Sequence record: NC_105514.1
DNA length: 64,000 bases
From: Escherichia phage JLBYU40
Reading direction: 5' to 3' (one strand)
Shown: in pieces, positions 1-64,000 of the stretch
How positions within the stretch are numbered: position 1 is the first letter of the stretch
Layout of the letters: the number at the start of each line of letters is the position of its first letter
Translations under genes and position numbers: made by a program
The notes under the pieces: model-generated
The model's input: the letters and a program-made list of their open reading frames with translations, nothing else
Databases searched by the model: none
What the model was told of the DNA's origin: nothing

Positions 1-84
1 GTAAGGATTTTGATGTATTCTTACCTAAACGTTTGTCACTTACTACTAATCGAAATACTTTCATTTCGAAATCCTCTATTAAAG

Positions 85-162
85 TGGAAGCGGGTGCAGG
101 AATCGAACCTACCTCTTTCTAGCTTATGAGACTAGCGATCTCTACCAGAGATCTAACCCGCA
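85..162 (-). tRNA. tRNA with CAU anticodon (Met or Ile2/lysidine)
   Basis: Reverse complement folds as cloverleaf: T-arm GTAGG-TTCGATT-CCTGC, anticodon arm CTAGT-CTCATAA-GCTAG, CCA encoded; position 1-72 is a U.U mismatch. Confidence 0.55.
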
Positions 163-168
163 ATTGTT

Positions 169-246
169 TGGTCTCCGTGGGAGGATTTGAACCCCCGACC
201 CTATCGCCCCAAACGAAACGCTCTGGCCAAACTGAGCTACACGGAG
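169..246 (-). tRNA. tRNA-Pro (UGG)
   Basis: Acceptor CTCCGTG/CACGGAG, D-stem GCTC/GAGC, anticodon loop TTTGGGG, T-loop TTCAAAT, CCA encoded. Confidence 0.65.
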
Positions 247-250
247 AATA

Positions 251-409
251 TTATTTCTTTAACCACAGCAAAGATAAGCCCAGCATACTAAAACCGCTAA
301 CTAATCCGATACATTTTTCTTCTATAGTAAAAGTATCTAGATTAAATGCTGTTATAGCTATTGGCATACACCATAATGCCATAAAAACTTGAGATATCTT
401 GTGTTTCAT
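251..409 (-). CDS. small hypothetical protein (about 52 aa, hydrophobic)
   Basis: ATG-to-TAA ORF read by hand on minus strand directly downstream of promoter 431-459; below the 60-aa cutoff of the ORF track. Confidence 0.3.
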   Translation of the reverse strand: MKHKISQVFMALWCMPIAITAFNLDTFTIEEKCIGLVSGFSMLGLSLLWLKK

Positions 410-430
410 TTTGCTTTCCTTCTCTTCACT

Positions 431-459
431 TTATAAAATATATTATACAGATAATAAAG
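431..459 (-). promoter_or_regulatory. sigma70-type promoter (minus strand: -35 TTGCTA, 17 bp, -10 TATAAT)
   Basis: Plus strand shows attata (431-436) and tagcaa (454-459) 17 bp apart inside the conserved AT-rich cassette. Confidence 0.6.
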
Positions 460-620
460 CAGAATAGCAAATGAATTTTTAATAAATTTACTTATTGTGT
501 AGGCCACCTGGAGGCTACCAACCCCACGGCTGACAAAGAAGTTTGCGAGACCTCTCTTAAATGCCAGAATAGACCCGCCGGTCTATCGGAACCTACATAA
601 TAAGTAAACTTTATAGTGTC

Positions 621-740
621 ATTCTAGACAGGACTCGAACCTGTTATCACTTGTGCGGACTTACGAGAACCATTCTTTCACTCGAATCGAACGAGCTTCT
701 GCCCCCGCCAAGCTGGTTTCCCCATCAACCACGCTAGAAT
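621..740 (-). ncRNA. unresolved tRNA-like element (about 120 nt)
   Basis: Perfect 7-bp acceptor pairing ATTCTAG/CTAGAAT, D-like stem TGGT/ACCA, T-arm ACAGG-TTCGAGT-CCTGT, but about 45 extra nt in the middle and no canonical anticodon arm. Confidence 0.3.
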
Positions 741-862
741 GTTTGATTGTTTTCAGTGCAAGAGTCCGAGTCTTGGACACGACCGCTTCGCAAGTACATA
801 GGCGGCTTATCATGAGTCAGCACTTCCGAATTGCTAGCTTCGTGTTCTGCACTGAAATTTTG

Positions 863-1210
863 TTAATTTAATAGTAAAGTACGATCTACTTCACCATTAA
901 TTGTTCGGCATTCTTCTGGGATTGCTGGTGTAGTCTTATATTCCCACCATTCAGAACCATCATATTCACCACGTTCTAACCAAGTTCCATCGGTAAACCA
1001 TACGTTACCATAAAGCAATTGTCCGCCGAAACCAGAATCATATTTAAAGTCTAGATTATCTAGAAAATCTTCAATATCTTTTTCTGTATAACCTACGGGT
1101 AATACCCAAACTTCTTTATCCCCATAATAACCGAATTCTATCTTAATACACTTAACTTCAGAATTAGTATTCTTTAGGGCAAGTAACAATTCTTCTTTAG
1201 CATTAATCAT
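863..1210 (-). CDS. hypothetical protein (115 aa)
   Basis: ORF track; colinear with minus-strand early genes. Confidence 0.5.
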   Translation of the reverse strand: MINAKEELLLALKNTNSEVKCIKIEFGYYGDKEVWVLPVGYTEKDIEDFLDNLDFKYDSGFGGQLLYGNVWFTDGTWLERGEYDGSEWWEYKTTPAIPEECRTINGEVDRTLLLN

Positions 1211-1236
1211 AGCGTATTTCTCGTGCTAGTTTAGTT

Positions 1237-1313
1237 TGGCGCGACCGATGGGATTCGAACCCACATTCTCTCCCGTGACAGGGGAGTACCATTACCAAGC
1301 CAGCCCCGGTCGC
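1237..1313 (-). tRNA. tRNA-Asp (GUC)
   Basis: Acceptor GCGACCG/CGGTCGC, anticodon arm CTCCC-CTGTCAC-GGGAG, T-arm GTGGG-TTCGAAT-CCCAT, CCA encoded. Confidence 0.7.
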
Positions 1314-1322
1314 ATAATTCAT

Positions 1323-1508
1323 TTACTCAGCTTTGAGTTTTTCAATAGCTGCATTAAGTTCCTTAAGAAACTCTTTTCGTACATTAAGACGATTAAGACT
1401 TACTAGTATATCATGTTTAAGTTCTTCGATGTATTTCTTCTCAACTTCAATATTGTTGATAGTGCTATCACGATGAACTTCTAGCTGTGCAATTACGTTC
1501 TTGGACAT
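1323..1508 (-). CDS. hypothetical protein (61 aa)
   Basis: ORF track; helical, charged sequence. Confidence 0.4.
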   Translation of the reverse strand: MSKNVIAQLEVHRDSTINNIEVEKKYIEELKHDILVSLNRLNVRKEFLKELNAAIEKLKAE

Positions 1509-1610
1509 GCTTGTTTCCTCAGTTATTAATGAAAATGGTATCTGTGGCTGAATTCGATGTCAGCAATGATAGCTGGTTGGCTACCGGTTTACTTAACTCT
1601 ACACAGAATT

Positions 1611-1688
1611 TGGCGGTTCCTGCTGGATTCGAACCAGCAACCCTCAACTTAACAAGATGCCGCTCTAACCAATTAGAGCTAAGGAACC
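1611..1688 (-). tRNA. tRNA-Asn (GUU)
   Basis: Acceptor GGTTCCT/AGGAACC, D-stem GCTC/GAGC, anticodon loop TTGTTAA, T-arm GCTGG-TTCGAAT-CCAGC, CCA encoded; anticodon stem has two mismatches. Confidence 0.55.
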
Positions 1689-2183
1689 ATATAAGTCAGA
1701 ACTAGAGTTAATACGTTCTAGATATTTACTAAGATCTCTAGAATTTATACTAAACCACTCATGTTCTTTTAAATCTTTGAAATACTGGTGAATTAGTTTT
1801 TCACCTTTTCGTTTGTCAAACCAAAAAGACCAATGCTCTAACTTATAATCCCTATAAGGGGAATAAGTCTGATATTGAGCTAATCTCTCTTTTGGATTTT
1901 GACTCATACCTATTTTATACTGATTTTTCCATGCAGGATTACTAATACAGTATACAAAACCTTCAGAAATAGGAAGTTTATTTTCCTGCTTAAACTTTAT
2001 AAAGGAAAGTGCAGCAAGTTTTCTCGAATACATAGTATTTGTATTCTTTTTGGTATTACCATTGGTTCCTGAAAGATTTATATATTCTTCCATAAATCTT
2101 TGGATTAGTTCTGCGGTTATATAGAAGGGCTCATTAGTAACAATACCTTTCTTTACCAAACTATCAAAAACTCTTGTATGCAC
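1665..2183 (-). CDS. T5orf172-domain (GIY-YIG-like) protein
   Basis: 172-aa ORF; motif YKIGMSQNPKERLAQYQTYSPY resembles the T5orf172 / MUG113 domain; 3' end overlaps the tRNA-Asn gene. Confidence 0.5.
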   Translation of the reverse strand: MHTRVFDSLVKKGIVTNEPFYITAELIQRFMEEYINLSGTNGNTKKNTNTMYSRKLAALSFIKFKQENKLPISEGFVYCISNPAWKNQYKIGMSQNPKERLAQYQTYSPYRDYKLEHWSFWFDKRKGEKLIHQYFKDLKEHEWFSINSRDLSKYLERINSSSDLYGSLALIG

Positions 2184-2204
2184 TACTTCTTTCCTTTAGT
2201 AATT

Positions 2205-2280
2205 TGGACGACCGCATGAGATTTGAACTCACATAAAAAGGATTTGCAATCCTTCGCCTAAGCCATTCAGCCAACGGTCG
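2205..2280 (-). tRNA. tRNA-Cys (GCA)
   Basis: Acceptor CGACCGT/GCGGTCG, anticodon arm AAGGA-TTGCAAA-TCCTT, T-loop TTCAAAT, CCA encoded. Confidence 0.65.
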
Positions 2281-2328
2281 GTTTATCTTGTTCTGTCATG
2301 TTGCTTCTCCAGTTCAATTTATGTAATT

Positions 2329-2357
2329 ATTATACAGAACTTTTGGAAACTAAGCAA
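2329..2357 (-). promoter_or_regulatory. sigma70-type promoter (-35 TTGCTT, 17 bp, -10 TATAAT)
   Basis: Plus-strand attata 2329-2334 and aagcaa 2352-2357; conserved cassette. Confidence 0.6.
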
Positions 2358-2627
2358 CTACATTTTTAAGAATTTGATGCCTTTCTTTTTCTTCTTATAT
2401 TTCCACGTTAATGGATTCTGCCGATTGTGAACGCTTGAGATCTTCGTCTCGTCAAAGTTCTTCAATATCATGTAATCACAAGATAATTGTTCTAATGGAA
2501 TGTGATCACCGTCAAAAGCATATACATAAGGCTGTTGACTAACACGATAATGATAGACTTTGTTAATTCTACGTTTTAGCGACTTATCAGCGCAGTAAAT
2601 AAAGAAGTTTTCAGGATGCATCAGCAT
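2358..2627 (-). CDS. hypothetical protein (89 aa)
   Basis: ORF track. Confidence 0.4.
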   Translation of the reverse strand: MLMHPENFFIYCADKSLKRRINKVYHYRVSQQPYVYAFDGDHIPLEQLSCDYMILKNFDETKISSVHNRQNPLTWKYKKKKKGIKFLKM

Positions 2628-2641
2628 CTCCTTCGATTTGG

Positions 2642-2713
2642 TGCACCCTGTTCGTATCGAACGAACCTCTCAAGCTCTTCAGGCAAGCGCTAATCCATCT
2701 CAGCTAAAGGTGC
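2642..2713 (-). tRNA. probable tRNA-Phe (GAA)
   Basis: Acceptor GCACCTT/AGGGTGC, D-stem GCTG/TAGC, anticodon loop CTGAAGA, T-arm GTTCG-TTCGATA-CGAAC; anticodon stem weak (two U.U). Confidence 0.4.
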
Positions 2714-2719
2714 AAATTT

Positions 2720-2796
2720 TGGCAAACCTACTAGGACTCGAACCTAGACCGTACGGTTTTGGAGACCGACATGCTGTCCAGTAACACTCTAGGAAT
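2720..2796 (-). tRNA. possible tRNA-Trp (CCA)
   Basis: T-arm CTAGG-TTCGAGT-CCTAG with encoded CCA, anticodon loop CTCCAAA; acceptor pairing imperfect, 5' boundary uncertain. Confidence 0.35.
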
Positions 2797-2804
2797 GCAG
2801 AAAT

Positions 2805-2881
2805 TGGCGTCCTGTGCGGGGATCGAACCCGCAAATCCTACCTTGAAAGGGTAGTGACTTTACCAGTTTGTCTAACAGGAC
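2805..2881 (-). tRNA. tRNA-Glu (UUC)
   Basis: Acceptor GTCCTGT/ACAGGAC, anticodon arm CTACC-CTTTCAA-GGTAG, T-arm GCGGG-TTCGATC-CCCGC, CCA encoded. Confidence 0.7.
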
Positions 2882-2888
2882 TTAAATT

Positions 2889-2979
2889 TGGTGTTGGATG
2901 ATGGAGTCGAACCACCCGAGACCCTTCCGAGTCGGCAGATTTACAGTCTGCTTCGCTACCTCTACGATACTAATCCAAC
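2889..2979 (-). tRNA. tRNA-Tyr (GUA), long variable arm
   Basis: Acceptor GTTGGAT/ATCCAAC, anticodon arm GCAGA-CTGTAAA-TCTGC, about 18-nt variable arm, T-loop TTCGACT, CCA encoded. Confidence 0.65.
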
Positions 2980-3042
2980 ATATTTAAAAGTATTCAAATA
3001 CTAGTTTAAACACTTTTAAATATGTTTCCGAATTAGATAACT

Positions 3043-3071
3043 ATTATATCAAGTTTTAAGGCACTGAGCAA
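3043..3071 (-). promoter_or_regulatory. sigma70-type promoter driving the tRNA operon (-35 TTGCTC, -10 TATAAT)
   Basis: Plus-strand attata 3043-3048 and gagcaa 3066-3071, 17-bp spacer. Confidence 0.5.
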
Positions 3072-3107
3072 GTCAAATTTTAAAGAACTTGCTCAGTGCT
3101 GTATTAG

Positions 3108-3383
3108 TTAGTCGAACTTAGGAGTGACAGTTAAGGAGAACGGAAGTTCGAAAACTTCTTCGCCCTCATTACTAACGGTAACTACACGACCTTTAAGTTC
3201 AGACATTAAAATATCAATATCAGCTTTTGCATCTGGAGCCATGCCAGCTTCAATACATTTAGCTTTAACTTCCGGTAAAAGCTCTACGTTATAGAGATAG
3301 AGCCACTCAATCTCACCTTCCCAGTCTTCCCAGGATTTGCAGATTGCACTTTCAATACCAGTTGCTACAACACGATTTTGCAT
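3108..3383 (-). CDS. hypothetical protein (91 aa)
   Basis: ORF track. Confidence 0.45.
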   Translation of the reverse strand: MQNRVVATGIESAICKSWEDWEGEIEWLYLYNVELLPEVKAKCIEAGMAPDAKADIDILMSELKGRVVTVSNEGEEVFELPFSLTVTPKFD

Positions 3384-3413
3384 TAATTAACTCCTTCATC
3401 AATTTATATAACT

Positions 3414-3443
3414 ATTATACCAGAAATTTAAAGTAAAAGGCAA
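3414..3443 (-). promoter_or_regulatory. sigma70-type promoter (-35 TTGCCT, -10 TATAAT)
   Basis: Plus-strand attata 3414-3419 and aggcaa 3438-3443, 18-bp spacer. Confidence 0.45.
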
Positions 3444-3473
3444 GTACATTTTTAAAAATTCTGTTTGGAGGAG

Positions 3474-3680
3474 CTAAACTCCAGATTTTTCGGCCAAGTC
3501 TAGACTAATAAGAGTTATAGCCATAATTGCTGCACCGTGTTCTTTTTCTCCGGTGTTTTTAGCAGAGTCTATAATATCCTTAATCTGTTCGTAATAACTT
3601 TTTACTTCTTGTTCAATGCCTGCCTCGGCTATCATGCCTTTAGCCATGAATCGTTGCATGGTAATTTCAGGATTAGCCAT
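3474..3680 (-). CDS. hypothetical protein (68 aa)
   Basis: ORF track; start overlaps stop of upstream small ORF (ATGGCTAA). Confidence 0.4.
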   Translation of the reverse strand: MANPEITMQRFMAKGMIAEAGIEQEVKSYYEQIKDIIDSAKNTGEKEHGAAIMAITLISLDLAEKSGV

Positions 3681-3840
3681 GTTGTTTCTCCAGTTTCATT
3701 TTTAATAGTTTACAGATGAAATCAACGTCTTCATCTGTGCCTAAGTCTCTATCCTCAAGGGTCGCCTTGAAGTTTTTCGTCAATTCCATGAGGATGACTT
3801 CCCTAGAACGACGTGTTGGCGGAGGTGGATGTCTATACAT
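3673..3840 (-). CDS. hypothetical small protein (about 55 aa)
   Basis: Hand-read ORF (MYRHPPPPTRRS...) with SD AAGGAAA upstream of ATG at 3840; stop overlaps next start. Confidence 0.35.
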   Translation of the reverse strand: MYRHPPPPTRRSREVILMELTKNFKATLEDRDLGTDEDVDFICKLLKMKLEKQHG

Positions 3841-3855
3841 CTTATTTCCTTAATT

Positions 3856-3932
3856 TGGTAGGGGTGGTGGGATTCGAACCCACAAAACCTGAATTTTAAG
3901 TCCAGTACCTATGCCAATTCGATTACACCCCC
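3856..3932 (-). tRNA. tRNA with UAA anticodon but short variable arm (identity uncertain)
   Basis: Acceptor GGGGGTG/CACCCCT, anticodon arm CTGGA-CTTAAAA-TTCAG, T-arm GTGGG-TTCGAAT-CCCAC, CCA encoded; D-arm poorly paired. Confidence 0.45.
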
Positions 3933-3939
3933 GTGTAAT

Positions 3940-4128
3940 TTAGTCAATTACTTTTGAAGCTTCAAGGTAGTCGATATAGTGTACGTTTTCTACCGTAATC
4001 ATATAATCTGCCACTTTATCCATAGCTTGGGCTTCAGAGGTAGCTCTGGCTAACCTATATCCTTTTTTATATTCATCAGAGTATTCTCTATCTTGAATAA
4101 ACACAACATAAACTACGTATAATTCCAC
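3940..4128 (-). CDS. hypothetical protein (about 62 aa; GTG start inferred)
   Basis: The 111-aa ORF in the track runs into tRNA genes; AGGGGG then GTG at about 4128 gives a tRNA-free CDS. Confidence 0.3.
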   Translation of the reverse strand: MELYVVYVVFIQDREYSDEYKKGYRLARATSEAQAMDKVADYMITVENVHYIDYLEASKVID

Positions 4129-4150
4129 TTGTAACCCCCTAATTAAGTTG

Positions 4151-4225
4151 GTGGCTCCCCGAGGATTCGAACCTACGTACCTTCCGGTTATGAGCCGGGT
4201 GCTCATACCATATGAGCTTGAGAAC
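4151..4225 (-). tRNA. tRNA with CAU anticodon (Met or Ile2)
   Basis: Acceptor GGTTCTC/GGGAGCC, D-stem GCTC/GAGC, anticodon arm CCCGG-CTCATAA-CCGGA, T-loop TTCGAAT; no encoded CCA. Confidence 0.5.
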
Positions 4226-4231
4226 CAAAAT

Positions 4232-4320
4232 CTGGCGGAAGAAGTGGGAATCGAACCCACAAGGCTATATTTCAAACCGACAGATTAGCAATCTGCTGCA
4301 ATACCGTTATGCTATTCTTC
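4232..4320 (-). tRNA. tRNA-Ser (GCU), long variable arm
   Basis: Acceptor GGAAGAA/TTCTTCC, anticodon arm GCAGA-TTGCTAA-TCTGT, long variable arm, T-arm GTGGG-TTCGATT-CCCAC, CCA encoded. Confidence 0.65.
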
Positions 4321-4342
4321 CGAATTTATAAGATATATTATA

Positions 4343-4864
4343 TTAGAAATTTAGCTTCATAGCAAGAAAATTTTTCAAGTTTTCGGTAGACATCTCATCT
4401 ACATCTACAGGAGAAACAAAGCCGTTTAATTTTCTAGCAAATTTTTCACCATCGGGATCATTGTCTCCAACAGCTACCAATTTAAAAGGTAGTAATTTCA
4501 GTTGCTTTAATAACGCTTTTCCTGGAGAAGAACCCAACATTGCTAGGGCTGGATAACCAGCGTTATGTAACGCAACTGCCTTAAATACAGATTCAGCAAT
4601 CAATACTACTTTTTCATCTCCATTGAGAGTTTCTAGTCCCCATACACACTGGGTAGTAGAATAAGTAAAGTATTTAGCTTCAAAGGGGCACTTACCATGA
4701 CCTTTTGGAGCAGAAGGATTATAAGTTTGATAGCCCCTCAACATCCCAGAGAAGTCATACAACGGGACTGTTAGCCATCCTTCTGGACTTAACCAGCAAT
4801 GATATTTATCTGTATCAAATCCCCTAGATAAGAGGTGCTGTGTTAGCTCATCAACATTCATATT
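4343..4864 (-). CDS. Toprim-like domain protein (hypothetical)
   Basis: Motifs IAESVFK and LVAVGDNDPDGEKFARKL resemble a Toprim acidic patch; start moved to MNVDEL. Confidence 0.4.
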   Translation of the reverse strand, partial: NMNVDELTQHLLSRGFDTDKYHCWLSPEGWLTVPLYDFSGMLRGYQTYNPSAPKGHGKCPFEAKYFTYSTTQCVWGLETLNGDEKVVLIAESVFKAVALHNAGYPALAMLGSSPGKALLKQLKLLPFKLVAVGDNDPDGEKFARKLNGFVSPVDVDEMSTENLKNFLAMKLNF

Positions 4865-4891
4865 TGGTTCCTCTCTCAAATTTATAGATAT

Positions 4892-4920
4892 ATTATACAG
4901 AGAATTTAGCATTCAAGCAA
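4892..4920 (-). promoter_or_regulatory. sigma70-type promoter (-35 TTGCTT, 17 bp, -10 TATAAT)
   Basis: Plus-strand attata 4892-4897, aagcaa 4915-4920. Confidence 0.6.
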
Positions 4921-5036
4921 TCAAATTTTTTAACTTTTTAGAGGAAAATCATAGGGCGCTTAAGGGTAACAGATAAGTGGTGAGGACCAAAATTTGTGAC
5001 CCCACTAAAAATCCGGGGGCAATTTTTAAAGACCCC

Positions 5037-5065
5037 TTGACATTTTCGCTGGGGTAGTGTAAAGT
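5037..5065 (+). promoter_or_regulatory. sigma70-type promoter (-35 TTGACA, about 17 bp, -10 TAAAGT)
   Basis: ttgaca at 5037-5042; TAAAGT/TATAT-like -10 about 17 bp downstream; followed by SD AGGAGG. Confidence 0.5.
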
Positions 5066-5127
5066 ATATGTTATGGATGAGTGATCAAAGAGACACACAT
5101 TTTCTATATACTAGGAGGTGTCAAAAA

Positions 5128-6114
5128 ATGACAGAAGAAGTAGCTAAGAGTCCTGAGACCGTCGCTAGCGTTGCAGCAGAACTGCACCGTCACGAGGAAT
5201 CAGATAAGAAAAAGTGGGAGAAGGTCAGAGCCTACGAAGAAAAACATCGTGAACACGATGATGAAGAAGATGACGATGATGAACATTGTCATAAATATGG
5301 AAAACATAAAATGCAAGAACCAGTAAACGTATTCACTAGTGGCTTCCCTGGCCTACTGGGTGGTTACCCAGCAAACGCAGGTGCTTTCGGTGGTGAAGGT
5401 ATGGGACTATTCGGAGCTATCCTAATCGGTGCTCTATTAACAGGTGGATTCGGTGGTTTCGGTGGATTCGGTGGACGTGGTGTAGTTGGTGAAGGTACCG
5501 CAGTTGATGCAGTACTTCAGAACCAAGATACCGCTAGTATTCTAGCAGCTATTAACACTACTCGTACAGAAGCTAATCAGGGTACTGGGGCTGTGTTAAG
5601 CGCAGTTAACAATGGTTTTAGCCAGACATCCCAAAACCAGAGCCGTGATACTCAGTCTGTACTAACTACGATTTATGGTACAGGTGCTAATCTGTCTAAT
5701 CAGATCTGCCAGGAAACTCGCAACGTTATTCAGGGTCAGTTCGATCTTTCTCGCCAGATTGATCAATCTTTCGCAGCTAACCAGATAGCTCGTGCACAAG
5801 ATAAATTTGATTCTGCACAGATCGCTTTCCAGCAGACTTTACAAACTAATAACCAGTTTGCCGCTGTTCAGGCTCAGATGTGTGCTAACCAGAACTCTCT
5901 GGAACGTCAGATCGCTGAATGTTGCTGTGAACTTCAGACTGCGATCGCTGGTGTAACTACTGCGCGTATCCAGGATGAGTTAGATGCATGTCGCCTACGT
6001 GAGGCAATCGCTGCGGGTAATGGTGCTAACGATCAGGTAATTAATCAAATCGCTGTAAGTCTTGGTGCAATCACTCAGACTCTGGCTGGTCTGCAGGCTA
6101 AACTGCCGGCTTAA
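5128..6114 (+). CDS. hypothetical protein: acidic/His-rich N-terminus, Gly-zipper hydrophobic segment, long Gln/Asn/Ala-rich helical region
   Basis: ATG 5128 after AGGAGG; GFGGFGGFGG and GAILIGALLTGG; codons biased to highly expressed E. coli-like usage. Confidence 0.6.
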   Translation: MTEEVAKSPETVASVAAELHRHEESDKKKWEKVRAYEEKHREHDDEEDDDDEHCHKYGKHKMQEPVNVFTSGFPGLLGGYPANAGAFGGEGMGLFGAILIGALLTGGFGGFGGFGGRGVVGEGTAVDAVLQNQDTASILAAINTTRTEANQGTGAVLSAVNNGFSQTSQNQSRDTQSVLTTIYGTGANLSNQICQETRNVIQGQFDLSRQIDQSFAANQIARAQDKFDSAQIAFQQTLQTNNQFAAVQAQMCANQNSLERQIAECCCELQTAIAGVTTARIQDELDACRLREAIAAGNGANDQVINQIAVSLGAITQTLAGLQAKLPA

Positions 6115-6135
6115 TATTAAGGGGAGGAGCCCATT

Positions 6136-6552
6136 ATGAGTAAATATGGTTTTGTAAATAACGGACTTAATCAAAGTATGGGCTCCCAGCAGCCCATTCC
6201 GGGTCTGGATAACCCCTACTTACAACAATTGCAACAGCGTTTAGCAGAAGCGCAACAGATGCAGCAACAACTCCAGCAAAACCCTGGAAGTGTGAGTCCT
6301 ATGCAAATGATGCAGCAAATGAGCGGGCAGTCGCAAATGCCTCAACAAATGCAGCAACAGGTGCCTCAGCAGCAAGTTCAGCAACAAACCCAACAACCGC
6401 AGGTTTCTGCGGAAGGACAGGCAGTACTAGCCCTTTTCGAAGACTTCGCAAAGACAGAGGATGGGAAACAGCTTGTATCACTTATGGGTAAGTTTAATAG
6501 CTTCTGCCAAAGCCAGGTTGCAAAAGCTCAAAATAGTGGTAATAACTCCTAA
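6136..6552 (+). CDS. hypothetical Gln-rich protein (138 aa)
   Basis: ORF with SD GGGGAGGAG upstream; about 35% Gln in the central region. Confidence 0.5.
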   Translation: MSKYGFVNNGLNQSMGSQQPIPGLDNPYLQQLQQRLAEAQQMQQQLQQNPGSVSPMQMMQQMSGQSQMPQQMQQQVPQQQVQQQTQQPQVSAEGQAVLALFEDFAKTEDGKQLVSLMGKFNSFCQSQVAKAQNSGNNS

Positions 6553-6561
6553 GGAGGAATT

Positions 6562-6756
6562 ATGTGTTGCAGAAAATCTGTTTCGTGCTGCCCAATGCCT
6601 GTAGCACGTTGTTGCTCTCCAGCAATGTTTACGCAAATACCGGCGTTCAATCCGTTTGCCTTTAAGCCTACTCTTATCCTGCCCCCTAGAGTAGATTTTC
6701 AGTCAAGATTGGCCTCCCGTATGGGTAGTTGCTGTAACAAGAGTATATGGTTCTAA
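6562..6756 (+). CDS. hypothetical Cys-rich small protein (64 aa, four CC doublets)
   Basis: Strong SD AAGGAGGA 5 nt before ATG; 8 Cys arranged as CC pairs. Confidence 0.4.
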   Translation: MCCRKSVSCCPMPVARCCSPAMFTQIPAFNPFAFKPTLILPPRVDFQSRLASRMGSCCNKSIWF

Positions 6757-6772
6757 GGAACCAAACAATAAA

Positions 6773-6806
6773 GCCCCTAGTCGAAAGACTTAGGGGCTTT
6801 TCTTTT
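6773..6806 (+). terminator. rho-independent terminator
   Basis: GCCCCTA/TAGGGGC stem followed by TTTTCTTTT. Confidence 0.6.
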
Positions 6807-6816
6807 ATCTTAAATA

Positions 6817-6851
6817 CAGAAAAGCCCTGCGCTCTCTAGGAAACGCAGGGC
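6817..6851 (-). terminator. rho-independent terminator for the convergent minus-strand gene
   Basis: GCCCTGCG/CGCAGGGC 8-bp stem; U-tract on minus strand (plus-strand agaaaa). Confidence 0.55.
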
Positions 6852-6876
6852 TTATTTCAGATGTTACATGCGGGTA

Positions 6877-7824
6877 TTATTTATTACGCATATCCATAAT
6901 CATTTGGCCATCATAGCCAGTGCCAACCACAGTCTGCGGTACACCACCTTGGTATTTCTGAGCACGAATCATTTCAACTTCCAGTTGCTTCCAGCGAATC
7001 ATCTCAGGAGTAATGGTACGTTGCAATGCGGCGTTAGCTTCAGCTTCTTTCTTAGCTGCATATAGTTTAGCATCTGCGTCACGTTCATTGGCAATAGCTT
7101 GGTTGTTGCGAGCTTCACGGTCTGCTTCTGCTTGTTTAACTTTTTGCTGTGCTTCCTGTTCAACGCGAGCCAGTTCAGCTTTCGCAGCATTAACTTGCTC
7201 TTCACGAACTTTGGTATTCTGTACCTGTTCCATGATTACCGGTGGCAAAGTAATATCCTGAAGGAATACCTGCTTAACTGTATAACCATATGGGCGTGCA
7301 TACTCTTCAACTTCCTGTTGAATTGCAGTTTGCAATTGAGCCTGAATTTTAGCATCAAACAAATCTTGTGCTTTAGGTACAGACTTACCAAACTCACGAA
7401 TAGTAGACAGTAATTTTTCAGTTACATACTTGTCTAGTGCCTGATCCTGAGTACCTGCGTTAATACGGTTAATTGGTGCCTTAGAACCATCAAACTGCAA
7501 CATAACAGTCAGGTCAACAGTGGATTTAAACTTATCCTGGCTAGGAACCTGAAGTTTATCTAATTTTACAGCAATATCTTTTGTACTAAAAGTGTCGAAA
7601 GATGCAAATGGGTTTACAAGATGGAAACCTGGTAATACTGGGTTAGGATCTACTTTACCCAGAAATGTTTGGGTTTTAACCGTACCATCAGAAACAATAG
7701 TATATGAATTAAAAGCTAGGATTAAACCTGCTAAACCAACTACAGCACCAATACCCCAACGTTTAATAGTACGAATTACTTTCTGCTCAGAAGTCAGTTC
7801 TTTCATATTTTTAGTATTAAACAT
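6877..7824 (-). CDS. SPFH / band-7 (prohibitin/HflK-like) membrane protein
   Basis: N-terminal TM helix (GIGAVVGLAGLILAF), then SPFH-like core and Ala/Glu/Gln-rich coiled coil. Confidence 0.6.
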   Translation of the reverse strand: MFNTKNMKELTSEQKVIRTIKRWGIGAVVGLAGLILAFNSYTIVSDGTVKTQTFLGKVDPNPVLPGFHLVNPFASFDTFSTKDIAVKLDKLQVPSQDKFKSTVDLTVMLQFDGSKAPINRINAGTQDQALDKYVTEKLLSTIREFGKSVPKAQDLFDAKIQAQLQTAIQQEVEEYARPYGYTVKQVFLQDITLPPVIMEQVQNTKVREEQVNAAKAELARVEQEAQQKVKQAEADREARNNQAIANERDADAKLYAAKKEAEANAALQRTITPEMIRWKQLEVEMIRAQKYQGGVPQTVVGTGYDGQMIMDMRNK

Positions 7825-7858
7825 ATATTTCCTTTGTTTTAGTTACAGTTAATAAAAT

Positions 7859-7933
7859 TGGCCGAGGTGACAGGATTCGAACCTGCATAAAGGAATTTAG
7901 AAGACTCCTGCCTCTCCCTTAGACTACACCCCG
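7859..7933 (-). tRNA. tRNA-Arg (UCU)
   Basis: Acceptor CGGGGTG/CACCTCG, anticodon arm GGAGT-CTTCTAA-ATTCC, T-arm GCAGG-TTCGAAT-CCTGT, CCA encoded. Confidence 0.65.
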
Positions 7934-8433
7934 TTTAAGTATTTTTAAGAACTCTCGTAAAAACTCTTAAAAATACAGACGATACCGGGAGAGTCATAGG
8001 TCTCACTCATTAAGTATTTCAAGACAAAATACAGTAACGTCTATTATTTTCCAGTTTAAGTCAGGGTGACTTAGTGGTTATGTCCTGCGGTATATTGAGG
8101 ACTCGGTTAGGCTTGGGGTCATGACTTCCCGCCTTTTGCTGCTACTCAACAGGAGTTATCGCGAATTACCTGTGCTATTGTGCACCATTAGTGACATCTC
8201 TCATGCCAGCATTTCCCACTTTGTGGATAGCTTGAAAAACTACTCCGATATGGAGAAAGAACTTCACTATCCTAGAATACCTTCTAAAGTTCTTCTTTAG
8301 CCTGGACATAGTTAAATCGTAATAAAACTATTCAGCAGACCGGTTGGTTAGTCTGGAACCAACTACCGCGTGGTTTAGGCAGTGCGCAACTAACCTCGGA
8401 AGCTTTTACGTTAAAAGCATCAGTTATCCAGTT

Positions 8434-8508
8434 CTTACCGACCGTAGGATTCGAACCTACATCTTCCACCAGTTACGGCTTGATAATACCAATTATACTA
8501 GGACGGCA
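8434..8508 (-). ncRNA. unresolved tRNA-like element
   Basis: T-arm GTAGG-TTCGAAT-CCTAC and partial acceptor pairing, but no canonical anticodon arm found. Confidence 0.25.
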
Positions 8509-8730
8509 GTGTTACTACATAAGTGATTTCCACACCCCACTATTTATAAATTAGAGAAGAGTTTAGGGAAGAGGTTTCAGACGCCTCATTTTACACGTTC
8601 TAGCCACTAACCGGGATTGCCGCCCCCTGTGTACTAGTTTTACAACTAACCCACCGACTCTATTCAATGCACTCCGGTTGGGATTCTGCACTCAGCGTAA
8701 TCGGCTCGCTGTTCCCTAATTTATGAATAT

Positions 8731-8759
8731 ATTATACAGAATTTATAAGCATTTAGCAA
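8731..8759 (-). promoter_or_regulatory. sigma70-type promoter (-35 TTGCTA, 17 bp, -10 TATAAT)
   Basis: Plus-strand attata 8731-8736, tagcaa 8754-8759; points into the 800-nt non-coding stretch. Confidence 0.6.
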
Positions 8760-8767
8760 ATGAATTT

Positions 8768-9202
8768 TTAGAAAAATTCACTAGCGATCAAAGCAGTTGT
8801 TTTACCGTCATAACGTCCAGGAAATTCTGCCTTAATAGTTTTCATTAATAGAGCTTTGGTAATACCTGGGTTTAATTTAACCAGTTCTGCAAAATACTCA
8901 CGAATTTCAGTTTCAGTCAGTTGACTTGGCTGATACTCTTGCAGCATGGAATAAAGCAGTTGCTCATAGTCTACATCAGTAGGAACTTTCGTACCAACTT
9001 TAATAGCGCGCTGCTTTGCATTTTCTAGAGCCTTAATCTGAGCTTTCAGATAGGCTACAAACTCGGTTCGAGTAACAATGTCTTTATCAATACGTTGCAG
9101 GTCGCCAATCATGGTCTGAAGATTAAGTGCCCGCTCTTTATCACCGTGAGTACGTGCTAGACTAAGCAGTCCACGAAGGGTCATTAGGATATTTTCACCC
9201 AT
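8768..9202 (-). CDS. hypothetical protein (144 aa)
   Basis: ORF track; start overlaps stop of upstream small ORF. Confidence 0.5.
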   Translation of the reverse strand: MGENILMTLRGLLSLARTHGDKERALNLQTMIGDLQRIDKDIVTRTEFVAYLKAQIKALENAKQRAIKVGTKVPTDVDYEQLLYSMLQEYQPSQLTETEIREYFAELVKLNPGITKALLMKTIKAEFPGRYDGKTTALIASEFF

Positions 9203-9370
9203 TATTTCATCCCCAATGCTTGGTTAAAAGATTGTTCTGTCATAACTGCTGAGACTTTGGCGAAATCAAACTTTTTAGGGTTCGTAGTGATTTCAGCAAC
9301 GTTAGAAGTTTTAACAGTTTTCGTAGTACGAATACCGCGAGTGTTAACACCAATAATTACAACTGATTTC
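9202..9370 (-). CDS. hypothetical small protein (about 56 aa)
   Basis: Hand-read ORF MKSVVIIGVNTRGIRTT... with SD GAGGAAG; stop overlaps next ATG. Confidence 0.35.
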
Positions 9371-9403
9371 ATATTTCGCTTCCTCTCATTAATTTATGAA
9401 AGT

Positions 9404-9432
9404 ATTATACAGAAATTTAAGTATTTAAGCAA
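9404..9432 (-). promoter_or_regulatory. sigma70-type promoter (-35 TTGCTT, 17 bp, -10 TATAAT)
   Basis: Plus-strand attata 9404-9409, aagcaa 9427-9432. Confidence 0.6.
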
Positions 9433-9440
9433 GTAAATTT

Positions 9441-9908
9441 TTAAGTTTTAGTGACAACAGGTTTATAAAACGTATGTCCCTTAATCTTAGTTGTTTTCTT
9501 AAACTTCTTTGTCCAGTAAGGTTTATCTTTACCACTATGGAAGTATAGTGCTCCATGTGTAGGATCTTGTGGTAAATCAACGTAGTATATCACTCTAGCT
9601 AAATTCTTAGCGGTTTGCCAAGCCTCATCAGTTTTATCAACTTTTGGTCTCTTAGATACCCAAGAGAACTGGTTAGACTGATATACTACTTTACAGTAGG
9701 AATCTGGGAATTTACCGGAGTTTACACGGTTTTTAGTAACATGTGCAATCGCCGTCATTCCCTTTATGCCCTCACCACGACTTTCGAAATAGATATTTTT
9801 AGCAATGCAATCTATTTCTTTTGCATCGTGCGATGCCTGACTACTAAAGCTGAAGGTAAGGGCAGCTACTAAAAGCAAAGCTGCCTTCATTCTTTTTACT
9901 ACTGCCAA
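9441..9908 (-). CDS. secreted cell-wall hydrolase, SleB-like (Hydrolase_2 family)
   Basis: N-terminal signal peptide (MKAALLLVAALTFSFSSQA); motifs resembling SleB-type cell wall hydrolases. Confidence 0.5.
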   Translation of the reverse strand: MAVVKRMKAALLLVAALTFSFSSQASHDAKEIDCIAKNIYFESRGEGIKGMTAIAHVTKNRVNSGKFPDSYCKVVYQSNQFSWVSKRPKVDKTDEAWQTAKNLARVIYYVDLPQDPTHGALYFHSGKDKPYWTKKFKKTTKIKGHTFYKPVVTKT

Positions 9909-10213
9909 TCATATTCAACACGATTGGGATTTTCTTTATACCCTAAGTCAAGCAAATCATTACGCATATTTTGCTTAGCTACTGGGTTCGAGGTTACTAG
10001 TACCACTTTCTTTGGTCTCTGCCCAAATTCTAAGAGTAAACGAAGAATTTGATAACCTTCCATACCATCTACAGCCAAGTCATTATCCATATAAACGAAA
10101 TGGCCTGTGGTATCAGTTTTATTCAGAAACTCTACAGCGGCTTCTGGGGTTCGAATGATAATGTCCATTCCGTGAAGATTGCGCACGTCATCAATCAAAA
10201 TATGAAAAGTCAT
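9899..10213 (-). CDS. stand-alone CheY-like receiver-domain protein (putative)
   Basis: ILIDD near N-terminus, central YMDNDLAVDGMEG, VVLVTSN, later Lys: pattern of response-regulator receiver domains. Confidence 0.4.
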   Translation of the reverse strand: MTFHILIDDVRNLHGMDIIIRTPEAAVEFLNKTDTTGHFVYMDNDLAVDGMEGYQILRLLLEFGQRPKKVVLVTSNPVAKQNMRNDLLDLGYKENPNRVEYDWQ

Positions 10214-10243
10214 AATAGCCTCGTTTCATCAATTTAAAAATAT

Positions 10244-10272
10244 ATTATACACATAATTTAGTAAATTAGCAA
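10244..10272 (-). promoter_or_regulatory. sigma70-type promoter (-35 TTGCTA, 17 bp, -10 TATAAT)
   Basis: Plus-strand attata 10244-10249, tagcaa 10267-10272. Confidence 0.6.
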
Positions 10273-10655
10273 ATACATTTTTAAATTGTGAAACTAGTAA
10301 ACCGATAAACAGCCTAGAGGCGCCACAGGCCATATCTTATGAGCCATGTACCTTTGATCTAGGGTTTGAATCATCAATGAATACTTTGCATCTTTTAGCT
10401 TTAGAAGTTTAGAAGTTTGAGTTCTTTAAACTTTTCAGCTTTCATACTTAAATGTTGATCTTTGAAGTTGTGTCGGTAATATCAACGACGCTTTGTTTTT
10501 ACGTGTCAGATTAAATGTCTGATGTAATAAACATAATCTCCAATAGATTATACTTTATAGTATGGTCAGCGGTCTTATTTAACCTCGTATTTCAACCGCT
10601 GCTGCGAGGTAAGATGCTTGGGCTTTCGTCTACCGATTTACTAGCTTTTAAATTA

Positions 10656-11294
10656 TTACTCTACTTCAATGAAGGTAGAGGCGTTAGACTCGGACAGAAC
10701 AAAGTCAACATTTGTTGCAAAGTCCTGATATTCCTCGTCATGCTGTTTAATCAGCTTTTCCAGTTCCAGCGGATCAATCAAGAATGGGGTATTCTTGAGT
10801 TCCAGCAGGTTGAGCTGCATTTTAACTTCATCTTCGGAAGTTTTCTTATCGCGGGTAGCCATGCTATCCTGCAAACGCTCATATTTAGCATCAAACTGTG
10901 CTTTCTGCGTATTAAACTTAACCGTAGCGGCATGGAACTGCTTACGCATGTTAGCCAGCAGTTGGGCTTTAAGTTCCATAGAACGCTTAGCTTCAATTGC
11001 TTCCGCAACGGTCATCTTACGAGAGCCAATCTCAACGATTGTTTCAGCATTGCTTTTAATCAGAGCAGCTTTGATACGATCACGCTGGGACATCATATCC
11101 AGGAGAGATTGGAAATCTGCCTTAATACGAGCAGACAGATCGTCTACTTCGATTGCAGCGCCAACTACAACCTTATTTTTATCCTTACCTTCACCAACAG
11201 CGATCAGAAGCTGCTGTTCAGTAGCTTTACGGATTTTAGCTTCCAGAGATTTGATAGTTGCCAGAGCGCGGGTTTTAGAAATACGAGTAGTCAT
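10656..11294 (-). CDS. hypothetical protein (212 aa, helical)
   Basis: ORF track; the two long plus-strand ORFs over it are antisense artefacts. Confidence 0.55.
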   Translation of the reverse strand: MTTRISKTRALATIKSLEAKIRKATEQQLLIAVGEGKDKNKVVVGAAIEVDDLSARIKADFQSLLDMMSQRDRIKAALIKSNAETIVEIGSRKMTVAEAIEAKRSMELKAQLLANMRKQFHAATVKFNTQKAQFDAKYERLQDSMATRDKKTSEDEVKMQLNLLELKNTPFLIDPLELEKLIKQHDEEYQDFATNVDFVLSESNASTFIEVE

Positions 11295-11346
11295 TATTTG
11301 CTTCCTTATATGAAGTTTGAGATTTGAATTTGTTTAAAGTTGGTCT

Positions 11347-11464
11347 ATTACAGACCAATTGCCAGCAGAGTGCGCAGAACAGTATCGTTACTGTTATCAA
11401 TTTTAGGATTAGCACGATTTAGCAGATCAAAGATTTTCTGGACACCTGATTGACGTTCAGCCAT
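11347..11464 (-). CDS. possible small basic protein (frame open upstream without ATG)
   Basis: Frame ...NGKKATRNLGIRRMAERQSGVQKIFDLLNRANPKID... with optimal-looking codons; only in-frame ATG gives 38 aa. Confidence 0.2.
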
Positions 11465-11570
11465 ACGACGGATACCCAGATTACGAGTAGCTTTCTTACC
11501 ATTTTTACGAACATTTTTAGATACTGGCGTATTTGTTTTCCTTTTATTGTTTTCTCAAATTTATGAATAT

Positions 11571-11599
11571 ATTATACAGAATTTTGGGGCCGGAAGCAA
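11571..11599 (-). promoter_or_regulatory. sigma70-type promoter (-35 TTGCTT, 17 bp, -10 TATAAT)
   Basis: Plus-strand attata 11571-11576, aagcaa 11594-11599; cassette nearly identical to 8719-8745. Confidence 0.6.
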
Positions 11600-11600
11600 A

Positions 11601-12302
11601 TCAAATTTTCATTTTTTCGATCATAGCTGCAACACAATAGCTTTCAACTAAGGCATCAAATGCAGGATCATGCTTAACCGGATAGATCCCATAACGAATA
11701 GTGTCCATCTTCTCCATTTTAGCTATTGCCCAGCTAATAGCTTCGGTCTCTAGAGCCTTATAACTGTATCCAGCTTGCATCCAGAGATTACGAAGAGATC
11801 GAACATTACCCAAATTCCAGAATTTCCACGGAACTACCTCTTCATTGGTTCCAGCATGGAACGTGTTTGCAGAGTAGATAGTCATATCAAATTCTGGGCC
11901 ATTGCCATAATACAAAGCATTTTCGCCTAGAGCCAACTCCATAATATTTTGAGCCATAGAGAAGGCAGCATAGTTAGAGCCGAGCTTATTAGTACAGTGA
12001 TGTTTACCATTTTGGAAGGCAATCAGTTTTGGATTACGTTCCTTCATAGCTTCCATTATGTGAATAGCAGAGGGGCTATTTTTAGCTTGATCCATCCAGA
12101 ATGCTAGAGTAGATGCTGTAACTTTGGCACCAGAATTAAGCTGATCCTGCACATCCAAAGTAACAAATACTAAGTCAGGGTCTTTGTCAATCCCATGCAT
12201 AGCCACAAAAGCGAAAGAAGGCATTGCGATATGAGTAGTACCACAATCTCCTGGAGTTCCTAGAGATTCAATATCTAGCATACCAAATGGTTTTACTTTC
12301 AT
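11601..12302 (-). CDS. putative exonuclease (DEDD-like motif)
   Basis: N-terminal LDIESLGT resembles Exo I motif of DnaQ-like 3'-5' exonucleases; otherwise unassigned. Confidence 0.4.
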   Translation of the reverse strand: MKVKPFGMLDIESLGTPGDCGTTHIAMPSFAFVAMHGIDKDPDLVFVTLDVQDQLNSGAKVTASTLAFWMDQAKNSPSAIHIMEAMKERNPKLIAFQNGKHHCTNKLGSNYAAFSMAQNIMELALGENALYYGNGPEFDMTIYSANTFHAGTNEEVVPWKFWNLGNVRSLRNLWMQAGYSYKALETEAISWAIAKMEKMDTIRYGIYPVKHDPAFDALVESYCVAAMIEKMKI

Positions 12303-12330
12303 AACTTATCCTTTATTGTGTAGAAAACTA

Positions 12331-12567
12331 TTAAAGAGCTGTCTCTTTAATAGACTCCCACTTCTTGGGGTCTTTAAAACCAGGAAGCATATCCTCACTG
12401 ACATCCCAGTTCTCTTCCATAGAGAAGTCGGGCCATTCATTCCAGCTACCTTCCAGCTCTTCATAACAGGCATCCATTACCTCATGAATAGAAAGTCGTG
12501 TATAATCCCTAGCTGACTTATGGGTGCTAGCACGGTTAAAATCATTCTTTGCTACAAAATTACGCAT
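12331..12567 (-). CDS. hypothetical protein (78 aa)
   Basis: ORF track; SD GGAGAAA upstream. Confidence 0.4.
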   Translation of the reverse strand: MRNFVAKNDFNRASTHKSARDYTRLSIHEVMDACYEELEGSWNEWPDFSMEENWDVSEDMLPGFKDPKKWESIKETAL

Positions 12568-12576
12568 AGTTTCTCC

Positions 12577-12600
12577 AAATAAGAGGGGCCTTCGCCCCCT
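12577..12600 (-). terminator. hairpin terminator/attenuator between minus-strand genes
   Basis: GGGGC-CTTC-GCCCC stem-loop, U-rich on minus strand. Confidence 0.4.
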
Positions 12601-12608
12601 GATTTAAA

Positions 12609-12824
12609 TCACTTGCCCAGCAGTTTAAGGATATTTTCCATAATAGTTTGGGCAGATTTTTCACTCTTGTTGGTTTCAGCCAACTTTAAAGCGAGTTCTT
12701 CCTGCTGTTTCTGAATATCCGCAGCAATTTTTTGATCAGCCTCAATACGAGCTTGAAGCTCATCAGTGATAGTGGTAAAGGAAGCAACGATTTCAGTAAC
12801 AGAACGTGGTTTCTTAGAGAACAT
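12609..12824 (-). CDS. hypothetical protein (71 aa)
   Basis: ORF track. Confidence 0.4.
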   Translation of the reverse strand: MFSKKPRSVTEIVASFTTITDELQARIEADQKIAADIQKQQEELALKLAETNKSEKSAQTIMENILKLLGK

Positions 12825-12887
12825 AAAAATATCCTTGATTAGTTAGAGAATTAGTAGATTGTAGGGGCTTCTGCCCCTATTTATCTA

Positions 12888-13403
12888 TTACTTCGCTTTA
12901 CGCTTGCGAGCTGGTTTAGCAGATTTACGAGCAGAATCACCCGTGAACTTAATGCCTACACCGTAACACAGAGCACGAACGTTATCTTTGCTATACTCTA
13001 CACCGAAGATATTTGGCTTAACAGAACCAAACTGTCCACGAGTATCACGCAATACATCTGCCGTTGGTTTGCGTTTCTGGTTAACTGCTTTCTCGTAATC
13101 TTTCATGGCCATGCCATTACGAGGGAACAATTCTGCTCCAGCATTGAAACTCAGTGCTACTGGAACAGATTTGTGACCGTAACCCTGTACATAGGTCACA
13201 AGGCGGGCTACAGAACGAGTTGCGTTCTTAGCCTTCGGCTTTTGACGAATCGGAGCCGGACGATTCAGTGCCTGTGCAGCTTGAGCATCAGTAGGGTGCT
13301 TGCGCAGGTGGCGTTCCAGACGAGCTTTGCGGTTAGCCTCAGTCTGAGGGAAAGTTTTAACTGTAGTAGCTGCTTGAGTTTTTGCGTTTTTCTGCTTAGC
13401 CAT
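12888..13403 (-). CDS. hypothetical basic protein (171 aa)
   Basis: Lys/Arg-rich termini; ORF track. Confidence 0.5.
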   Translation of the reverse strand: MAKQKNAKTQAATTVKTFPQTEANRKARLERHLRKHPTDAQAAQALNRPAPIRQKPKAKNATRSVARLVTYVQGYGHKSVPVALSFNAGAELFPRNGMAMKDYEKAVNQKRKPTADVLRDTRGQFGSVKPNIFGVEYSKDNVRALCYGVGIKFTGDSARKSAKPARKRKAK

Positions 13404-13442
13404 TATTTATTTTCCTTTTTGTTTATCAATTTATGAAGTATA

Positions 13443-13470
13443 TTATACGAGAATTTGAAGCGTTTAGCAA
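13443..13470 (-). promoter_or_regulatory. sigma70-type promoter (-35 TTGCTA, 16 bp, -10 TATAAT)
   Basis: Plus-strand attata 13443-13448, tagcaa 13465-13470. Confidence 0.55.
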
Positions 13471-13486
13471 ATGAATTTTTTAAAAA

Positions 13487-13765
13487 TTATCTACCAACCA
13501 TCTTGGCTTGTTCTGCATCGGAAACATATTGATACGCTCCTTTATTATACGCTGGAGCAGTACACATTTTCTTACGCTCAATCTCTTCTTGAGCTTTTCT
13601 TTCGCGTTCAGCTAATTCTTCGTCCAGATAAACTAAACGTTGTTCTGGAGGGGGTGGAAGACGTGTCTCTGGCTCACCAATATTAGCCTTTCTTATTTGA
13701 CGAGGTGATTGTGCACGTTTTCTCAATGGTTTAAATCCTAATGAATTTGAGTTATAAATCCGCAT
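13487..13765 (-). CDS. hypothetical protein (92 aa)
   Basis: ORF track. Confidence 0.4.
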   Translation of the reverse strand: MRIYNSNSLGFKPLRKRAQSPRQIRKANIGEPETRLPPPPEQRLVYLDEELAERERKAQEEIERKKMCTAPAYNKGAYQYVSDAEQAKMVGR

Positions 13766-13792
13766 AAAGCCCTCCTCACTTTCAATATGAAT

Positions 13793-13821
13793 ATTATACT
13801 AAATTAGAGGGCTTTAAGCAA
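13793..13821 (-). promoter_or_regulatory. sigma70-type promoter (-35 TTGCTT, -10 TATAAT)
   Basis: Plus-strand attata 13793-13798, aagcaa 13816-13821. Confidence 0.55.
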
Positions 13822-13841
13822 GAAGATTTTTAATTTATTTA

Positions 13842-14318
13842 TCACATCTCGGCCATTTCAGCTTCAGTAATAACTGTGTTACACAATGCATCTACAGCTT
13901 CATTACCACTAATACCAGAATGTCCTTTAACCTTAATAAAGGTAGGATTAGTATTGTGAAAGTTGATATACTGCTGTGTTAATTTAAATGCTTCCTGCCA
14001 AAGTTCTAGATTAAGAGGGACTTCACCATCTGCTTTCTTCCAGCCTTTCCTTTGCCAAGAAAACATCCAACTTTCCATACCATTTTTGCAATAAGCAGAA
14101 TCAGTATAGATAACAATTGGTCTATTATCTTTTTTAACTGACCAACGTAGAGCCTCTACAATAGCCGTGAGTTCCATCTCATTATTTGTAGTTTTAGGAC
14201 TATATCCAGATTTAGAACCTAAACGATCGTCGTTATCATCATAGACAATAAAACCCCAAGCACCTGGACCTGGATTAGACTTACAAGCACCATCTGTATA
14301 AATGTGGAAAACCGACAT
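13842..14318 (-). CDS. rnh: ribonuclease H (RNase HI family)
   Basis: IYTDGACKSNPGPGAWG and TDSAY motifs; start set to MSVFH after SD GGGAGG. Confidence 0.85.
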   Translation of the reverse strand: MSVFHIYTDGACKSNPGPGAWGFIVYDDNDDRLGSKSGYSPKTTNNEMELTAIVEALRWSVKKDNRPIVIYTDSAYCKNGMESWMFSWQRKGWKKADGEVPLNLELWQEAFKLTQQYINFHNTNPTFIKVKGHSGISGNEAVDALCNTVITEAEMAEM

Positions 14319-14599
14319 TATACCTCCCAACTAATTTTAAGACCCATGTCTACAAAGGCGGCTTCTCGGTAGTATTGTGAGAGATGATACCCCTTATCCG
14401 ATAAGGTTTTTAGTACCGATTTAGCTGCTCCTGGCATTTCTCTAGGATTATATAGCCATCTAGCGTAAGGATTATCTCGAATAATTACTTCTGTATTTCC
14501 AGACTTAGCAGCTTCTACAATCTTTTCTTCTATAAACTTTAGAAATGCGGGTACTTCTGTTAATCCTGCAAGTTCTTGGGCTTCTTTGGCTGAAATCAT
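14318..14599 (-). CDS. hypothetical protein (93 aa)
   Basis: ORF track; stop overlaps RNase H start. Confidence 0.45.
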   Translation of the reverse strand: MISAKEAQELAGLTEVPAFLKFIEEKIVEAAKSGNTEVIIRDNPYARWLYNPREMPGAAKSVLKTLSDKGYHLSQYYREAAFVDMGLKISWEV

Positions 14600-14624
14600 T
14601 GTATACCTCCAATTTATAAAATAT

Positions 14625-14653
14625 ATTATATTTAAATTTCACTAAATAAGCAA
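14625..14653 (-). promoter_or_regulatory. sigma70-type promoter (-35 TTGCTT, 17 bp, -10 TATAAT)
   Basis: Plus-strand attata 14625-14630, aagcaa 14648-14653. Confidence 0.6.
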
Positions 14654-14659
14654 ATGAAA

Positions 14660-14686
14660 TTTAAATATAATAGCCCCGAAGGGCTA
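14660..14686 (-). terminator. hairpin terminator downstream of thyA
   Basis: TAGCCC-CGAA-GGGCTA stem-loop with flanking U-rich tract on minus strand. Confidence 0.45.
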
Positions 14687-14692
14687 TTTAAG

Positions 14693-15532
14693 TTAAGAGG
14701 ACATTTTAGCTTTAAGAGCCGGATGCGGATCATATCCTTCAAGCTGGAAGGACCAAGCTGCCGTATTATTTTCTAATAAATCGTAAAGATCTACAAACTC
14801 TGGCATTACTAGAGTAGGTAAAGCACGAGGTTTACGTTTTACCTGCTCTTCTACCTGTTCCATGTGGTCATTATAGATATGAGTATCACCGCCACTAAAG
14901 ATAAGATAACGAGGTTTTAATCCTGTCAGTTTTGCTAATATGTGCGTTAATAAAGCATAACTAGCAATATTGAAAGGTAAACCGAGGAAACAATCTACAG
15001 AACGTTGGGTCCATTTAAGATCTAGGTATCCATCGTTACTTACATAGCACTGGAAGCCGTAGTGACATGGTGGTAATGCCATTTTATCAAGTTCAGCTAC
15101 GTTCCATGCAGAAACTAGATGTCTGCGGCCATGAGGATTATTCTTGAGTCCTTCAATAAGTTCTATAATCTGATCTCTCCCACCAAAGTTGCGCCACTGT
15201 TTACCATATACTGGTCCTAGATTACCCTTATCATACCCCATACTTATAGCTTGGTCTTCATAATTTGGAGTCCAGATGGTCCACTGTCCTTCGTCACGAC
15301 CAAATGTGAATACACGTAGATCATGGAGATTTGTGGAACCAGACAAGAACCATAAGAGTTCTCCTACTACTGATTTCCAGGCCAGGCGTTTAGTAGTTAC
15401 AGCCGGGAATCCCTCACGTAGGTCGAACTTAGCATAGGAATCAAAAATCGAAACTGTGCCCGTTCCTGTACGATCGTTACGTGGTTCACCTAGTAAAATT
15501 ACATCTGTCAAAATTTTTAAGTATTGTTGCAT
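14693..15532 (-). CDS. thyA: thymidylate synthase
   Basis: 279 aa; active-site region ALPPCHYGFQCYV and typical ThyA N-terminus. Confidence 0.9.
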   Translation of the reverse strand: MQQYLKILTDVILLGEPRNDRTGTGTVSIFDSYAKFDLREGFPAVTTKRLAWKSVVGELLWFLSGSTNLHDLRVFTFGRDEGQWTIWTPNYEDQAISMGYDKGNLGPVYGKQWRNFGGRDQIIELIEGLKNNPHGRRHLVSAWNVAELDKMALPPCHYGFQCYVSNDGYLDLKWTQRSVDCFLGLPFNIASYALLTHILAKLTGLKPRYLIFSGGDTHIYNDHMEQVEEQVKRKPRALPTLVMPEFVDLYDLLENNTAAWSFQLEGYDPHPALKAKMSS

Positions 15533-16065
15533 TAATAAGTAACCAATTCCTGTACAAATCGCAGGCTGTTATCACTGTTTGCGCCAGTTGCGTAAACTAA
15601 ACGAGTAGATTCATAGTTGTAATCTAGAATCGTATTATCCAGATGTACATCTGCCTCTAGTTTTTGATCACTAAAGATTGTGGATACAAAAGCACTTTCA
15701 ATATGTCCATGAATATACATTTCTAGAAGAAGGTTAGCCCCACCTAGAACTACTGTCTGCTGATCTTTCAGAAATGTAGGTAAAGCATCCCCAATCTTAG
15801 AAATTGGAGTGTAAATATCATGTGTAATATCGTCTGGCAGTGGACGATCAGCACGAATAAATAGGTCAGAAGCTCCAATCATACGTTCTCTAACGGCGTA
15901 TGGAAGAGCTAAATAAGTACCCGCACCAATGATGATGTTATCTGGATTCAACACGTCCAGTTGAGAATAGAAAGCATCTAGTTCTTCTTTGAAGGAACCC
16001 CATGGAAGTTTACCGCGGAGGCCGAACTCCCCATTCGGCCCAACTGCATACATTGCTGTAATCAT
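15532..16065 (-). CDS. frd: dihydrofolate reductase
   Basis: 177 aa; N-terminal AVGPNGEFGLRGKLPW matches DHFR signature; stop/start overlap with thyA. Confidence 0.8.
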   Translation of the reverse strand: MITAMYAVGPNGEFGLRGKLPWGSFKEELDAFYSQLDVLNPDNIIIGAGTYLALPYAVRERMIGASDLFIRADRPLPDDITHDIYTPISKIGDALPTFLKDQQTVVLGGANLLLEMYIHGHIESAFVSTIFSDQKLEADVHLDNTILDYNYESTRLVYATGANSDNSLRFVQELVTY

Positions 16066-17207
16066 AAGAAATCTCCAAATTCATTACCTAGATCTTTCAG
16101 AGTATCAGCAGAGGTCTCAGTTACCTGACCTACACGGTAAGCTGCACCAATCTGGATTTCTTGCGGAGCAGGCTGTAGAGAAGTAGTATCCAACCAGTTC
16201 ATGATCCATGGAATAGGGTTTTTGGTGATTACTGGTAAGTGACTAGGCCATTCTACACCGATGTGCATAAATGCATTACGTCCCACAAAGTACAGATATT
16301 CTTCTAGAAGTTCTGCATTCAAGCCAATCAGACTACGACCTTTGAAAATGAAATGACCCCATTCAATTTCAGTTTTCAGAGTTTTCAGGAGCTGTGCTGG
16401 TGCTTTAGCCACTGCTTCATCTACCAGATCTTTGTCAAACTGCTGAAACATAATCTGGATGATTGCTTTGGACATCTGAGTGTGCAGAGCTTCATCTTTA
16501 GCGATTAATTGCAGATTTTTAGCAATACCTTGCAGAATATCGTTCTCTGCTAATGCAAAGGTACATGCAAAGGATGCGTAAAACTGCATTGCTTCCAGAC
16601 CATAGATAGCAAAGTAAGCGTCTAATAGTTTAGCCTGAGTTTCACGTTTAACTTCAGGGAACTCCGTTTCTGGATATGTATTGTCGCCACGATGATCGCG
16701 TACTGCGATGAAATACTGACCTAACTGGTACAGTTCATCGAATAGTTCAACAGAATCAGCGATGCGTGCGAATGCTTCTTGGTTTTTGGTTACAGAATCA
16801 ATAAATTCTGCTGGGTCAGTCAGCACATTACGAATAATATTGCTATAAGCACGACTATGCAGGTCTTCAAAATAGCTCCACTGTTTGAGCATACCTTCCA
16901 ATTCTGGACGACTTACAAGTGGCATAATAGCTGCTTCAGGGGCACGACTGATAAAGGAATCAGTTTGAGTCTGCCATGCTAGGTTCAGGAGTGTAATTTC
17001 CTGAATTTCCCGTGGGAGGTTAGGCCATTGTTTCTTATCTGCTTCCAGACTGATTTCAGTTTCAGTCCAAAATTGAGAGCGTTGCAGAAGTGCCAGACGT
17101 TCTAGTTCTGGATGTGCTACACGTACATAATCTGCGATACCGAGAGAATCTCCCAGGAAAAGGTCAGCATTAGTATGATCCCAATTCAGGTTTAGTAAAG
17201 TAGTCAT
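16062..17207 (-). CDS. nrdB: ribonucleotide reductase class Ia small subunit
   Basis: 381 aa; ferritin-like di-iron ligand pattern; adjacent to nrdA. Confidence 0.85.
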   Translation of the reverse strand: MTTLLNLNWDHTNADLFLGDSLGIADYVRVAHPELERLALLQRSQFWTETEISLEADKKQWPNLPREIQEITLLNLAWQTQTDSFISRAPEAAIMPLVSRPELEGMLKQWSYFEDLHSRAYSNIIRNVLTDPAEFIDSVTKNQEAFARIADSVELFDELYQLGQYFIAVRDHRGDNTYPETEFPEVKRETQAKLLDAYFAIYGLEAMQFYASFACTFALAENDILQGIAKNLQLIAKDEALHTQMSKAIIQIMFQQFDKDLVDEAVAKAPAQLLKTLKTEIEWGHFIFKGRSLIGLNAELLEEYLYFVGRNAFMHIGVEWPSHLPVITKNPIPWIMNWLDTTSLQPAPQEIQIGAAYRVGQVTETSADTLKDLGNEFGDFL

Positions 17208-17238
17208 TGATTTTCCTCTTTCTCACTATTTCAGGAAT

Positions 17239-17268
17239 ATTATAGCAAATCTGGTAGCGATTAGCAAG
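17239..17268 (-). promoter_or_regulatory. sigma70-type promoter upstream of nrdB
   Basis: Plus-strand attata about 17239-17244 and tagcaa 17263-17268, 18-bp spacer. Confidence 0.5.
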
Positions 17269-17276
17269 TAAAATTT

Positions 17277-17306
17277 CAAAGAAAAAGGAGACCCGAAGAT
17301 CTCCTT
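17277..17306 (-). terminator. hairpin terminator after nrdA
   Basis: AGGAGA...TCTCCT stem with U-rich flanks. Confidence 0.45.
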
Positions 17307-17313
17307 ATTTTTA

Positions 17314-19644
17314 TTAAATAGTACAACCGCCTGATGCACAACCGGCTGCTTCTTCTCCTGCACCACCACCATTAGCGGTGTTGAAGTTTGCGTAGTAGAA
17401 AGTCTTCCACCCATACTTAACAGCAGTCATGAAATCACGAACTACTACTGGACCAGGAATGATTTCATTCTCAAACTTGGTGTAGTCATAGTACATATTC
17501 GTACTGATAGACTGACTGAAGAATTTCTGCATAGTTGCTACCCATTTGATCCACTCGATACGATCTACATCATAAGCCAGTTTATAGCTCATTAACGTTT
17601 CCCAATCGGTTGCACCCGGAGCAATTGCAATTACTTTATTCACTGCACTACCCTTGATAGATACAATCTTACGAGGCGGTTCAATAGAGTTAGTAACACC
17701 TAACAGAACAGAAGAACTTTCTCCCGGCATCTGAGCAGTCAGAACAGAGTTACGCATACCATATTTCAGAATATCTGCACGTAGAGACTCCCAATCCATT
17801 TCTAGACCTACGGATACCAGTTCATCAACAGTTTTCTTGTACGTGTCGATTACCAGAATTCCTTTAGATGGTTTAGTACGATCAAACCACTCACATGCAC
17901 CCTGTTCTTTAGCTAGGCGTACAGAGGCTTTATGTAGGAAGTAGGACAGTTTTTCAGCCTCACGGTGAATCCAGTTACGGGCTTCAATACCTTCGTAAGC
18001 CAGACCTTCTGCTGCCATTGCACCTGCTGCGTTCATTAGGCCAATACCAACATTACGACGTTTCTTAGCCGTATATTCCATAGTTGGGAACGGATAATCC
18101 TGAATTTCGATAATTGTATCAACGAATTTCAGAAGGATGTAGCAAGTTTTTTCCCACTCAGCTAGAGATTCCATGCGTCCAAGTACAACACCACCTAAGT
18201 TACACAGAGATACTTCACCAATATCCTCCGGCTTCATTTGATCAAGCTGCTCTTTTGTCTTATACAGCTCTGTAATGTGATGGAATGGGCGTGTAGGCTG
18301 AGTAATCTCAACACAAAGGTTTGTCATACGGATCGGATCAAGGAAATTACCGTGACGATTAGATTCCCCGATGTGATGAGCATACATACGTCCTGTTTCC
18401 ATTCGGATACGTAGCCAAGTATCTAGGATTTCTTTTGCAGAGACTTTAGGAGCTGCAGGAACTGTTTTTCCTTCGTGGTCGATCTTTGTAAGAGATGCCA
18501 CACGTTTCTCCGCTGCCACGTAGATTTCTTCAAATTTAGCCTCGTCATCACTATAAAACGCTTCATGAACTTCTGGAGCATAGAAGTATGACATTAGCGT
18601 AATATCTTCATTTTTCAGATAACGTTTTAACAAAAGATTGTTGAAGCTCAGAGAATAATCCATCTTATCGATTTTATTCTCATCTGTAGCACGTTGTTGC
18701 TTAACCTGCATTAATTGAATGATTTCAGGGTCGAAGTATGGATAAGACACTGTAGCAGAACCACCACGAGTTTGCTGAGTATTGGCCTTTACTGAGCGGT
18801 CAATGTGTCGATAATATGGCAGTTTTCCGGAATGCGGGAATGCCCCATTTCGCACCGGATCAGCAATTGATCGGCTTTCAAGATGATACCCGATTCCCGC
18901 TCTGGCTGCGACCATTTTGAAGACGATGTGCTCGGCGGTGTCGATTGAATCCAACGTGTCAGTGGAATCCACGAGGCAGCAACTAGCAAATCCACGGTCA
19001 CTAGAGCGCAGACCAACCAGTGGCGGCGTAGGAACGTTGATTTTGTGGAGCGACATTGCGTTGTAGAGGTCGATTGCATCTAGAATTGTCCAGTTAGGTT
19101 GAGATAACATCGCCATTGCCATACCCATGTAGGCAAACTGCGGGGTTTCGTAAATTTCACCAGTGGCTATGTTACGACGGGAATACTTATCAAAGAACTG
19201 CTTCAGCCCACCACTAGTAAAAAGACGGTCACGATCATGGTCGATAACCTGATTCAGAGCTTCAAATTGCTCATCGGTAATCCATGCACTCATGTCTTCC
19301 CATGCACCTACGCTAACCATGTGGTCATGGAAGAAGCGTAGAGAAGGTGGTTCGAAAGAGTCATAAAGGCGTTTACGCATTTGCGCAAGACGTAATTCCT
19401 TTGCTGGCACATCGTATGCTGGGTTATCTTTGATAAGACTTTCAGCAGCTTTAATTAATGCGTCCATCAGAGTGTCGGAATCTACAACCCCTTTAGGTAG
19501 AGTTTTTTGAGCAGCCATAGTAATGGCTGACCAGCTTACATCAACTGTTTTGCAACCATACTCTGCCCAACCATTGAGTTTTTCAGGAGCAAAGTCTTCT
19601 ACAGTACCGTCACGTTTAATTACTTTTTCAATGCGATGGCTCAT
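17314..19644 (-). CDS. nrdA: ribonucleotide reductase class Ia large subunit
   Basis: ATP-cone start MSHRIEKVIKRDGTVEDF after SD AAAGGAAAG; radical/cysteine motifs, C-terminal CxxC tail; the longer tracked ORF would include a promoter. Confidence 0.9.
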   Translation of the reverse strand: MSHRIEKVIKRDGTVEDFAPEKLNGWAEYGCKTVDVSWSAITMAAQKTLPKGVVDSDTLMDALIKAAESLIKDNPAYDVPAKELRLAQMRKRLYDSFEPPSLRFFHDHMVSVGAWEDMSAWITDEQFEALNQVIDHDRDRLFTSGGLKQFFDKYSRRNIATGEIYETPQFAYMGMAMAMLSQPNWTILDAIDLYNAMSLHKINVPTPPLVGLRSSDRGFASCCLVDSTDTLDSIDTAEHIVFKMVAARAGIGYHLESRSIADPVRNGAFPHSGKLPYYRHIDRSVKANTQQTRGGSATVSYPYFDPEIIQLMQVKQQRATDENKIDKMDYSLSFNNLLLKRYLKNEDITLMSYFYAPEVHEAFYSDDEAKFEEIYVAAEKRVASLTKIDHEGKTVPAAPKVSAKEILDTWLRIRMETGRMYAHHIGESNRHGNFLDPIRMTNLCVEITQPTRPFHHITELYKTKEQLDQMKPEDIGEVSLCNLGGVVLGRMESLAEWEKTCYILLKFVDTIIEIQDYPFPTMEYTAKKRRNVGIGLMNAAGAMAAEGLAYEGIEARNWIHREAEKLSYFLHKASVRLAKEQGACEWFDRTKPSKGILVIDTYKKTVDELVSVGLEMDWESLRADILKYGMRNSVLTAQMPGESSSVLLGVTNSIEPPRKIVSIKGSAVNKVIAIAPGATDWETLMSYKLAYDVDRIEWIKWVATMQKFFSQSISTNMYYDYTKFENEIIPGPVVVRDFMTAVKYGWKTFYYANFNTANGGGAGEEAAGCASGGCTI

Positions 19645-19682
19645 TTGGCTTTCCTTTTTATAGTTATCAGGATTTAAGGAAT

Positions 19683-19711
19683 ATTCTACTTTATTATCGG
19701 TCATTAGGCAA
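19683..19711 (-). promoter_or_regulatory. sigma70-type promoter upstream of nrdA (-35 TTGCCT, 17 bp, -10 TAGAAT)
   Basis: Plus-strand attcta 19683-19688 and aggcaa 19706-19711. Confidence 0.45.
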
Positions 19712-19786
19712 ATAAAATTTTCTGATAGAAAAGGCCCGAGTATTTTCATACCCAGGCCCTGTATATTACCAGTCTAGCTTTTTAGC

Positions 19787-20008
19787 TTATTCAATTACTT
19801 TAGCTCTAGCTACTTCTTTTAATAGAATATCTATGGAGGTGCTCAGCTCGTTATAATTGAATGGTTTATTTGGATTTGAGGTTACAATTTTCCACGCTAG
19901 GGTTGTCTTAGGACTTTCTTCCCCTTCCTTACGTGTAATCATATTAGCAGCACTCAGTGAAGTACGATGTATTTTAGTTTTACGGCTCAGATGAACGACG
20001 TTTCCCAT
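19787..20008 (-). CDS. hypothetical protein (about 73 aa)
   Basis: Start moved to MGNVVHL after SD GGAAGGTG. Confidence 0.4.
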   Translation of the reverse strand: MGNVVHLSRKTKIHRTSLSAANMITRKEGEESPKTTLAWKIVTSNPNKPFNYNELSTSIDILLKEVARAKVIE

Positions 20009-20009
20009 A

Positions 20010-20771
20010 TTACACCTTCCCCATGTCTTTAAAAATATCATAGAATGCTTTAGACTCAACAGAACGAACGTTATCAATCAATTCGATCATTGAGAAGGGG
20101 GCATTTTCGTATTTCTCATAGACTTCCATAAGGAGTGCTAGACCTGAGTCGCCTTTAATGTCTTTCTGGGCTATATCTCCGCAGATAATTAAACGGCAGT
20201 CTTGTCCTACACGAGTTAGGAGACAAATCATTGCCTCAACGGAAATATTCTGAGCTTCATCGACAATTACATAGGAGTTGTTGAAAGTTCTGCCACGAGC
20301 ATGTTCGATAGCCAAAAATTTAATTTTCTGACGTTCGACATACCCTTTATATGCATGATCGCCAATGGCCCATTTCATACCATCAGCTATTGGCTCCAAC
20401 CAAGGCTCTAGCTTTTCCGCTAGATCACCAGGAAGCATACCAAGAGACTTACCTAGAGGTTCATTAGGACGTACGAGAATCACTTGCTCAATATCTGAGT
20501 GAATGTCTACTAGTTCCTGAGCTGCAAGAACGGACGGAATAAAGGTTTTACCAGTACCTGGCTCACCGATACCCACAGTCACTGTGTTGTTCTTGATCAT
20601 ATTGATATATGATTTTTGCTCGCGGTTTTTACCTACTAGGGATTTAGCAACTGGGTTAGCGTAATCATTAGAAAAATCAGCCTGAATTACGTTATTCTCA
20701 TATTTGTTGCCACGCTTTCTTGAACCATTGCGGTTCTCTCTTTTTTGACGTGCTTTTCCCATAAATAACAC
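20010..20771 (-). CDS. phoH: PhoH-like ATPase
   Basis: Walker A GIGEPGTGKTF and Walker B ...SYVIVDEAQN. Confidence 0.8.
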   Translation of the reverse strand: MLFMGKARQKRENRNGSRKRGNKYENNVIQADFSNDYANPVAKSLVGKNREQKSYINMIKNNTVTVGIGEPGTGKTFIPSVLAAQELVDIHSDIEQVILVRPNEPLGKSLGMLPGDLAEKLEPWLEPIADGMKWAIGDHAYKGYVERQKIKFLAIEHARGRTFNNSYVIVDEAQNISVEAMICLLTRVGQDCRLIICGDIAQKDIKGDSGLALLMEVYEKYENAPFSMIELIDNVRSVESKAFYDIFKDMGKV

Positions 20772-20835
20772 TCCTATAGTGTACTTCGCTAACAGAGGAT
20801 CAACAAAAAGATCTTGTTTATCAACTTACAAATAT

Positions 20836-20864
20836 ATTATACCAATATATACAGTAAAAAGCAA
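20836..20864 (-). promoter_or_regulatory. sigma70-type promoter (-35 TTGCTT, 17 bp, -10 TATAAT)
   Basis: Plus-strand attata 20836-20841, aagcaa 20859-20864. Confidence 0.55.
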
Positions 20865-21056
20865 CTACAATTTTAAATAAGCCTATGATATTGCATTTAA
20901 ATAAAAAATTTGCTTGCTTTTAACGTGAGATGTGTGATACTAGATAATCATTTTATATCGCGTGCACGAGTGCGTGATTATACAATTTTTAATAGAGATT
21001 GGCAAATAAAATTTTTTGACTCAGATCATGTTATAGAACTTTATAGTAAAATATTG

Positions 21057-21085
21057 TTGACATCCGCCCTCGAATGAGTTATAAT
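21057..21085 (+). promoter_or_regulatory. sigma70 consensus promoter upstream of nrdD (-35 TTGACA, 17 bp, -10 TATAAT)
   Basis: ttgaca 21057-21062 and tataat 21080-21085. Confidence 0.65.
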
Positions 21086-21114
21086 AGTAGTCTTAGTTAG
21101 AGAAGGAGGGTGTA

Positions 21115-22989
21115 ATGAATCGTAATGAAGAACTAAAATATAAAGAAATGCAGGCGTTAATTAGAAACTGCAAAGAGATTATCGAAGGGTCAGCAGATGA
21201 AGAGCTGCTGTTTAATAATGCTAATAAACCCTCAGAACGTTTCCCTACACAAAGGGATATGCTTGCAGGTGAATTGAGTAAGTATCTAATTCTAGAAGAA
21301 ATGCCAATTCAGATTCGAAATGCTCATATGATTGGGGATATTCATTTCCATGATGCTGATTATGCTGCATTAGGCATGACTAACTGTTGCCTGGTAGCTC
21401 TGGAAGATATGTTGAAGAATGGTATGAAGGTTGGTAATGCTGAAATTAGCACTCCAAACTCTATCACTACTGCGGCGGCTATTACTGCTCAGATTATCAC
21501 TCAGGTTAGCTCCCATCAGTATGGTGGTACTTCTGTAGATCGCCTTGATGAAGTATTAGCCCCTTATGTTCGTAAATCCTATGACAAAAATCATGCGTTT
21601 GCAAAACGCTGGACTAAGGATGAGGCCAAAGCATCCGTAATGGCTACGGAGATGACTGAAAAAGAAGTCTATGATGCTTGTCAGGGTCTAGAGTATGAGA
21701 TCAATACGATGTTCAACTCTAATGGTCAGAGTCCATTTATTACCTTTGGTTTTGGTCTAGGAACTTCTTGGGAAGCTCGTCTAGTACAGAAAGCAATACT
21801 GAAAGTACGTATGGATGGTTTAGGTATCAATAAACGTACAGCTATCTTCCCGAAACTGGTATTTGTACTTCGTGATGGAGTAAATATGAAACCAGGAGAT
21901 GTTAATTATGACATCAAGAAGTTAGCTATGAAATGTACTGCTGAACGTATGTATCCAGATTATATCAGCTATGACAAAGTTGTAGAAGTTACTGGAGACT
22001 ACAAAGTTTCTATGGGCTGCCGTTCATTCCTAGCTGCTACAGAAGATGGTGAAACTGCAGGTCGTAATAACTTAGGTGTTGTTTCTGTAAACTTGCCTAG
22101 AATTGCTATCGAAGCTGAAGGAAATATTGACCTATTCTTTGATTTGCTTGAGCTACGTGTAGATACAGCATTAAAAGCGTTGGAGTGGAGAGTTGATCGC
22201 TTAAAATACATTCAAGCTAAAGCTGCACCCATCCTCTATATGTCAGGAGCCTTTGGGTTACGCTTAGGGCCTGATGAATATGTATTTGATCATTTCTATA
22301 ACCGTGCTTCTGTATCTCTAGGGTATATTGGTTGCCATGAAATGCTACAGTTCATGTTTGGCAAAGATGTAGACACAATGTCCGAGACCTGCATTAAGTT
22401 TGTTCAGCGTGTATTGCAGTACATGCGAGATAGAGTCGATCAGAAGAAGGAAGAAACTAAGTTAGGTTATAGCCTGTATGCTACACCATCAGAATCCCTA
22501 TGTGATCGTTTTTGTCGTCTAGACCGTGAATATTTCCCGGAGCATGAAGATATTCTGTCTAAAGGATACTACACTAACTCGCACCACCTTGATGTAGAAC
22601 GCAAAGTTGCTCCCAATGTGAAATTTGATTATGAATCTAATTTTACTCCGATTGCTTCTGGTGGGTGCATTTCCTATGTAGAACTACCAGATATGAAACG
22701 ATTCCCAGATGCACTGGAATGGGTTATTAATTATGCTGCTAGTAAAGTTCATTACTTCGGTATTAATACTCCAGTGGATTCTTGTGGTAAATGTGGATTC
22801 TTAGGTGAAACAATAGCATCCGAAGATGGATTTAAGTGCCCTATCTGTGGTAATCATGACCCCGAAACTCTTGAAGTAACTCGTCGAGTTTGTGGGTATC
22901 TTGGAAATCCAGGTGCTCGTCCATTTAACCCGGGCAAACAGCACGAGGTTATGGGCAGAGTGAAACATCAGGATATTCGAGCTAAATAA
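21115..22989 (+). CDS. nrdD: anaerobic ribonucleoside-triphosphate reductase (class III, glycyl radical)
   Basis: 624 aa; C-terminal Zn-ribbon CPICG and glycyl-radical motif RVCGYLG. Confidence 0.9.
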   Translation: MNRNEELKYKEMQALIRNCKEIIEGSADEELLFNNANKPSERFPTQRDMLAGELSKYLILEEMPIQIRNAHMIGDIHFHDADYAALGMTNCCLVALEDMLKNGMKVGNAEISTPNSITTAAAITAQIITQVSSHQYGGTSVDRLDEVLAPYVRKSYDKNHAFAKRWTKDEAKASVMATEMTEKEVYDACQGLEYEINTMFNSNGQSPFITFGFGLGTSWEARLVQKAILKVRMDGLGINKRTAIFPKLVFVLRDGVNMKPGDVNYDIKKLAMKCTAERMYPDYISYDKVVEVTGDYKVSMGCRSFLAATEDGETAGRNNLGVVSVNLPRIAIEAEGNIDLFFDLLELRVDTALKALEWRVDRLKYIQAKAAPILYMSGAFGLRLGPDEYVFDHFYNRASVSLGYIGCHEMLQFMFGKDVDTMSETCIKFVQRVLQYMRDRVDQKKEETKLGYSLYATPSESLCDRFCRLDREYFPEHEDILSKGYYTNSHHLDVERKVAPNVKFDYESNFTPIASGGCISYVELPDMKRFPDALEWVINYAASKVHYFGINTPVDSCGKCGFLGETIASEDGFKCPICGNHDPETLEVTRRVCGYLGNPGARPFNPGKQHEVMGRVKHQDIRAK

Positions 22990-23031
22990 GCTAATCAGCT
23001 GGGTTGCTAGTCGACCTGGCTTTTATTTTAT

Positions 23032-23060
23032 TTGCTTTCAGCCAAAAATTTATATATAAT
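23032..23060 (+). promoter_or_regulatory. sigma70-type promoter (-35 TTGCTT, 17 bp, -10 TATAAT)
   Basis: ttgctt 23032-23037, tataat 23055-23060; AT-rich upstream. Confidence 0.6.
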
Positions 23061-23088
23061 AGATTTATAAATTTGAGAGGAGAAAGCT

Positions 23089-23370
23089 ATGAGCGAGTTG
23101 CTTCCTAAAGTAGATGTCTCCCATCTTGGAGAGCCTAGTGAAGAACGTAAGGCTCTAGATTGGTTGGGTGGATTTGATTATCGTCGTGTTGTTGCAACAT
23201 GGAATGATAAGAAAGTTAAGAAGTTTCGGGTACATTATGTAGGTAAAGACAAGTGGCTCTGGATTGATTATGAAGAATCAAAGGGGTCTACTAAGGCTGT
23301 GAAAATTTATTGTATGTATGGGTATTATTATGCTCACTGTGATAAGAATGAATTTACAGTACAGAACTAA
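23089..23370 (+). CDS. hypothetical protein (93 aa)
   Basis: ORF track; SD GAGAGGAG upstream. Confidence 0.5.
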   Translation: MSELLPKVDVSHLGEPSEERKALDWLGGFDYRRVVATWNDKKVKKFRVHYVGKDKWLWIDYEESKGSTKAVKIYCMYGYYYAHCDKNEFTVQN

Positions 23371-23379
23371 GGAACAAGA

Positions 23380-23583
23380 ATGAAAAACGTAAAACATCTT
23401 AAATATCGCTTAATTTACAACGGACGTATGGAAACAGAAGATCTGGCCCAATTAGCTATTAATTCTAATGAGGTTACGGTGCGTGCTCTGGCAATTGAAA
23501 AGTTGCGTGCCTCTTATGAAAATCGTGTTATGGAACTGGAGGAGAAACTTTATGGACTTCTTGAATCAGAATCTAAAAAGTAA
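23380..23583 (+). CDS. hypothetical protein (67 aa)
   Basis: ORF track. Confidence 0.4.
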   Translation: MKNVKHLKYRLIYNGRMETEDLAQLAINSNEVTVRALAIEKLRASYENRVMELEEKLYGLLESESKK

Positions 23584-23746
23584 TCCAGAAAACATGCTTA
23601 TTGAGCAATGGAACTTTGGTTATAATGCTGGTGTAGCTACTTGTATTGCTAGATTGGATACGCTTATTAAGCAAGAAAAGGTACGCCCTGAGGAAGCAAT
23701 TTTACTCCAAAATATTATCGAAGGATTTAAGCAAGGAATCGTATAG
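23552..23746 (+). CDS. hypothetical protein (about 64 aa)
   Basis: Start at MDFLNQ after SD GGAGGAG; overlaps next gene start. Confidence 0.4.
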   Translation: MDFLNQNLKSNPENMLIEQWNFGYNAGVATCIARLDTLIKQEKVRPEEAILLQNIIEGFKQGIV

Positions 23747-24582
23747 TGCGTAGATTAGTTATTATTAGCGGTGCAGGTTTGAGTGTTGAAAGTGGTGTAC
23801 GAGCTTTTCGTACTGATACTGCTAGTGGTAAAGCATTGTGGGATGATTATGATCTAGAAGAAGTATGTAATATTCATGCCTTTCGTGGTAATTTTTATCA
23901 TAAAACCCATATGTTTTACAACAAACGTCGTGAAGAGCTAAAAACTGTTGAACCCAATCTTGCACATTTGCGTATTGGTGAATGGTATAAACAATATCCA
24001 GGTCAAGTAGTAAACTTGACTACCAACGTTGATGACCTTATTGAGCGTGCTGGCGTTCCACATAGTGACATTCTGCACATTCACGGATATTTAAAAGAGG
24101 TTGTTGTAGCTGATAGCTACAATAGTAGCAATAAACGGATTATTGATGTAGGGTATAATTCTATTGATCCAGATGATTATAAATGGGTTAAACCTAATGT
24201 AATCTTCTTTGGAGAACATGCTCCTGCATACGCAGAAATGTATAATGTTTTTGATGGTATTACCAGTCAAGATATGATCATTGTGGTTGGTTGCTCTAAT
24301 CAAGTAATTAACTTCTACTGGGAATTATTTCCTGTTCTTAATTTGACTGCTGCCAAACTAATGGTAGTTAACTACTATGATAGTGCCATAGCAGCAGAGC
24401 CAGGCTATCAAGGTATGACTCGTAGTGAGATGTACCAACTGGAAGATCGTGGTATTCCTTACTGGAGTAAAGGTGCAGTAGATGCTTTTAGTGACCCTGA
24501 TTTTATTGCTCGTGTGGAAGCCCATTTAGAGGGTAGACCTTATGTGCCGGAGAGAAGGGGAAACAGATATGTCCATAGTTAA
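23746..24582 (+). CDS. Sir2-family (sirtuin-like) NAD-dependent protein
   Basis: N-terminal ISGAGLSVESGVRAFR matches sirtuin NAD-binding motif GAGIS..SGIP.FR. Confidence 0.55.
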   Translation: MRRLVIISGAGLSVESGVRAFRTDTASGKALWDDYDLEEVCNIHAFRGNFYHKTHMFYNKRREELKTVEPNLAHLRIGEWYKQYPGQVVNLTTNVDDLIERAGVPHSDILHIHGYLKEVVVADSYNSSNKRIIDVGYNSIDPDDYKWVKPNVIFFGEHAPAYAEMYNVFDGITSQDMIIVVGCSNQVINFYWELFPVLNLTAAKLMVVNYYDSAIAAEPGYQGMTRSEMYQLEDRGIPYWSKGAVDAFSDPDFIARVEAHLEGRPYVPERRGNRYVHS

Positions 24583-24751
24583 ATCTGTTTATACACATCC
24601 CGATGATATATTTGTATGGGCGGACGGTAGTTGGTGCTATCGCTGTGAGCTGTGGGAAATGGACTATAAATCCGATGACTATGGTGTCATATATGTTGAT
24701 ACGGCTGAGTATGATACGTTCTTAGAAAGGAACAAAAATGGAAATAAGTAA
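24569..24751 (+). CDS. hypothetical protein (about 60 aa)
   Basis: Start at MSIVKSVY after SD; overlapping ORF-track entry trimmed. Confidence 0.35.
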   Translation: MSIVKSVYTHPDDIFVWADGSWCYRCELWEMDYKSDDYGVIYVDTAEYDTFLERNKNGNK

Positions 24752-25244
24752 TACTCCAATTATTTTTCTAGATATTGATGGGGTGCTCAATTCGAGCATC
24801 TCCCACCATCATGCGCCTGATCATGAAAAGATTTTCTTTGGAAGTGACTGGGTTTTCAAACCGCTTCTCAAGGCTTTTCAGGACTTTATTCGTCCTTCTC
24901 CGATAATGATTGTTGGAGTATCCTCATGGTTCCCTGTCAGGAATGAGATGGAGAACGTTCAGATTATGACCGGATTAGGTCTTATCGATCGTTTTCTTGG
25001 TACAACGGATTTTACTGGTGGTGGGCTATCTAGGGGTAATTCTGTTCTTCGCTTCGTTGAAAAGCATAAGCTCAAACATTGGTGTGTGCTGGATGATGCT
25101 GGTGCTATGATGTACCAGTATCCAACGGTTATAGTCAACGGTAGAACTGGAATAAATCTTCAAGATTTAAGAGCTGTTAGCTATATGCTAGAATTTAGCC
25201 CAGATCTTGAAATGTGTAAATCCTTACAACAATTTAAGGTGTAA
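24738..25244 (+). CDS. HAD-superfamily-like hydrolase (putative)
   Basis: N-terminal IIFLDIDGVLN resembles HAD motif I (DxDGV). Confidence 0.4.
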   Translation: MEISNTPIIFLDIDGVLNSSISHHHAPDHEKIFFGSDWVFKPLLKAFQDFIRPSPIMIVGVSSWFPVRNEMENVQIMTGLGLIDRFLGTTDFTGGGLSRGNSVLRFVEKHKLKHWCVLDDAGAMMYQYPTVIVNGRTGINLQDLRAVSYMLEFSPDLEMCKSLQQFKV

Positions 25245-25246
25245 AT

Positions 25247-25675
25247 ATGTTCAATAATGTATTCTCTAAAGAAGCTAACCCAATTTTGGTTAACTTTTGG
25301 CGTACTCTCCCGGCTAGCCTGTATAATGAGGCTATTAACTCCTTGAAAATATGGTGTGAAAATAATGAAATCTCCTTTGCTTTTAAAGATGATATTGATG
25401 AGGCCCCCTGTATTGGTTTAGTTGTGCAGGTAGAGGATGGTCTTGAAGAGATTGTGGGCTGGAAAGAGTTAGACGAAATGGGCTTAGTTTTTGCGTTAAA
25501 TTATAAGCTGTTTATGCCTGCTAAGCATCGCCTCGTTGTTAACCATAAAACTAGTGAATCTCCTGGTTTTCAGGTTAATGAACGTTATGGTTGGTCTTAC
25601 TCACCGGAAGAAGTAAATGAGGGGATTCAGAAACTTCGCCGTTTTGGTTATCAGATTCCGGGTTTAACTGCTTAA
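25247..25675 (+). CDS. hypothetical protein, paralog A
   Basis: Shares conserved blocks with the next ORF (PCIG, MGL..ALN, IPGL). Confidence 0.5.
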   Translation: MFNNVFSKEANPILVNFWRTLPASLYNEAINSLKIWCENNEISFAFKDDIDEAPCIGLVVQVEDGLEEIVGWKELDEMGLVFALNYKLFMPAKHRLVVNHKTSESPGFQVNERYGWSYSPEEVNEGIQKLRRFGYQIPGLTA

Positions 25676-25684
25676 GGAGGCAGA

Positions 25685-26077
25685 ATGGAACAAGTATATT
25701 GGCGTCAGATTGATCCTAGTTTGGTGAAGCGTGCGGAGAAGCTGCTACAACGTTGGTTGGGGGTAAGACAAGCCTCCTTCACTTTTCCGGAGCAGCAAAT
25801 AGACGATCCCTGTATTGGTGTTTTCCTATCAGGCTACGCTAGGGAATGGGAATTGGATTGGAATGAATTGTCTGCTATGGGCTTGATTGTTGCCCTAAAC
25901 TTCTCTTTGTTCCATCCACGTGGTTTGGCCATATGTCGTGTGCCTGATGACGGTTGTTCGCCCCATCTTTTACAGGTGGAAGATGATATTTGGGAGTACA
26001 CTCCAGATATTCTCACAGAAGCTAAAGAACAATTAAATCGTGTTGGGATTTATGTTCCGGGCTTAAATGATGAATGA
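25685..26077 (+). CDS. hypothetical protein, paralog B
   Basis: Tandem paralog of 25247-25675. Confidence 0.5.
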   Translation: MEQVYWRQIDPSLVKRAEKLLQRWLGVRQASFTFPEQQIDDPCIGVFLSGYAREWELDWNELSAMGLIVALNFSLFHPRGLAICRVPDDGCSPHLLQVEDDIWEYTPDILTEAKEQLNRVGIYVPGLNDE

Positions 26078-26216
26078 TTTTTATTAGCTGAAATTTGTAA
26101 TCCGGGCTATTAGTGCTCGGATTATTACATAATCTTTCCAGTCGATTGACAGTCAAAATAAATTGTCGTTGACAATTTGGATGGATTATGTAATAATATA
26201 TGTATTGGAGGTGAGG

Positions 26217-26669
26217 ATGTCATTCACACAGCAAGAACTTTTAGATAACTTCCGATATGAAGATGGTAAGTTATTTAGAACTACAGGAAGAAATGCAGGG
26301 AAAGAATGTTGTGTTTCTACGGGTAACGGATATTATCGTATATCTCTAGGGAATAGGACTATGCTTCGGCATAGAGCAATATTTTTAATGCATCATGGAT
26401 ACTTACCTGATTTAGTAGATCATGTGAATACTATAAAAGGTGATGATCGTATTGAAAATCTTAGAGAGCAGACAGTGTCCGGTAATCTAAGAAATATCAA
26501 ATATAAGAAAGGAATGCATGTTTACCCTTCTGGTAGTAAGAACTGGCAAGTAGTATTTACTATTAACCGTAAACGTATAGTTAAAGGAACATATGACAAC
26601 TATGAGGTTGCATGTTCTATGGCCAAGATGTTTAGAGGTCAATTATACGGTAGGGAATCAATCCAGTAA
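26217..26669 (+). CDS. HNH homing endonuclease (HNH plus AP2-like DNA-binding region)
   Basis: Start MSFTQQELL after SD GGAGGTGAGG; HNH region HRAIFLMHHGYLPDLVDHVN..NLR. Confidence 0.55.
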   Translation: MSFTQQELLDNFRYEDGKLFRTTGRNAGKECCVSTGNGYYRISLGNRTMLRHRAIFLMHHGYLPDLVDHVNTIKGDDRIENLREQTVSGNLRNIKYKKGMHVYPSGSKNWQVVFTINRKRIVKGTYDNYEVACSMAKMFRGQLYGRESIQ

Positions 26670-27204
26670 AATTTCATTTGCAAGGGAGTATTATTTTATA
26701 GTATAATATTCCCATAAATGAGAGACATTAGTAAAAATTGATTTTGCTAATTTTTCTTGTTTACAATCCGCGATACGGAACAGTTAGGCTGCCCCATTAA
26801 GGGTTGTTTTAACTGTTACGTGTTAGTTTTTAAACAAATAGTTAATAGAATACTTAGCGATCTGCGTCCCATAGGAACCCTGGTAAGGCCTCGAAGCAAC
26901 CTAGTATGAGGTGGTTGTGAAGTGAGATGGGAGGAGTGAAAAACTCCGAGACGTGATTCTGTAAGTTATATTGCATCTAGTATGAGCTAGTATATGAAGC
27001 ATTAGGTGAGCAAATCTGGCTTAGCGGCCATCCTCAAGGATTTGTGCGGTATAACAAAGCAGCAGCGCAGCGTGAAAGTGGAAGTTGCCACCCCACTTCA
27101 GTATTTGCGATTAATTTGTTGAGAAATTGACAGTAACAGTTGTTCTATTCTTTCTGAATAGTCCTAAAGAAAACTTATTTCATTTCCAACACAGGAGTAT
27201 TGTT

Positions 27205-29991
27205 GTGTTTTCAATCCTACAAGGTCATGCAGGATTTCATCGCGATTTAGCCACAGGCAATTGGCGAGAAGTTAAAGCAGAAGACTATCTTTTTGCTAAA
27301 AGATTTTCCTCAAAGCATCCTGAAGGTAAACCAGCTTCAATGCCCTTCAAGTTTGATGTAATTGATGAAGTTGATCCTCAAACCCTAGTAGAAATGCTTC
27401 CTCTTATGAGACGTTTAACGTCTGACCCTCATATCGTTGCGGTACGAGGTCGATGTCTTGCACCTAAAAATAATGTGCGACGTAAGAAGGGCAACTTTAA
27501 TGTATCTAACCCAAGTCATATAATTGCAATGGACGTGGATGGTATTGTAGATACAGGTGGTTGTAACAAGTTTGATCTTGTTGGCATGGCCCGACATATT
27601 ATTAGGATGTTAAATAGTATTAGTGAGGATATGTTTCCTCTTGATGCAGGGTTTATCGCTCATGCATCATCTTCGGCTGGGCTAAAACCAGGTATCCGAA
27701 TGCACTTAATACTAGAATCTAATGTTAAAGTAACTCAGGGTCAAATCAAGTTCTTATTTACATCTATCAATGAAAGTAGTAGACAAAAGTATGGCTTTGA
27801 TATTGCCGACTTAGCTTATTACTCTTCCGTACAGCTCCATTATTTTGCAGATCCGTTATTTACAGATGGTATAGTAGATCCGTTTAAAGCGGAGGGTGCT
27901 TCACGTCTGGTATTTGTTAAGGGTTCTAAAGTAAATTTACCCAATAATCTGGTTGACTATGAAACAACTAGAGGCGAGTTTAAAGAGGAGTTTTACTCTT
28001 TACTCGATCAAATTAAAGGTAAAAAAGCCGCCTCCGATAAAGTAGAGGAAACTATCAGCGAACTAGAAGAAGCTGAGGATGGAGTGTATCTACGTATTAT
28101 TCCTAAACTCTATCACAGGGCTTTAGAGGATGGTGTTGATTTTGCATGGCTAGAAAAAGAAATCCGTCCAGCCTTATCAGAGTATATTGCAACTAAAGAT
28201 AATAGTCGTAATATTCAAGACTACTTTAACAACGGTCGTAAGCAGGCTCTGAAAGCGTTTGTTAATAATTCTAAACGTGATATACCGGATGTTTTAAAAG
28301 GTATTCCACTTAAAAAGCTAGAAACTAACTCTCTAGAGACTGATAACTTCTTGAAATTAAATACTGTACCACCAGAAGGTTATATGACTTTTGTAAAAGC
28401 AAGTCTAGGTACAGGTAAAACTACGGCGGTTGTGCGTTGGCTGGATTCAGGAGTTATTAAGGGTAATTTCTTAGCAATTACCAATACTAGGGCACTAGTG
28501 TCTTCAAATGCTAAGAAATTTAGTGCAGGACAATATGATAAGTCTGTAGATATGCTTAATTTTAAGCGCGGTGCTATTGACCGTATGTCCACAACTATTC
28601 ACTCTTTACATAAGTTCAAGAGTTTTATTGGTCAAATTGATGCAATCTTTATCGATGAATGTGATGCTGTAATGAATGACCTATTATTCGCCCCGGTTGT
28701 TAAGCAACGTCGCGAGTGTATTCAGGTTCTTCGGGATATTCTTGCAACTGCAAAAATCATTATATTATCTGATGGTGATATTAGTGCTGAAACAATTGAA
28801 GCATATGGTTCTTTGATTGAGTTTGATAAACCGGTTGCATTTTATAATCATCACCGTAAGATGCTGTCAAAAGCTCATGCTTATGAGTTCCCTGATGAAT
28901 CTAGTATTTGGGTTGCACTTCAGACTTCTCTAGAGATGGGTGAGAAATCTATTCTGGTATCTGACTGTGGGCCGGATGAGCTGAATGAGAAGGGCATGGC
29001 ATTGCGTCATAATACGGGTGCATTAGTTAAGGAAATCCACTCAAACTCTACGTCTGATGTAGATATTAGACGTATCCTGGATTACACAACTAATGAGTTA
29101 ATTGACCAACAAATTGATTGCTTATTATGTAGTCCATCCGTAACGAGTGGTGTTGACTTCAACTATTTTGATAACGTATTCGTTATTACTAGAACCAGTA
29201 ATCAGGCGCCAAACATGCGTTTCCAAGCAATCAGGCGCGACCGTGGTGCTCAGAACATCTATTATTTTATTGATAAATCCACTAGTGGATTCTCCGCAGG
29301 TTCCGAACAATATAATATTGATGAAGGTTGGCTGGAGTTAGCACAGCAATTATACGCACGTCGCAGAGAGCTAGAATCTAGGAACTATACTAGTACTTTA
29401 CGTTATTACTTGCTTGATCAGGGTGCAACTATTGATATTTTCAGCGAAAGCTGGGGAACTATTGAAGGTGCTGGTAAAGAGTACACAGAAGAGCGAATTA
29501 AAGCTATTCTACATTCAACTCCGGATTATTGTGCTCCACGTCATGCGGATGCGTATGAAGCTAAACTACTTCTTGTTCGCTATTATCATCTCGAGTCTAT
29601 TAAAGATGTAACAGTTGAGCATGTTGAACAATATATCAAAGATAAACCAAATGATCGAGCTGCATTCTTCCATAAGATGCATGAGATGTTCTGGGAAGAT
29701 ATTAAGAAGTGTTCAAATGTGACCATTAAACCATTCATAGAAGCTCTGAAAGGTAAGAAGAAGGATTTCTTCCTTAAAACAGGTCAGAGTGCTAACCCAA
29801 AATATGCTAGAATGTATCTTGGTATGATGGGTATTGGTAAGGATATGAACACTGAAAATATTGTAGACTGGTACAGAACCTATTGTAAAATCGAGTGTAT
29901 GCCAATTCCTTTCAAATTCATGACAGAGGAAGAGAAGGCTATGGCAGAAGAAGTAATGTCCGAACTTGGAGCAACCAATGAAGATGCATAA
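27205..29991 (+). CDS. large P-loop ATPase / helicase-like protein (putative replication initiator or origin-binding)
   Basis: GTG start after SD AGGAG; Walker A SLGTGKTT, Walker B IFIDECDAV, SGVDF-like motif; about 928 aa. Confidence 0.55.
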   Translation: MFSILQGHAGFHRDLATGNWREVKAEDYLFAKRFSSKHPEGKPASMPFKFDVIDEVDPQTLVEMLPLMRRLTSDPHIVAVRGRCLAPKNNVRRKKGNFNVSNPSHIIAMDVDGIVDTGGCNKFDLVGMARHIIRMLNSISEDMFPLDAGFIAHASSSAGLKPGIRMHLILESNVKVTQGQIKFLFTSINESSRQKYGFDIADLAYYSSVQLHYFADPLFTDGIVDPFKAEGASRLVFVKGSKVNLPNNLVDYETTRGEFKEEFYSLLDQIKGKKAASDKVEETISELEEAEDGVYLRIIPKLYHRALEDGVDFAWLEKEIRPALSEYIATKDNSRNIQDYFNNGRKQALKAFVNNSKRDIPDVLKGIPLKKLETNSLETDNFLKLNTVPPEGYMTFVKASLGTGKTTAVVRWLDSGVIKGNFLAITNTRALVSSNAKKFSAGQYDKSVDMLNFKRGAIDRMSTTIHSLHKFKSFIGQIDAIFIDECDAVMNDLLFAPVVKQRRECIQVLRDILATAKIIILSDGDISAETIEAYGSLIEFDKPVAFYNHHRKMLSKAHAYEFPDESSIWVALQTSLEMGEKSILVSDCGPDELNEKGMALRHNTGALVKEIHSNSTSDVDIRRILDYTTNELIDQQIDCLLCSPSVTSGVDFNYFDNVFVITRTSNQAPNMRFQAIRRDRGAQNIYYFIDKSTSGFSAGSEQYNIDEGWLELAQQLYARRRELESRNYTSTLRYYLLDQGATIDIFSESWGTIEGAGKEYTEERIKAILHSTPDYCAPRHADAYEAKLLLVRYYHLESIKDVTVEHVEQYIKDKPNDRAAFFHKMHEMFWEDIKKCSNVTIKPFIEALKGKKKDFFLKTGQSANPKYARMYLGMMGIGKDMNTENIVDWYRTYCKIECMPIPFKFMTEEEKAMAEEVMSELGATNEDA

Positions 29992-30496
29992 ACCAATGCC
30001 TCCTATGGCATTTATCCTAGAAAAGCTTAGGTATGACGAAAGTACTGGGGACTTAATTTGGTTATCTGGCCCAAGGAAGGGAAAGATAGCGGGCTCCAAA
30101 ATGAAAACTGGGAGACAGTTAGAGTTTATGATAAATGGAGAGCATACAGCTTACTTAGCCCATAGAATAATCTGGTTTATAAAGACAGGCGAAGATCCTG
30201 GAGATAAAACTATCGACCACAAAGACGGTGATAGTTTAAACAACTTGTGGGATAATTTACGTAAGGCTACCTATTCCGAAAATGGAAAGAATAAGAAGTG
30301 TTCTACTAATTCTACCGGATTCACTGGAGTTGTAAAACGAGGTAATAGGTATATGGCCTACGCTTACTGCAATGGAAAACAGCATATTTTTGGTAGACGA
30401 GATACCCCGGAAGAAGCCCATCAGCTATACCTTAGGGGAGTTAAAGAACTGTTTGGTGAATTTAATCCCTCGGAGAGATATGACAGTGAAGAATAA
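29966..30496 (+). CDS. HNH-AP2 homing endonuclease
   Basis: DHKDGDSLNNLWDNLR (HNH) followed by GFTGVVKRGNRYMAYAYCNGKQHIFGRRDTPEEA (AP2-like). Confidence 0.6.
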   Translation: MEQPMKMHKPMPPMAFILEKLRYDESTGDLIWLSGPRKGKIAGSKMKTGRQLEFMINGEHTAYLAHRIIWFIKTGEDPGDKTIDHKDGDSLNNLWDNLRKATYSENGKNKKCSTNSTGFTGVVKRGNRYMAYAYCNGKQHIFGRRDTPEEAHQLYLRGVKELFGEFNPSERYDSEE

Positions 30497-30713
30497 AAAA
30501 TGGGAAACAAGGAAGTTCCCCGTAAAAGAGCGTAAAGTTCCTGTTTACGATACTTCGGAAAAGCTATGTAGGGTGGTACCGCACAGATTAGCTGGCATCC
30601 CTAACATATCCGAATGGTTACTTAAACAACGGAAAACAAACGTGTCTCTTCGCATCGGCTTTGAGTTAGATAAAGTCTATGCTGAACTTGCTTCTTTGCT
30701 CAAGGAATCGTAA
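30480..30713 (+). CDS. hypothetical protein (about 77 aa)
   Basis: Start at MTVKNKKW after SD GGAGAG. Confidence 0.35.
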   Translation: MTVKNKKWETRKFPVKERKVPVYDTSEKLCRVVPHRLAGIPNISEWLLKQRKTNVSLRIGFELDKVYAELASLLKES

Positions 30714-30721
30714 AAATTTAT

Positions 30722-30750
30722 TTGCTTTCAGGAAAATTTTTCTGTATAAT
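30722..30750 (+). promoter_or_regulatory. sigma70-type promoter (-35 TTGCTT, 17 bp, -10 TATAAT)
   Basis: ttgctt 30722-30727, tataat 30745-30750. Confidence 0.6.
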
Positions 30751-30783
30751 AGATTCATAAATTTGAGAGAGAGGAGTTTAAAT

Positions 30784-31488
30784 ATGGCTGGTTCTCGCAG
30801 AAAGAAACATATCCATGAAATCCCGGATGAAGTCTTTAAAAAAGTTATAGAGCATCTGGAGAACGGTGGTACTAAGAAAGCAGCATGTGAAATGCTTGGC
30901 GTATCATCCAATCCAACTATGGAAAGGATGATTGAAGAATGGCAAGACCGCCAGATTCAAGTTGCCGAGATGAAGAAAAAGAAACGTGGTACACTCATTG
31001 AAGGTATTGAGTTGGCCAACGTTATTGAACAGTATCTATCTGGCGATTCTTTTGAAGAAATTGCCGACCGTAATTACCGCTCTGTAGCAATGGTTAAATC
31101 TGTTCTGGAACGCTATGGTGCTTTGCTTCGTTTGAACGATATTGTAGACCCATTGAATCCTCCAATTATTCCTGATGATGCTGTGGCAGAAGAATTTGAA
31201 GTTGGTGAGCTTGTTTGGGTTCCTGGATACCAGTGTATTGGTGAAATCAAAAAAGCAATGGATAATCCTGTTGGTTGTTACCGTGTTTGGCTTCTATCAG
31301 AAGGCAAACAACAGAACGTCCATTATATGAATTACGAGCTGGCTTCTGTTAAACATCTGGAAAAGTTAGGGGTAGACGTAAAATCTCTAGGGTATAAATG
31401 GACTCGTGAAGAAATTATCACACTGATTAATGAAGCTGTTAAGGCTGCCTTGAAACTTGATAAAGAAAAAGGAAAACGCCGTGAGTAG
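30784..31488 (+). CDS. putative HTH DNA-binding protein
   Basis: Start MAGSRRKK after SD GAGAGGAG; N-terminal HTH-like KKAACEMLGVSSNPTMERMIEEW. Confidence 0.5.
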   Translation: MAGSRRKKHIHEIPDEVFKKVIEHLENGGTKKAACEMLGVSSNPTMERMIEEWQDRQIQVAEMKKKKRGTLIEGIELANVIEQYLSGDSFEEIADRNYRSVAMVKSVLERYGALLRLNDIVDPLNPPIIPDDAVAEEFEVGELVWVPGYQCIGEIKKAMDNPVGCYRVWLLSEGKQQNVHYMNYELASVKHLEKLGVDVKSLGYKWTREEIITLINEAVKAALKLDKEKGKRRE

Positions 31489-31732
31489 ACTAACTGATTT
31501 ACTTAAAGATGGAGAAGTAAAAACTCTGTATCGTAGAAGCTGGGATAATGATAATAATGGCTTAGTGTTACTAACTTTAGATGCTGACTCAGATGTAGCT
31601 ACTCAGCATACCTGGGTAGCCGGTAACTATCCATATAGCGAGGTTGTTTCATTAACAGTATGCGAAGCTATTGCTGACGATTGGGAGGTTGCCAGCATTG
31701 ATGATATGCTCGCTGTTGGCCTGGTGGAGTAA
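31484..31732 (+). CDS. hypothetical protein (GTG start inferred)
   Basis: SD AAGGAAAA then GTG; overlapping ORF-track entry trimmed. Confidence 0.35.
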   Translation, partial: SRLTDLLKDGEVKTLYRRSWDNDNNGLVLLTLDADSDVATQHTWVAGNYPYSEVVSLTVCEAIADDWEVASIDDMLAVGLVE

Positions 31733-31748
31733 CTACTTAAAAATTTCA

Positions 31749-31777
31749 GTTGCTTAATCCTACAATTCTTGATATAA
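31749..31777 (+). promoter_or_regulatory. sigma70-type promoter (-35 TTGCTT, 17 bp, -10 TATAAT)
   Basis: ttgctt 31749-31754, tataat 31772-31777. Confidence 0.6.
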
Positions 31778-31835
31778 TATTCTCATAGTTTGAAAGAACT
31801 ATTCTGTTTAATTCTTAATTAAGGAAATATAAAAT

Positions 31836-32246
31836 ATGACTACTCCAACTCAGTGGACTGATGAACTGTTCGAAAAAATGTCTTCCGAATACGTTGCTCG
31901 TATGGAGCAATTCCCAGAGGATGAACGTCCGGGTGTTAGCATGGAAATTGTTAGCGAAATTGCCCAGGAAAATGGTGTAACTCCGAACGGTTTTCGTATG
32001 AAGCTGACTAAAGCAGGTTTGTATATCAAGAAAGCTGCTGGCTCTGCTTCTAAATCTAGCGCATCTACTGGAGAAAAAGCTTCCGGTGGTTCTCGTACCT
32101 CCAAAGCCCAAGCTCACGCCGATCTTCGCTCAGCATTCTCTGATGCTGGCCTAGCACCAGATTTTCTGGATAATGCAATTATCGACAAACTGACCGGTAA
32201 AGCGGCTGCTCATCTGGCAGAAGCAATCCGAGCTATCACTAAGTAA
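31836..32246 (+). CDS. hypothetical protein (136 aa)
   Basis: ORF track; SD AAGGAAA upstream. Confidence 0.5.
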   Translation: MTTPTQWTDELFEKMSSEYVARMEQFPEDERPGVSMEIVSEIAQENGVTPNGFRMKLTKAGLYIKKAAGSASKSSASTGEKASGGSRTSKAQAHADLRSAFSDAGLAPDFLDNAIIDKLTGKAAAHLAEAIRAITK

Positions 32247-32282
32247 TTTTTAGATAAATCCACCAACAAAAGGAACACAGTT

Positions 32283-32579
32283 ATGACCAAAGCTGAAATT
32301 ATCGCACAATGTGAAAAATTTGGTGAGTTTTATCTTCATTATGAGAAACTTCGTCAGAAAGGAACCACGTACCTTCAGGGTACGATGGAATTTGATCCAG
32401 CCCAAGATAAATATCTAGCTGAGCGTATTAAACGTGAACGTATTCGTAAAGCGAAAGATGATGAGATCCTTGTCTTCTCTCGTACTAATGATAGCTTCCG
32501 TTTTATTCCTGTCGAGAAAGTCCGTCGTGTGACTAGCCTCCAATCAGAGTTAGATCGTGCTTCTCCAGTAGGCCGATAA
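32283..32579 (+). CDS. hypothetical protein (98 aa)
   Basis: ORF track. Confidence 0.5.
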   Translation: MTKAEIIAQCEKFGEFYLHYEKLRQKGTTYLQGTMEFDPAQDKYLAERIKRERIRKAKDDEILVFSRTNDSFRFIPVEKVRRVTSLQSELDRASPVGR

Positions 32580-32629
32580 GAAACCAATTAGCCCCTATAT
32601 GGGGCTTTTTGTGTATTTGGAATATGTAA

Positions 32630-32938
32630 ATGAGCGAACAGGTAAATCAAAACTATGAAGGACACGTTGATGACCAGTCCATCATACTTTGGGAGAAGGA
32701 GGGAGAACAAGTAAGATTAACAGTATCTGAATTTCGTGGGAATCTATACATGGGTATTCGTTACTGGCTTCTTGATATTAATGATGAATGGTTTCCAACG
32801 AAATCTGGCTTCTCTTTTCCTTACACCCTAGAAACAACATCACAGCTTTTCTATGCGTTTACACAGATTCTTAGCGAATCTGAGGTTTTACATGAAGTAC
32901 AGAAACGAGCTGAAGAACTCAAAGCCAAGAATGCCTAG
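32630..32938 (+). CDS. hypothetical protein (102 aa)
   Basis: ORF track. Confidence 0.5.
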   Translation: MSEQVNQNYEGHVDDQSIILWEKEGEQVRLTVSEFRGNLYMGIRYWLLDINDEWFPTKSGFSFPYTLETTSQLFYAFTQILSESEVLHEVQKRAEELKAKNA

Positions 32939-32955
32939 TTCTTGGCTTTTTCTTT
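32924..32955 (+). terminator. rho-independent terminator
   Basis: GCCAAGAA/TTCTTGGC 8-bp stem then TTTTTCTTT; overlaps stop codon. Confidence 0.6.
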
Positions 32956-32965
32956 ATAAATGTAT

Positions 32966-32994
32966 TTGCTTTCAACTCAGTTTTATTATATAAT
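32966..32994 (+). promoter_or_regulatory. sigma70-type promoter (-35 TTGCTT, 17 bp, -10 TATAAT)
   Basis: ttgctt 32966-32971, tataat 32989-32994. Confidence 0.6.
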
Positions 32995-33024
32995 ATTTAT
33001 ATAAATTAATGAGAGGGTTGCAAA

Positions 33025-33297
33025 GTGAAAAAGATAAATATAAGCACACTTAAACCTTTCCCATACATCGGACAGCCTCTTATACTTATGTGGGAGGAGA
33101 AGATTAATGGAGAAAAGTATACTAAAATTAGAAGCGGGTATAAGCTGATTTCACTTCATTACGAAAAAGAAGTATTAACAGCTGAAATATACTCTCCGTT
33201 GTCAGATAGGCTAGTAAAAACTACGTATTTGCATCTCTGCAAAAATTTTACATGGCACGGATCCACTAGACAGCTCACGTACTATGAGGCAGAATAA
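33025..33297 (+). CDS. hypothetical protein (90 aa, GTG start)
   Basis: SD GAGAGGG 7 nt before GTG. Confidence 0.4.
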   Translation: MKKINISTLKPFPYIGQPLILMWEEKINGEKYTKIRSGYKLISLHYEKEVLTAEIYSPLSDRLVKTTYLHLCKNFTWHGSTRQLTYYEAE

Positions 33298-34269
33298 ATG
33301 ACTAATGTAAAAGAATTTATCAAACGTTGCCAAGAAGCGTATTACCAGGGAATGTCTTTAATTTCTGACGAAGAATATGATCGTCTGATTAAAAGATTTC
33401 CGTTAGAAGAAGAGATCGGGCCTAAGGGTGATATTCCACATCTGTACCGTATGTATTCTTTACAGAAAGTTTATTATAACCGTGGGGATAAACCACCATT
33501 TAATCCTTTAGGTCAGGTAGAAACTGATAAGTTAGATGGTTGTGCAATTTCTCTGCTATATATTAATGGCGAATTTGTTCAAGCATTAACCCGTGGTAAT
33601 GGTATTCTGGGGAATGATGTCACAAGCAACGTAAGATTGCTGAACATCCCTAAAAAGATTTCCCAAAAAGTACCTACCCAAATCACTGGTGAAGTTCTAA
33701 TTACAAAGGAAGTAGAAAATAAGCGTAACTTTGCCTCTGGTGCTATTAACCTCAAAGATAGCGATGATTTCGTACAACGTATCGGGGAAGGTGGTTTAAT
33801 CTTCGTTGCATATGGTATCCAGTGTTCCCCTGATTCTGTAGGTATTACAGAATCGTATTTAAAAGATATGCTTTGGCTAGAGAATGAGAACTTCTTAACA
33901 GTTGTTAATGTGCGTTCCTTCTTTAAGTGGATTCCGACGGATGGTAAAGTTGTTCGTATTAATGACAACAACAAATTCTTCCGAGAAGGCTGGACTAATA
34001 AATTCCCCCGTGGAGCATTTGCTATTAAAGAGGATGAAGAAGGCGAGATTACAACTCTTACTAAAGTTGAGTGGCAGGTAGGGGCTTCTGGTAAAGTAAC
34101 TCCAGTTGGTTATTTCGAACCGGTAATTATTGATGATGCTACAATTGTTAAAGCGACTCTTAATAACGTTGATTATATTAACTCTCTCGATCTAGAGATC
34201 GGTTGCCAGATTCGAGTGATTCGTGCTGGTGGTGTAATCCCGTGTATAGTAGAGCGAGTATACGATTAA
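33298..34269 (+). CDS. NAD-dependent DNA ligase, N-terminal (adenylation) part
   Basis: KxDG adenylation motif (TDKLDGCAIS) and NAD-ligase-like N-terminus. Confidence 0.75.
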   Translation: MTNVKEFIKRCQEAYYQGMSLISDEEYDRLIKRFPLEEEIGPKGDIPHLYRMYSLQKVYYNRGDKPPFNPLGQVETDKLDGCAISLLYINGEFVQALTRGNGILGNDVTSNVRLLNIPKKISQKVPTQITGEVLITKEVENKRNFASGAINLKDSDDFVQRIGEGGLIFVAYGIQCSPDSVGITESYLKDMLWLENENFLTVVNVRSFFKWIPTDGKVVRINDNNKFFREGWTNKFPRGAFAIKEDEEGEITTLTKVEWQVGASGKVTPVGYFEPVIIDDATIVKATLNNVDYINSLDLEIGCQIRVIRAGGVIPCIVERVYD

Positions 34270-34412
34270 TACATAACCCTTTGCTACCCATCTACCATAT
34301 CGGAATTATAAAGTGGTTATTGACATTTTCGCCGCTTAGGTATATACTATTATCATTCAGTTGAGGGATAGAAAGTTATGGCGAGGGTAAGCAAAGTTAG
34401 TTAAAATTGTAA

Positions 34413-34441
34413 TTGCTAAATGCTTAAATACTTGCTATAAT
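34413..34441 (+). promoter_or_regulatory. sigma70-type promoter between the ligase halves (-35 TTGCTA, 17 bp, -10 TATAAT)
   Basis: ttgcta 34413-34418, tataat 34436-34441; a second TTGACA/TATACT pair near 34320-34348. Confidence 0.55.
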
Positions 34442-34468
34442 ATTTATATAAATTGATAAGGAAGAAAT

Positions 34469-35251
34469 TTGATGAAAATCGAAATTCCAACACAATGTCC
34501 CTCTTGTGGTTCTAAGCTAGATCTTGTCAACGGACAATTATTCTGTCGTAATAAGTCCAACTGTCCAGCGCAATCAAGTAAGTTAATTGAGAACTTCTGT
34601 ACAAAAATGAAGTTAAAGGGCTTTGGCCCGAAAACTATTGAGAAGCTGGAGCTGACGAAGATTTCAGAACTATTTTACCTAGCCGAAGAAGCTTTGGTTA
34701 GAGCCGTGGGTAGCAAGGTTGCCGCTAAGTTAATTAGCGAATTAAATACTAAAGTTCGCGGAGACATTGACTTTGGTTCAGTTCTCGGTTCTTTAGGAAT
34801 CCCTCTAATTGGAGAGGTTGCAGCAAAGAAATTATCCCAAAATTGCACCAGTTTTCACGATGTGAAGGCTGATGGCAAAGCTGGAGAAAACTATAAAGCC
34901 TGGCTAAATTCCCCACAAGGCAAGGATGTTATCGAATTACCGTGGAAATTCACAACTGGTATTAAAGGTGCTAAAACTGAGGTCATCATCACTGATGGTC
35001 TAGTAGCCCAACCAAATGGAATCACGGTGTGTATTACCGGATCTTTGCAAGATTTTGCAAATCGAACGGATGCAACAAACTATTTAGAAGGTCTAGGATA
35101 TACGGTTAAGAAATCCGTTACCAAAGATGTCAAATACCTAATCTGTGAGGATGAATCAAAACGTTCTTCCTCATCTTATAAGAAAGCCGAAACGAATGGG
35201 ATAGAAATCCTGTCGATTAAAGAACTATTGGAGAAAAATAATAATGTCTAA
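34469..35251 (+). CDS. NAD-dependent DNA ligase, C-terminal part (Zn-finger / HhH / BRCT-like)
   Basis: CPSCGSKL...CRNKSNCPAQ zinc-finger pattern and HhH-like GFGPKTIEKL. Confidence 0.7.
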   Translation: MMKIEIPTQCPSCGSKLDLVNGQLFCRNKSNCPAQSSKLIENFCTKMKLKGFGPKTIEKLELTKISELFYLAEEALVRAVGSKVAAKLISELNTKVRGDIDFGSVLGSLGIPLIGEVAAKKLSQNCTSFHDVKADGKAGENYKAWLNSPQGKDVIELPWKFTTGIKGAKTEVIITDGLVAQPNGITVCITGSLQDFANRTDATNYLEGLGYTVKKSVTKDVKYLICEDESKRSSSSYKKAETNGIEILSIKELLEKNNNV

Positions 35252-36011
35252 ACTGAACTGGAACGTAGAAGGTGTAACCGAGTCTCTGAAAGCAAAAGCC
35301 ACTGCTCTGGGTGTTGCTGTAATCTCTCAAGAACAAGTAGCTGCTATTGCTGCTGAACTGGCTGCTGAAACTGGCAAAGATGTTACTGCTCGCTCTGTTG
35401 GCTCTAAACTGCGTAAAGAAGGTTTCGAAGTACAGAAAGCTAACGAAGTACAGAAATCTCCGTGGACTCCTGAGCAGGAAGCTGAACTGGTTGATTTCCT
35501 GAACGCTCATGCTGGTCAGTATACTTATGCTGAAATCGCTGCTGCTGTAGCTGGTGGTCAATTTGGTGCTAAGCAGGTACAGGGTAAGATTCTGAGTCTG
35601 GAAATGACCGCTTCTGTTAAACCAACCGAAAAAGCTGCTGCTGTTCGTTCCTTCACTCCGGATGAAGAAACTGATTTTGTTAATCAGGTTGTTGCTGGTG
35701 CTACTATTGAAGCTATCGCTGCTCACTTCGGTCGTAATATCAAGCAGATCCGCGGTAAAGCTCTGAGCCTGCTTCGTGAAGGTCGTATCGCCGCTATGCC
35801 GGTACAGGAAACCTCAAGTGCTAAAACTCGTGAAGATCTGTTAGAAGGTCTGGATCTGGTTAACATGACTGTTGCTGAGATCGCTGAGAAAACTGGTAAA
35901 TCTGAGCGCGGTGTTAAATCTATGCTGTCTCGTCGTGGTCTGGTTGCTAAGGACTATGATGGTGCCGCTAAGCGTGCTAAACTGGATGCAAAAGCTGCGG
36001 CTGCTGAATAA
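35244..36011 (+). CDS. putative abundant DNA-binding protein with three internal repeats
   Basis: Three about 55-aa repeats each ending in an HTH-like segment; codons skewed to highly expressed usage. Confidence 0.5.
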   Translation: MSKLNWNVEGVTESLKAKATALGVAVISQEQVAAIAAELAAETGKDVTARSVGSKLRKEGFEVQKANEVQKSPWTPEQEAELVDFLNAHAGQYTYAEIAAAVAGGQFGAKQVQGKILSLEMTASVKPTEKAAAVRSFTPDEETDFVNQVVAGATIEAIAAHFGRNIKQIRGKALSLLREGRIAAMPVQETSSAKTREDLLEGLDLVNMTVAEIAEKTGKSERGVKSMLSRRGLVAKDYDGAAKRAKLDAKAAAAE

Positions 36012-36028
36012 TCTGGTAAATTAAACCT

Positions 36029-36060
36029 AAGGGGAGGGGGCTATGCTCCTTCCCCTTTTT
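36029..36060 (+). terminator. rho-independent terminator
   Basis: GGGGAGG...CCTTCCCC hairpin then TTTTT. Confidence 0.55.
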
Positions 36061-36093
36061 GCATTTAGAAGGCACGAAAGCGTGCAAAGGAGA

Positions 36094-37566
36094 ATGACCT
36101 TGTTTAACGTGCAAGCTGTAGTGTTGAAGATGCTTCTAGCTTCCGAACAGAAGCAAATAGCATTGGAAACATTCTCAAAACTGCATAAAGATCATTTTAA
36201 TGACGCTTTCTCCTCAATTTACCAAGCCGTCCAGAATTATTATAAAAAATATAACACAATGCCGTCCATTGATGCACTGATGCTTGAGGCTAATAGGAAC
36301 GCCCGCCTTTCTCAAGCTCTAGTCGTTTTAGCTAACACTCAAATTCCAGAAGTTAGCATGGAACAGGCACTTGAAGTCCTAGAGGCCGAGTATACACAGG
36401 ATTTATTCCTGAAGCTTCTAGAAACAGACGTGCTTCAAGATTTAACAATGCTGGATCAGGGAGAAATTCTTAACCGAGTTGCCTCCCTTCACTTAAAATT
36501 AGAAGAGAAAGTAACGAATACTGGAAAAGTATTCAACGCAGATAACATGCGTATTTTCCAGAGAGAAGAAGATACCAAACTGAACTTAATCGCTCTTGGT
36601 ATTTGTAATGAGTTCGACGCTCAAATTGGTTTAGCTCGCACAGAAACGTTACTGCTTGGTGGTTGGCGTGGTACTGGTAAATCCATTATCTGTTCAAACA
36701 TACAGGTTCAGCAATATTTGAATGGGGATATTGCTCCATACTTCTCAATTGAGATGAAAGAACATGAAGTATTTAGACGTAATCTAGCCATGTTAGCCGG
36801 TGTATCAGCACTAGCAATGCGTAATAATACTCTAGAAGGTGCAGCTCTGTTGAGATTAGCCAGAACTAGAGCTAGGATGTTTAATGGTGGTGAAGAGCTT
36901 TTCGATAACTTCGTTAAACAGTACACAATGGCTAAGATGAGTGATTTCTACGATATGGAAAGTAAGCTAATAGAAGGATATGAGCTACATACTCCTATGA
37001 TTATTGTTTATGATCCTGAGCTGTCTATTACAACAGTTGACGTAGAATTAAATAAATTAGTTGCTAGATATGGGGATAAAGTTACAGTAGCTTTACTGGA
37101 CTATATTAACCAAACCCGACTTCCAGACTCTAAAACCATTGATATGTATGACTGGAAAGAACAGATGGTTGTTAGCTCGTCTTTCAAATCTATCTGCCAG
37201 AAACATAACGTGGCTGGTGTAGCCCCTTACCAGATTGATCAAGATGGTAGAACACGTATGTCAAAGGGGATTCTTGATTCCGCAGACATGGCTGCTAATC
37301 TTAATGCTGCAAAAGCTGATAATGGTCAAGGTGCTATTATGTTTGACTTCGTTAAGACTCGTTCTTCTGATAGCGTGAAGTTTATGCCTAAAATGAACTG
37401 GGAAACCCTACGGATGGATAACACTACCAACCTAGCAATGGAAGATATATCTCAAATGGAAGCTGAGTTCGTTATCCCTATTGAGAAGGATAAGCCGGCT
37501 CAATCTAAACGTGCTAAGAAAGACAAAGCTGAAAATTCAACGGGTGAACAGGCCAGCGATATATGA
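36094..37566 (+). CDS. DnaB-like replicative helicase (RecA-fold ATPase)
   Basis: Start MTLFNV after SD AAAGGAGA; Walker A GGWRGTGKS, DnaB-like C-terminal domain. Confidence 0.65.
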   Translation: MTLFNVQAVVLKMLLASEQKQIALETFSKLHKDHFNDAFSSIYQAVQNYYKKYNTMPSIDALMLEANRNARLSQALVVLANTQIPEVSMEQALEVLEAEYTQDLFLKLLETDVLQDLTMLDQGEILNRVASLHLKLEEKVTNTGKVFNADNMRIFQREEDTKLNLIALGICNEFDAQIGLARTETLLLGGWRGTGKSIICSNIQVQQYLNGDIAPYFSIEMKEHEVFRRNLAMLAGVSALAMRNNTLEGAALLRLARTRARMFNGGEELFDNFVKQYTMAKMSDFYDMESKLIEGYELHTPMIIVYDPELSITTVDVELNKLVARYGDKVTVALLDYINQTRLPDSKTIDMYDWKEQMVVSSSFKSICQKHNVAGVAPYQIDQDGRTRMSKGILDSADMAANLNAAKADNGQGAIMFDFVKTRSSDSVKFMPKMNWETLRMDNTTNLAMEDISQMEAEFVIPIEKDKPAQSKRAKKDKAENSTGEQASDI

Positions 37567-38453
37567 GTAGAATAACAGAACTACTTGATCTGAAAGGCAT
37601 TGAATATAAAGACACAGGTGGGGACATCCTCATCTGTTGTCTCAATCCAGATCATGACGATAAACACCCAAGTTTGCGTATTGACCCTGAAACAGGTATT
37701 ATGCACTGCTTGAGTTGTGGCTTCGGTAAAGGTATACCGAGCATTTACCACTATTTTAATGAGACTCAGTACCGACAGTCCCCAAGGCTATCGCAAGTAC
37801 GTAAAAAGATTTCAGAGATTAGGAATGGATCAACGAATCTTGCAATTCCTGAATCTGCTTGCCTTTTCGAAGGTGATTTCCGAGGTATAAGTTCTAAGAC
37901 CTTGAAGAAATATTTTGCTTTCCAACACCAAGCAGACTGGGAAGGCAGAATTGTATTCCCAATCACAGATGCTGTTGGACGCAATATCCTATTTTTGGGT
38001 CGTTCTATAAACAGTTCTGCCCCTCCTAAATACTTAGTAAAACCAAAACAAGTTTCACCGCCAATTTTTCCTGTACGATATAATACTCCAGTCCTTATTC
38101 TAGTTGAAGGCATCTTTGATATGCTGAACCTAGAGGATAATGGTATAGACTATGCTTCTTGCTGCTTTGGTACACATCAGTTTACTTCGGATAACATTGC
38201 AGATAAGTTCAGTCCTTATATTATTGCCGGTGTAAAAGTTGTTGTTATCTTACTAGATAATGATGCTTCTGGTAATAAAGCTGCACAAGCATTGGCCAAG
38301 CTAATTCGTACAAAAACGCGTTTAACACCTATAGTTGCTAACTTTCTTCTGCCTGAAGGTAAAGACCCTGGTGACTTAAATAAAGAAGAGATTGATATGT
38401 TAGCAAAACGTATTGAAATTTTAGTTGCTGAATCGCTTAAAGATTTGGTATAA
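37563..38453 (+). CDS. DNA primase (DnaG-like: CHC2 zinc finger plus Toprim)
   Basis: Zn-finger CCLNPDHDDKHPSLRIDPETGIMHCLSCG; Toprim EGIFD...LLDNDASG. Confidence 0.8.
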   Translation: MSRITELLDLKGIEYKDTGGDILICCLNPDHDDKHPSLRIDPETGIMHCLSCGFGKGIPSIYHYFNETQYRQSPRLSQVRKKISEIRNGSTNLAIPESACLFEGDFRGISSKTLKKYFAFQHQADWEGRIVFPITDAVGRNILFLGRSINSSAPPKYLVKPKQVSPPIFPVRYNTPVLILVEGIFDMLNLEDNGIDYASCCFGTHQFTSDNIADKFSPYIIAGVKVVVILLDNDASGNKAAQALAKLIRTKTRLTPIVANFLLPEGKDPGDLNKEEIDMLAKRIEILVAESLKDLV

Positions 38454-38454
38454 T
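38425..38454 (+). promoter_or_regulatory. sigma70-type promoter with extended -10 (TTGCTG, 18 bp, TGgTATAAT)
   Basis: Lies within the 3' end of the primase gene, upstream of the polymerase start. Confidence 0.45.
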
Positions 38455-38515
38455 ATATTGGTAAGTTAGAGAAGAAACACTGAAGTTATACTTGCTTACC
38501 AAGAGGAGATTAAAT

Positions 38516-41083
38516 TTGAAAATCGCAGTAGTTGATAAAGCTCTAAATAACACTCGTTATGATAAACATTTCCAGTTATACGGCGAGGAAGTTGATGTAT
38601 TCCATATGTGTAACGAGAAGTTGTCCGGTCGTTTGCTCAAAAAGCATATTACTATCGGGACTCCGGAAAACCCATTTGACCCGAATGATTATGATTTTGT
38701 TATACTAGTAGGTGCTGAACCTTTCCTGTACTTCGCAGGTAAGAAAGGCATTGGTGACTATACTGGTAAACGTGTAGAGTATAATGGATATGCTAACTGG
38801 ATTGCGAGTATCAGCCCAGCCCAGTTACACTTTAAGCCTGAAATGAAACCAGTTTTTGATGCAACAGTAGAGAATATCCACGATATTATCAATGGTCGTG
38901 AGAAGATTGCAAAAGCTGGTGATTACCGTCCTATTACTGACCCTGACGAGGCGGAAGAATATATCAAGATGGTGTATAGTATGGTTATCGGACCTGTCGC
39001 ATTCGACTCCGAAACCTCAGCATTATACTGTCGAGATGGTTATCTGCTTGGTGTTTCTATATCTCACCAAGAGTATCAGGGTGTGTATATTGATTCTGAT
39101 TGTCTCACAGAGGTTGCAGTATATTATCTCCAGAAAATTCTGGATAGTGAAAACCACACTATTGTTTTTCACAACTTGAAGTTTGATATGCACTTTTATA
39201 AGTACCATCTGGGACTTACATTTGATAAAGCACATAAAGAACGCAGGCTCCATGATACCATGTTGCAGCATTATGTTCTAGATGAGCGTCGTGGTACTCA
39301 TGGCTTGAAATCTCTAGCAATGAAGTACACCGATATGGGTGACTATGACTTTGAACTAGATAAGTTCAAGGATGATTACTGCAAAGCACATAAAATCAAG
39401 AAAGAAGATTTCACCTATGATTTAATTCCGTTTGATATTATGTGGCCTTACGCTGCAAAAGATACCGATGCTACCATACGTTTACACAACTTCTTCTTAC
39501 CAAAAATTGAGAAGAATGAAAAACTTTGCAGTCTGTATTATGATGTCCTAATGCCTGGTTGTGTATTTCTCCAGCGTGTTGAGGATCGTGGTGTACCAAT
39601 TTCTATTGATCGCTTGAAAGAAGCACAGTACCAGTTAACTCATAATCTGAATAAAGCTCGTGAGAAGCTGTATACTTATCCAGAAGTAGTTCAGCTAGAG
39701 AAAGATCAGAATGAAGCATTTAATCCTAACTCTGTTAAGCAGCTACGTGTTCTTCTATTTGATTATGTTGGCTTAACTCCAACAGGTAAATTGACGGATA
39801 CTGGAGCAGACTCTACAGATGCAGAAGCTCTGAATGAACTGGCTACGCAGCATCCAATTGCTAAAACTCTGCTAGAGATTCGTAAGCTGACTAAGCTGAT
39901 CTCTACTTACGTTGAGAAAATTCTTCTGAGCATTGATGCTGATGGTTGCATTCGTACTGGCTTCCACGAACACATGACTACTTCTGGTCGTCTGAGTTCT
40001 TCTGGTAAGCTGAACCTGCAACAGTTACCTCGTGATGAATCTATTATCAAGGGTTGTGTAGTAGCTCCTCCTGGGTATCGTGTAATCGCATGGGACTTAA
40101 CAACTGCGGAAGTTTATTATGCTGCTGTTCTATCTGGTGATAGAAATATGCAACAGGTATTTATCAACATGAGAAATGAACCTGATAAATACCCTGACTT
40201 CCACTCTAACATCGCACACATGGTATTTAAGCTCCAATGCGAACCTCGTGATGTTAAAAAGTTATTCCCAGCTCTGCGTCAAGCAGCTAAAGCAATTACC
40301 TTTGGTATTTTGTATGGTTCTGGCCCAGCTAAAGTAGCTCATTCTGTTAACGAAGCTCTTCTGGAGCAGGCTACTAAGACAGGCGAACCGTTTGTAGAGT
40401 GTACTGTTGCAGATGCTAAAGAGTACATTGAAACTTACTTCGGTCAGTTCCCGCAGCTTAAGCGTTGGATTGATAAGTGCCACGATCAGATCAAGAATCA
40501 TGGATTTATCTATAGTCACTTTGGTCGTAAACGTCGTCTGCATAATATCCACTCCGAAGACCGTGGTGTTCAGGGTGAAGAAATCCGTTCTGGATTTAAC
40601 GCAATCATTCAGTCTGCTTCTTCTGATAGCCTCCTTTTAGGTGCGGTAGATGCAGATAATGAGATCATTTCTCTTGGCCTAGAACAAGAGATGAAGATTG
40701 TTATGCTAGTTCACGACTCCGTAGTTGCTATTGTTCGTGAAGACTTGATTGATCAATACAATGAAATCCTGATTCGTAATATTCAGAAAGACCGTGGTAT
40801 CAGTATTCCTGGCTGTCCGATTGGTATTGATTCAGATTCTGAAGCTGGAGGTTCTCGTGACTATTCTTGTGGTAAGATGAAGAAACAGCACCCATCAATC
40901 GCTTGTATTGATGATGATGAATATACTCGTTATGTCAAGGGTGTATTACTTGATGCAGAGTTCGAGTATAAGAAACTAGCTGCAATGGATAAAGAGCATC
41001 CAGATCATAGCAAATACAAGGATGATAAGTTTATTGCTGTATGTAAAGATCTGGATAACGTGAAAAGGATTCTCGGTGCTTAA
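38516..41083 (+). CDS. DNA polymerase, family A with 3'-5' exonuclease domain
   Basis: TTG start after SD AAGAGGAG gives 855 aa; exo motifs near VAFDSETS; polymerase motifs ...KAITFGILYGSG and LVHDSV. Confidence 0.9.
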   Translation: MKIAVVDKALNNTRYDKHFQLYGEEVDVFHMCNEKLSGRLLKKHITIGTPENPFDPNDYDFVILVGAEPFLYFAGKKGIGDYTGKRVEYNGYANWIASISPAQLHFKPEMKPVFDATVENIHDIINGREKIAKAGDYRPITDPDEAEEYIKMVYSMVIGPVAFDSETSALYCRDGYLLGVSISHQEYQGVYIDSDCLTEVAVYYLQKILDSENHTIVFHNLKFDMHFYKYHLGLTFDKAHKERRLHDTMLQHYVLDERRGTHGLKSLAMKYTDMGDYDFELDKFKDDYCKAHKIKKEDFTYDLIPFDIMWPYAAKDTDATIRLHNFFLPKIEKNEKLCSLYYDVLMPGCVFLQRVEDRGVPISIDRLKEAQYQLTHNLNKAREKLYTYPEVVQLEKDQNEAFNPNSVKQLRVLLFDYVGLTPTGKLTDTGADSTDAEALNELATQHPIAKTLLEIRKLTKLISTYVEKILLSIDADGCIRTGFHEHMTTSGRLSSSGKLNLQQLPRDESIIKGCVVAPPGYRVIAWDLTTAEVYYAAVLSGDRNMQQVFINMRNEPDKYPDFHSNIAHMVFKLQCEPRDVKKLFPALRQAAKAITFGILYGSGPAKVAHSVNEALLEQATKTGEPFVECTVADAKEYIETYFGQFPQLKRWIDKCHDQIKNHGFIYSHFGRKRRLHNIHSEDRGVQGEEIRSGFNAIIQSASSDSLLLGAVDADNEIISLGLEQEMKIVMLVHDSVVAIVREDLIDQYNEILIRNIQKDRGISIPGCPIGIDSDSEAGGSRDYSCGKMKKQHPSIACIDDDEYTRYVKGVLLDAEFEYKKLAAMDKEHPDHSKYKDDKFIAVCKDLDNVKRILGA

Positions 41084-41573
41084 TTTCAAATTGCCCGTCT
41101 ATGCATTACGGGCGTTTGTATCAATTGAGCAAGAAGGTGATTATTCCGTAATTACAACAAGATATAATAAATATGTGCTAGATAACAGGAAGTTGTCTGG
41201 CACGTTTTCTCAACGTAGGCTTATTCTATTTGAGAAACGGAAAGAATTACCATACAAGCTCTATCCTATTAGGGGTAGAATATCAATGTTGTCTCAATTA
41301 GTTGGGTCAAAGCGTAACCAATTTATAGATTCTGATGGAAATCTTATTAATTGGAAGAAAACTACGTTCTATGATGTTGTCACCTCTAAAGTTTTGCATT
41401 CAGCTAGAATTTATAATGGAAAATACCAATGCTATGTGGCTAAAGTTCCTTATCCATTTGTATTATCCTATGTTCCAGCTTATATAAGCTATATTCTGGT
41501 AAATAATAGCCCTGTTATTTATCAAGTCCATCAAGAGGAGCCTGAAATTCCTAGACTTAGAATAAAATTATGA
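41076..41573 (+). CDS. hypothetical protein (start uncertain)
   Basis: ORF track; GTG start overlaps polymerase stop. Confidence 0.35.
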   Translation: MLNFKLPVYALRAFVSIEQEGDYSVITTRYNKYVLDNRKLSGTFSQRRLILFEKRKELPYKLYPIRGRISMLSQLVGSKRNQFIDSDGNLINWKKTTFYDVVTSKVLHSARIYNGKYQCYVAKVPYPFVLSYVPAYISYILVNNSPVIYQVHQEEPEIPRLRIKL

Positions 41574-42922
41574 AGGTTGTTATATCTAATAAAGCCTATT
41601 TCAAGCCCGATGATGAACTTTGGGATTATTGTAGTAAGCAAACCACTTATCACATAGAGACAATGACTAGTAAATACCCTATTATGTATAAGAATAGTGG
41701 TGTTGTTGCCAAAGAGATTAAGTGGATTCCTATTACGCGTCTGGACTTACTGGATGCTAAAGGAGTAAAATACGAATTAGTCGATAAACGCACATTAGCT
41801 CCGGTAGATATACCAAAACCTAAGTTCAAGCTGCGTGAAGAAGATCAACTTCCAATATACGAAGAATGCGATGATACATGTATTATTAATGGTAAGCCTG
41901 GATTTGGTAAAACTATCCTAGCCCTTGCACTTGCGTATAAATTTGGCCAGAAAACGTTGGTAATCTGTACGAATACATCCATTCGTGAAATGTGGGCAGC
42001 GGAAGTTCGTAAATGGTTTGGGTTTGAACCAGGCATCATAGGTTCTGGGAAATACAATATTGATCCACCAATTGTAGTCAGTAATATTCAAACAGTGAAT
42101 AAACATGCAAATACTCTTTCTAAGGTATTCGGTACTGTTATAGTTGATGAAGTTCACCATTGTGTGGCTACAACTTTCACTAATTTCCTAGAAATATCAT
42201 GTGCTCGCTATAAAATTGGACTATCCGGTACACTAAAACGAAAAGATGGTTTACAAGTTATGTTCAAAGATTTCTTTGGATATAAGATATTTAGTCCACC
42301 GGTTAATAATACTGTTGCACCTACAATCCATAGGTACTCCGTGCCTGTTGAGCTATCAGGAAACCAAAACGTACCGTGGGCGTTACGTGCTAATGATGTA
42401 TACAATCATCCTGAATATCGAGAGACTATTATAAATCTAGCACATTTATACGTGAATATGGGGCATAAAGTACTCATTGTAAGCGATAGAACAGAGTTAA
42501 TCCAAACAGTACTAGAAGCTCTTGCACAGCGTGGTGTTACAACATATGAAATTATAGGGGCAACCCCCTTAGATGACCGATTAAAAATTCAGGAAGATAT
42601 AGCAAAAGGTGGGCCTTGTGTACTTGCAGCAGCTCAAAGTATCTTCTCTGAGGGTATTTCCCTTAATGAGCTATCTTGTTTAATAATGGGAAGCCTCATT
42701 AATAATGAATCTCTCATTGAACAGCTTGCAGGGCGTGTTCAACGTATTGTCGATGGTAAACTCGACCCCATTGTTGTAGATCTAATTATGAAAGGTGGCA
42801 CTGGACTAAGACAGGCTTCGGGACGTATGGCAGTATATCGTAACAACGGGTGGAAAACTATTACTATGACTCCGGAGAAAGCAGTTCAATTAGCTAAAAT
42901 TGCATTTGGCAACAGCTTATAA
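41570..42922 (+). CDS. SF2 DNA helicase (DEAH-like)
   Basis: Walker A NGKPGFGKT, Walker B IVDEVHH, helicase C-terminal motifs. Confidence 0.8.
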   Translation: MKVVISNKAYFKPDDELWDYCSKQTTYHIETMTSKYPIMYKNSGVVAKEIKWIPITRLDLLDAKGVKYELVDKRTLAPVDIPKPKFKLREEDQLPIYEECDDTCIINGKPGFGKTILALALAYKFGQKTLVICTNTSIREMWAAEVRKWFGFEPGIIGSGKYNIDPPIVVSNIQTVNKHANTLSKVFGTVIVDEVHHCVATTFTNFLEISCARYKIGLSGTLKRKDGLQVMFKDFFGYKIFSPPVNNTVAPTIHRYSVPVELSGNQNVPWALRANDVYNHPEYRETIINLAHLYVNMGHKVLIVSDRTELIQTVLEALAQRGVTTYEIIGATPLDDRLKIQEDIAKGGPCVLAAAQSIFSEGISLNELSCLIMGSLINNESLIEQLAGRVQRIVDGKLDPIVVDLIMKGGTGLRQASGRMAVYRNNGWKTITMTPEKAVQLAKIAFGNSL

Positions 42923-42934
42923 ATGATGTATAAT
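42906..42934 (+). promoter_or_regulatory. sigma70-type promoter (TTGGCA, 17 bp, TATAAT)
   Basis: ttggca 42906-42911, tataat 42929-42934. Confidence 0.45.
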
Positions 42935-43005
42935 ATATACATAAATTTGAGAGAGAAAGTTTCGGGTTGATAAGAAAGTCCGAAGCAGAAAAATAAAAAT
43001 TTTAG

Positions 43006-43035
43006 TTGCTAAATTCTCTCGAAATCTAGTATAAT
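43006..43035 (+). promoter_or_regulatory. sigma70-type promoter (TTGCTA, 18 bp, TATAAT)
   Basis: ttgcta 43006-43011, tataat 43030-43035. Confidence 0.5.
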
Positions 43036-43142
43036 ATATACATAAATTCGAGGAGAAAACAAAAATTAAATTCTTCGATTATGAAAAGCTATACTTACTA
43101 GCTAGAGGAAATTCCGACTTAATTATTAAGCTATTCAAAAGA

Positions 43143-43427
43143 ATGCTTACAGAGCCTGATGCTCACCAATTATTGGTCGGTTCCTCATTCATTTTGAATG
43201 AATCAACAATAGTTGATAATCCAAATAAATTGTCTAATAGACAACTGGCAGAATATCTAGGAATTTTAAGTCTACGAAATTATGCCGAATACAAGTTTAC
43301 AAACGATCCTAGTTTGGACATACAATATGTTCCAGTATGGATACCACGGTTAGTAATCGACACTAACCCACTAATCGCAATTAACAAATCGAAATTAATC
43401 TTTAAAGAGGAAATAAAATATGGCTAA
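43143..43427 (+). CDS. hypothetical protein (94 aa)
   Basis: ORF track. Confidence 0.4.
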   Translation: MLTEPDAHQLLVGSSFILNESTIVDNPNKLSNRQLAEYLGILSLRNYAEYKFTNDPSLDIQYVPVWIPRLVIDTNPLIAINKSKLIFKEEIKYG

Positions 43428-44193
43428 GTCTTGGGGCGAAACTACTGGCGGTTCTAACGATAAAATCGAATTCCTGAAGTTCAACAACGGTATCACTCGT
43501 GTTCGTATCGTTTCTGGTGTTCTTCCACGTTATGTCTATTGGCTGACTAATAAAGAGGGTAGCGTAGCTCCTTTCGAATGTCTCCGTTTTAACCGCGACA
43601 AAGAGAGCTTTGTTCGTGGTAAAGCTGATCCGGTTCATGAGATGGGCTTCTTTGAGAAAGAGCTGGATAAAGATGGTAATCGAGTTCCGCTGAAACCGAA
43701 GAAAAACTATATCGCTTTTGTTATCGACCGTTCTGATAACAAACTGAAAGTAATGGAAGTCAAAGCTACTATTCTGAAAGGCATCCAGTCTATCATGAAG
43801 CAGTTGAATCTGGCAACTCCGTTTGATATTGATATTTCTATTGAGAAAAAAGGCAAAGGTTTCGATACTGAGTATGATGTACAGCAGATTGCTGCTATGC
43901 AGTTCCAGATTAAGCTGCAAGATCCTAACAGTGCGGAATCTAAGCAATATGCTGCGGATGTAGATCTGATTGGTGAAGCTATGTGTGATGAAGATGGCGA
44001 CATCATTAAGTTCGAAAAAGTTCCTTCTCTGGAGCAAACATATCCGGTTCCTACCTATGAAGAGCAGAAAGAAGCAATTCAAGCCTTCATGGAAGGTCGT
44101 GAGAATAAAGATGATGATGCCAAATCTGGTAACAGCAATGCTGGTTCCCAGAAAGGTATTGACCAAGAAGCTGCAAGCGATCTGGACGACTAA
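43420..44193 (+). CDS. abundant acidic-tailed protein, possible ssDNA-binding protein
   Basis: Strong SD AAAGAGGAAA; optimal codon usage; acidic C-terminal tail ...DQEAASDLDD. Confidence 0.45.
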   Translation: MAKSWGETTGGSNDKIEFLKFNNGITRVRIVSGVLPRYVYWLTNKEGSVAPFECLRFNRDKESFVRGKADPVHEMGFFEKELDKDGNRVPLKPKKNYIAFVIDRSDNKLKVMEVKATILKGIQSIMKQLNLATPFDIDISIEKKGKGFDTEYDVQQIAAMQFQIKLQDPNSAESKQYAADVDLIGEAMCDEDGDIIKFEKVPSLEQTYPVPTYEEQKEAIQAFMEGRENKDDDAKSGNSNAGSQKGIDQEAASDLDD

Positions 44194-44199
44194 TAAATA

Positions 44200-44220
44200 G
44201 AGGGGCTTCGGCCCCTTTTC
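44200..44220 (+). terminator. rho-independent terminator with UUCG tetraloop
   Basis: GGGGC-TTCG-GCCCC followed by TTTTC. Confidence 0.65.
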
Positions 44221-44230
44221 TTATATCTTT

Positions 44231-44708
44231 ATGATTACACAAGATAGACTTAAAGAGCTATTGGACTATGATCCTCTAACTGGTGTATTTAGATGGAAAG
44301 TCTCAAGGGGAAGAGTATCAAAAGGCTCCATAGCAGGGACGGAAGTATGGGTATCTGATAACTATATCAGATTGGAAATCCGAATTGATGGTAAAAGGTA
44401 TAAAGCACATCAGCTAGCTTTCCTATATGTGTATGGATACATTCCAGAAGAAATCGACCATAAGGATAGGAATCCATTAAATAATGCCATAGATAATTTA
44501 CTAGACTCTTCTAAGTCACGCAATCAGTTGAAATAGAAACAGGAATAGTAATAAAGAATTACCAAAAGGTGTTTTCTTAAAACATTCAACTGGTAGGTAT
44601 TTTGTTCAAATTAAAGGTAAGCATTATGGATATACAGATTCCATACATGAAGCAGAGACTGTAGCAAATGCAGTATATGATAGTCTATTAAGTGAAAATA
44701 CTATTTAG
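44231..44708 (+). pseudogene. frameshifted HNH-AP2 homing endonuclease
   Basis: HNH part in one frame to TAG at 44534-44536; AP2-like part (...LPKGVFLKHSTGRYFVQIKGKHYGYTDSIHEAE...) continues in another frame from about 44532 to TAG 44706-44708 without a start codon. Confidence 0.5.
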
Positions 44709-45669
44709 TGCTGATCATCATATTAAGCTGGGCCAAGATAAAATACCCAAAGAATGGCAGAAGCGTCGCTTCCTGATGCTAGGAGAACGGTTAAATGATA
44801 TATTCCATAATCATAACTGTGATCTTCATATTGCTGGTGGTGATATACTTGATGTTGCCGATCCGTCGTCAGAAGAAATAGAGCTGCTTGAACAGTTCAT
44901 GTCAAGACTCGACCATCCAGGCAAAATCTTTACTGGAAATCATGAAATGTTAACTAAAACCATTTCATGTCTATATCATTATGCAGGAGTTATTAATAAA
45001 GTAACGAGTGGTAAGTGGGAAGTAATTACCAAACCATATCGTTCCCCTGAATTTGATATTGTTCCATATGACGAAATCCATAAATCTAAGTGGAAACCAT
45101 CTGAATCAAAACTATGTTTCACACATGTTCGTGGTGAAATCCCTCCACATGTAAAACCAGAAATTGATCTAACTAAATATAACTGTTATGATACTGTAAT
45201 TGCTGGCGATTTACATTCTTATACTAATAGCCAGACTATCGGATCTACTAGACTTCTCTACCCAGGGTCTCCATTAACTACATCGTTCCATAGAGAACGC
45301 ACAAAAGGTACAAATGGTTGCTTTATCATTGATACCGACACATTAAAAGTAGAATGGATTGAACTCGGTGATTTACCACAACTGATTCGTAAAACAATCG
45401 GAGCTGGTGAAGAGATGGAACCTAGTGATTACGATCGTGTAGTATATGAAGTTACTGGTGACGTTGTTCAGTTAAAGTCAATCAAAGACTCTGATTTATT
45501 AGATAAGAAAATTAACCATCGAGTTACTAAAGACGCTAAGTTAAATCTTGTTGATCTTGATATGCTAGGCGAACTTGAACTTTACTTCCGTGAAGTCGAG
45601 AAGCTATCTCAAGGCGACATTGATAGAATCTTGGCTAGAGCTGCGAAATATGTCAAAGATTACAATTAA
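44692..45669 (+). CDS. SbcD/Mre11-like nuclease
   Basis: Calcineurin-like phosphoesterase motifs (DHH, GNHE); GTG start as in ORF track. Confidence 0.75.
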   Translation: MKILFSADHHIKLGQDKIPKEWQKRRFLMLGERLNDIFHNHNCDLHIAGGDILDVADPSSEEIELLEQFMSRLDHPGKIFTGNHEMLTKTISCLYHYAGVINKVTSGKWEVITKPYRSPEFDIVPYDEIHKSKWKPSESKLCFTHVRGEIPPHVKPEIDLTKYNCYDTVIAGDLHSYTNSQTIGSTRLLYPGSPLTTSFHRERTKGTNGCFIIDTDTLKVEWIELGDLPQLIRKTIGAGEEMEPSDYDRVVYEVTGDVVQLKSIKDSDLLDKKINHRVTKDAKLNLVDLDMLGELELYFREVEKLSQGDIDRILARAAKYVKDYN

Positions 45670-47488
45670 GACACTAAAATTTAGTAACGTTATGTCTTAC
45701 GGTAAGGACATCGTAATTCATTTCGATAAGAATCCAGTTACTCAAATAATTGGTGGCAATGGGCTAGGGAAATCCACCATCGCTACGGTTATCGAGGAAT
45801 TGTTTTATAACAAGAACTCACGTGGTATTAAGAAGGATGCTCTGTTCTCTTGGGCTTCTCCGAAAAAAGAGTATGATATGCACGCTTACTTCTCGAAAGA
45901 TGAAGATGAGTACGAATTGCATAAAGTAGTTAAGTCAACTGCTAAAGTAACTCTTATTAAGAATGGAGAAGATATTAGTGGACACACGGCAACTCAAACA
46001 TACAAGATGATTGAAGAGATTATGGGTGGTGACTTCCAAACATTCACCAAACTGATTTATCAATCGGTGGGTTCCAATCTAGATTTTCTAAAAGCAACGG
46101 ATGCAACACGTAAGGCTTTTCTTGTCAATTTGTTCAATCAAGAACAGTATAAAGAAATGTCAGAAACTATTAAGGCTGACCGTAAAGAAATAGCAAATAC
46201 CTTAAATAATTTGCAGGGCCAAATGGCTGTAGTTACGAAAATCCTTAATGGAAAAAATAATCTAGGAACTTTGCAGGAACCTGTAGAAGTACCGGAGTTT
46301 GATGAAGAGCCATTAGCACAAGAACTTACTGAATCGAAAATTAAGGCGGCATTAGCCAAGTCTCAAGAGGCTAATATTACTAAGTTGCGTAATTTGGACA
46401 AAGCTGTACAAGTTGCCGAACAATCTTTCGAGCCTTTCAAAAATTTGCCTGCGCCCACTGACCAAAATGAAGAGATCTCAAGTGTTACGCGTGACCTAAC
46501 GATTGTGACCTCACGTGCGGGCGAAGTTAAGAAACGTTATCAGAAGTTCAAGCAAGAGGCTTCAAATACTGAATGTCCTACTTGTGGTACTCATCTGGAT
46601 ACAACTGCTGCTCAAAAAGCAATGGATATGGCTAGAACAGAATATGACCCTCTGTTCAAAGAGAAACAATCTCTTGAAGCTAAGTTAGAACAGTTGAAGA
46701 AAGAACAACTTGAGTACACTACATATATTAGAGCAAAGGATGCTTTGGATAAAGCAGTAGCAGCTAGAGACGAGTTCAAAAATTCAATGAGTGATGCTTC
46801 TTTTGAAGAACTCAATGTGCAAAACCTACAGGTGCAAATCCGACAATTAGAACAGGAAATCGCTAATGGCCGTTCTAAGGTTGCAATTGCCAAAGAGCAT
46901 AATGCAAATGTCGAATTAGCCAATGCAAAATATAAAGCGAAACTAGAACAGATTGAGAAAGCTGAGGCAGAAATGTCTGAGATTACTTCCAAACTGGATG
47001 AGGTATCAGAAGCTGTTGCTGATCTCGATATTCTGATCGCTGCATTAAAGAATCTAGTAGGATATAAACTAGAGCATAGTGTGAAAGTATTTGAAGAGCT
47101 TATCAATAAATATCTTTCCATTATGACTGGAGGTAAATTCGCACTTGGATTTGAACTTGATGAAACAAAATTACAAGTAGTAATCTTCAATGATGGAAAC
47201 CGTACCAGTATGGAGAACTGCTCTACTGGTCAGCAAAGTCGAATTAATCTAGCAACCCTATTAGCTATTCGAATGCTATTAACATCTATTAGTAAAGTTA
47301 ATATTAATCTTCTGTTCCTTGACGAAGTAATTAGCTTTATTGATACGAAAGGACTTGATACCCTAGTTGAACTATTAAATGAGGAAGAAAGTCTAAATTC
47401 TATCATTGTTTCTCATGGGCATACGCATCCATTAGCTCATAAGATTACTGTCAAAAAAGATGCAGAAGGATTTTCCTACTTAGAATAA
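45650..47488 (+). CDS. SbcC/Rad50-like ATPase
   Basis: Start MSKITIKTLKF; Walker A GGNGLGKST, coiled-coil middle, C-terminal LLFLDEV. Confidence 0.75.
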   Translation: MSKITIKTLKFSNVMSYGKDIVIHFDKNPVTQIIGGNGLGKSTIATVIEELFYNKNSRGIKKDALFSWASPKKEYDMHAYFSKDEDEYELHKVVKSTAKVTLIKNGEDISGHTATQTYKMIEEIMGGDFQTFTKLIYQSVGSNLDFLKATDATRKAFLVNLFNQEQYKEMSETIKADRKEIANTLNNLQGQMAVVTKILNGKNNLGTLQEPVEVPEFDEEPLAQELTESKIKAALAKSQEANITKLRNLDKAVQVAEQSFEPFKNLPAPTDQNEEISSVTRDLTIVTSRAGEVKKRYQKFKQEASNTECPTCGTHLDTTAAQKAMDMARTEYDPLFKEKQSLEAKLEQLKKEQLEYTTYIRAKDALDKAVAARDEFKNSMSDASFEELNVQNLQVQIRQLEQEIANGRSKVAIAKEHNANVELANAKYKAKLEQIEKAEAEMSEITSKLDEVSEAVADLDILIAALKNLVGYKLEHSVKVFEELINKYLSIMTGGKFALGFELDETKLQVVIFNDGNRTSMENCSTGQQSRINLATLLAIRMLLTSISKVNINLLFLDEVISFIDTKGLDTLVELLNEEESLNSIIVSHGHTHPLAHKITVKKDAEGFSYLE

Positions 47489-47491
47489 AAC

Positions 47492-47974
47492 ATGGCTGTA
47501 GATAGTAGAGAGAAAGGTAAACGTGGTGAATATCAGGTAAGAGATATTCTACGTGAGCGTACAGGTCTTGAGTGGGAACGTGTTCCTGGCTCTGGTGCTT
47601 TTGGCCAGAGCCATGGACTAAAAGGTGACATCTACCTTCCACCACAAAGCGGACACATTAGTAAATACTGCTTCGAAGTTAAGTGGTATAAAGATGATAA
47701 TATATCAAGTAATTTATTTAATGTTGGTGAATCCACTCTAGAGAAGTGGTGGCAGCAGTGCTCACGTGAAGGTGAGCAGATGAACTCCAAACCTGCATTA
47801 ATATTCAAAAAAGACAGAGGACAGTGGTTAATAGCTTTGGATAGCTCAGACCCGATGGTTGACAACTTAATGAGTCGTACCCATATGGTGTTAAATAAGA
47901 AAGACATGGAAATCGTAATTGGCTTATTTGAGCCGTGGCTACATCATGCATCTGTTGAGGACTTAATTAAATAA
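47492..47974 (+). CDS. hypothetical protein, possible PD-(D/E)xK-type nuclease
   Basis: 160 aa; D...E.K-like pattern (GDIYL...FEVKWYK); weak assignment. Confidence 0.4.
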   Translation: MAVDSREKGKRGEYQVRDILRERTGLEWERVPGSGAFGQSHGLKGDIYLPPQSGHISKYCFEVKWYKDDNISSNLFNVGESTLEKWWQQCSREGEQMNSKPALIFKKDRGQWLIALDSSDPMVDNLMSRTHMVLNKKDMEIVIGLFEPWLHHASVEDLIK

Positions 47975-48849
47975 TGAGTAAATCCTGGGGAAAATTTATT
48001 GAAGAAGAGGAAGCTGAAATGGCTTCCCGTCGTAACCTAATGATTGTCGATGGAACTAACTTAGGCTTTCGCTTCAAACATAACAATAGTAAAAAACCAT
48101 TTGCCTCAAGTTATGTTTCCACTATTCAGTCTCTTGCAAAATCTTATTCTGCTAGAACTACAATAGTTTTAGGAGATAAGGGGAAGTCTGTATTCCGCTT
48201 AGAACATCTCCCCGAGTATAAAGGGAACCGAGATGAGAAATACTCGCAGCGTACGGAAGAGGAGAAAGTATTAGATGAGCAGTTCTTCGAGTATTTGAAA
48301 GATGCTTTCGAATTATGTGAAACTACATTCCCAACTTTCACTATTCGTGGTGTAGAAGCAGACGACATGGCAGCTTATATTGTTAAGCTCATTGGGCATC
48401 TATATGATCACGTTTGGTTGATTTCTACTGACGGTGACTGGGATACCTTATTAACTGATAAAGTTTCACGCTTCTCTTTCACAACACGTCGTGAATATCA
48501 TCTTCGTGATATGTACGAGCATCATAATGTTGACGATGTAGAGCAGTTTATCTCTCTGAAAGCAATTATGGGTGATTTAGGGGATAATATCCGTGGTGTT
48601 GAAGGTATTGGGGCAAAACGCGGATATAATATTATTCGTGAATTTGGTAACGTTCTGGATATTATTGATCAACTTCCACTGCCTGGAAAACAGAAATATA
48701 TACAGAATTTAAATGCTTCGGAAGAATTGCTTTACCGAAATCTAATTCTGGTTGATTTACCTACCTACTGTGTGGATGCTATTGCTGCTGTAGGTCAAGA
48801 TGTATTAGATAAGTTCACAAAAGATATTTTGGAGATTGCAGAACAATGA
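47974..48849 (+). CDS. flap endonuclease / 5'-3' exonuclease
   Basis: 291 aa; N-terminal LMIVDGTNLGFRF and H3TH region GDLGDNIRGVEGIGAKRG. Confidence 0.9.
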   Translation: MSKSWGKFIEEEEAEMASRRNLMIVDGTNLGFRFKHNNSKKPFASSYVSTIQSLAKSYSARTTIVLGDKGKSVFRLEHLPEYKGNRDEKYSQRTEEEKVLDEQFFEYLKDAFELCETTFPTFTIRGVEADDMAAYIVKLIGHLYDHVWLISTDGDWDTLLTDKVSRFSFTTRREYHLRDMYEHHNVDDVEQFISLKAIMGDLGDNIRGVEGIGAKRGYNIIREFGNVLDIIDQLPLPGKQKYIQNLNASEELLYRNLILVDLPTYCVDAIAAVGQDVLDKFTKDILEIAEQ

Positions 48850-49292
48850 TTAAAATTAAATTAACTCACCCAGATTGTATGCCTAAGATTGGTTCCGAAG
48901 ATGCCGCAGGTATGGATCTGCGAGCATTCTTTGGTACAAACCCTGCCGCAGATTTACGTGCTATTGCGCCAGGCAAATCCCTAATGATTGACACTGGTGT
49001 CGCGGTAGAAATTCCGCGAGGTTGGTTCGGTTTGGTGGTTCCTCGTAGCTCTTTAGGTAAGCGCCATTTGATGATTGCAAACACCGCAGGGGTGATCGAC
49101 TCAGACTATCGTGGTACTATTAAGATGAACCTCTATAATTACGGTTCTGAAATGCAAACTCTGGAGAATTTCGAGAGACTTTGTCAGCTAGTGGTACTCC
49201 CACATTACTCAACTCATAATTTTGAAATCGTTGATGAGTTAGAAGAGACTGTACGTGGGGAAGGAGGATTTGGAAGTTCAGGAAGTAAGTAA
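48846..49292 (+). CDS. dut: dUTPase
   Basis: 148 aa; conserved dUTPase motifs (GVIDSDYRG, RGEGGFGSSG). Confidence 0.9.
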   Translation: MIKIKLTHPDCMPKIGSEDAAGMDLRAFFGTNPAADLRAIAPGKSLMIDTGVAVEIPRGWFGLVVPRSSLGKRHLMIANTAGVIDSDYRGTIKMNLYNYGSEMQTLENFERLCQLVVLPHYSTHNFEIVDELEETVRGEGGFGSSGSK

Positions 49293-49317
49293 TCTACATA
49301 TAAAATAAATAATAAAC

Positions 49318-49351
49318 CCCAGTGGACAAAATCCACTGGGGTTTTCTTTTA
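49318..49351. terminator. bidirectional rho-independent terminator at the early/late boundary
   Basis: CCCCAGTGGA-CAAAA-TCCACTGGGG 10-bp stem with T-tract on the plus side and A-tract on the other. Confidence 0.7.
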
Positions 49352-51118
49352 TTGTGATACTAATTGTACCTTTAATTGCTCAAGCTCTTTCTCTAGATCT
49401 TCAATCCGTTTAATAAGATCTTGCACAACATGCATAGTGTCAAGAAGCATTGGAGTTGTATCTAGTTCCTTTTGCTCCTGCTCTATTCCGTCATCATTAT
49501 AAAATTTTCTAGTTTTTACATAAAGTGGTTCTATAGTCTCTACTTGCTGAGCAATAACCCCACGTCGGACACGAGATTTTTCATCGTTATTATATACAAA
49601 GGATTGGAATTCTAATCCTTTTAATACCTCGATGGACTTAGTTGCGTCTATAGCCTTAATATCATGCTTTAAGCGAGAATCAGATACAGCATTTAATTGC
49701 AAAGTATAGGTTGCTGAAGCACCTGGCCACCAAGAATAAAAATAAATACTATTATTATTCGGCTGAATTTTTAAACGCACACCAAATTTATTATCATCAT
49801 CTCCCGCTACCTGCCAACAAGAATCTGCAAATGAGCCTAAGTCATTATGAATTAATCCAAAATGTGCAGATGTCTTATACCCTGCGGAAGAAGACTGGGA
49901 ACCGCTCAATATACTATAAAAGTTAAATGTACTACCTATATTGACCTCGTTCTGAGAAAGAGTACCTTGTACCCGGCCAGTCTGAGACCACGCCATGCCA
50001 GTAACTAATCTAGCTTTAAAACGATCCGTTACAAAATCCCCATTATCTACAAGCTGGGCGGAATTCGATTTACCGGTAGATTTATTGTCTATTAGTAGTT
50101 CAGTAGAGTAGGTGCCACCAATAGTAGCTTTAGCTCGTAGTGTACTTACAGCCTCACTACTAGTACCTACTTTATACTCAGATAGTACACTCCCTCCATA
50201 AACAGTAGTACCAGTATTAGGTTTGACAACACCACCACTAATAACACTCCACGAAGTCTTTGCAGCCACGAACCCACCAGAAGCACGGATTACCCAGACA
50301 CCTATAAAGCTGTTTGGAATAATAGTACCTTTTATTCCATAACGCCCATAAACAGGGTCCGCTAAGTTTGCATCAAAACTAAATCCGTATTGGTTATCAG
50401 GATTAACTACGGCAAATGATTTAGATGCACCTCCAGGAGCGGCACCTAAGCCGTTTTCACCACCAATCGCCCCAATAAGACCAAATCTAGATGAATATCT
50501 ATTAAGCGCTTCTTCATATGCACCAGCAATAGCGCCAGGAAAACTACCAGTAATATTGGGTGCTGCAGCTTCTGATATTGAACCAGCTTGACCAGCATCT
50601 CCCCCACCGTCACCACGAGCGAATAACCCTTTGATTGAATCTAGTTGCACACCATTACGATCTGGGACGCGGAAAGTAGTGGTACCATCTCCCGTAGAAT
50701 ATTTCCCACGTTGTTTGATATCAGACACCCAAATGTCATCACTAATTGCCCCCACCATTTGAGCGTAAGCCCAAAGCTCCGGCCAGTCAGCCCTGTTAAG
50801 AAGCTGCCCATCAGAAACTACCTCATAAGGTTGAATATACGCACGGCTATCTCGAAGATGAAAATCCCCCACCCCGTAGTTCATAACACCATTCATTGTG
50901 GGTCCTACTGTGCCAGTATTAAGTTTGTTCTCCACCCAACGCTTAGTTGCGGCATCATAGTCCCCAACAGGATCCCCCGCAAGAGGGGTGGACCCAATAG
51001 GACGCACATTTAACCATGCTGCTGCACGGTCTGCTAAGTCACTTAAATTATTATTCTTGTTAAGTGACTCATTTTTAAGTTTTGTAATATCCGTAGGAAT
51101 TACTGTTTTAGTTACCAT
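49349..51118 (-). CDS. tail fibre protein with C-terminal intramolecular-chaperone (S74-like) domain
   Basis: C-terminus ...SDSRLKHDIKAIDATKSIEVLKGLEFQSFVYN...GVIAQQVE matches autoproteolytic chaperone of phage fibres. Confidence 0.7.
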   Translation of the reverse strand: MVTKTVIPTDITKLKNESLNKNNNLSDLADRAAAWLNVRPIGSTPLAGDPVGDYDAATKRWVENKLNTGTVGPTMNGVMNYGVGDFHLRDSRAYIQPYEVVSDGQLLNRADWPELWAYAQMVGAISDDIWVSDIKQRGKYSTGDGTTTFRVPDRNGVQLDSIKGLFARGDGGGDAGQAGSISEAAAPNITGSFPGAIAGAYEEALNRYSSRFGLIGAIGGENGLGAAPGGASKSFAVVNPDNQYGFSFDANLADPVYGRYGIKGTIIPNSFIGVWVIRASGGFVAAKTSWSVISGGVVKPNTGTTVYGGSVLSEYKVGTSSEAVSTLRAKATIGGTYSTELLIDNKSTGKSNSAQLVDNGDFVTDRFKARLVTGMAWSQTGRVQGTLSQNEVNIGSTFNFYSILSGSQSSSAGYKTSAHFGLIHNDLGSFADSCWQVAGDDDNKFGVRLKIQPNNNSIYFYSWWPGASATYTLQLNAVSDSRLKHDIKAIDATKSIEVLKGLEFQSFVYNNDEKSRVRRGVIAQQVETIEPLYVKTRKFYNDDGIEQEQKELDTTPMLLDTMHVVQDLIKRIEDLEKELEQLKVQLVSQ

Positions 51119-51127
51119 TATAAAACC

Positions 51128-51406
51128 TTACGCCCACTCTCTAAGAGGCTGTTCCAACTGAACTATAAAAGGCTCAAAGTATTCATAAGTAAAGGATTCA
51201 CCAAGAATCCTTACATTAACATAGTATCCTTCATTACGGGTGTATCTAGGTTCCTCATCGCCTGGTGCGGAGATTTCAGTATAAGTATAGCCAATCTCGT
51301 CCAGGAGAAACATATCTCGTAACTCTTCATTTTCTTGCCAGTTTATTCCAACTAAGAAATTTTTATATTCGTTCTTGTCTTTAAATTTTAATATTATATC
51401 TTTCAT
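51128..51406 (-). CDS. hypothetical protein (92 aa)
   Basis: ORF track. Confidence 0.4.
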   Translation of the reverse strand: MKDIILKFKDKNEYKNFLVGINWQENEELRDMFLLDEIGYTYTEISAPGDEEPRYTRNEGYYVNVRILGESFTYEYFEPFIVQLEQPLREWA

Positions 51407-53775
51407 ACAGACTCCCTCATTTGACGATCCGTTAATTCTTTATGCCAGATTCTAAAATTTCTGACATGCCCGAAAAGATGTTTCCCACCATCTGCACTTA
51501 TGCCGCCGATACGAAGATTTTTAGATAAACCAGCTTTCCATGTTGTTTTCACAGGCGCACCGAACACAGCGTTTGTTACGCATCTTAATTCTGAGCTTTT
51601 GTTGCAAACAAAACCCGTCACCATTTTCCCGCTTGTTTTTGTTGATACTGGCGTAAATGACTGACTGACCCCCAACTGAGAATAAGGCAGCGGCTCTACT
51701 GTATCGCTTGATGGAACCCTGAAAGCAACTAATAACTGGTCTTCTGGTGCATTTGCTACATGTACTATCCTTGGTGCTGAGTTTGGGGCTATATCCCAAT
51801 TTCTATTTACCTCAACAAGTAGACTTAACGGTATAGAGGATGGTTGATTGCAATCAGTTGGTATTAGGACCATGTCACTAGCTCTTGTGGCGGGCGTACT
51901 GCTTGTAATTATGAACGATGAAGCGCATGACCCTTTTTCAATTTGCGGAGTAGTCACCTCAACAAAACTAGAATCATCATAAGTGGCATCGGCTTTTTGC
52001 ACAATCTGAATTCCACCGTTAATATATGCTGAGTTATCTGTAACTTTATAAACAACCTCTATAGCAACCCATTCACCATCCTGAACAACATTTTTCACAG
52101 TGATGTTAGACGCATCCTGCCCGGACGTGAATGTAGCTAGCGTGTCGCTGTCAATAAAAAGAACAGCAACAGTAGCAGGTGTTTCTCCTTTGCTAAATCT
52201 AGCAACAAATCTTAGATTATGTCCTCTTGCCCTAAACGATAGTGTAACTGCGTCATCTTTAACTACAGATATATTGTTTTGCGAGTTACCTAATATAATC
52301 CCATATGTACCAGTAGAGCCAGAGTAAACACCAGGCCCGAACGTTGCATATTTAAAACCACGATCATCGGTTTTTGTTTCACTTTTGCTTAGCCCTGAAT
52401 TCGAGTTCCATAATTCTGGCGCGTTTGAATTCGCAAAATAGTTAGTTCTCTGACCTTCAATAAGCAGACCTTCTTTTTCAAAACGTGGCTCATTAATTTC
52501 TGCAATGGTAAGAGCGCCGGACTTATTAATATATGTCGCAGTTGATGCACGGGTAAAGCTAACAATCTTGTCGCTAGGCAGTGTTATTTCCTCATCACCG
52601 ACTGTTATTTTTTTATAGCCTGGTGCAAAGCCGGTGATCATATCTAGAGAATCATTAAACGGTATCCATACATCTGGAAGAGGTTGAATGTCGGGGGTAG
52701 AATTAGCAGCAGCTTCTGATCTATCAGCCTCAGTTTTTGAACGGTCGGCTTCAGTTTTAGCAGTATTAGCACTATTGGCAGCACTAGTAGCTTGTTTTCC
52801 TGCTTCAGTAGCAGAATTGGCAGCACTAGTTGCAGAAGTTGCAGCTTGGTTTTTTAGCGCGGTAGTTTCTGTTATCGCGCTATTTTTAATGCCTTGTGTA
52901 TCTGTTTTTAACTGCGCAACATCTGCCTTTATAGCTGTTGTCTCTGTTACAGCACTGTTTTTAATGGCCTGAGTATCTGATTTTAGTTGCTCAACATCTG
53001 ATTTTAAGCCTTGAATAGTAGTTACTGACTGACTAGCTGAAGTTGCGGAACTAGCTGCGTTAGTCTCACTAGCTTTGGTTTTAGTCTCACTAGCTTTTGC
53101 ATTAGTCTCACTAGCTTTTGCATTAGTTTCAGAGGTTTTTGCAGCAGAAGCTGATGTAGCAGCTTGTGTAGAGAATGTTTCCGCCTCATTCCTAAAACCA
53201 CTGGAATCCGCAGCGGAAGCGGCAGCATTAGTCTCACTGACCTTTGCATTATCCTCACTAAGTTTTGCCGCTGCAGCCGAAGCAGTAGCATTAGTTTCAC
53301 TAGCCTTAGCATTAGTCTCGGAGGCCTTAGCTTTGGTTTCACTAGACTTTGCATTAGTTTCTGATGTTTTTGCATTAGTCTCGGAGGTTTTAGCCTTAGT
53401 TTCACTAGCTTTCGCATTAGTCTCGGATACTTTAGCTGCTGCGGCTGATTCTGCAGATTTATCCGCTGATGCAGCAGATTGAGTAGCAGATGTAGCAGAC
53501 TGAGTAGCAGAAGCTTCTGAAGCTCCGGCAGAAATAGCAGCTTCCTGCTCCGAATTCTTAGCATTAAGCTCTGAGGTCTTAGCTGCTATCTCAGAATCTT
53601 TTGCAGCTGCAGCAGATTTAGCAGCGGCCTCTATAGAAGATACTAACTCACTAGCAGTAATAGAACTAATAGAATTTCCAAGAATTACTGTATATCTAGG
53701 AAATTTACTAGCAGTAGCTTTCGTATCATCTATATTCAGTATTTGTTGCACAATAATTTTAGTAGTTACCGCCAT
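51403..53775 (-). CDS. tail fibre protein (proximal part) with tandem heptad-like repeats
   Basis: 790 aa; long run of SETNAKA/SETKAKT repeats then beta-rich C-terminal domain. Confidence 0.65.
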   Translation of the reverse strand: MAVTTKIIVQQILNIDDTKATASKFPRYTVILGNSISSITASELVSSIEAAAKSAAAAKDSEIAAKTSELNAKNSEQEAAISAGASEASATQSATSATQSAASADKSAESAAAAKVSETNAKASETKAKTSETNAKTSETNAKSSETKAKASETNAKASETNATASAAAAKLSEDNAKVSETNAAASAADSSGFRNEAETFSTQAATSASAAKTSETNAKASETNAKASETKTKASETNAASSATSASQSVTTIQGLKSDVEQLKSDTQAIKNSAVTETTAIKADVAQLKTDTQGIKNSAITETTALKNQAATSATSAANSATEAGKQATSAANSANTAKTEADRSKTEADRSEAAANSTPDIQPLPDVWIPFNDSLDMITGFAPGYKKITVGDEEITLPSDKIVSFTRASTATYINKSGALTIAEINEPRFEKEGLLIEGQRTNYFANSNAPELWNSNSGLSKSETKTDDRGFKYATFGPGVYSGSTGTYGIILGNSQNNISVVKDDAVTLSFRARGHNLRFVARFSKGETPATVAVLFIDSDTLATFTSGQDASNITVKNVVQDGEWVAIEVVYKVTDNSAYINGGIQIVQKADATYDDSSFVEVTTPQIEKGSCASSFIITSSTPATRASDMVLIPTDCNQPSSIPLSLLVEVNRNWDIAPNSAPRIVHVANAPEDQLLVAFRVPSSDTVEPLPYSQLGVSQSFTPVSTKTSGKMVTGFVCNKSSELRCVTNAVFGAPVKTTWKAGLSKNLRIGGISADGGKHLFGHVRNFRIWHKELTDRQMRESV
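53040..53460 (-). repeat. tandem imperfect 21-nt repeats encoding Ala/Ser/Thr-rich heptads inside the tail-fibre gene
   Basis: Plus-strand unit gcattagtctcactagctttt recurs back-to-back; creates long antisense ORF artefacts. Confidence 0.7.
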
Positions 53776-54197
53776 TATTTAGTTACCCCATCACTGATAA
53801 ATACTTTACCCTCCATTATACGAAAGGAGCTAATAGCTGATCCTATGACATCTCGTGTCATAATTATATCATAGTATCCTGCAAAACGTTGGCGAGGATT
53901 ATATTTATCTCTTTCTTTGGTGGCTTTGGCACCAATATTCTCTACCGCCTCTATGGGCAAACTTATGGCTATAGCACCTTGAGCAGCATCAATAATTTTA
54001 GTAGTAAAAGATGCCAAAGTCTCCGCATTCTCATCAAGACTGGCCTTTATAGTACCTCTTAGAGAATACCCTGTTAAGTTAACAGGGGTATTTGTAGGTG
54101 GATAAGTACTATCGTCAACATCTAAGAACTGCATCATTAGACCATAAGGTACTTTTTCATCTATTACTAAGTCTATAACTCTATTTTCAGTACTCAT
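53775..54197 (-). CDS. tail structural protein (collar-like, 140 aa)
   Basis: Size and position between fibre and baseplate genes match the T5 collar protein by synteny; inference only. Confidence 0.45.
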
Positions 54198-54203
54198 TAT
54201 TTA

Positions 54204-56276
54204 TTACCTTATATGGATATACCCACTATTTAGGTCTATCTTCATCTTGTAGTATGCCTCAGGGTTTCCCGATAATGCAGCATTCCTATCATAAATGATG
54301 TTAACACCGATCTGAGATAAGAAAGCATTTCCTGCTACAATTTTATCTGCCGTCACCGTTCCGTTAACAATCATGTTTCCGTGGAGAACCATTGCAGGGT
54401 TAACCCAACCAGACCCATTCCATTGCCTTGTAAATGCTGATTGTGGGGCATTACTATTAAATTCAGTTAATACATCGTATTTAACTGGTGGAGAACCGAA
54501 GTTACTTTGAAAGAAGGAATTAGCTTGTCCATCATCCCAACCACCTAAACCTGCTATACCTACAGAATACATCCCAGGACCACGTTGTCCATCATGCCCT
54601 ATAGTACCTTCAGTACCACTCCACTGAACTACATCCGACCAGCTAGTACCCTCTAATAACCTATTAGTAACTGGATCAAGCGTACCTGTAGTGGCATAGA
54701 TATTTTGTGTCATATCTGTACGGTTAGGTGGAGTTTTTGACCAACCAGGAGGAGGATAATCTTGTTCTAGTGGTTTAGCAGGTAGAGATGTTGCTAACTT
54801 ATAAACAAATACTGTTTGCTTACCTTGCATACCAGTACCAAGATCTACATCGCCATTAGGAGTTCCAATAACTACCCCACTAGAAATACGTAGCACATCA
54901 CCATCATAACGAATCCACTGTGTGGCATTACCAATGTCTAATTTAGCTTTGGCAGAGGTATTATCCATACCCATCCAAATACCAGAGTTATTATCCCCCC
55001 AAGATTTACCTTGAGTGTAAATTGCTGGATTATCCTTACCAGATAAGTTAGTCATGATAAAGTTCGCAGCATTAATATCTCTAGTAATTACTTTACCATC
55101 AACGTTAACAACACGGTTTATGGGGTCAAAAGAAATAGGTGCTTTTCCTTCTTCGTCTAGCAGACCAATGTTAATAGCACCAGTAGCTGCGTCGATTAAG
55201 AATGTCTGTCTCCAGATTTCTCCATCTTTCATGCTGCCCTTAATAAAGGCATAATTAACATCAATACCCGTCTCATTGACAAAGCTGTTGTCTAGGGGAG
55301 TATCTTCATTAAGTATAAACGTTACAGGAGCTGATTCTGTTATATCTTGCTTATTTGGTCCCCAGGCAATTGATGATACCTTAAAAGTATGCTCAACTTT
55401 CCACGGGAATGATATAATCGTTGCAGCTCTAGCAGCCCCAACGTTTATCTTTTGAGCTTTAGCCCAGCCAGTCTTAGCGTATTCTTCAGAGTTTATATAA
55501 GTAACCAGAAATTCACGGACATTAGCACCCGCACCACGTTCCCAGTCCCACTCTATTCTGACATCATATCGTTCCTTACCATCTGCAATTCGTGCAGCTT
55601 TAAAGGCAATGTTAGTAGGTGCAGTAGGTGGTACAAAATTATAAGCTACAGTGAAAATGCTCGGATATTCATAATAACCAGATGAGTCAACTGTAATACC
55701 ATCTGGCATCGTAACTTGACCAGATATTCTGATCTTATAGTCGCCAACAGGAACACCACCAAATTTGATAGTAGGTCCCAATGCGCCTATATAATATTTA
55801 ACCCATTCACTATCTTCTGATGCAGTACTTTTTAATTCAATAGTGCAGTAACTAGCTTCACCAGCAGTCTCTACAACAACTATTGGAGCACCAACACCAA
55901 CGTCAACGGGTTCTGATTCAGATCTTGCTGTAGTAATTATTGGCTTTTCCTTTGTTCTAAAGTTAGTTTCATTAGAGAGGTTGATACCAATCTTAGCTTC
56001 CAGTAACTCTGAGTCAATAATTGAGTCATAGAAAGCCCCCTGAATCTCATAGGAGGTAGAGGGGGTTAGATTATTAATCATTACGAAGAAAGTATCTATA
56101 CCGGTGTAATCACGTCTATCTATACTTTCTCCTATTTTTAACCAAAAAGATCTACCAATAACATCATAATCAGTATAAATGGAGTGCTGGACATAAGCCA
56201 AAGTATATCCAGTCATTATACTATTTAAGACCATTTTGGCTGGTGCATTATTTGAAATCATTAAATGGATGCCCAC
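54204..56276 (-). CDS. tail tip / baseplate structural protein (690 aa)
   Basis: Beta-rich, Gly/Thr/Asn-rich; position upstream of the fibre genes. Confidence 0.5.
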   Translation of the reverse strand: MGIHLMISNNAPAKMVLNSIMTGYTLAYVQHSIYTDYDVIGRSFWLKIGESIDRRDYTGIDTFFVMINNLTPSTSYEIQGAFYDSIIDSELLEAKIGINLSNETNFRTKEKPIITTARSESEPVDVGVGAPIVVVETAGEASYCTIELKSTASEDSEWVKYYIGALGPTIKFGGVPVGDYKIRISGQVTMPDGITVDSSGYYEYPSIFTVAYNFVPPTAPTNIAFKAARIADGKERYDVRIEWDWERGAGANVREFLVTYINSEEYAKTGWAKAQKINVGAARAATIISFPWKVEHTFKVSSIAWGPNKQDITESAPVTFILNEDTPLDNSFVNETGIDVNYAFIKGSMKDGEIWRQTFLIDAATGAINIGLLDEEGKAPISFDPINRVVNVDGKVITRDINAANFIMTNLSGKDNPAIYTQGKSWGDNNSGIWMGMDNTSAKAKLDIGNATQWIRYDGDVLRISSGVVIGTPNGDVDLGTGMQGKQTVFVYKLATSLPAKPLEQDYPPPGWSKTPPNRTDMTQNIYATTGTLDPVTNRLLEGTSWSDVVQWSGTEGTIGHDGQRGPGMYSVGIAGLGGWDDGQANSFFQSNFGSPPVKYDVLTEFNSNAPQSAFTRQWNGSGWVNPAMVLHGNMIVNGTVTADKIVAGNAFLSQIGVNIIYDRNAALSGNPEAYYKMKIDLNSGYIHIR

Positions 56277-59110
56277 TCCACAGACTGTTCTCCATCATCC
56301 CCTTCAGCTCTAATACGAAAATACAATTTTCTATTTATACCTAGAGCACCGCTGTTCTGGAGAGCAAAATCTGCCTTATTATACGTTAATAAATAGTCAT
56401 AAGTATACTGATTTTCAATACGTACACTTCTTAACATCCTATTTTGTGAATCGTGTATTTCAAGGGTATAAAATATACTCTCTATTATATCTTCTTCAGG
56501 TATTCTATCCCAGGCTAGTTTCACATCTGGGCCAACAAACTCAGTTACATCTCCGGAAGCAGTATTAGTTACCCTAAAATTAGATACTACACTAAGGTTT
56601 TTAGCAGAGTTAAGTTCTATAGACAGAGTCACCGGGGAACTTCTTCTACCATTAATATCTACTGCTCTTATCTCAAATATAGCCAGACCTGCTGGTTCTC
56701 CAATTATTTCTTGGATCATACGTTCGTTAGGGTTGGTCTCTAACTGTTGTACTATGTAAGGTTCGGCATGACCTGAGTGCACAATAGAGTAATAAACTAC
56801 ATTATTGGTTAGACTCGGAAGCCAGGATAACTCACCATTTTTACCTATAGAGCCTACTAAACCACCAGGAGTAGGGGTATACTTAAAGTCTCTAGGAGGA
56901 AGGACATTATTACTAATATCGGGAATATCATTACCGCTATTATCAACCTGCTCAGAGTTGATGAATACATCTTTTCCATACTCCTGTAGAGTAACATTTA
57001 TCTTTCCTTCTCTAGAGTTTTCCACTTCGTCTACTAGGAAGTACTTCTTATCCCACCCATAACGGTCGTATGTAAATGCAATAGCATCATTAGGCTCAAT
57101 ACCAATGAATTGATATGGCAATGAGAAAGAAAGTGTTCTTGAGTATCTAGATTTCTTAAGTTCCCTATCAGCAAAACTTCTTGCAGTATAGTAATTAGTA
57201 ATATTAGCAAAAGATAGTTGTAATTTTTTATCTAGGTTCTTGTCCTGTTCCTTATACTTGGAATTATAGAACGTAATGGAATTAGTTTTCCAGCTAAGGG
57301 CGGGATCTACGATAGATGCTTGAACTGAGTTGAATTTATTTCTACCAGTAGTATCTGATAGCTCCAAATCACCGTAAGTATCTAGAAAATTAATCTCTAA
57401 CGGAGTATTAGAGTATTTTTCTACAGTAACTCTATACTGGCCAGATAAATTGTTAATAGCCCCACCGTAGGACTCTAATAAACCTTGCACATTTTTAAAT
57501 ACTGATTCAGATGTATCCAGAATAGTATTCATTTGTACTATTTGTCTATTTTCTGCTAGTGGATCAGTCCACCCAACGTATCTCCAATATGGCTGCCAAG
57601 ATACCTGATAGGATTCATCTATAATATCTAAAATAGCTGCTTCCTGTATTAGTTGCTGAAGAGGGAACTGATCAATGGTAATATCAGCACCATATCTATC
57701 AGAGGTTAAGTAATCAAGTGTTTGCCAAATACCATTTAAGCTAGTACTATTAGCAGTTACTCTACCATCAGAATGATAGACTTTTACTTTTTTACCTTGA
57801 ATTTCAGCACTAACTTCTGGAATCTCAGTCCTATTTTCATTAATAGTGAAGCGCACCACTGCGTATGCAGTATCTAGTAGCTTATACCTAGCATCCCAGT
57901 ATTCAGGGCCATTGCCATTCATATTTTGAAGATAGAATCCGCGGTTTTTAGCGATGTCCACTAATACATCCGAGGCCGTTTGATCAGATTTTCCGTGATA
58001 CGTCCAAATCCTTATATCACCATTACCATCATTATATTTATATTCCTGACCATGCACAGAAGGACTACTGGAAGATATTCCTGATGCTATTCTTTGCATG
58101 GTGTCTCCGGCTACTTTTTTAACACCGAAACAGGTTCTAGCAGAGCTATCATTAGAATCCATACAAATCATGGGGTTATCACCAAAGGAGAAATCAAGAA
58201 AACCATCAATCTCCCCTTCAGCAAAGGCGTATACGACATAAACTATGTTGGGATTGTGTAGTTCTGTATCAGCAAAAATTGGTATTCCTGGTATTTTCTG
58301 TACGCCATAAACTACTGTGATATATTTAGCAGCAAGGTTAAAATCTATATCTACTTCCTTAGTGACAGTTTCATAGTATTTTTTAAGGCTGTAGCTTCTA
58401 GATAAGCCAAATAGTTTTTTCTTTGATTTTAGCTTATACCTTTCTTCCTGTACTTGGTACTTTGCTAGTATAGATATACTCTTATTAGAATGAAAGAACC
58501 CATAGTCTTCTTGGTACTCAGGTCTTTTAGCACCGTTAGATGGTACTAACTGTCCAGCTACAACTTCAAGTCCCCTATGGGAGGCGTCATCAGTATATCT
58601 ACCATTAACTCTATCAAAGTCATAGAATTGGTTAGAACAATTCCAGGTAATTGTAGAGGTTCCTACTCCAGAGGTACTAATATTATCTTTAATGCCCCCT
58701 CCAGTAATCCTCCCCCTAAAGTATAGTAGAGGACCATTTGTATCTGGGTCTACTGGTAGAATAGAACCATCTTCGGTAATAATTGCTTGATGAATTGATA
58801 CGGTTCTATCTAAGAAGGATACACCATTTTGCACTAGTTTTAGTACTTCATCCTGTGCTGTACCAGTAATAGTAAAAGATAGACTACCAATAGATAAATC
58901 TCTATTTTGTTTGTGTGTGCTAATAGACTTAACTTTACCCGCCTGGTATAGAATGCCATTATATAGTACATCCCTAAAATAATCAGTTAAATAAATAAAA
59001 GCAGTACTAGTACCAGTAGAGCCAGGTAACTCTAGAGAAATTAGACTAGCAGTTTTTATTTTGCTATTATTTTTTAAGTAGTTTCTAGCACTATCTAGTA
59101 TTTTTTTCAT
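56261..59110 (-). CDS. baseplate hub / tail tip protein (949 aa)
   Basis: Large structural protein immediately downstream of the Dit-like gene; size and order fit a T5-type hub. Confidence 0.55.
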   Translation of the reverse strand: MKKILDSARNYLKNNSKIKTASLISLELPGSTGTSTAFIYLTDYFRDVLYNGILYQAGKVKSISTHKQNRDLSIGSLSFTITGTAQDEVLKLVQNGVSFLDRTVSIHQAIITEDGSILPVDPDTNGPLLYFRGRITGGGIKDNISTSGVGTSTITWNCSNQFYDFDRVNGRYTDDASHRGLEVVAGQLVPSNGAKRPEYQEDYGFFHSNKSISILAKYQVQEERYKLKSKKKLFGLSRSYSLKKYYETVTKEVDIDFNLAAKYITVVYGVQKIPGIPIFADTELHNPNIVYVVYAFAEGEIDGFLDFSFGDNPMICMDSNDSSARTCFGVKKVAGDTMQRIASGISSSSPSVHGQEYKYNDGNGDIRIWTYHGKSDQTASDVLVDIAKNRGFYLQNMNGNGPEYWDARYKLLDTAYAVVRFTINENRTEIPEVSAEIQGKKVKVYHSDGRVTANSTSLNGIWQTLDYLTSDRYGADITIDQFPLQQLIQEAAILDIIDESYQVSWQPYWRYVGWTDPLAENRQIVQMNTILDTSESVFKNVQGLLESYGGAINNLSGQYRVTVEKYSNTPLEINFLDTYGDLELSDTTGRNKFNSVQASIVDPALSWKTNSITFYNSKYKEQDKNLDKKLQLSFANITNYYTARSFADRELKKSRYSRTLSFSLPYQFIGIEPNDAIAFTYDRYGWDKKYFLVDEVENSREGKINVTLQEYGKDVFINSEQVDNSGNDIPDISNNVLPPRDFKYTPTPGGLVGSIGKNGELSWLPSLTNNVVYYSIVHSGHAEPYIVQQLETNPNERMIQEIIGEPAGLAIFEIRAVDINGRRSSPVTLSIELNSAKNLSVVSNFRVTNTASGDVTEFVGPDVKLAWDRIPEEDIIESIFYTLEIHDSQNRMLRSVRIENQYTYDYLLTYNKADFALQNSGALGINRKLYFRIRAEGDDGEQSVEWASI

Positions 59111-59721
59111 AAACTTTCCCGTAAATTTAATGAGATGCCGGAATATGTTCCGTTATTATTTAATGTAGATCCGAAAGCATCACCATTCATGAGTTTTGTC
59201 CTAAATAGTATCCCATTAAATACTGGTTTTTCAGCTCCAGTAGTAGTTACAAATAAATCAGGATATACGTTAATAGACCATGAATTACCTGACTTGTTAA
59301 ATGATGTTATTTTATATACTTTTGGGTGGTTAGACAGCTTAAATAGATCCCCCGGTTTTGGAGTACCTGTAAGAAGTCCTTTTGTATCCATAGTTATATT
59401 AGAACCCTTCTGTCCAGCAGGTATATTTACTAGACTAGTATTACCTCTAACTCTAAAAGCTTCGTATTGGGGTAATATAACATCTATATAACCACCAGTC
59501 CTTTTGTATTCTAGAATAAAAGCATCTAGAACACCATATTCATCTGGAAATAATTCTGGATAAGAAATATTTATACCCCAGTATTGAGCAGATACTTTAA
59601 CTTCGTTAACTTTACCATTTGGTAACTCATCACGAATTACTGGGTCATTATCAATCAGGTTAACACTTTCGAATCCTAAGCCTGAAAGTTCTGGATTCGT
59701 GTATGGGTCTGGTAATCTCAT
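59107..59721 (-). CDS. distal tail protein (Dit-like, 204 aa)
   Basis: Synteny: directly downstream of tape-measure gene; size typical of siphovirus Dit. Confidence 0.5.
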   Translation of the reverse strand: MRLPDPYTNPELSGLGFESVNLIDNDPVIRDELPNGKVNEVKVSAQYWGINISYPELFPDEYGVLDAFILEYKRTGGYIDVILPQYEAFRVRGNTSLVNIPAGQKGSNITMDTKGLLTGTPKPGDLFKLSNHPKVYKITSFNKSGNSWSINVYPDLFVTTTGAEKPVFNGILFRTKLMNGDAFGSTLNNNGTYSGISLNLRESL

Positions 59722-59748
59722 AGTTAATTTCTCCTCTTTAATAACAAT

Positions 59749-59777
59749 ATTATAATAGTATTAGAAAATTTTATCAA
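59749..59777 (-). promoter_or_regulatory. sigma70-like promoter upstream of the Dit-like gene (TTGATA, 17 bp, TATAAT)
   Basis: Plus-strand attata 59749-59754 and tatcaa 59772-59777. Confidence 0.4.
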
Positions 59778-59792
59778 GAAATTTTTATTTTT

Positions 59793-59826
59793 CCATAAAG
59801 AAAAGGAGGACTCAAAGTCCTCCTCC
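59793..59826 (-). terminator. hairpin terminator after the tape-measure gene
   Basis: GGAGGAC-TCAAA-GTCCTCC stem with U-rich tract on minus strand. Confidence 0.5.
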
Positions 59827-59830
59827 AGTT

Positions 59831-62800
59831 TTAAGAATTTCCTAATGTTTTCAGACTAGCACCGTTCTCATTCAGAGCTAATTCTACTGCGTCTCTTAGA
59901 GCACCACTATTACTAGAAGCAAACTCTCTAAAACTTGCAGCATCCATAGCACTAATATTCAGGATGATAGGTCTTCCTGAAGTTGAGTTAGACGAGGTTT
60001 TTAGCTCATCATTAGGTGTAGCTTTCATAGGAACCATAGGGGTAACTACTTCTGTACCATGCTCACCCATTTGATAGCTAACCCCTGGATACATATTACC
60101 ACCCTCAGCACGAGGAACGAAAGAGTTGGCACTACCTATACCTTGATCGCCACGAATATAAGATAGTTCACCTGCATTAGCAGACATGGACACATCTATA
60201 TTCTTCTGACGCTCTCCTAAGGTTAAGTAACTAGTTGTATCCGCCCCAGAATCAGCAATACTTGACATACCAGATGCAGAAGATGCTTGTGCTAATGCCA
60301 ATGCACCCGCTAAACCTGCCGCAACCATTAAAGGAATAGAGAACGGGTATGGTACAGCTGTTGCCGCTTGCATTACAGCTACTGCAGTTTGGATGATAAT
60401 CTGCTTCTTAGCTGCGTCTTGTTGAATCTTCAGCTTTTCAGCTTCCAACTTCTTCAACTTAGCTTTAGATGCTTCTGATTTACCATCACGTTTCTGCTCC
60501 GCTGCGATAGCTGCATCAATAGCACTAACCTGTTGACTAGTACTATACTGAATCATAGAAGATACAGTTTGCATGCCAGAAGCAATCAAGGAGGTAGTAT
60601 CTAGGGATCCCTGAGAGAACTGAATCATAGCGTTAGTTAAGTTACCCATACTTTGAGCCACAGCGGTTGCTTCAGAATTTAATTCAGATAGTTTAGAGAT
60701 TGCCTGATCATAAGAAGCCATTCTATTTTGCATATCAGCAAAATCTTTATCCTCCCCAGATAGTCCAGTTGTAGGAGTATATACAGCACCTACAGAAGAT
60801 CCCACCTGTTGCTGCATCTGGATATCTCTCTGTTTTCTAAGCTGCTCTAAGGCCGCCGAAGTTTTATAAATCTCATTACGATATTTAATTTCTTCCTCAG
60901 TATTGCCCTTAGACAGCTCCAGCTGTTGCTGCAGAATGGATAATCTTTCAGTAAGAATTTGAGATTGACCAGTAACATTCCTCTGCGTTTGGCTGACCTC
61001 TAGCGCATCCATGAGAGCTGATACATGTGAGGCAGTTGCCTGTTTCTCCGCTTCCCATATTTCTCTGCTTATTTGTGCTTGAGCACGTCTAGACTGTTCT
61101 GCCTCTTTCTGTTTGTCCGCTTGTTTTGTATACCATTCGTACTTCTCTTTCTCTATAGTTAGTTCTAGTTTTAGCTGAGCTAATCTATATTGAGTAGTAG
61201 TCATAGTGCGGTCATTCAGAAGAGCTATCTCACGATCTACACCCAGGATTTTATCTGTATAATCCTTAACCTTCTTCTGGGCCTCCATACCCTGATTGGT
61301 AAGTTTAAGTTTCTCCAGCTGAATTTTTTCAATTTCTTTCTCAACAGCTTTATTTCCCTGGTTTGTTTGAAGAACACGGCGTAAAGCAGCTTCTTGCTCT
61401 TCTAACTGTTGCAACTCTAAACGTCTACCAGCTTCCTGAGCCTTTTCCTTATCCTTAGTTTGATTATACACATCGGCTATTTTCTGTTGAACTGCTAACT
61501 GATTTTTAGTTTCATTACCAGTTAGTTTAACATACTCGGACAAGGCCTGAGAAGCAGTTTTCATCTCAGATAACGTATTATAGCCTAAATTAAGATTTTT
61601 AACATACTCATCTGCACTTTTACCCGTACCTAGAGATAGAGATTCTATGTTTTTTATAGCATCTGCTAACGTAGCACTAGTTTTAGCAGCAGTATCTGTA
61701 TTCTGAGCAACGTTCTGTATATCATTAGCTAAGTCACTAGCAGTTTTCTTAGTCTGATTGTACGCTTTCTGCTGCTCAGTTAGTCCTTTTAATACAGTAG
61801 AGTTAAAATCGTATACAGCATCAGGATCAGTAGTATCTCTCTGTAGATTAATTTGCTTCTGAAACTCGGGGTTAGCTTTTGCAGCAGCAGCTCCAGCAGC
61901 TTGATACGCTGATTTCCAAGCATTGAGGTTTTCAGTAGAATCCTCTACTTCTTTACCAAGTCTAGTTACTTGTAAACCCATAGCTGCAGTTTCTGCTACA
62001 AATTGCTTATTGGCCTCCGAAGCACCTGCTGCTGCAAGACCAACAGGAATACCTTCACCAACTTGACGTATAGCTAGTTTTGTATAGAAATCTGCTTGTT
62101 CCATTCGTTTATCGAACTCAGATTTTAGCTTATTACGCTTATCAAGAGATTCCTTATACATATCTAGAGCTTTATTATAGCCTTCTTCAGAAGCAGCTAA
62201 ACTTAAAGCAACAGCACCAACGTTGGTAGGGTCTATCTGTCTATTAGTTTTTTCTTGAGCTCTAGCTGCCTCAGCAGATATAGAAGCCTGAGATGTATAA
62301 AATACTGTGTTGATAGCATCAATTACTGGCCCTAAATACTTAGCAGCAGCTTGTTGTATTTTTCTTAGCGCAGCATCTGCATTAGCAGCAAATTGCTCCC
62401 ATGGAGTTGCACGTAGTACTTCATCTAGGTAGCCAAACCGCTTAGTAGATTCAGCAATTACCGCGTTAGCGTATGCTTGTTGTTTCTGGAAAGTGGTAAG
62501 ACTATTAACATTATATGTTATACCTGTGTTTGCAGCATTTAACTGTTTAACATAATCAGCGTATGCGTCATTAAGACGTATGGTGACACCAAGTTCATCC
62601 AGAAGTTCGATTTCTTGTTTAGATACACCCTTAATTACACGGTTAAGTGCGTCAGTCATATCAACGCCAAGAACAGCAGCAGCACGACGAGCTACTAAAC
62701 CAAATTTATTAAGTTGTTCGGCATCAAATCCATAAGCAGACGCTGAAGATGCCTGTCTCATTGCTTCTTCAAAAGAAATAGCATATCCAGCAGCTTCTTG

Positions 62801-63511
62801 TAGTGATCTAGCAAGGGACTGAACAGGAGTACCTGTCTGAGTACCTACTATAACACCAAATTTTTCTAGACGATTTAGCTGATCACCTAGTTTAAGCTGT
62901 TCGAATGCAGATTGCAAAACGAAGATGTTGGAAGCAAGAGCTGCATACATAATAGGTAAACTACCACCGATTTTAGCCATTGCCGCAAAATCACGAGTTG
63001 CACCACGTGCTGAACCAGAAGTATTACCAATAGCTCTAGAAGCTCTACCAGCGGCACCAGCAGTATCATTAAAACCCCTAGCTGTGCCACCTAATGCTCT
63101 ATTAGTATCATATAATCTATCCTGGACTTTTTCTGTTGCAGCTGCAACATCATTACCCATTGTTTTAACAGATCTAGAAACTCCATCGAATCCAATTTCT
63201 AGTTTATCTGTTACTTCAATAAGCTGGATAGCCAGGTAGTCTAGCTTATCACCAATACCATCAATGGATTTAGTGATACCAGCCATACCCCTACTAGCTT
63301 GCATTTTAGTAAGACTTTTCGCTGCTCTGTCTGCTGCCCTCTCAATGGAATAAAGAGTTCTGGGCATTTTACCTAACTGCTCATTTGTCAGTTCGGAAGC
63401 AGCAGCAGCATTTTCCAACGCATCAGATACGTTTTCAATAGACTTTGCAGTACGAGTTGCCCCCTTCTGTTTAACGTCTATTAGTAATTCTCGTATTAGC
63501 TTATCAGTCAT
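59831..63511 (-). CDS. tail tape-measure protein (1226 aa)
   Basis: Very long, Ala/Gln-rich helical protein with hydrophobic C-terminal segment and C-terminal metallopeptidase-like region; position before Dit. Confidence 0.75.
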   Translation of the reverse strand: MTDKLIRELLIDVKQKGATRTAKSIENVSDALENAAAASELTNEQLGKMPRTLYSIERAADRAAKSLTKMQASRGMAGITKSIDGIGDKLDYLAIQLIEVTDKLEIGFDGVSRSVKTMGNDVAAATEKVQDRLYDTNRALGGTARGFNDTAGAAGRASRAIGNTSGSARGATRDFAAMAKIGGSLPIMYAALASNIFVLQSAFEQLKLGDQLNRLEKFGVIVGTQTGTPVQSLARSLQEAAGYAISFEEAMRQASSASAYGFDAEQLNKFGLVARRAAAVLGVDMTDALNRVIKGVSKQEIELLDELGVTIRLNDAYADYVKQLNAANTGITYNVNSLTTFQKQQAYANAVIAESTKRFGYLDEVLRATPWEQFAANADAALRKIQQAAAKYLGPVIDAINTVFYTSQASISAEAARAQEKTNRQIDPTNVGAVALSLAASEEGYNKALDMYKESLDKRNKLKSEFDKRMEQADFYTKLAIRQVGEGIPVGLAAAGASEANKQFVAETAAMGLQVTRLGKEVEDSTENLNAWKSAYQAAGAAAAKANPEFQKQINLQRDTTDPDAVYDFNSTVLKGLTEQQKAYNQTKKTASDLANDIQNVAQNTDTAAKTSATLADAIKNIESLSLGTGKSADEYVKNLNLGYNTLSEMKTASQALSEYVKLTGNETKNQLAVQQKIADVYNQTKDKEKAQEAGRRLELQQLEEQEAALRRVLQTNQGNKAVEKEIEKIQLEKLKLTNQGMEAQKKVKDYTDKILGVDREIALLNDRTMTTTQYRLAQLKLELTIEKEKYEWYTKQADKQKEAEQSRRAQAQISREIWEAEKQATASHVSALMDALEVSQTQRNVTGQSQILTERLSILQQQLELSKGNTEEEIKYRNEIYKTSAALEQLRKQRDIQMQQQVGSSVGAVYTPTTGLSGEDKDFADMQNRMASYDQAISKLSELNSEATAVAQSMGNLTNAMIQFSQGSLDTTSLIASGMQTVSSMIQYSTSQQVSAIDAAIAAEQKRDGKSEASKAKLKKLEAEKLKIQQDAAKKQIIIQTAVAVMQAATAVPYPFSIPLMVAAGLAGALALAQASSASGMSSIADSGADTTSYLTLGERQKNIDVSMSANAGELSYIRGDQGIGSANSFVPRAEGGNMYPGVSYQMGEHGTEVVTPMVPMKATPNDELKTSSNSTSGRPIILNISAMDAASFREFASSNSGALRDAVELALNENGASLKTLGNS

Positions 63512-63594
63512 GTTTTATTTTTCCCAATAAAAAAGGCTCTGGGCAAATCACCCAGAGCCAAGCCTCATCGTGGAACGCCCATTGGAGGAAACTT

Positions 63595-63963
63595 TTACCG
63601 TGCACGAGATCTAGCATGTGGCTTAACGTTAGGAATCCTTCCGTTTTGCGGTTTATGCTTCTCAGCACGTTTACGTGCAGCATCTACAGCTTTAGCATCA
63701 AATATATTGATAATGTGTAGAACAAATTCTTTCTCTATAGGATCAGTAATCCCATAAATATCAAATAAAACACCTAGAGCAGCCTTATCTTTACCTATAA
63801 AGATAGGAAAGTCACCTGGTATGAAGCAGTCAATTAGACTGTTATAAATATTCATACTAATAGATACAATAGGTGGAAAATCTTCGAGTTCAACAGGCAT
63901 AGCCTTAGGATCAGGTTCTATACCCATTGACTCACAAAGTATTAAATATTGTTGTTTGGTCAT
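63595..63963 (-). CDS. putative tail assembly chaperone (122 aa)
   Basis: Small gene immediately upstream of tape-measure gene; positional inference only. Confidence 0.35.
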   Translation of the reverse strand: MTKQQYLILCESMGIEPDPKAMPVELEDFPPIVSISMNIYNSLIDCFIPGDFPIFIGKDKAALGVLFDIYGITDPIEKEFVLHIINIFDAKAVDAARKRAEKHKPQNGRIPNVKPHARSRAR

Positions 63964-64000
63964 TTTAGATGCTGAGCTTTTAATACATTTATCTGCAAAA

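What the first reader, a model, noticed from the sequence alone, without database searches (positions are those of the whole stretch)
44231..44708. Frameshift-disrupted HNH-AP2 homing endonuclease abutting the SbcD-like gene start
The HNH half ends at TAG 44534-44536 and the AP2-like half continues in a different frame to TAG 44706-44708 with no start codon, whereas an intact HNH-AP2 copy exists at 29966-30496. The broken gene's 3' end overlaps the GTG start of the SbcD-like gene. It is either a decaying homing endonuclease or one needing a programmed frameshift.
Basis: seen in the sequence. Interest (0 to 1): 0.4.

Follow-up and report, generated by a model that had tools for sequence, protein, structure and literature searches.

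The report
Frameshift-broken HNH-AP2 homing endonuclease gene
A small selfish "homing endonuclease" gene wedged between two DNA-repair genes of a T5-like phage has been broken by one extra A; this is the ordinary decay that such genes are known to undergo, not a new mechanism.

Summary
The window comes from a T5-like phage (Tequintavirus). The 101-aa product is identical to "putative HNH endonuclease [Escherichia phage JLBYU40]".

Between the D11 (single-strand DNA binding) gene with its terminator and the D12/SbcD gene lies a free-standing HNH homing endonuclease gene. Six other phages carry the same gene at the same site as an intact 477-nt, 158-aa ORF. The window differs by one extra A (TTGAATAG becomes TTGAAATAG, A-run 44531-44533). 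That creates the TAG at 44534-44536 and pushes the C-terminal DNA-binding half into the +1 frame, where there is no start codon.

The two halves match adjacent parts of one family profile (positions 3-98 and 103-160). That profile hits I-HmuI and plant AP2/ERF domains, so "HNH-AP2" holds at family level.

- **Not programmed:** none of the intact orthologues has the shift, and there is no upstream SD-like sequence or significant downstream structure.
- **Not a noisy assembly:** no other gene in the window is split. An independent Logan assembly (SRR25464455) carries the same extra A.

The "intact copy" at 29966-30496 is only a 32%-identical paralogue. The most likely reading is a recent, real inactivating insertion in a selfish gene. 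A sequencing error cannot be fully excluded. This is ordinary and already-known biology.

The parts
43420..44193 (+). D11 gene (single-strand DNA binding protein of T5-like phages). It is the upstream neighbour of the insertion.
   Evidence: ORF. Orthologues are annotated 'D11 protein' or 'single strand DNA binding protein'. No Pfam hit.
44199..44219 (+). Intrinsic-terminator-like hairpin (GGGGCTTCGGCCCC followed by a T-run) after D11. The endonuclease gene starts 12 nt after it.
   Evidence: Annotated as a terminator in VAH1 and HdH2. Conserved in phages with and without the endonuclease gene.
44231..44536 (+). 5' part of the homing endonuclease gene: an ATG-to-TAG ORF of 101 aa. It holds an N-terminal beta-rich region and the HNH_3 motif (residues 57-99). 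It ends one residue into the position of the family-invariant N101.
   Evidence: Identical to P0004 'putative HNH endonuclease [Escherichia phage JLBYU40]'.
44531..44533 (+). The lesion: an AAA run where all orthologues have AA. It is a 1-nt insertion that creates the TAG at 44534-44536.
   Evidence: Alignment. It is the only gap in 10.85 kb against slur09. Also present in the Logan contig L011.
44532..44708 (+). 3' part of the same gene in the +1 frame: a linker plus an AP2-like DNA-binding domain, 58 codons and the TAG at 44706-44708. There is no start codon, so it is not expected to be translated on its own.
   Evidence: Family HMM positions 103-160, E 6.4e-10. AP2/ERF structure hits with the family profile. 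Predicted beta-beta-beta-alpha at residues 114-155 of the orthologue.
44692..45669 (+). D12 / SbcD-like (Mre11-type) nuclease subunit. It has a GTG start and overlaps the endonuclease gene's last 17 nt.
   Evidence: The Metallophos profile matches from residue 1. A TAA lies directly upstream at 44689-44691. Phages without the insertion have ATG at the same position.
29966..30496 (+). Intact paralogue of the same family (HNH_3, phrog_99), 32% identical, in a separate insertion site.
   Evidence: The stretch 29982-30475 has no counterpart in T5_ev219 or slur09.
26163..26669 (+). Third, more distant family member in the window (HNH_3).
   Evidence: Family HMM E 3.2e-19. Pfam HNH_3. Window 26092-27132 is unaligned to T5_ev219 and slur09.

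Best explanation
This is a free-standing HNH-AP2 homing endonuclease gene (HEG). It sits between the D11 terminator and the start of the D12/SbcD gene of a T5-like phage.

**Intact form (shown in relatives, function inferred).** The 158-aa protein would bind a specific DNA site through its C-terminal AP2-like domain. It would nick or cut a HEG-less phage genome with its N-terminal HNH (His-Me finger) domain during co-infection. Recombinational repair would then copy the gene into that genome.

**In this phage (shown).** A single A was inserted into an AA run at 44531-44533. Translation therefore stops at TAG 44534-44536 after 101 residues. The AP2-like half lies untranslatable in the +1 frame.

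**Consequences (inferred).** The product lacks its DNA-binding domain and the family-invariant Asn101, so the gene is most likely an inactive, recently formed pseudogene. The change is most likely a real mutation tolerated because the gene is selfish and dispensable. It is not a programmed frameshift. D12 must now be translated from its GTG without any ribosomes delivered by the upstream ORF.
For: **The lesion**
- Six orthologues at the identical locus are uninterrupted 477-nt ORFs: phB7, slur09, HK6, MET_P1_179_112, KookSpook and VAH1. The window differs by one extra A.
- Deleting it restores a protein 97.5-98.7% identical to the orthologues.
- The two frames hit consecutive parts of one family profile.

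**Mobile-gene behaviour**
- Only 7 of 439 matching phage records (6 distinct phages) carry the insert. In the HEG-less records examined, 12 nt lie between the terminator and the D12 ATG.
- The window's closest genome-wide relatives (T5_ev219, PMBT29, SPLA5b) lack it.

**Domain identity**
- Pfam HNH_3 scores 50 bits, and phrog_99 'HNH endonuclease' gives E 5e-51.
- The family profile hits I-HmuI 1u3e (E 3.4e-9) and AP2/ERF domains 7wq5, 7et4, 5wx9 and 1gcc (E 2e-10 to 4e-3).
- 30 of 40 homologues hit Pfam AP2.
- The AF2 model has pLDDT 88. Its HNH helix ends at residue 101, a low-confidence linker follows, and residues 114-155 form beta-beta-beta-alpha.
- Foldseek's top hit is I-HmuI, followed by the lambda Int arm-binding domain and the TEM1 AP2 domain.

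**The gene is functional in relatives**
- dN/dS is 0.03-0.26 among orthologues. So the break is recent, with only one window-specific amino-acid change (K104R).

**Real rather than noise**
- Among 157 reference ORFs with hits in the window, the HEG is the only split of an annotated gene. The one other multi-frame hit lies in the unannotated 5' extension of a T5_ev219 ORF.
- The extra A is the only gap in 10.85 kb against slur09.
- A Logan assembly of run SRR25464455 is 100% identical over 1183 nt, including the extra A.

**Precedent**
- A frameshift-split HNH/AP2 pair (ICP1 gp115-gp116) was interpreted as an inactivated HEG. HEGs are described there as unstable owing to frameshifts (PMC10448857).
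Against: - I cannot tell whether SRR25464455 is an independent sample or the same isolate's reads, so a platform-specific indel error is not fully excluded.
- No expression or activity data exist.
- The truncated ORF keeps nearly the whole HNH_3 motif (Pfam positions 1-45 of 46). Residual non-specific or trans-acting activity therefore cannot be ruled out.
- Homing, and the cleavage site, have not been demonstrated for any member of this locus-specific family.
Confidence: 0.78

Rival explanations
1. Sequencing, assembly or stock artefact. The phage really carries the intact 477-nt gene, and the extra A is a base-calling or consensus error, or a minority variant in the sequenced lysate.
For: The lesion is a 1-nt length change in a homopolymer, which is the classic error type. 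The restored ORF is otherwise nearly identical to the functional orthologues. A second window-specific change (A to G, K104R) lies about 9 nt downstream, which could hint at a locally poor consensus.
Against: The run is only 2 to 3 nt long. No other annotated gene in the 64-kb window is split relative to slur09 or T5_ev219, and unpaired indels in coding sequence are otherwise absent. An independently assembled Logan contig from SRR25464455 carries the same AAA.
Confidence: 0.14
2. Programmed or fortuitous +1 ribosomal frameshifting at UUG-AAA-UAG restores a full-length HNH-AP2 protein. The P-site tRNA-Lys would slip from AAA to AAU at the hungry stop codon.
For: A stop codon in the A site next to a Lys AAA codon is a context in which low-level +1 slippage is conceivable (established knowledge of prfB-type and 'shifty stop' sites). 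The required shift is exactly +1.
Against: None of the six orthologues in the phage collection, nor the Logan orthologue L012, needs a shift, so nothing has been selected for recoding. No SD-like stimulator lies upstream. Downstream RNA structure is not significant (z = -0.76). There is no Rfam match. Re-pairing of tRNA-Lys on AAU leaves a third-position mismatch (inference).
Confidence: 0.03
3. The 101-aa HNH-only product is a functional protein in its own right. It could act, for example, as a nickase used in trans or as a regulator, and the truncation would then be adaptive.
For: HNH_3 still scores 50.3 bits in the truncated ORF. Short stand-alone HNH proteins exist in phages (established knowledge). 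One homologue of 96 aa and one of 101 aa appear in the homologue list (P0093 and P0116).
Against: The truncation is unique to this phage and recent. It removes the invariant N101 and the whole DNA-binding domain. Orthologues are under purifying selection along their full length.
Confidence: 0.05

Closest known systems
HNH-AP2 homing endonuclease family (Magnani, Sjolander & Hake 2004, Plant Cell 16:2265, as cited in PMC10448857); 'IPA-HNH' HEGs of Vibrio phage ICP1, including the frameshift-split gp115/gp116 (Barth et al. 2023, PMC10448857)
   Same: N-terminal HNH and C-terminal AP2-like DNA-binding domain in a protein of about 160 aa. The gene is free-standing, lies between conserved phage genes, and is variably present among close relatives. 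As with ICP1 gp115-gp116, a frameshift separates the HNH ORF from the AP2 ORF.
   Different: The phage lineage (Tequintavirus) and the insertion site (D11/D12 junction) differ. This family matches Pfam HNH_3 directly, whereas the ICP1 genes needed HMM-HMM searches. The window protein's own AP2 half is too diverged for Pfam AP2.
I-HmuI (Bacillus phage SPO1 HNH homing endonuclease, PDB 1u3e)
   Same: It is the best structural match (Foldseek prob 1.00) and a strong profile match (E 3.4e-9). The N-terminal beta region plus the HNH beta-beta-alpha-metal core align, and the D-H dyad and the Asn of the motif align (D76/H77/N98 against D74/H75/N96). The catalytic roles of those I-HmuI residues are from my own knowledge of that structure.
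   Different: I-HmuI is intron-encoded. Its C-terminal DNA-binding modules are helical, not AP2-like. The alignment stops at about residue 114.
Free-standing HEGs of T-even phages (seg and mob genes of T4)
   Same: Intergenic insertion next to an essential DNA-metabolism gene, patchy distribution, and an expected homing mechanism of cleavage followed by recombinational repair with co-conversion of flanks (established knowledge; PMC2330249 abstract, seen, for SegB).
   Different: The nuclease families differ (GIY-YIG for Seg; HNH without AP2 for Mob). No cleavage site or homing has been shown for the T5-like gene.
Programmed +1 frameshifting of prfB (RF2)
   Same: A +1 shift would be needed at a stop codon.
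   Different: There is no conservation, no upstream SD-like stimulator and no shift-prone CUU-U type site. It resembles prfB only in the arithmetic of the frames.

Membership tests
HNH / His-Me finger endonucleases (Pfam HNH_3, I-HmuI-like) | Match to the HNH_3 profile above the curated threshold | tested here: met
   50.3 bits (truncated ORF) and 49.4 bits (restored ORF) against a cutoff of 24.8.
HNH / His-Me finger endonucleases (Pfam HNH_3, I-HmuI-like) | Conserved D-H dyad and motif Asn residues in register with a solved HNH homing endonuclease | tested here: met
   The family profile aligns IDHKDRN...N with I-HmuI VVDHKDGN...N. H77, N85, N89 and N98 are nearly invariant and N101 is invariant. 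In the window, N101 is replaced by K followed by a stop.
HNH / His-Me finger endonucleases (Pfam HNH_3, I-HmuI-like) | Metal-dependent DNA nicking or cleavage | not testable with these tools
   Needs purified protein.
HNH-AP2 homing endonucleases | C-terminal AP2-type DNA-binding domain (three-stranded sheet plus helix) | tested here: met
   Family level: the profile hits AP2/ERF structures (7wq5 at 2e-10, 7et4 at 6e-6, 5wx9 at 1e-4, 1gcc at 4e-3), and 30 of 40 homologues hit Pfam AP2. The model has E114-117, E122-127, E130-135 and H138-155. Foldseek gives the lambda Int N-domain prob 0.97 and the TEM1 AP2 domain prob 0.63. Caveat: the window's own half does not reach Pfam AP2.
HNH-AP2 homing endonucleases | Both domains encoded in one translatable ORF | tested here: not met
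   Split by the extra A at 44531-44533, and the second half has no start codon. The feature is met in all six orthologues. The window gene is therefore a disrupted member.
Free-standing homing endonuclease genes (mobile) | Presence/absence polymorphism at a fixed site between conserved genes | tested here: met
   7 of 439 records carry it, always between the D11 terminator and the D12 start. In the HEG-less records examined, 12 nt lie there.
Free-standing homing endonuclease genes (mobile) | Distribution incongruent with genome relatedness | tested here: met
   The closest genome-wide relatives (T5_ev219, PMBT29, SPLA5b) lack it. The VAH1 allele is 72% identical while its flanks are 95-98.5% identical.
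Free-standing homing endonuclease genes (mobile) | Site-specific cleavage of the HEG-less allele and unidirectional inheritance in mixed infection | not testable with these tools
   Needs in vitro cleavage and co-infection crosses. A search for a HEG-linked resistant haplotype in D12 was inconclusive, because HEG-less Gostya9 and Spc35 share the window's D12 5' haplotype.
Programmed +1 ribosomal frameshift sites | The frameshift is conserved among orthologues | tested here: not met
   None of the six phage-collection orthologues nor Logan L012 has the shift.
Programmed +1 ribosomal frameshift sites | Stimulatory elements (upstream SD-like sequence, downstream structure) | tested here: not met
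   No SD-like sequence in the 25 nt upstream. Fold z-score is -0.76. No Rfam hit.

The most novel reading that the evidence does not exclude
The extra A might not be simple decay. One possibility is that UUG-AAA-UAG-A supports appreciable +1 slippage. The phage would then make mostly a 101-aa HNH-only protein plus a small amount of full-length endonuclease, which would down-tune a toxic selfish nuclease. A second possibility is that loss of HEG translation through the 17-nt overlap alters expression of the SD-less, GTG-initiated D12/SbcD gene, so that decay of the selfish gene is coupled to dosage of a host-gene nuclease.
Probability: 0.04. Interest if true: 0.45.

Novelty: already known. Interest (0 to 1): 0.1.

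Why it matters
It matters little beyond annotation. The public record annotates only the 101-aa fragment as "putative HNH endonuclease". It would be better flagged as a frameshifted pseudogene of a 158-aa HNH-AP2 homing endonuclease.

The locus is a clean natural example of the homing-endonuclease life cycle of invasion, purifying selection while spreading, then decay, here in T5-like phages. It also gives a ready-made inactive control allele for anyone who wants to test homing at the D11/D12 junction.

It is also a reminder that D12 in these phages starts at the GTG inside the endonuclease gene's 3' end. At least one public annotation (KookSpook) places the start at a downstream ATG, which would remove the N-terminal DHH motif.

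Tried and rejected
At only 32% identity it is useless for locating the indel. True orthologues from other phages were used instead.
2. **Pfam AP2 on the window's C-terminal half.** No hit at E <= 1. A single-sequence PDB search found only spurious LRR matches. The AP2 relationship appeared only with a 40-sequence family profile.
3. **Homing target or immunity signature.** Ten substitutions cluster in the first 60 nt of D12 against three HEG-less phages. That looked like a HEG-linked resistant haplotype. However, HEG-less Gostya9, Spc35 and about 20 other records share it. It is therefore a population dimorphism, not proof of a cleavage site. Only the GTG start, K2 and the C at D12 nucleotide 10 are HEG-linked.
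4. **Noisy-assembly hypothesis.** I looked for other split genes and unpaired indels against slur09 and T5_ev219. No other annotated gene is split.
5. **Recoding signals.** No Rfam family, no significant structure, and promoter-like sites at the frequency expected by chance.
6. **Window record in the phage collection.** The best match is 98.5% locally and about 96% over 24 kb. The identity (JLBYU40, accession OK272480 according to PMC12695862) came from the protein database.

Full report
**What is in the sequence.** The second stretch has no in-frame ATG, GTG or TTG. The SbcD-like ORF starts at GTG 44692, immediately after an in-frame TAA at 44689-44691. The endonuclease reading frame therefore overlaps it by 17 nt. 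The Pfam Metallophos match begins at residue 1 of that ORF, so this start is needed for a complete domain.

**Where the window comes from.** Megablast places the region in T5-like phages (Demerecviridae, Tequintavirus). The neighbours are D11, a single-strand DNA binding protein, and D12/D13, which correspond to SbcD and SbcC. The 101-aa product is 100% identical to a database entry named "putative HNH endonuclease [Escherichia phage JLBYU40]" (P0004). A paper gives the accession of that phage as OK272480 (PMC12695862). That record is not in the phage collection searched here. The best local match is phB7 at 98.5%, and the best match over 24 kb is about 96%.

**The lesion.**
- Of 439 phage records matching the D11-D12 region, only 7 (six distinct phages) contain the roughly 460-nt insert. 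These are phB7, slur09, HK6, MET_P1_179_112, KookSpook and VAH1.
- In every one of them the gene is an uninterrupted 477-nt ORF at the same position. tblastn covers residues 1-158 in one frame.
- The multiple alignment shows a single difference in length. The window reads TTGAAATAG where all the others read TTG-AATAG.
- The A-run occupies 44531-44533.
- Deleting one A restores a 158-aa protein that is 97.5-98.7% identical to the slur09-clade orthologues and 76.6% identical to the VAH1 allele.
- A family HMM built from 40 homologues hits the first frame at profile positions 3-98 (E 2.7e-45) and the second frame at 103-160 (E 6.4e-10).

The two frames therefore encode consecutive parts of one protein. 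The alternative that they belong to unrelated proteins is refuted.

**Real mutation or error?**
- Against slur09, the extra A is the only gap in a 10.85-kb alignment. Against T5_ev219 there is no gap at all in the 11 kb upstream.
- When all ORFs of at least 70 aa from slur09 and T5_ev219 were searched against the window, the endonuclease gene was the only annotated gene split between two frames. The one other case lies in an unannotated 5' extension of a T5_ev219 ORF. The assembly is therefore not indel-prone.
- A Logan contig assembled independently from SRA run SRR25464455 is 100% identical to window 44182-45364 and includes the AAA. I cannot determine whether that run is the same isolate, so a platform artefact is unlikely but not excluded.

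**What the gene is.**
- The restored protein and the truncated ORF both pass Pfam HNH_3 (49-50 bits against a cutoff of 24.8). They match phrog_99 "HNH endonuclease" over residues 1-154 (E 4.8e-51).
- The window's C-terminal half alone does not reach Pfam AP2.
- The family profile does match AP2/ERF domain structures: WRI1 7wq5 at E 2e-10, TEM1 7et4 at 6e-6, ERF096 5wx9 at 1e-4 and AtERF1 1gcc at 4e-3, all at profile positions about 106-161. It matches the HNH homing endonuclease I-HmuI (1u3e) at E 3.4e-9 over positions 41-114.
- Thirty of the 40 homologues hit Pfam AP2 individually.
- An AlphaFold model of the 97%-identical orthologue P0001 has a mean pLDDT of 88. It shows an N-terminal beta-rich region, the HNH strands and a helix ending at residue 101, a low-confidence linker, and then three strands and a long helix at residues 114-155.
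- Foldseek ranks I-HmuI first (prob 1.00). The lambda integrase arm-binding domain follows (prob 0.97), and the TEM1 AP2 domain scores prob 0.63. None of these has a strong E-value for the whole two-domain model.

"HNH-AP2" is therefore supported at family level. The frameshift falls exactly at the end of the HNH helix. It replaces the family-invariant Asn101 with Lys followed by a stop and cuts off the linker and the whole DNA-binding domain.

**Behaviour as a mobile gene.**
- The insert lies between the D11 terminator hairpin (44199-44219) and the D12 start.
- In phages without it, 12 nt separate the terminator from the D12 ATG.
- The last five or six codons and the stop of the endonuclease gene are supplied by the native 5' end of D12.
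- The window's closest relatives genome-wide lack the insert.
- The VAH1 allele is only 72% identical at nucleotide level, although its flanks are 95-98.5% identical.
- Among orthologues dN/dS is 0.03-0.26. The gene is therefore maintained by selection where it is intact. The window allele carries only one private amino-acid change, which points to a recent break.

I looked for a HEG-linked resistant haplotype. Ten substitutions cluster within 44696-44751 relative to three HEG-less phages. However, HEG-less Gostya9, Spc35 and about 20 other records share the window's haplotype. This is a population dimorphism and does not identify the target site. Only the GTG start (ATG in VAH1 and in all HEG-less genomes), Lys2 and a C at D12 nucleotide 10 are linked to the insert.

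**Programmed frameshift?** The shift needed is +1, at UUG-AAA-UAG.
- None of the intact orthologues needs it.
- The A-run is far too short for transcriptional slippage (established knowledge).
- There is no SD-like sequence upstream.
- The downstream RNA folds no better than shuffled controls (z = -0.76).
- Rfam finds nothing relevant.

I give recoding about 3%.

**Comparison with what is known.** The HNH-AP2 architecture is an established family of homing endonucleases in phages, cyanobacteria and protists. It was defined by Magnani et al. 2004, cited in PMC10448857. The same paper describes an exactly analogous case in Vibrio phage ICP1: gp115 (HNH) and gp116 (AP2) are interpreted as one endonuclease gene inactivated by a frameshift. 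It also notes that such genes are generally unstable owing to frameshifts, variable stops and deletions. Variable HNH endonuclease content among Tequintavirus genomes is also reported (PMC12639943). Orthologues of this gene are already annotated "putative homing endonuclease" (phB7) and "HNH endonuclease" (KookSpook).

**Verdict.** It is wrong, or at best very unlikely, in its second, a programmed frameshift. The "intact copy" is a distant paralogue rather than a copy. The finding is ordinary. Its practical value is as an annotation correction and as a natural null allele for homing experiments.

Noticed in passing
window 26163-26669 (+): A third HNH_3 family gene (family HMM E 3.2e-19; Pfam HNH_3). 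It lies in a stretch (26092-27132) that has no counterpart in T5_ev219 or slur09, so it is probably another free-standing homing endonuclease insertion.
   Followed up: partly
window 29966-30496 (+): The intact paralogue sits in a 494-nt stretch (29982-30475) that is absent from T5_ev219 and slur09. It overlaps the 3' end of the 954-aa gene 27127-29991. It is a separate HEG insertion, 32% identical to the broken one.
   Followed up: partly
window ~37563-37566: The window lacks the HNH homing endonuclease gene of about 530 nt that T5_ev219 (L009 39805-40335) and slur09 (L010 28557-29090) carry between the DnaB-like helicase and the primase. HEG content is mosaic among these phages.
   Followed up: no
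window 44994; L009 ~47300: T5_ev219 has a 1-nt deletion relative to the window and slur09 inside D12/SbcD. Its SbcD is annotated as a truncated 702-nt CDS, so this may be a frameshift or sequencing error in that public record.
   Followed up: no
window 44692-44751: D12 starts with GTG here and in the slur09 clade, but with ATG in VAH1 and in all HEG-less phages. There is no SD-like sequence in either case. The first 60 nt of D12 are dimorphic in the population: 10 clustered differences against T5_ev212, HdH2 and T5_ev219, while the window's haplotype is shared with HEG-less Gostya9 and Spc35. The KookSpook annotation starts D12 at a downstream ATG, which would delete the N-terminal DHH motif.
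   Followed up: partly
L006 (VAH1) 631-1107 versus window 44231-44691: The VAH1 allele of the same HEG at the same site is only 72% identical at nucleotide level (dS saturated, dN 0.16), while the flanking D11 and D12 are 95-98.5% identical. Old, diverged HEG lineages occupy one locus in otherwise homogenised genomes.
   Followed up: partly
L011 (Logan SRR25464455_10) = window 44182-45364: This independent contig ends close to the left boundary of the HEG insertion (the D11 terminator). That might reflect a mixed HEG-plus and HEG-less population breaking the assembly graph. The sample metadata are unknown.
   Followed up: no
window 85-7933 (-): A cluster of 12 phage tRNA genes (Met, Pro, Asp, Asn, Cys, Phe, Trp, Glu, Tyr, Leu, Ser, Arg), typical of T5-like phages. 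No suppressor tRNA is among them.
   Followed up: no

What the first reader, a model, noticed from the sequence alone, without database searches (positions are those of the whole stretch)
49349..53775. Tail fibre split into two genes, with a repeat-expanded shaft and a self-cleaving chaperone tip
The 790-aa protein carries dozens of near-identical heptad-like repeats (SETNAKA) encoded by 21-nt tandem DNA repeats, and the separate 589-aa protein ends in the SDxRxK-type autoproteolytic chaperone domain. A two-gene fibre with an expandable repeat tract is a likely host-range determinant and recombination hotspot.
Basis: partly seen in the sequence, partly recalled or inferred. Interest (0 to 1): 0.4.

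Follow-up and report, generated by a model that had tools for sequence, protein, structure and literature searches.

The report
T5-type side tail fibre gene module
This is the side (L-shaped) tail-fibre gene set of a T5-like phage, a three-gene type already described in phage IrisVonRoten, so it is ordinary apart from a small conserved 92-residue companion protein whose role nobody has worked out.

Summary
Two minus-strand ORFs of 790 aa (51403-53775) and 589 aa (49349-51118) sit between ltfC/pb4 and dut in a Tequintavirus genome. The 790-aa protein has 13 near-identical SETNAKA-type heptads, not "dozens", inside about 26-29 heptads in one register, encoded with a 21-nt period. The 589-aa protein ends in a Peptidase_S74 chaperone, with SDSRLK at residues 479-484.

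A translationally coupled 92-aa gene (51128-51406) lies between the two ORFs. The first protein also ends in a roughly 430-aa lectin-like (LamG/galectin-type) domain.

The locus matches the IrisVonRoten (Bas32) type published in 2025: a proximal fibre with a galectin-like tip plus a "T-shaped" distal fibre with two receptor-binding domains. It is not the DT57C LtfA/LtfB type.

The module is a mosaic. The lectin tip is 99% identical to T5_ev219, RBD1 95% to mar004NP2, and RBD2 with its chaperone is shared with several phages. Shaft repeats change by whole units between relatives. Specificity, however, more likely lies in the swapped binding domains.

The trio of lectin-ended fibre, 92-aa protein and distal fibre with a conserved docking N-terminus recurs in T1-like, 9g-like, lambdoid and P1-like phages.

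Verdict: new member of a known kind, of modest interest.

The parts
53775..54197 (-). ltfC: collar protein that holds the lateral fibre on the tail tip. Context gene immediately upstream; its stop overlaps the fibre gene start.
   Evidence: Pfam PF23926 LtfC, E 1.2e-13. Same position as in T5_ev219, IrisVonRoten and DT57C.
51403..53775 (-). Proximal lateral tail-fibre protein, 790 aa (LtfA-like; equivalent to IrisVonRoten Gp22).
   Evidence: ORF. phrog_1419 E 5.9e-207 and phrog_24369 (a 1396-position tail-fibre profile) E 4.5e-49. N-terminus matches DT57C LtfA at E 5.6e-36. The mar004NP2 orthologue is annotated 'confirmed structural protein by MS'.
53659..53775 (-). N-terminal anchor (aa 1-39), which inserts into the LtfC ring.
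   Evidence: Closely matches DT57C LtfA residues 1-40. The role is taken from the DT57C cryo-EM structure (PMC10713586).
53026..53643 (-). Ala/Ser/Thr-rich heptad shaft (aa 45-250), inferred to be a trimeric alpha-helical coiled coil.
   Evidence: Unbroken heptad register. Lag-7 identity 0.52 against 0.17 in shuffles. The DT57C LtfA helix from T40 forms a three-helix bundle.
53281..53427 (-). SETNAKA block 1: seven consecutive near-identical heptads (aa 117-165).
53218..53259 (-). Two further SETNAKA-type heptads (aa 173-186).
53050..53133 (-). SETNAKA block 2: four heptads (aa 215-242). Copy number differs in T5_ev219 and L018, which have three.
52861..53010 (-). Two 25-aa (75-nt) repeats, LKSDVEQLKSDTQAIKNSAVTETTA-like (aa 256-305). 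T5_ev219 and EC100 have three copies; FGS017 has one.
52411..52686 (-). Conserved 'neck' that opens the C-terminal domain (aa 364-455, PLPDVWIPFNDSLDM...GLLIEGQRTN). It is the most conserved stretch across phage families and is the candidate joint.
   Evidence: Many invariant or nearly invariant columns in 71 homologues. Conserved in T1-like, 9g-like, lambdoid and P1-like versions. Low pLDDT as a monomer.
51880..52464 (-). First jelly-roll domain (aa 438-632), the 'phage head spike fiber' domain. Hypervariable allele.
   Evidence: NCBIfam NF048003, E 3.8e-14, 53.6 bits against a cut-off of 36. Most 10-residue blocks have mean pLDDT 84-95. 99% identical to T5_ev219 but 30-40% to other relatives.
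51406..51855 (-). Terminal LamG/concanavalin-like domain (aa 641-790), ending ...HLFGHVRNFRIWHKELTDRQMRESV.
   Evidence: Homologues carry Pfam PF13385 Laminin_G_3. Foldseek finds pentraxin, laminin LG, galectin and the fibre-associated chains of Pseudomonas phages Pa193 and E217.
51128..51406 (-). 92-aa accessory protein (phrog_1361; IrisVonRoten Gp23), translationally coupled to the proximal fibre gene. Function unknown.
   Evidence: Synteny in 80 IMG/VR loci. Model pLDDT 79.
49349..51118 (-). Distal fibre protein, 589 aa (equivalent to the IrisVonRoten Gp24 'T-shaped' fibre).
   Evidence: phrog_6921 E 4.9e-178. Matches DT57C LtfA 511-1073 and LtfB 206-785. 86-98% identical to T5_ev219, IrisVonRoten and mar004NP2.
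51068..51118 (-). Conserved docking N-terminus, MVTKTVIPTDITKLKNE (aa 1-17).
   Evidence: The same motif, M[VAT]TxTxIPxDIxxLK, starts the distal fibres of 9g-like, T1-like, lambdoid and P1-like cassettes whose remainder is unrelated.
50744..51067 (-). Conserved stem (aa 18-125), identical to or nearly identical with DT57C LtfA 526-627.
50249..50743 (-). RBD1 (aa 126-290), a variable block with a tail-collar/Gp12-like motif (FRVPDRNG).
   Evidence: 47-50% identical to most relatives but 95% to mar004NP2. Pfam Collar reaches only E 0.049. The Gp12-like assignment comes from PMC11990801.
49685..50248 (-). RBD2 (aa 291-478), the T5-like distal tip.
   Evidence: 98% identical to T5_ev219, IrisVonRoten and mar004NP2, but 27-29% to EC100 and L6jm. 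The T5-like assignment comes from PMC11990801.
49352..49684 (-). Intramolecular chaperone (aa 479-589): Peptidase_S74 domain followed by a C-terminal coiled coil. The predicted nucleophile is Ser479 and the predicted base Lys484.
   Evidence: PF13884 E 3.7e-12. SDSRLK at 479. A profile search hits the MYRF ICA domain 7dc3 (E 2.6e-8) and phage S16 gp37 6f45 (E 5.8e-6).
49314..49344 (.). Bidirectional intrinsic terminator between the convergent fibre operon and dut.
   Evidence: Stem of 14 bp with 7 G-C pairs and T-runs on both strands.

Best explanation
The region is the lateral (L-shaped) tail-fibre operon of a Tequintavirus, of the IrisVonRoten (Bas32) architectural type.

Proximal fibre (790 aa). 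It is anchored by its first ~40 residues in the LtfC collar. It then extends as a trimeric Ala/Ser-rich heptad coiled coil, which includes 13 SETNAKA heptads and two 25-aa repeats. It ends in a conserved neck followed by two lectin-like jelly-roll domains (a 'head spike fibre' domain plus a LamG domain).

92-aa protein. It is made in step with the proximal fibre by translational coupling.

Distal fibre (589 aa). It attaches through a conserved N-terminal peptide (MVTKTVIPTDITKLK) at or near the proximal neck. It carries two receptor-binding regions: a collar/Gp12-like RBD1 and a T5-like RBD2. It folds with the help of its own C-terminal S74 intramolecular chaperone, which then cuts itself off at Ser479. 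That would leave a mature protein of about 478 aa.

Function. The fibre binds O-antigen-type surface glycans reversibly as the primary receptor. Irreversible binding is then made through pb5.

Host range is changed by exchanging three binding modules (the lectin tip, RBD1 and RBD2) by recombination. The shaft repeats expand and contract by unequal recombination or slippage, which mainly changes fibre length.

Status of each step:
- Shown here: gene content, domain assignments, homologies, module mosaicism, repeat copy-number differences and cassette synteny.
- Inferred from published relatives: anchoring, trimeric coiled coil, O-antigen binding, T-shape and autocleavage.
- Unresolved: the role of the 92-aa protein. 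My estimate is about 50% an assembly factor or cap for the chaperone-less lectin-ended proximal fibre, about 35% a structural adaptor in the proximal-distal joint, and the rest something else.
For: Identity and context:
- Nearest records are Tequintaviruses with the same gene order dut / distal fibre / 92 aa / proximal fibre / ltfC / pb4.
- The replication region is ~96% identical to many Tequintaviruses.

Proximal fibre:
- The N-terminus matches DT57C LtfA at E 5.6e-36. The DT57C structure shows LtfC anchoring and a three-helix bundle.
- The heptad periodicity has a z-score of about 14.
- The C-terminal domain matches NF048003 above its cut-off. Homologues carry PF13385 LamG.
- The AlphaFold2 model is all-beta, and most 10-residue blocks of model residues 91-250 (protein aa ~450-609) have mean pLDDT 84-95. 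It hits pentraxin, laminin-LG, galectin and phage fibre chains.

Distal fibre:
- S74 is above threshold and SDSRLK is present.
- The protein is homologous to DT57C LtfA 511-1073 and LtfB 206-785.
- A profile search hits other intramolecular chaperones.

Published description of the orthologous IrisVonRoten proteins:
- Gp22 is a proximal fibre with a galectin-like domain.
- Gp24 is a T-shaped dual-RBD fibre with an intramolecular chaperone.
- The phage can infect E. coli K-12 expressing O16 O-antigen, so the authors suggest it recognises this glycan as primary receptor (PMC11990801 and PMC8594841).

Mosaicism: see the module identity table and the RBD1 tblastn search.

Repeat dynamics.

Cassette conservation:
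- In 76 of 77 IMG/VR loci with a readable upstream ORF, the 92-aa gene follows an ORF with an ...RIWHK... LamG end. The overlap is 4 nt in 59 loci and 1 nt in 16.
- In 30 of the 80 loci, a gene with the docking motif starts 2-12 nt downstream (9 nt in most).
- The same trio occurs in 9g-like JenP1, T1-like, lambdoid and P1-like elements.
Against: - The proximal-distal joint and the T-shape rest on one paper's AlphaFold-Multimer models.
- The Gp12/collar assignment of RBD1 is below the Pfam threshold (E 0.049). A PDB profile search did not retrieve T4 gp12.
- Pfam gives nothing for the 790-aa protein itself.
- In the mar004NP2 virion proteomics only the proximal fibre was detected. The 92-aa protein and the distal fibre were not, though only eight proteins were detected in all.
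- One lambdoid prophage lineage has the lectin-ended fibre and the 92-aa gene but no distal fibre. The 92-aa protein therefore cannot be solely a distal-fibre adaptor.
- The receptor glycan of this particular phage is unknown.
Confidence: 0.8

Rival explanations
1. It is a DT57C-type branched fibre. Under this reading LtfA and LtfB are two independent receptor-binding fibres, each with its own S74 chaperone. LtfB would hang from a phiEco32 gp14-like docking region in the middle of LtfA.
For: There are two large fibre genes at the same genomic position. The 589-aa protein is 42% identical to DT57C LtfB 206-785. Michniewski et al. called the mar004NP2 orthologue 'ltfB'.
Against: The 790-aa protein has no S74 domain. 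It aligns to LtfA only over residues 1-~220, not to the 223-471 docking region. The 589-aa protein lacks the first ~205 residues of LtfB, including the gp15-like attachment peptide, and has a different N-terminus. It aligns slightly better to the distal half of LtfA itself (44%, E 9e-142). A 92-aa gene absent from DT57C is present.
Confidence: 0.07
2. The 92-aa protein is a structural adaptor that stays in the virion. Its N-terminal third would bind the LamG end of the proximal fibre. Its conserved C-terminal two-thirds would bind the conserved N-terminal peptide of the distal fibre. The trio would then be a portable plug-and-socket joint.
For: The gene always lies between the two fibre genes in T5-like, 9g-like, T1-like, P1-like and some lambdoid elements. 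Residues 1-35 co-vary with the LamG end (97/94/89% where the LamG end is 99/97/95%, and ~54% where it is ~39%). Residues 36-92 stay 86-100% identical in nine of the ten relatives, and the distal N-terminus (aa 1-125) likewise in nine of ten. The distal fibres already have their own chaperone (S74 or Tfa), so the 92-aa protein is not needed for them.
Confidence: 0.35
3. The 92-aa protein is a dedicated assembly factor, functionally Tfa-like, for the lectin-ended proximal fibre. That fibre, unlike the distal one, has no intramolecular chaperone. The protein would not be a stable part of the joint.
For: It is coupled to the lectin-ended fibre in 76 of 77 loci by overlapping stop and start codons, whether or not a distal fibre follows. 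The proximal fibre lacks S74. Fibre chaperone genes typically lie immediately downstream of their client gene (general knowledge of the lambda, Mu and P2 Tfa proteins).
Against: There is no similarity to Caudo_TAP or any known chaperone family. The strong conservation of its C-terminal part across lineages that share the distal docking peptide is not explained.
Confidence: 0.5
4. The repeat tract is an assembly artefact (collapse or expansion).
For: Tandem 21-nt repeats can in principle be mis-assembled from short reads.
Against: The copies are diverged (65-92% matches). The tract spans about 440 nt with unique flanks. Four independent genomes have the identical shaft length, and others differ by exact whole units in frame.
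Confidence: 0.02

Closest known systems
Lateral tail fibre of Tequintavirus IrisVonRoten (Bas32): Gp22 proximal fibre, Gp23, and Gp24 'T-shaped' distal fibre (Humolli et al., PLoS Biol 2025, PMC11990801)
   Same: The gene order and sizes match (796/92/574 aa against 790/92/589 aa). The anchor and shaft are 93-97% identical. The distal stem, RBD2 and chaperone are 98-99% identical. Both have a galectin/LamG-like C-terminal domain on the proximal fibre.
   Different: The lectin domain allele is only 30-39% identical and RBD1 only 48%, so receptor specificity probably differs at least in part. The window's module combination (T5_ev219-type lectin tip with mar004NP2-type RBD1) is found only in one IMG/VR contig, L018, at 95.7% nt identity.
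DT57C / DT571/2 branched LTF, LtfA + LtfB (Golomidova et al. 2016, PMC4728585; Ayala et al. 2023, PMC10713586, PDB 8hqz)
   Same: Both share the LtfC collar, the LtfA N-terminal anchor and the coiled coil. The distal stem is near-identical to LtfA 526-627. Both have an S74 chaperone, serve as an O-antigen primary receptor binder, and have tandem repeats in the shaft that change copy number.
   Different: In DT57C both proteins carry S74, LtfB docks on a phiEco32 gp14-like mid-region, and there is no lectin tip and no 92-aa gene. Here the LtfA-like polypeptide is interrupted: lectin domain, 92-aa gene and a new docking peptide replace LtfA ~230-510.
Phage T5 pb1 (Ltf), a single-polypeptide L-shaped fibre with a C-terminal intramolecular chaperone (Garcia-Doval et al. 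2015, as cited)
   Same: Both have the N-terminal anchor (phrog_24369, 1396-position profile, E 4.5e-49). Both have the same genomic position and the S74 chaperone with a Ser-Lys motif.
   Different: T5 uses one 1396-aa chain, has no lectin domain and no separate distal subunit.
Lectin-ended lateral or side tail fibres of T1-like (JK16, swan01), 9g-like (JenP1/JenP2, VogelGryff), lambdoid prophage (PF08400 N-terminus) and P1-like S-segment fibres
   Same: The neck plus jelly-roll/LamG C-terminal domain is 43-81% identical. The same 92-aa gene follows, and then a short distal fibre with the same docking N-terminus.
   Different: Each virion type has its own N-terminal attachment domain. The distal fibres are unrelated and much shorter (224-351 aa), and they use either S74 or a gp37_C tip with a Tfa chaperone.

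Membership tests
T5-like lateral (L-shaped) tail fibre, LtfA/pb1 N-terminal family | N-terminal anchor homologous to T5 pb1 / DT57C LtfA | tested here: met
   phmmer against PDB 8hqz_d gives E 5.6e-36 over residues 1-215. phrog_24369 E 4.5e-49 and phrog_5481 E 1.1e-85.
T5-like lateral (L-shaped) tail fibre, LtfA/pb1 N-terminal family | Encoded next to ltfC and pb4, convergent with dut | tested here: met
   PF23926 LtfC and the four PB4 Pfam domains lie upstream. The order is the same in T5_ev219, IrisVonRoten and DT57C.
T5-like lateral (L-shaped) tail fibre, LtfA/pb1 N-terminal family | Trimeric coiled-coil shaft attached to the LtfC ring | not testable with these tools
   Only inferred, from the heptad periodicity and the DT57C cryo-EM structure.
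Peptidase_S74 intramolecular chaperone (endosialidase / T5 pb1 type) | Pfam PF13884 match above the gathering score | tested here: met
   46.8 bits against a cut-off of 22, E 3.7e-12, residues 479-531 of the 589-aa protein.
Peptidase_S74 intramolecular chaperone (endosialidase / T5 pb1 type) | Ser...Lys catalytic motif S-D-x-R-x-K at the start of the domain | tested here: met
   SDSRLK at residues 479-484. The region including this motif is identical in the T5_ev219 and IrisVonRoten proteins.
Peptidase_S74 intramolecular chaperone (endosialidase / T5 pb1 type) | Autoproteolytic release after trimer folding | not testable with these tools
   Requires protein chemistry.
DT57C-type branched LTF (LtfA + LtfB) | Both fibre proteins end in an S74 chaperone | tested here: not met
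   The 790-aa protein has no S74 hit even at E 10. It ends in a LamG-type domain.
DT57C-type branched LTF (LtfA + LtfB) | LtfA mid-region (223-471, phiEco32 gp14-like) and LtfB N-terminus (gp15-like) that form the branch point | tested here: not met
   BLASTP of the 790-aa protein against LtfA aligns only up to LtfA residue ~219. The 589-aa protein aligns to LtfB only from residue 206.
IrisVonRoten-type two-part LTF (proximal fibre with galectin-like tip + T-shaped dual-RBD distal fibre) | Orthologous three-gene locus | tested here: met
   The layout and sizes are the same. Conserved modules are 91-99% identical.
IrisVonRoten-type two-part LTF (proximal fibre with galectin-like tip + T-shaped dual-RBD distal fibre) | Lectin-like (galectin/LamG jelly-roll) domain at the C-terminus of the proximal fibre | tested here: met
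   NF048003 at 53.6 bits against a cut-off of 36. Homologues carry PF13385. The model is all-beta with Foldseek hits to pentraxin, laminin LG and galectin.
IrisVonRoten-type two-part LTF (proximal fibre with galectin-like tip + T-shaped dual-RBD distal fibre) | Gp12-like RBD1 in the distal fibre | tested here: inconclusive
   Pfam Collar gives only E 0.049, 14 bits against a cut-off of 24. A PDB profile search did not find T4 gp12. The assignment relies on homology to Gp24 and on PMC11990801.
IrisVonRoten-type two-part LTF (proximal fibre with galectin-like tip + T-shaped dual-RBD distal fibre) | T-shaped trimer docked on the proximal fibre | not testable with these tools
   No multimer prediction is available.
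Tail fibre assembly proteins (Tfa, Pfam Caudo_TAP), considered for the 92-aa protein | Sequence or fold similarity to Caudo_TAP or a known fibre chaperone | tested here: not met

The most novel reading that the evidence does not exclude
The lectin-ended fibre neck, the 92-aa protein and the ~17-residue docking peptide may together form a universal, portable fibre joint. Such a joint would let unrelated distal receptor-binding fibres be plugged onto the side fibres of at least five phage groups and two tail morphotypes: T5-like, T1-like, 9g-like, lambdoid and P1-like. The 92-aa protein (phrog_1361, so far 'unknown function') would be the structural adaptor of that joint. I found no paper describing this role.
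Probability: 0.3. Interest if true: 0.5.

Novelty: new member of a known kind. Interest (0 to 1): 0.27.

Why it matters
Lateral tail fibres decide which O-antigen-covered strains T5-like phages can infect, so knowing the exchangeable parts is useful for host-range prediction and phage engineering.

This locus adds one more natural combination of three known binding modules. It also gives clean examples of in-frame repeat gain and loss in the shaft.

The only part with wider potential is the conserved neck / 92-aa / docking-peptide trio. If it is a true joint, it would be a ready-made interface for grafting new receptor-binding tips onto several phage chassis. As it stands, the finding is an ordinary example of a published architecture.

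Tried and rejected
- Pfam on the 790-aa and 92-aa proteins, even at E 10, gave nothing. NCBIfam gave only the spike-fibre domain.
- An exhaustive HMMER search with the 92-aa profile found only 68 clusters at E <= 1e-3. These included several 1300-1800-aa multi-PKD proteins with 5-7 weak stretches. Pfam shows these are PKD repeats, so I treated the hits as a chance resemblance of a beta-hairpin motif, not homology.
- A profile of 11 distal fibres searched against PDB sequences did not retrieve T4 gp12 or gp37, so the Gp12-like label could not be confirmed independently.
- Virion proteomics of mar004NP2 (PMC6563131) detected too few proteins to say whether the 92-aa protein is structural.
- The DT57C LtfA/LtfB model was considered and rejected on domain tests.
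- The assembly-artefact explanation was rejected on cross-genome consistency.
- The co-variation of the 92-aa N-terminal third with the LamG end is not decisive, because the two are adjacent in the DNA.
- The Cronobacter Drexlerviridae fibre paper (PMC12090712) proved irrelevant to this cassette.

Full report
**What is there.** The interval lies in a Tequintavirus (T5-like) genome.
- The replication region is ~96% identical to many such phages.
- The nearest record for the interval itself is T5_ev219, at 93% nt identity over 92% of the query.
- Five genes run head to tail on the minus strand: pb4 (54204-56276), ltfC (53775-54197), a 790-aa ORF (51403-53775), a 92-aa ORF (51128-51406) and a 589-aa ORF (49349-51118).
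- The 790-aa stop and the 92-aa start overlap (ATGA). The 589-aa gene starts 9 nt after the 92-aa stop.
- The operon ends at a strong bidirectional terminator (49314-49344), shared with the convergent dut gene.
- The same five-gene layout is annotated in T5_ev219, IrisVonRoten, mar004NP2, Baret, EC100, Es2, L6jm and FGS017. VSe12 and KS_S14 have it too, but with a broken distal-fibre gene.

**Checking the observation.**
- The heptad repeat is real. Residue identity at lag 7 over aa 45-250 is 0.52, against 0.17 +/- 0.025 in shuffles. DNA identity at lag 21 is 0.55, against 0.37 +/- 0.02.
- TRF reports 21-nt arrays and a 75-nt x2 repeat.
- "Dozens of near-identical" repeats is too strong. There are 13 SETNAKA-type heptads (7 + 2 + 4), embedded in about 26-29 heptads that keep one register from about aa 45 to 250.
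- The S74 chaperone is confirmed (PF13884, E 3.7e-12), with SDSRLK at 479-484.

**The proximal protein (790 aa).**
- Residues 1-215 match DT57C LtfA (PDB 8hqz_d, E 5.6e-36). In that structure the N-terminus is woven into the LtfC ring, and a helix from T40 forms a three-helix bundle (PMC10713586).
- The shaft is 27% Ala, 17% Ser and 14% Thr.
- From PLPDVW (aa 365) onwards, a search of 5.8 billion proteins found 2696 relatives. Many are annotated LamG (PF13385) or "phage head spike fiber domain". They carry the N-termini of T1-like, 9g-like, lambdoid (PF08400) or P1-like fibres.
- NCBIfam NF048003 matches aa 438-632 above its cut-off.
- An AlphaFold2 model built on 71 homologues is all-beta. 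Most 10-residue blocks of model residues 91-250 have mean pLDDT 84-95, while the first ~83 residues (the conserved neck) are unconfident as a monomer.
- Foldseek finds fibre-associated chains of Pseudomonas phages Pa193 and E217, pentraxin, laminin LG, galectins and the lectin-like half of clostridial toxin binding domains.
- The fibre therefore ends in a lectin-like double jelly roll, a candidate glycan binder.

**The distal protein (589 aa).**
- It aligns to DT57C LtfA 511-1073 (44% identity, E 9e-142; the first ~115 aligned residues are nearly identical). It also aligns to LtfB 206-785 (42%).
- Its first 13 residues have no counterpart in DT57C.
- Among 10 T5-like relatives, aa 1-125 are 93-99% identical in all but VSe12, whose gene is disrupted. 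Aa 126-290 are a swapped block (27-50% in nine relatives, 95% to mar004NP2). Aa 291-589 are either 98-100% identical or replaced (27-37%).
- Humolli et al. (PLoS Biol 2025, PMC11990801) describe the IrisVonRoten orthologue Gp24 as a "T-shaped" fibre. It has a Gp12-like RBD1, a T5-like RBD2 and an intramolecular chaperone, and attaches to the proximal fibre Gp22, which has an extra galectin-like domain. IrisVonRoten can infect E. coli K-12 expressing O16 O-antigen, so the authors suggest that glycan is its primary receptor.
- I could not confirm the Gp12-like label independently (Pfam Collar E 0.049; no gp12 in a PDB profile search).

**Which known type it is.** It is not the DT57C LtfA/LtfB type (PMC4728585).
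- The proximal protein has no S74 domain.
- The proximal protein lacks the gp14-like docking region of LtfA.
- The distal protein lacks the gp15-like N-terminus of LtfB.
- It is the IrisVonRoten type.
A DT57C-LtfA-like chain is interrupted after the coiled coil. The inserted material is the lectin domain, the 92-aa gene and a new docking peptide, and the chain then continues as the distal half.

**Mosaic structure.**
- The lectin domain (aa 456-790) is 99% identical to T5_ev219 alone among 50,697 phage records.
- RBD1 is 95% identical to mar004NP2, with PMBT29 and KS_S14 at ~94-95% and SPLA5b at 90%.
- RBD2 and the chaperone are shared with T5_ev219, IrisVonRoten and mar004NP2.
- An IMG/VR contig (L018) has the same combination at 95.7% nt identity over 8.3 kb.

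**Repeat dynamics.** Shaft length before PLPDVW ranges from 125 to 382 aa in the ten T5-like genomes where the motif is found, plus L018. All differences are in frame and most are whole repeat units.
- L018 and T5_ev219 have one heptad fewer in block 2.
- T5_ev219 and EC100 have a third 25-aa unit.
- FGS017 has one 25-aa unit fewer and an extra heptad.
- VSe12 lacks exactly 98 aa (14 heptads), which fuses the two SETNAKA blocks.
- KS_S14 lacks the whole tract.
- This supports the tract as a slippage or recombination hotspot.
- Four genomes share the same 364-aa length as the window, which argues against an assembly artefact.
- The shaft sequence itself is conserved while the binding modules are replaced. 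Specificity most likely lies in the modules, and the repeats tune length.

**The 92-aa protein.**
- It belongs to phrog_1361, "unknown function".
- It is highly conserved (mean column identity 78% over 52 sequences). Invariant positions run along its whole length, and the C-terminal QPLREWA stretch is invariant or nearly so.
- The family is small: 68 clusters at E <= 1e-3 among 1.84 billion representatives.
- Its model (pLDDT 79) is a small alpha/beta domain with a floppy C-terminal tail. Fold searches are uninformative.
- Synteny is the main evidence. In 80 IMG/VR loci, 76 of 77 readable upstream ORFs end with the LamG motif and overlap the 92-aa start by 4 or 1 nt. In 30 loci a gene beginning M[VAT]TxTxIPxDIxxLK follows 2-12 nt downstream, 9 nt in most.
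- The trio occurs in 9g-like JenP1, a T1-like phage, a lambdoid prophage and P1-like elements. In the P1-like case it sits in the invertible S segment next to a resolvase.
- The distal fibres in these cassettes are otherwise unrelated. They bring their own chaperone, either S74 or Tfa.
- One lambdoid prophage lineage beside sitABCD accounts for 45 redundant loci. It has the fibre and the 92-aa gene but a 97-aa hydrophobic ORF instead of a distal fibre.
- The firm partner of the 92-aa protein is therefore the lectin-ended fibre. Whether it is an assembly factor for that chaperone-less fibre (my estimate ~50%) or a structural adaptor in the joint (~35%) cannot be decided here.
- Its N-terminal third co-varies with the LamG end, but the two are adjacent in the DNA.

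**Verdict.** This is a correctly spotted but already described kind of fibre module: a new natural allele combination of the IrisVonRoten-type lateral fibre. Interest is modest. The one lead worth following is the conserved neck / 92-aa / docking-peptide trio as a possible portable fibre joint.

Noticed in passing
L026:1938-4585 (and about 45 near-identical IMG/VR loci, L026-L072, L074): A lambdoid prophage lineage next to sitABCD carries the lectin-ended side fibre and the 92-aa gene. These are followed by a 97-aa hydrophobic ORF (MDISPLLHALCAVAAQ...) with no Pfam match, and then the host genes. There is no distal fibre.
   Followed up: partly
L006:3882-7577 and L005:3209-7571: In P1-like elements the lectin-ended segment, the 92-aa gene, a gp37_C-tipped distal fibre and a Tfa gene sit in the invertible tail-fibre segment beside a Cin-like resolvase. 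The cassette is therefore one arm of a tropism switch in a myovirus.
   Followed up: partly
L005:6289-7041: The public gene call for the P1-like distal fibre starts at 6484. The frame is open from 6289 (MATVTTIPTDITNLK...), 9 nt after the 92-aa stop, so the conserved docking peptide was cut off by the gene caller.
   Followed up: yes
L015 (VSe12) 628-2248; L011 (KS_S14) 601-2369 and 2654-4327: Some sequenced relatives have broken distal-fibre genes (VSe12, KS_S14), and KS_S14 has also lost the whole repeat shaft. This is consistent with fibres being dispensable on rough laboratory hosts.
   Followed up: partly
L007:6247-6921: The T1-like cassette's distal 'fibre' is only 224 aa, with the S74 domain starting at residue 99. 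The mature piece would be under 100 residues, little more than the docking peptide and a short stem.
   Followed up: no
proteins P0195, P0207, P0215, P0225: The 92-aa profile gives multi-stretch weak hits to 1300-1800-aa proteins made of PKD repeats. This is probably a chance resemblance of the GYTYT...GYYVNVRIL hairpin to the PKD motif.
   Followed up: partly
DT57C LtfA residues 342-402 (PDB 8hqz_d): DT57C LtfA contains a second, weaker copy of the collar-like segment (FRLPD motif). It lies upstream of the copy that matches the window's distal fibre, so LtfA itself seems to carry two collar-type units.
   Followed up: no
window 85-7933, minus strand: There is a cluster of 12 tRNA genes (Met, Pro, Asp, Asn, Cys, Phe, Trp, Glu, Tyr, Leu, Ser, Arg), as is typical of T5-like phages.
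   Followed up: no
window 49314-49344: A perfect 14-bp-stem bidirectional terminator lies between the fibre operon and dut.
   Followed up: no
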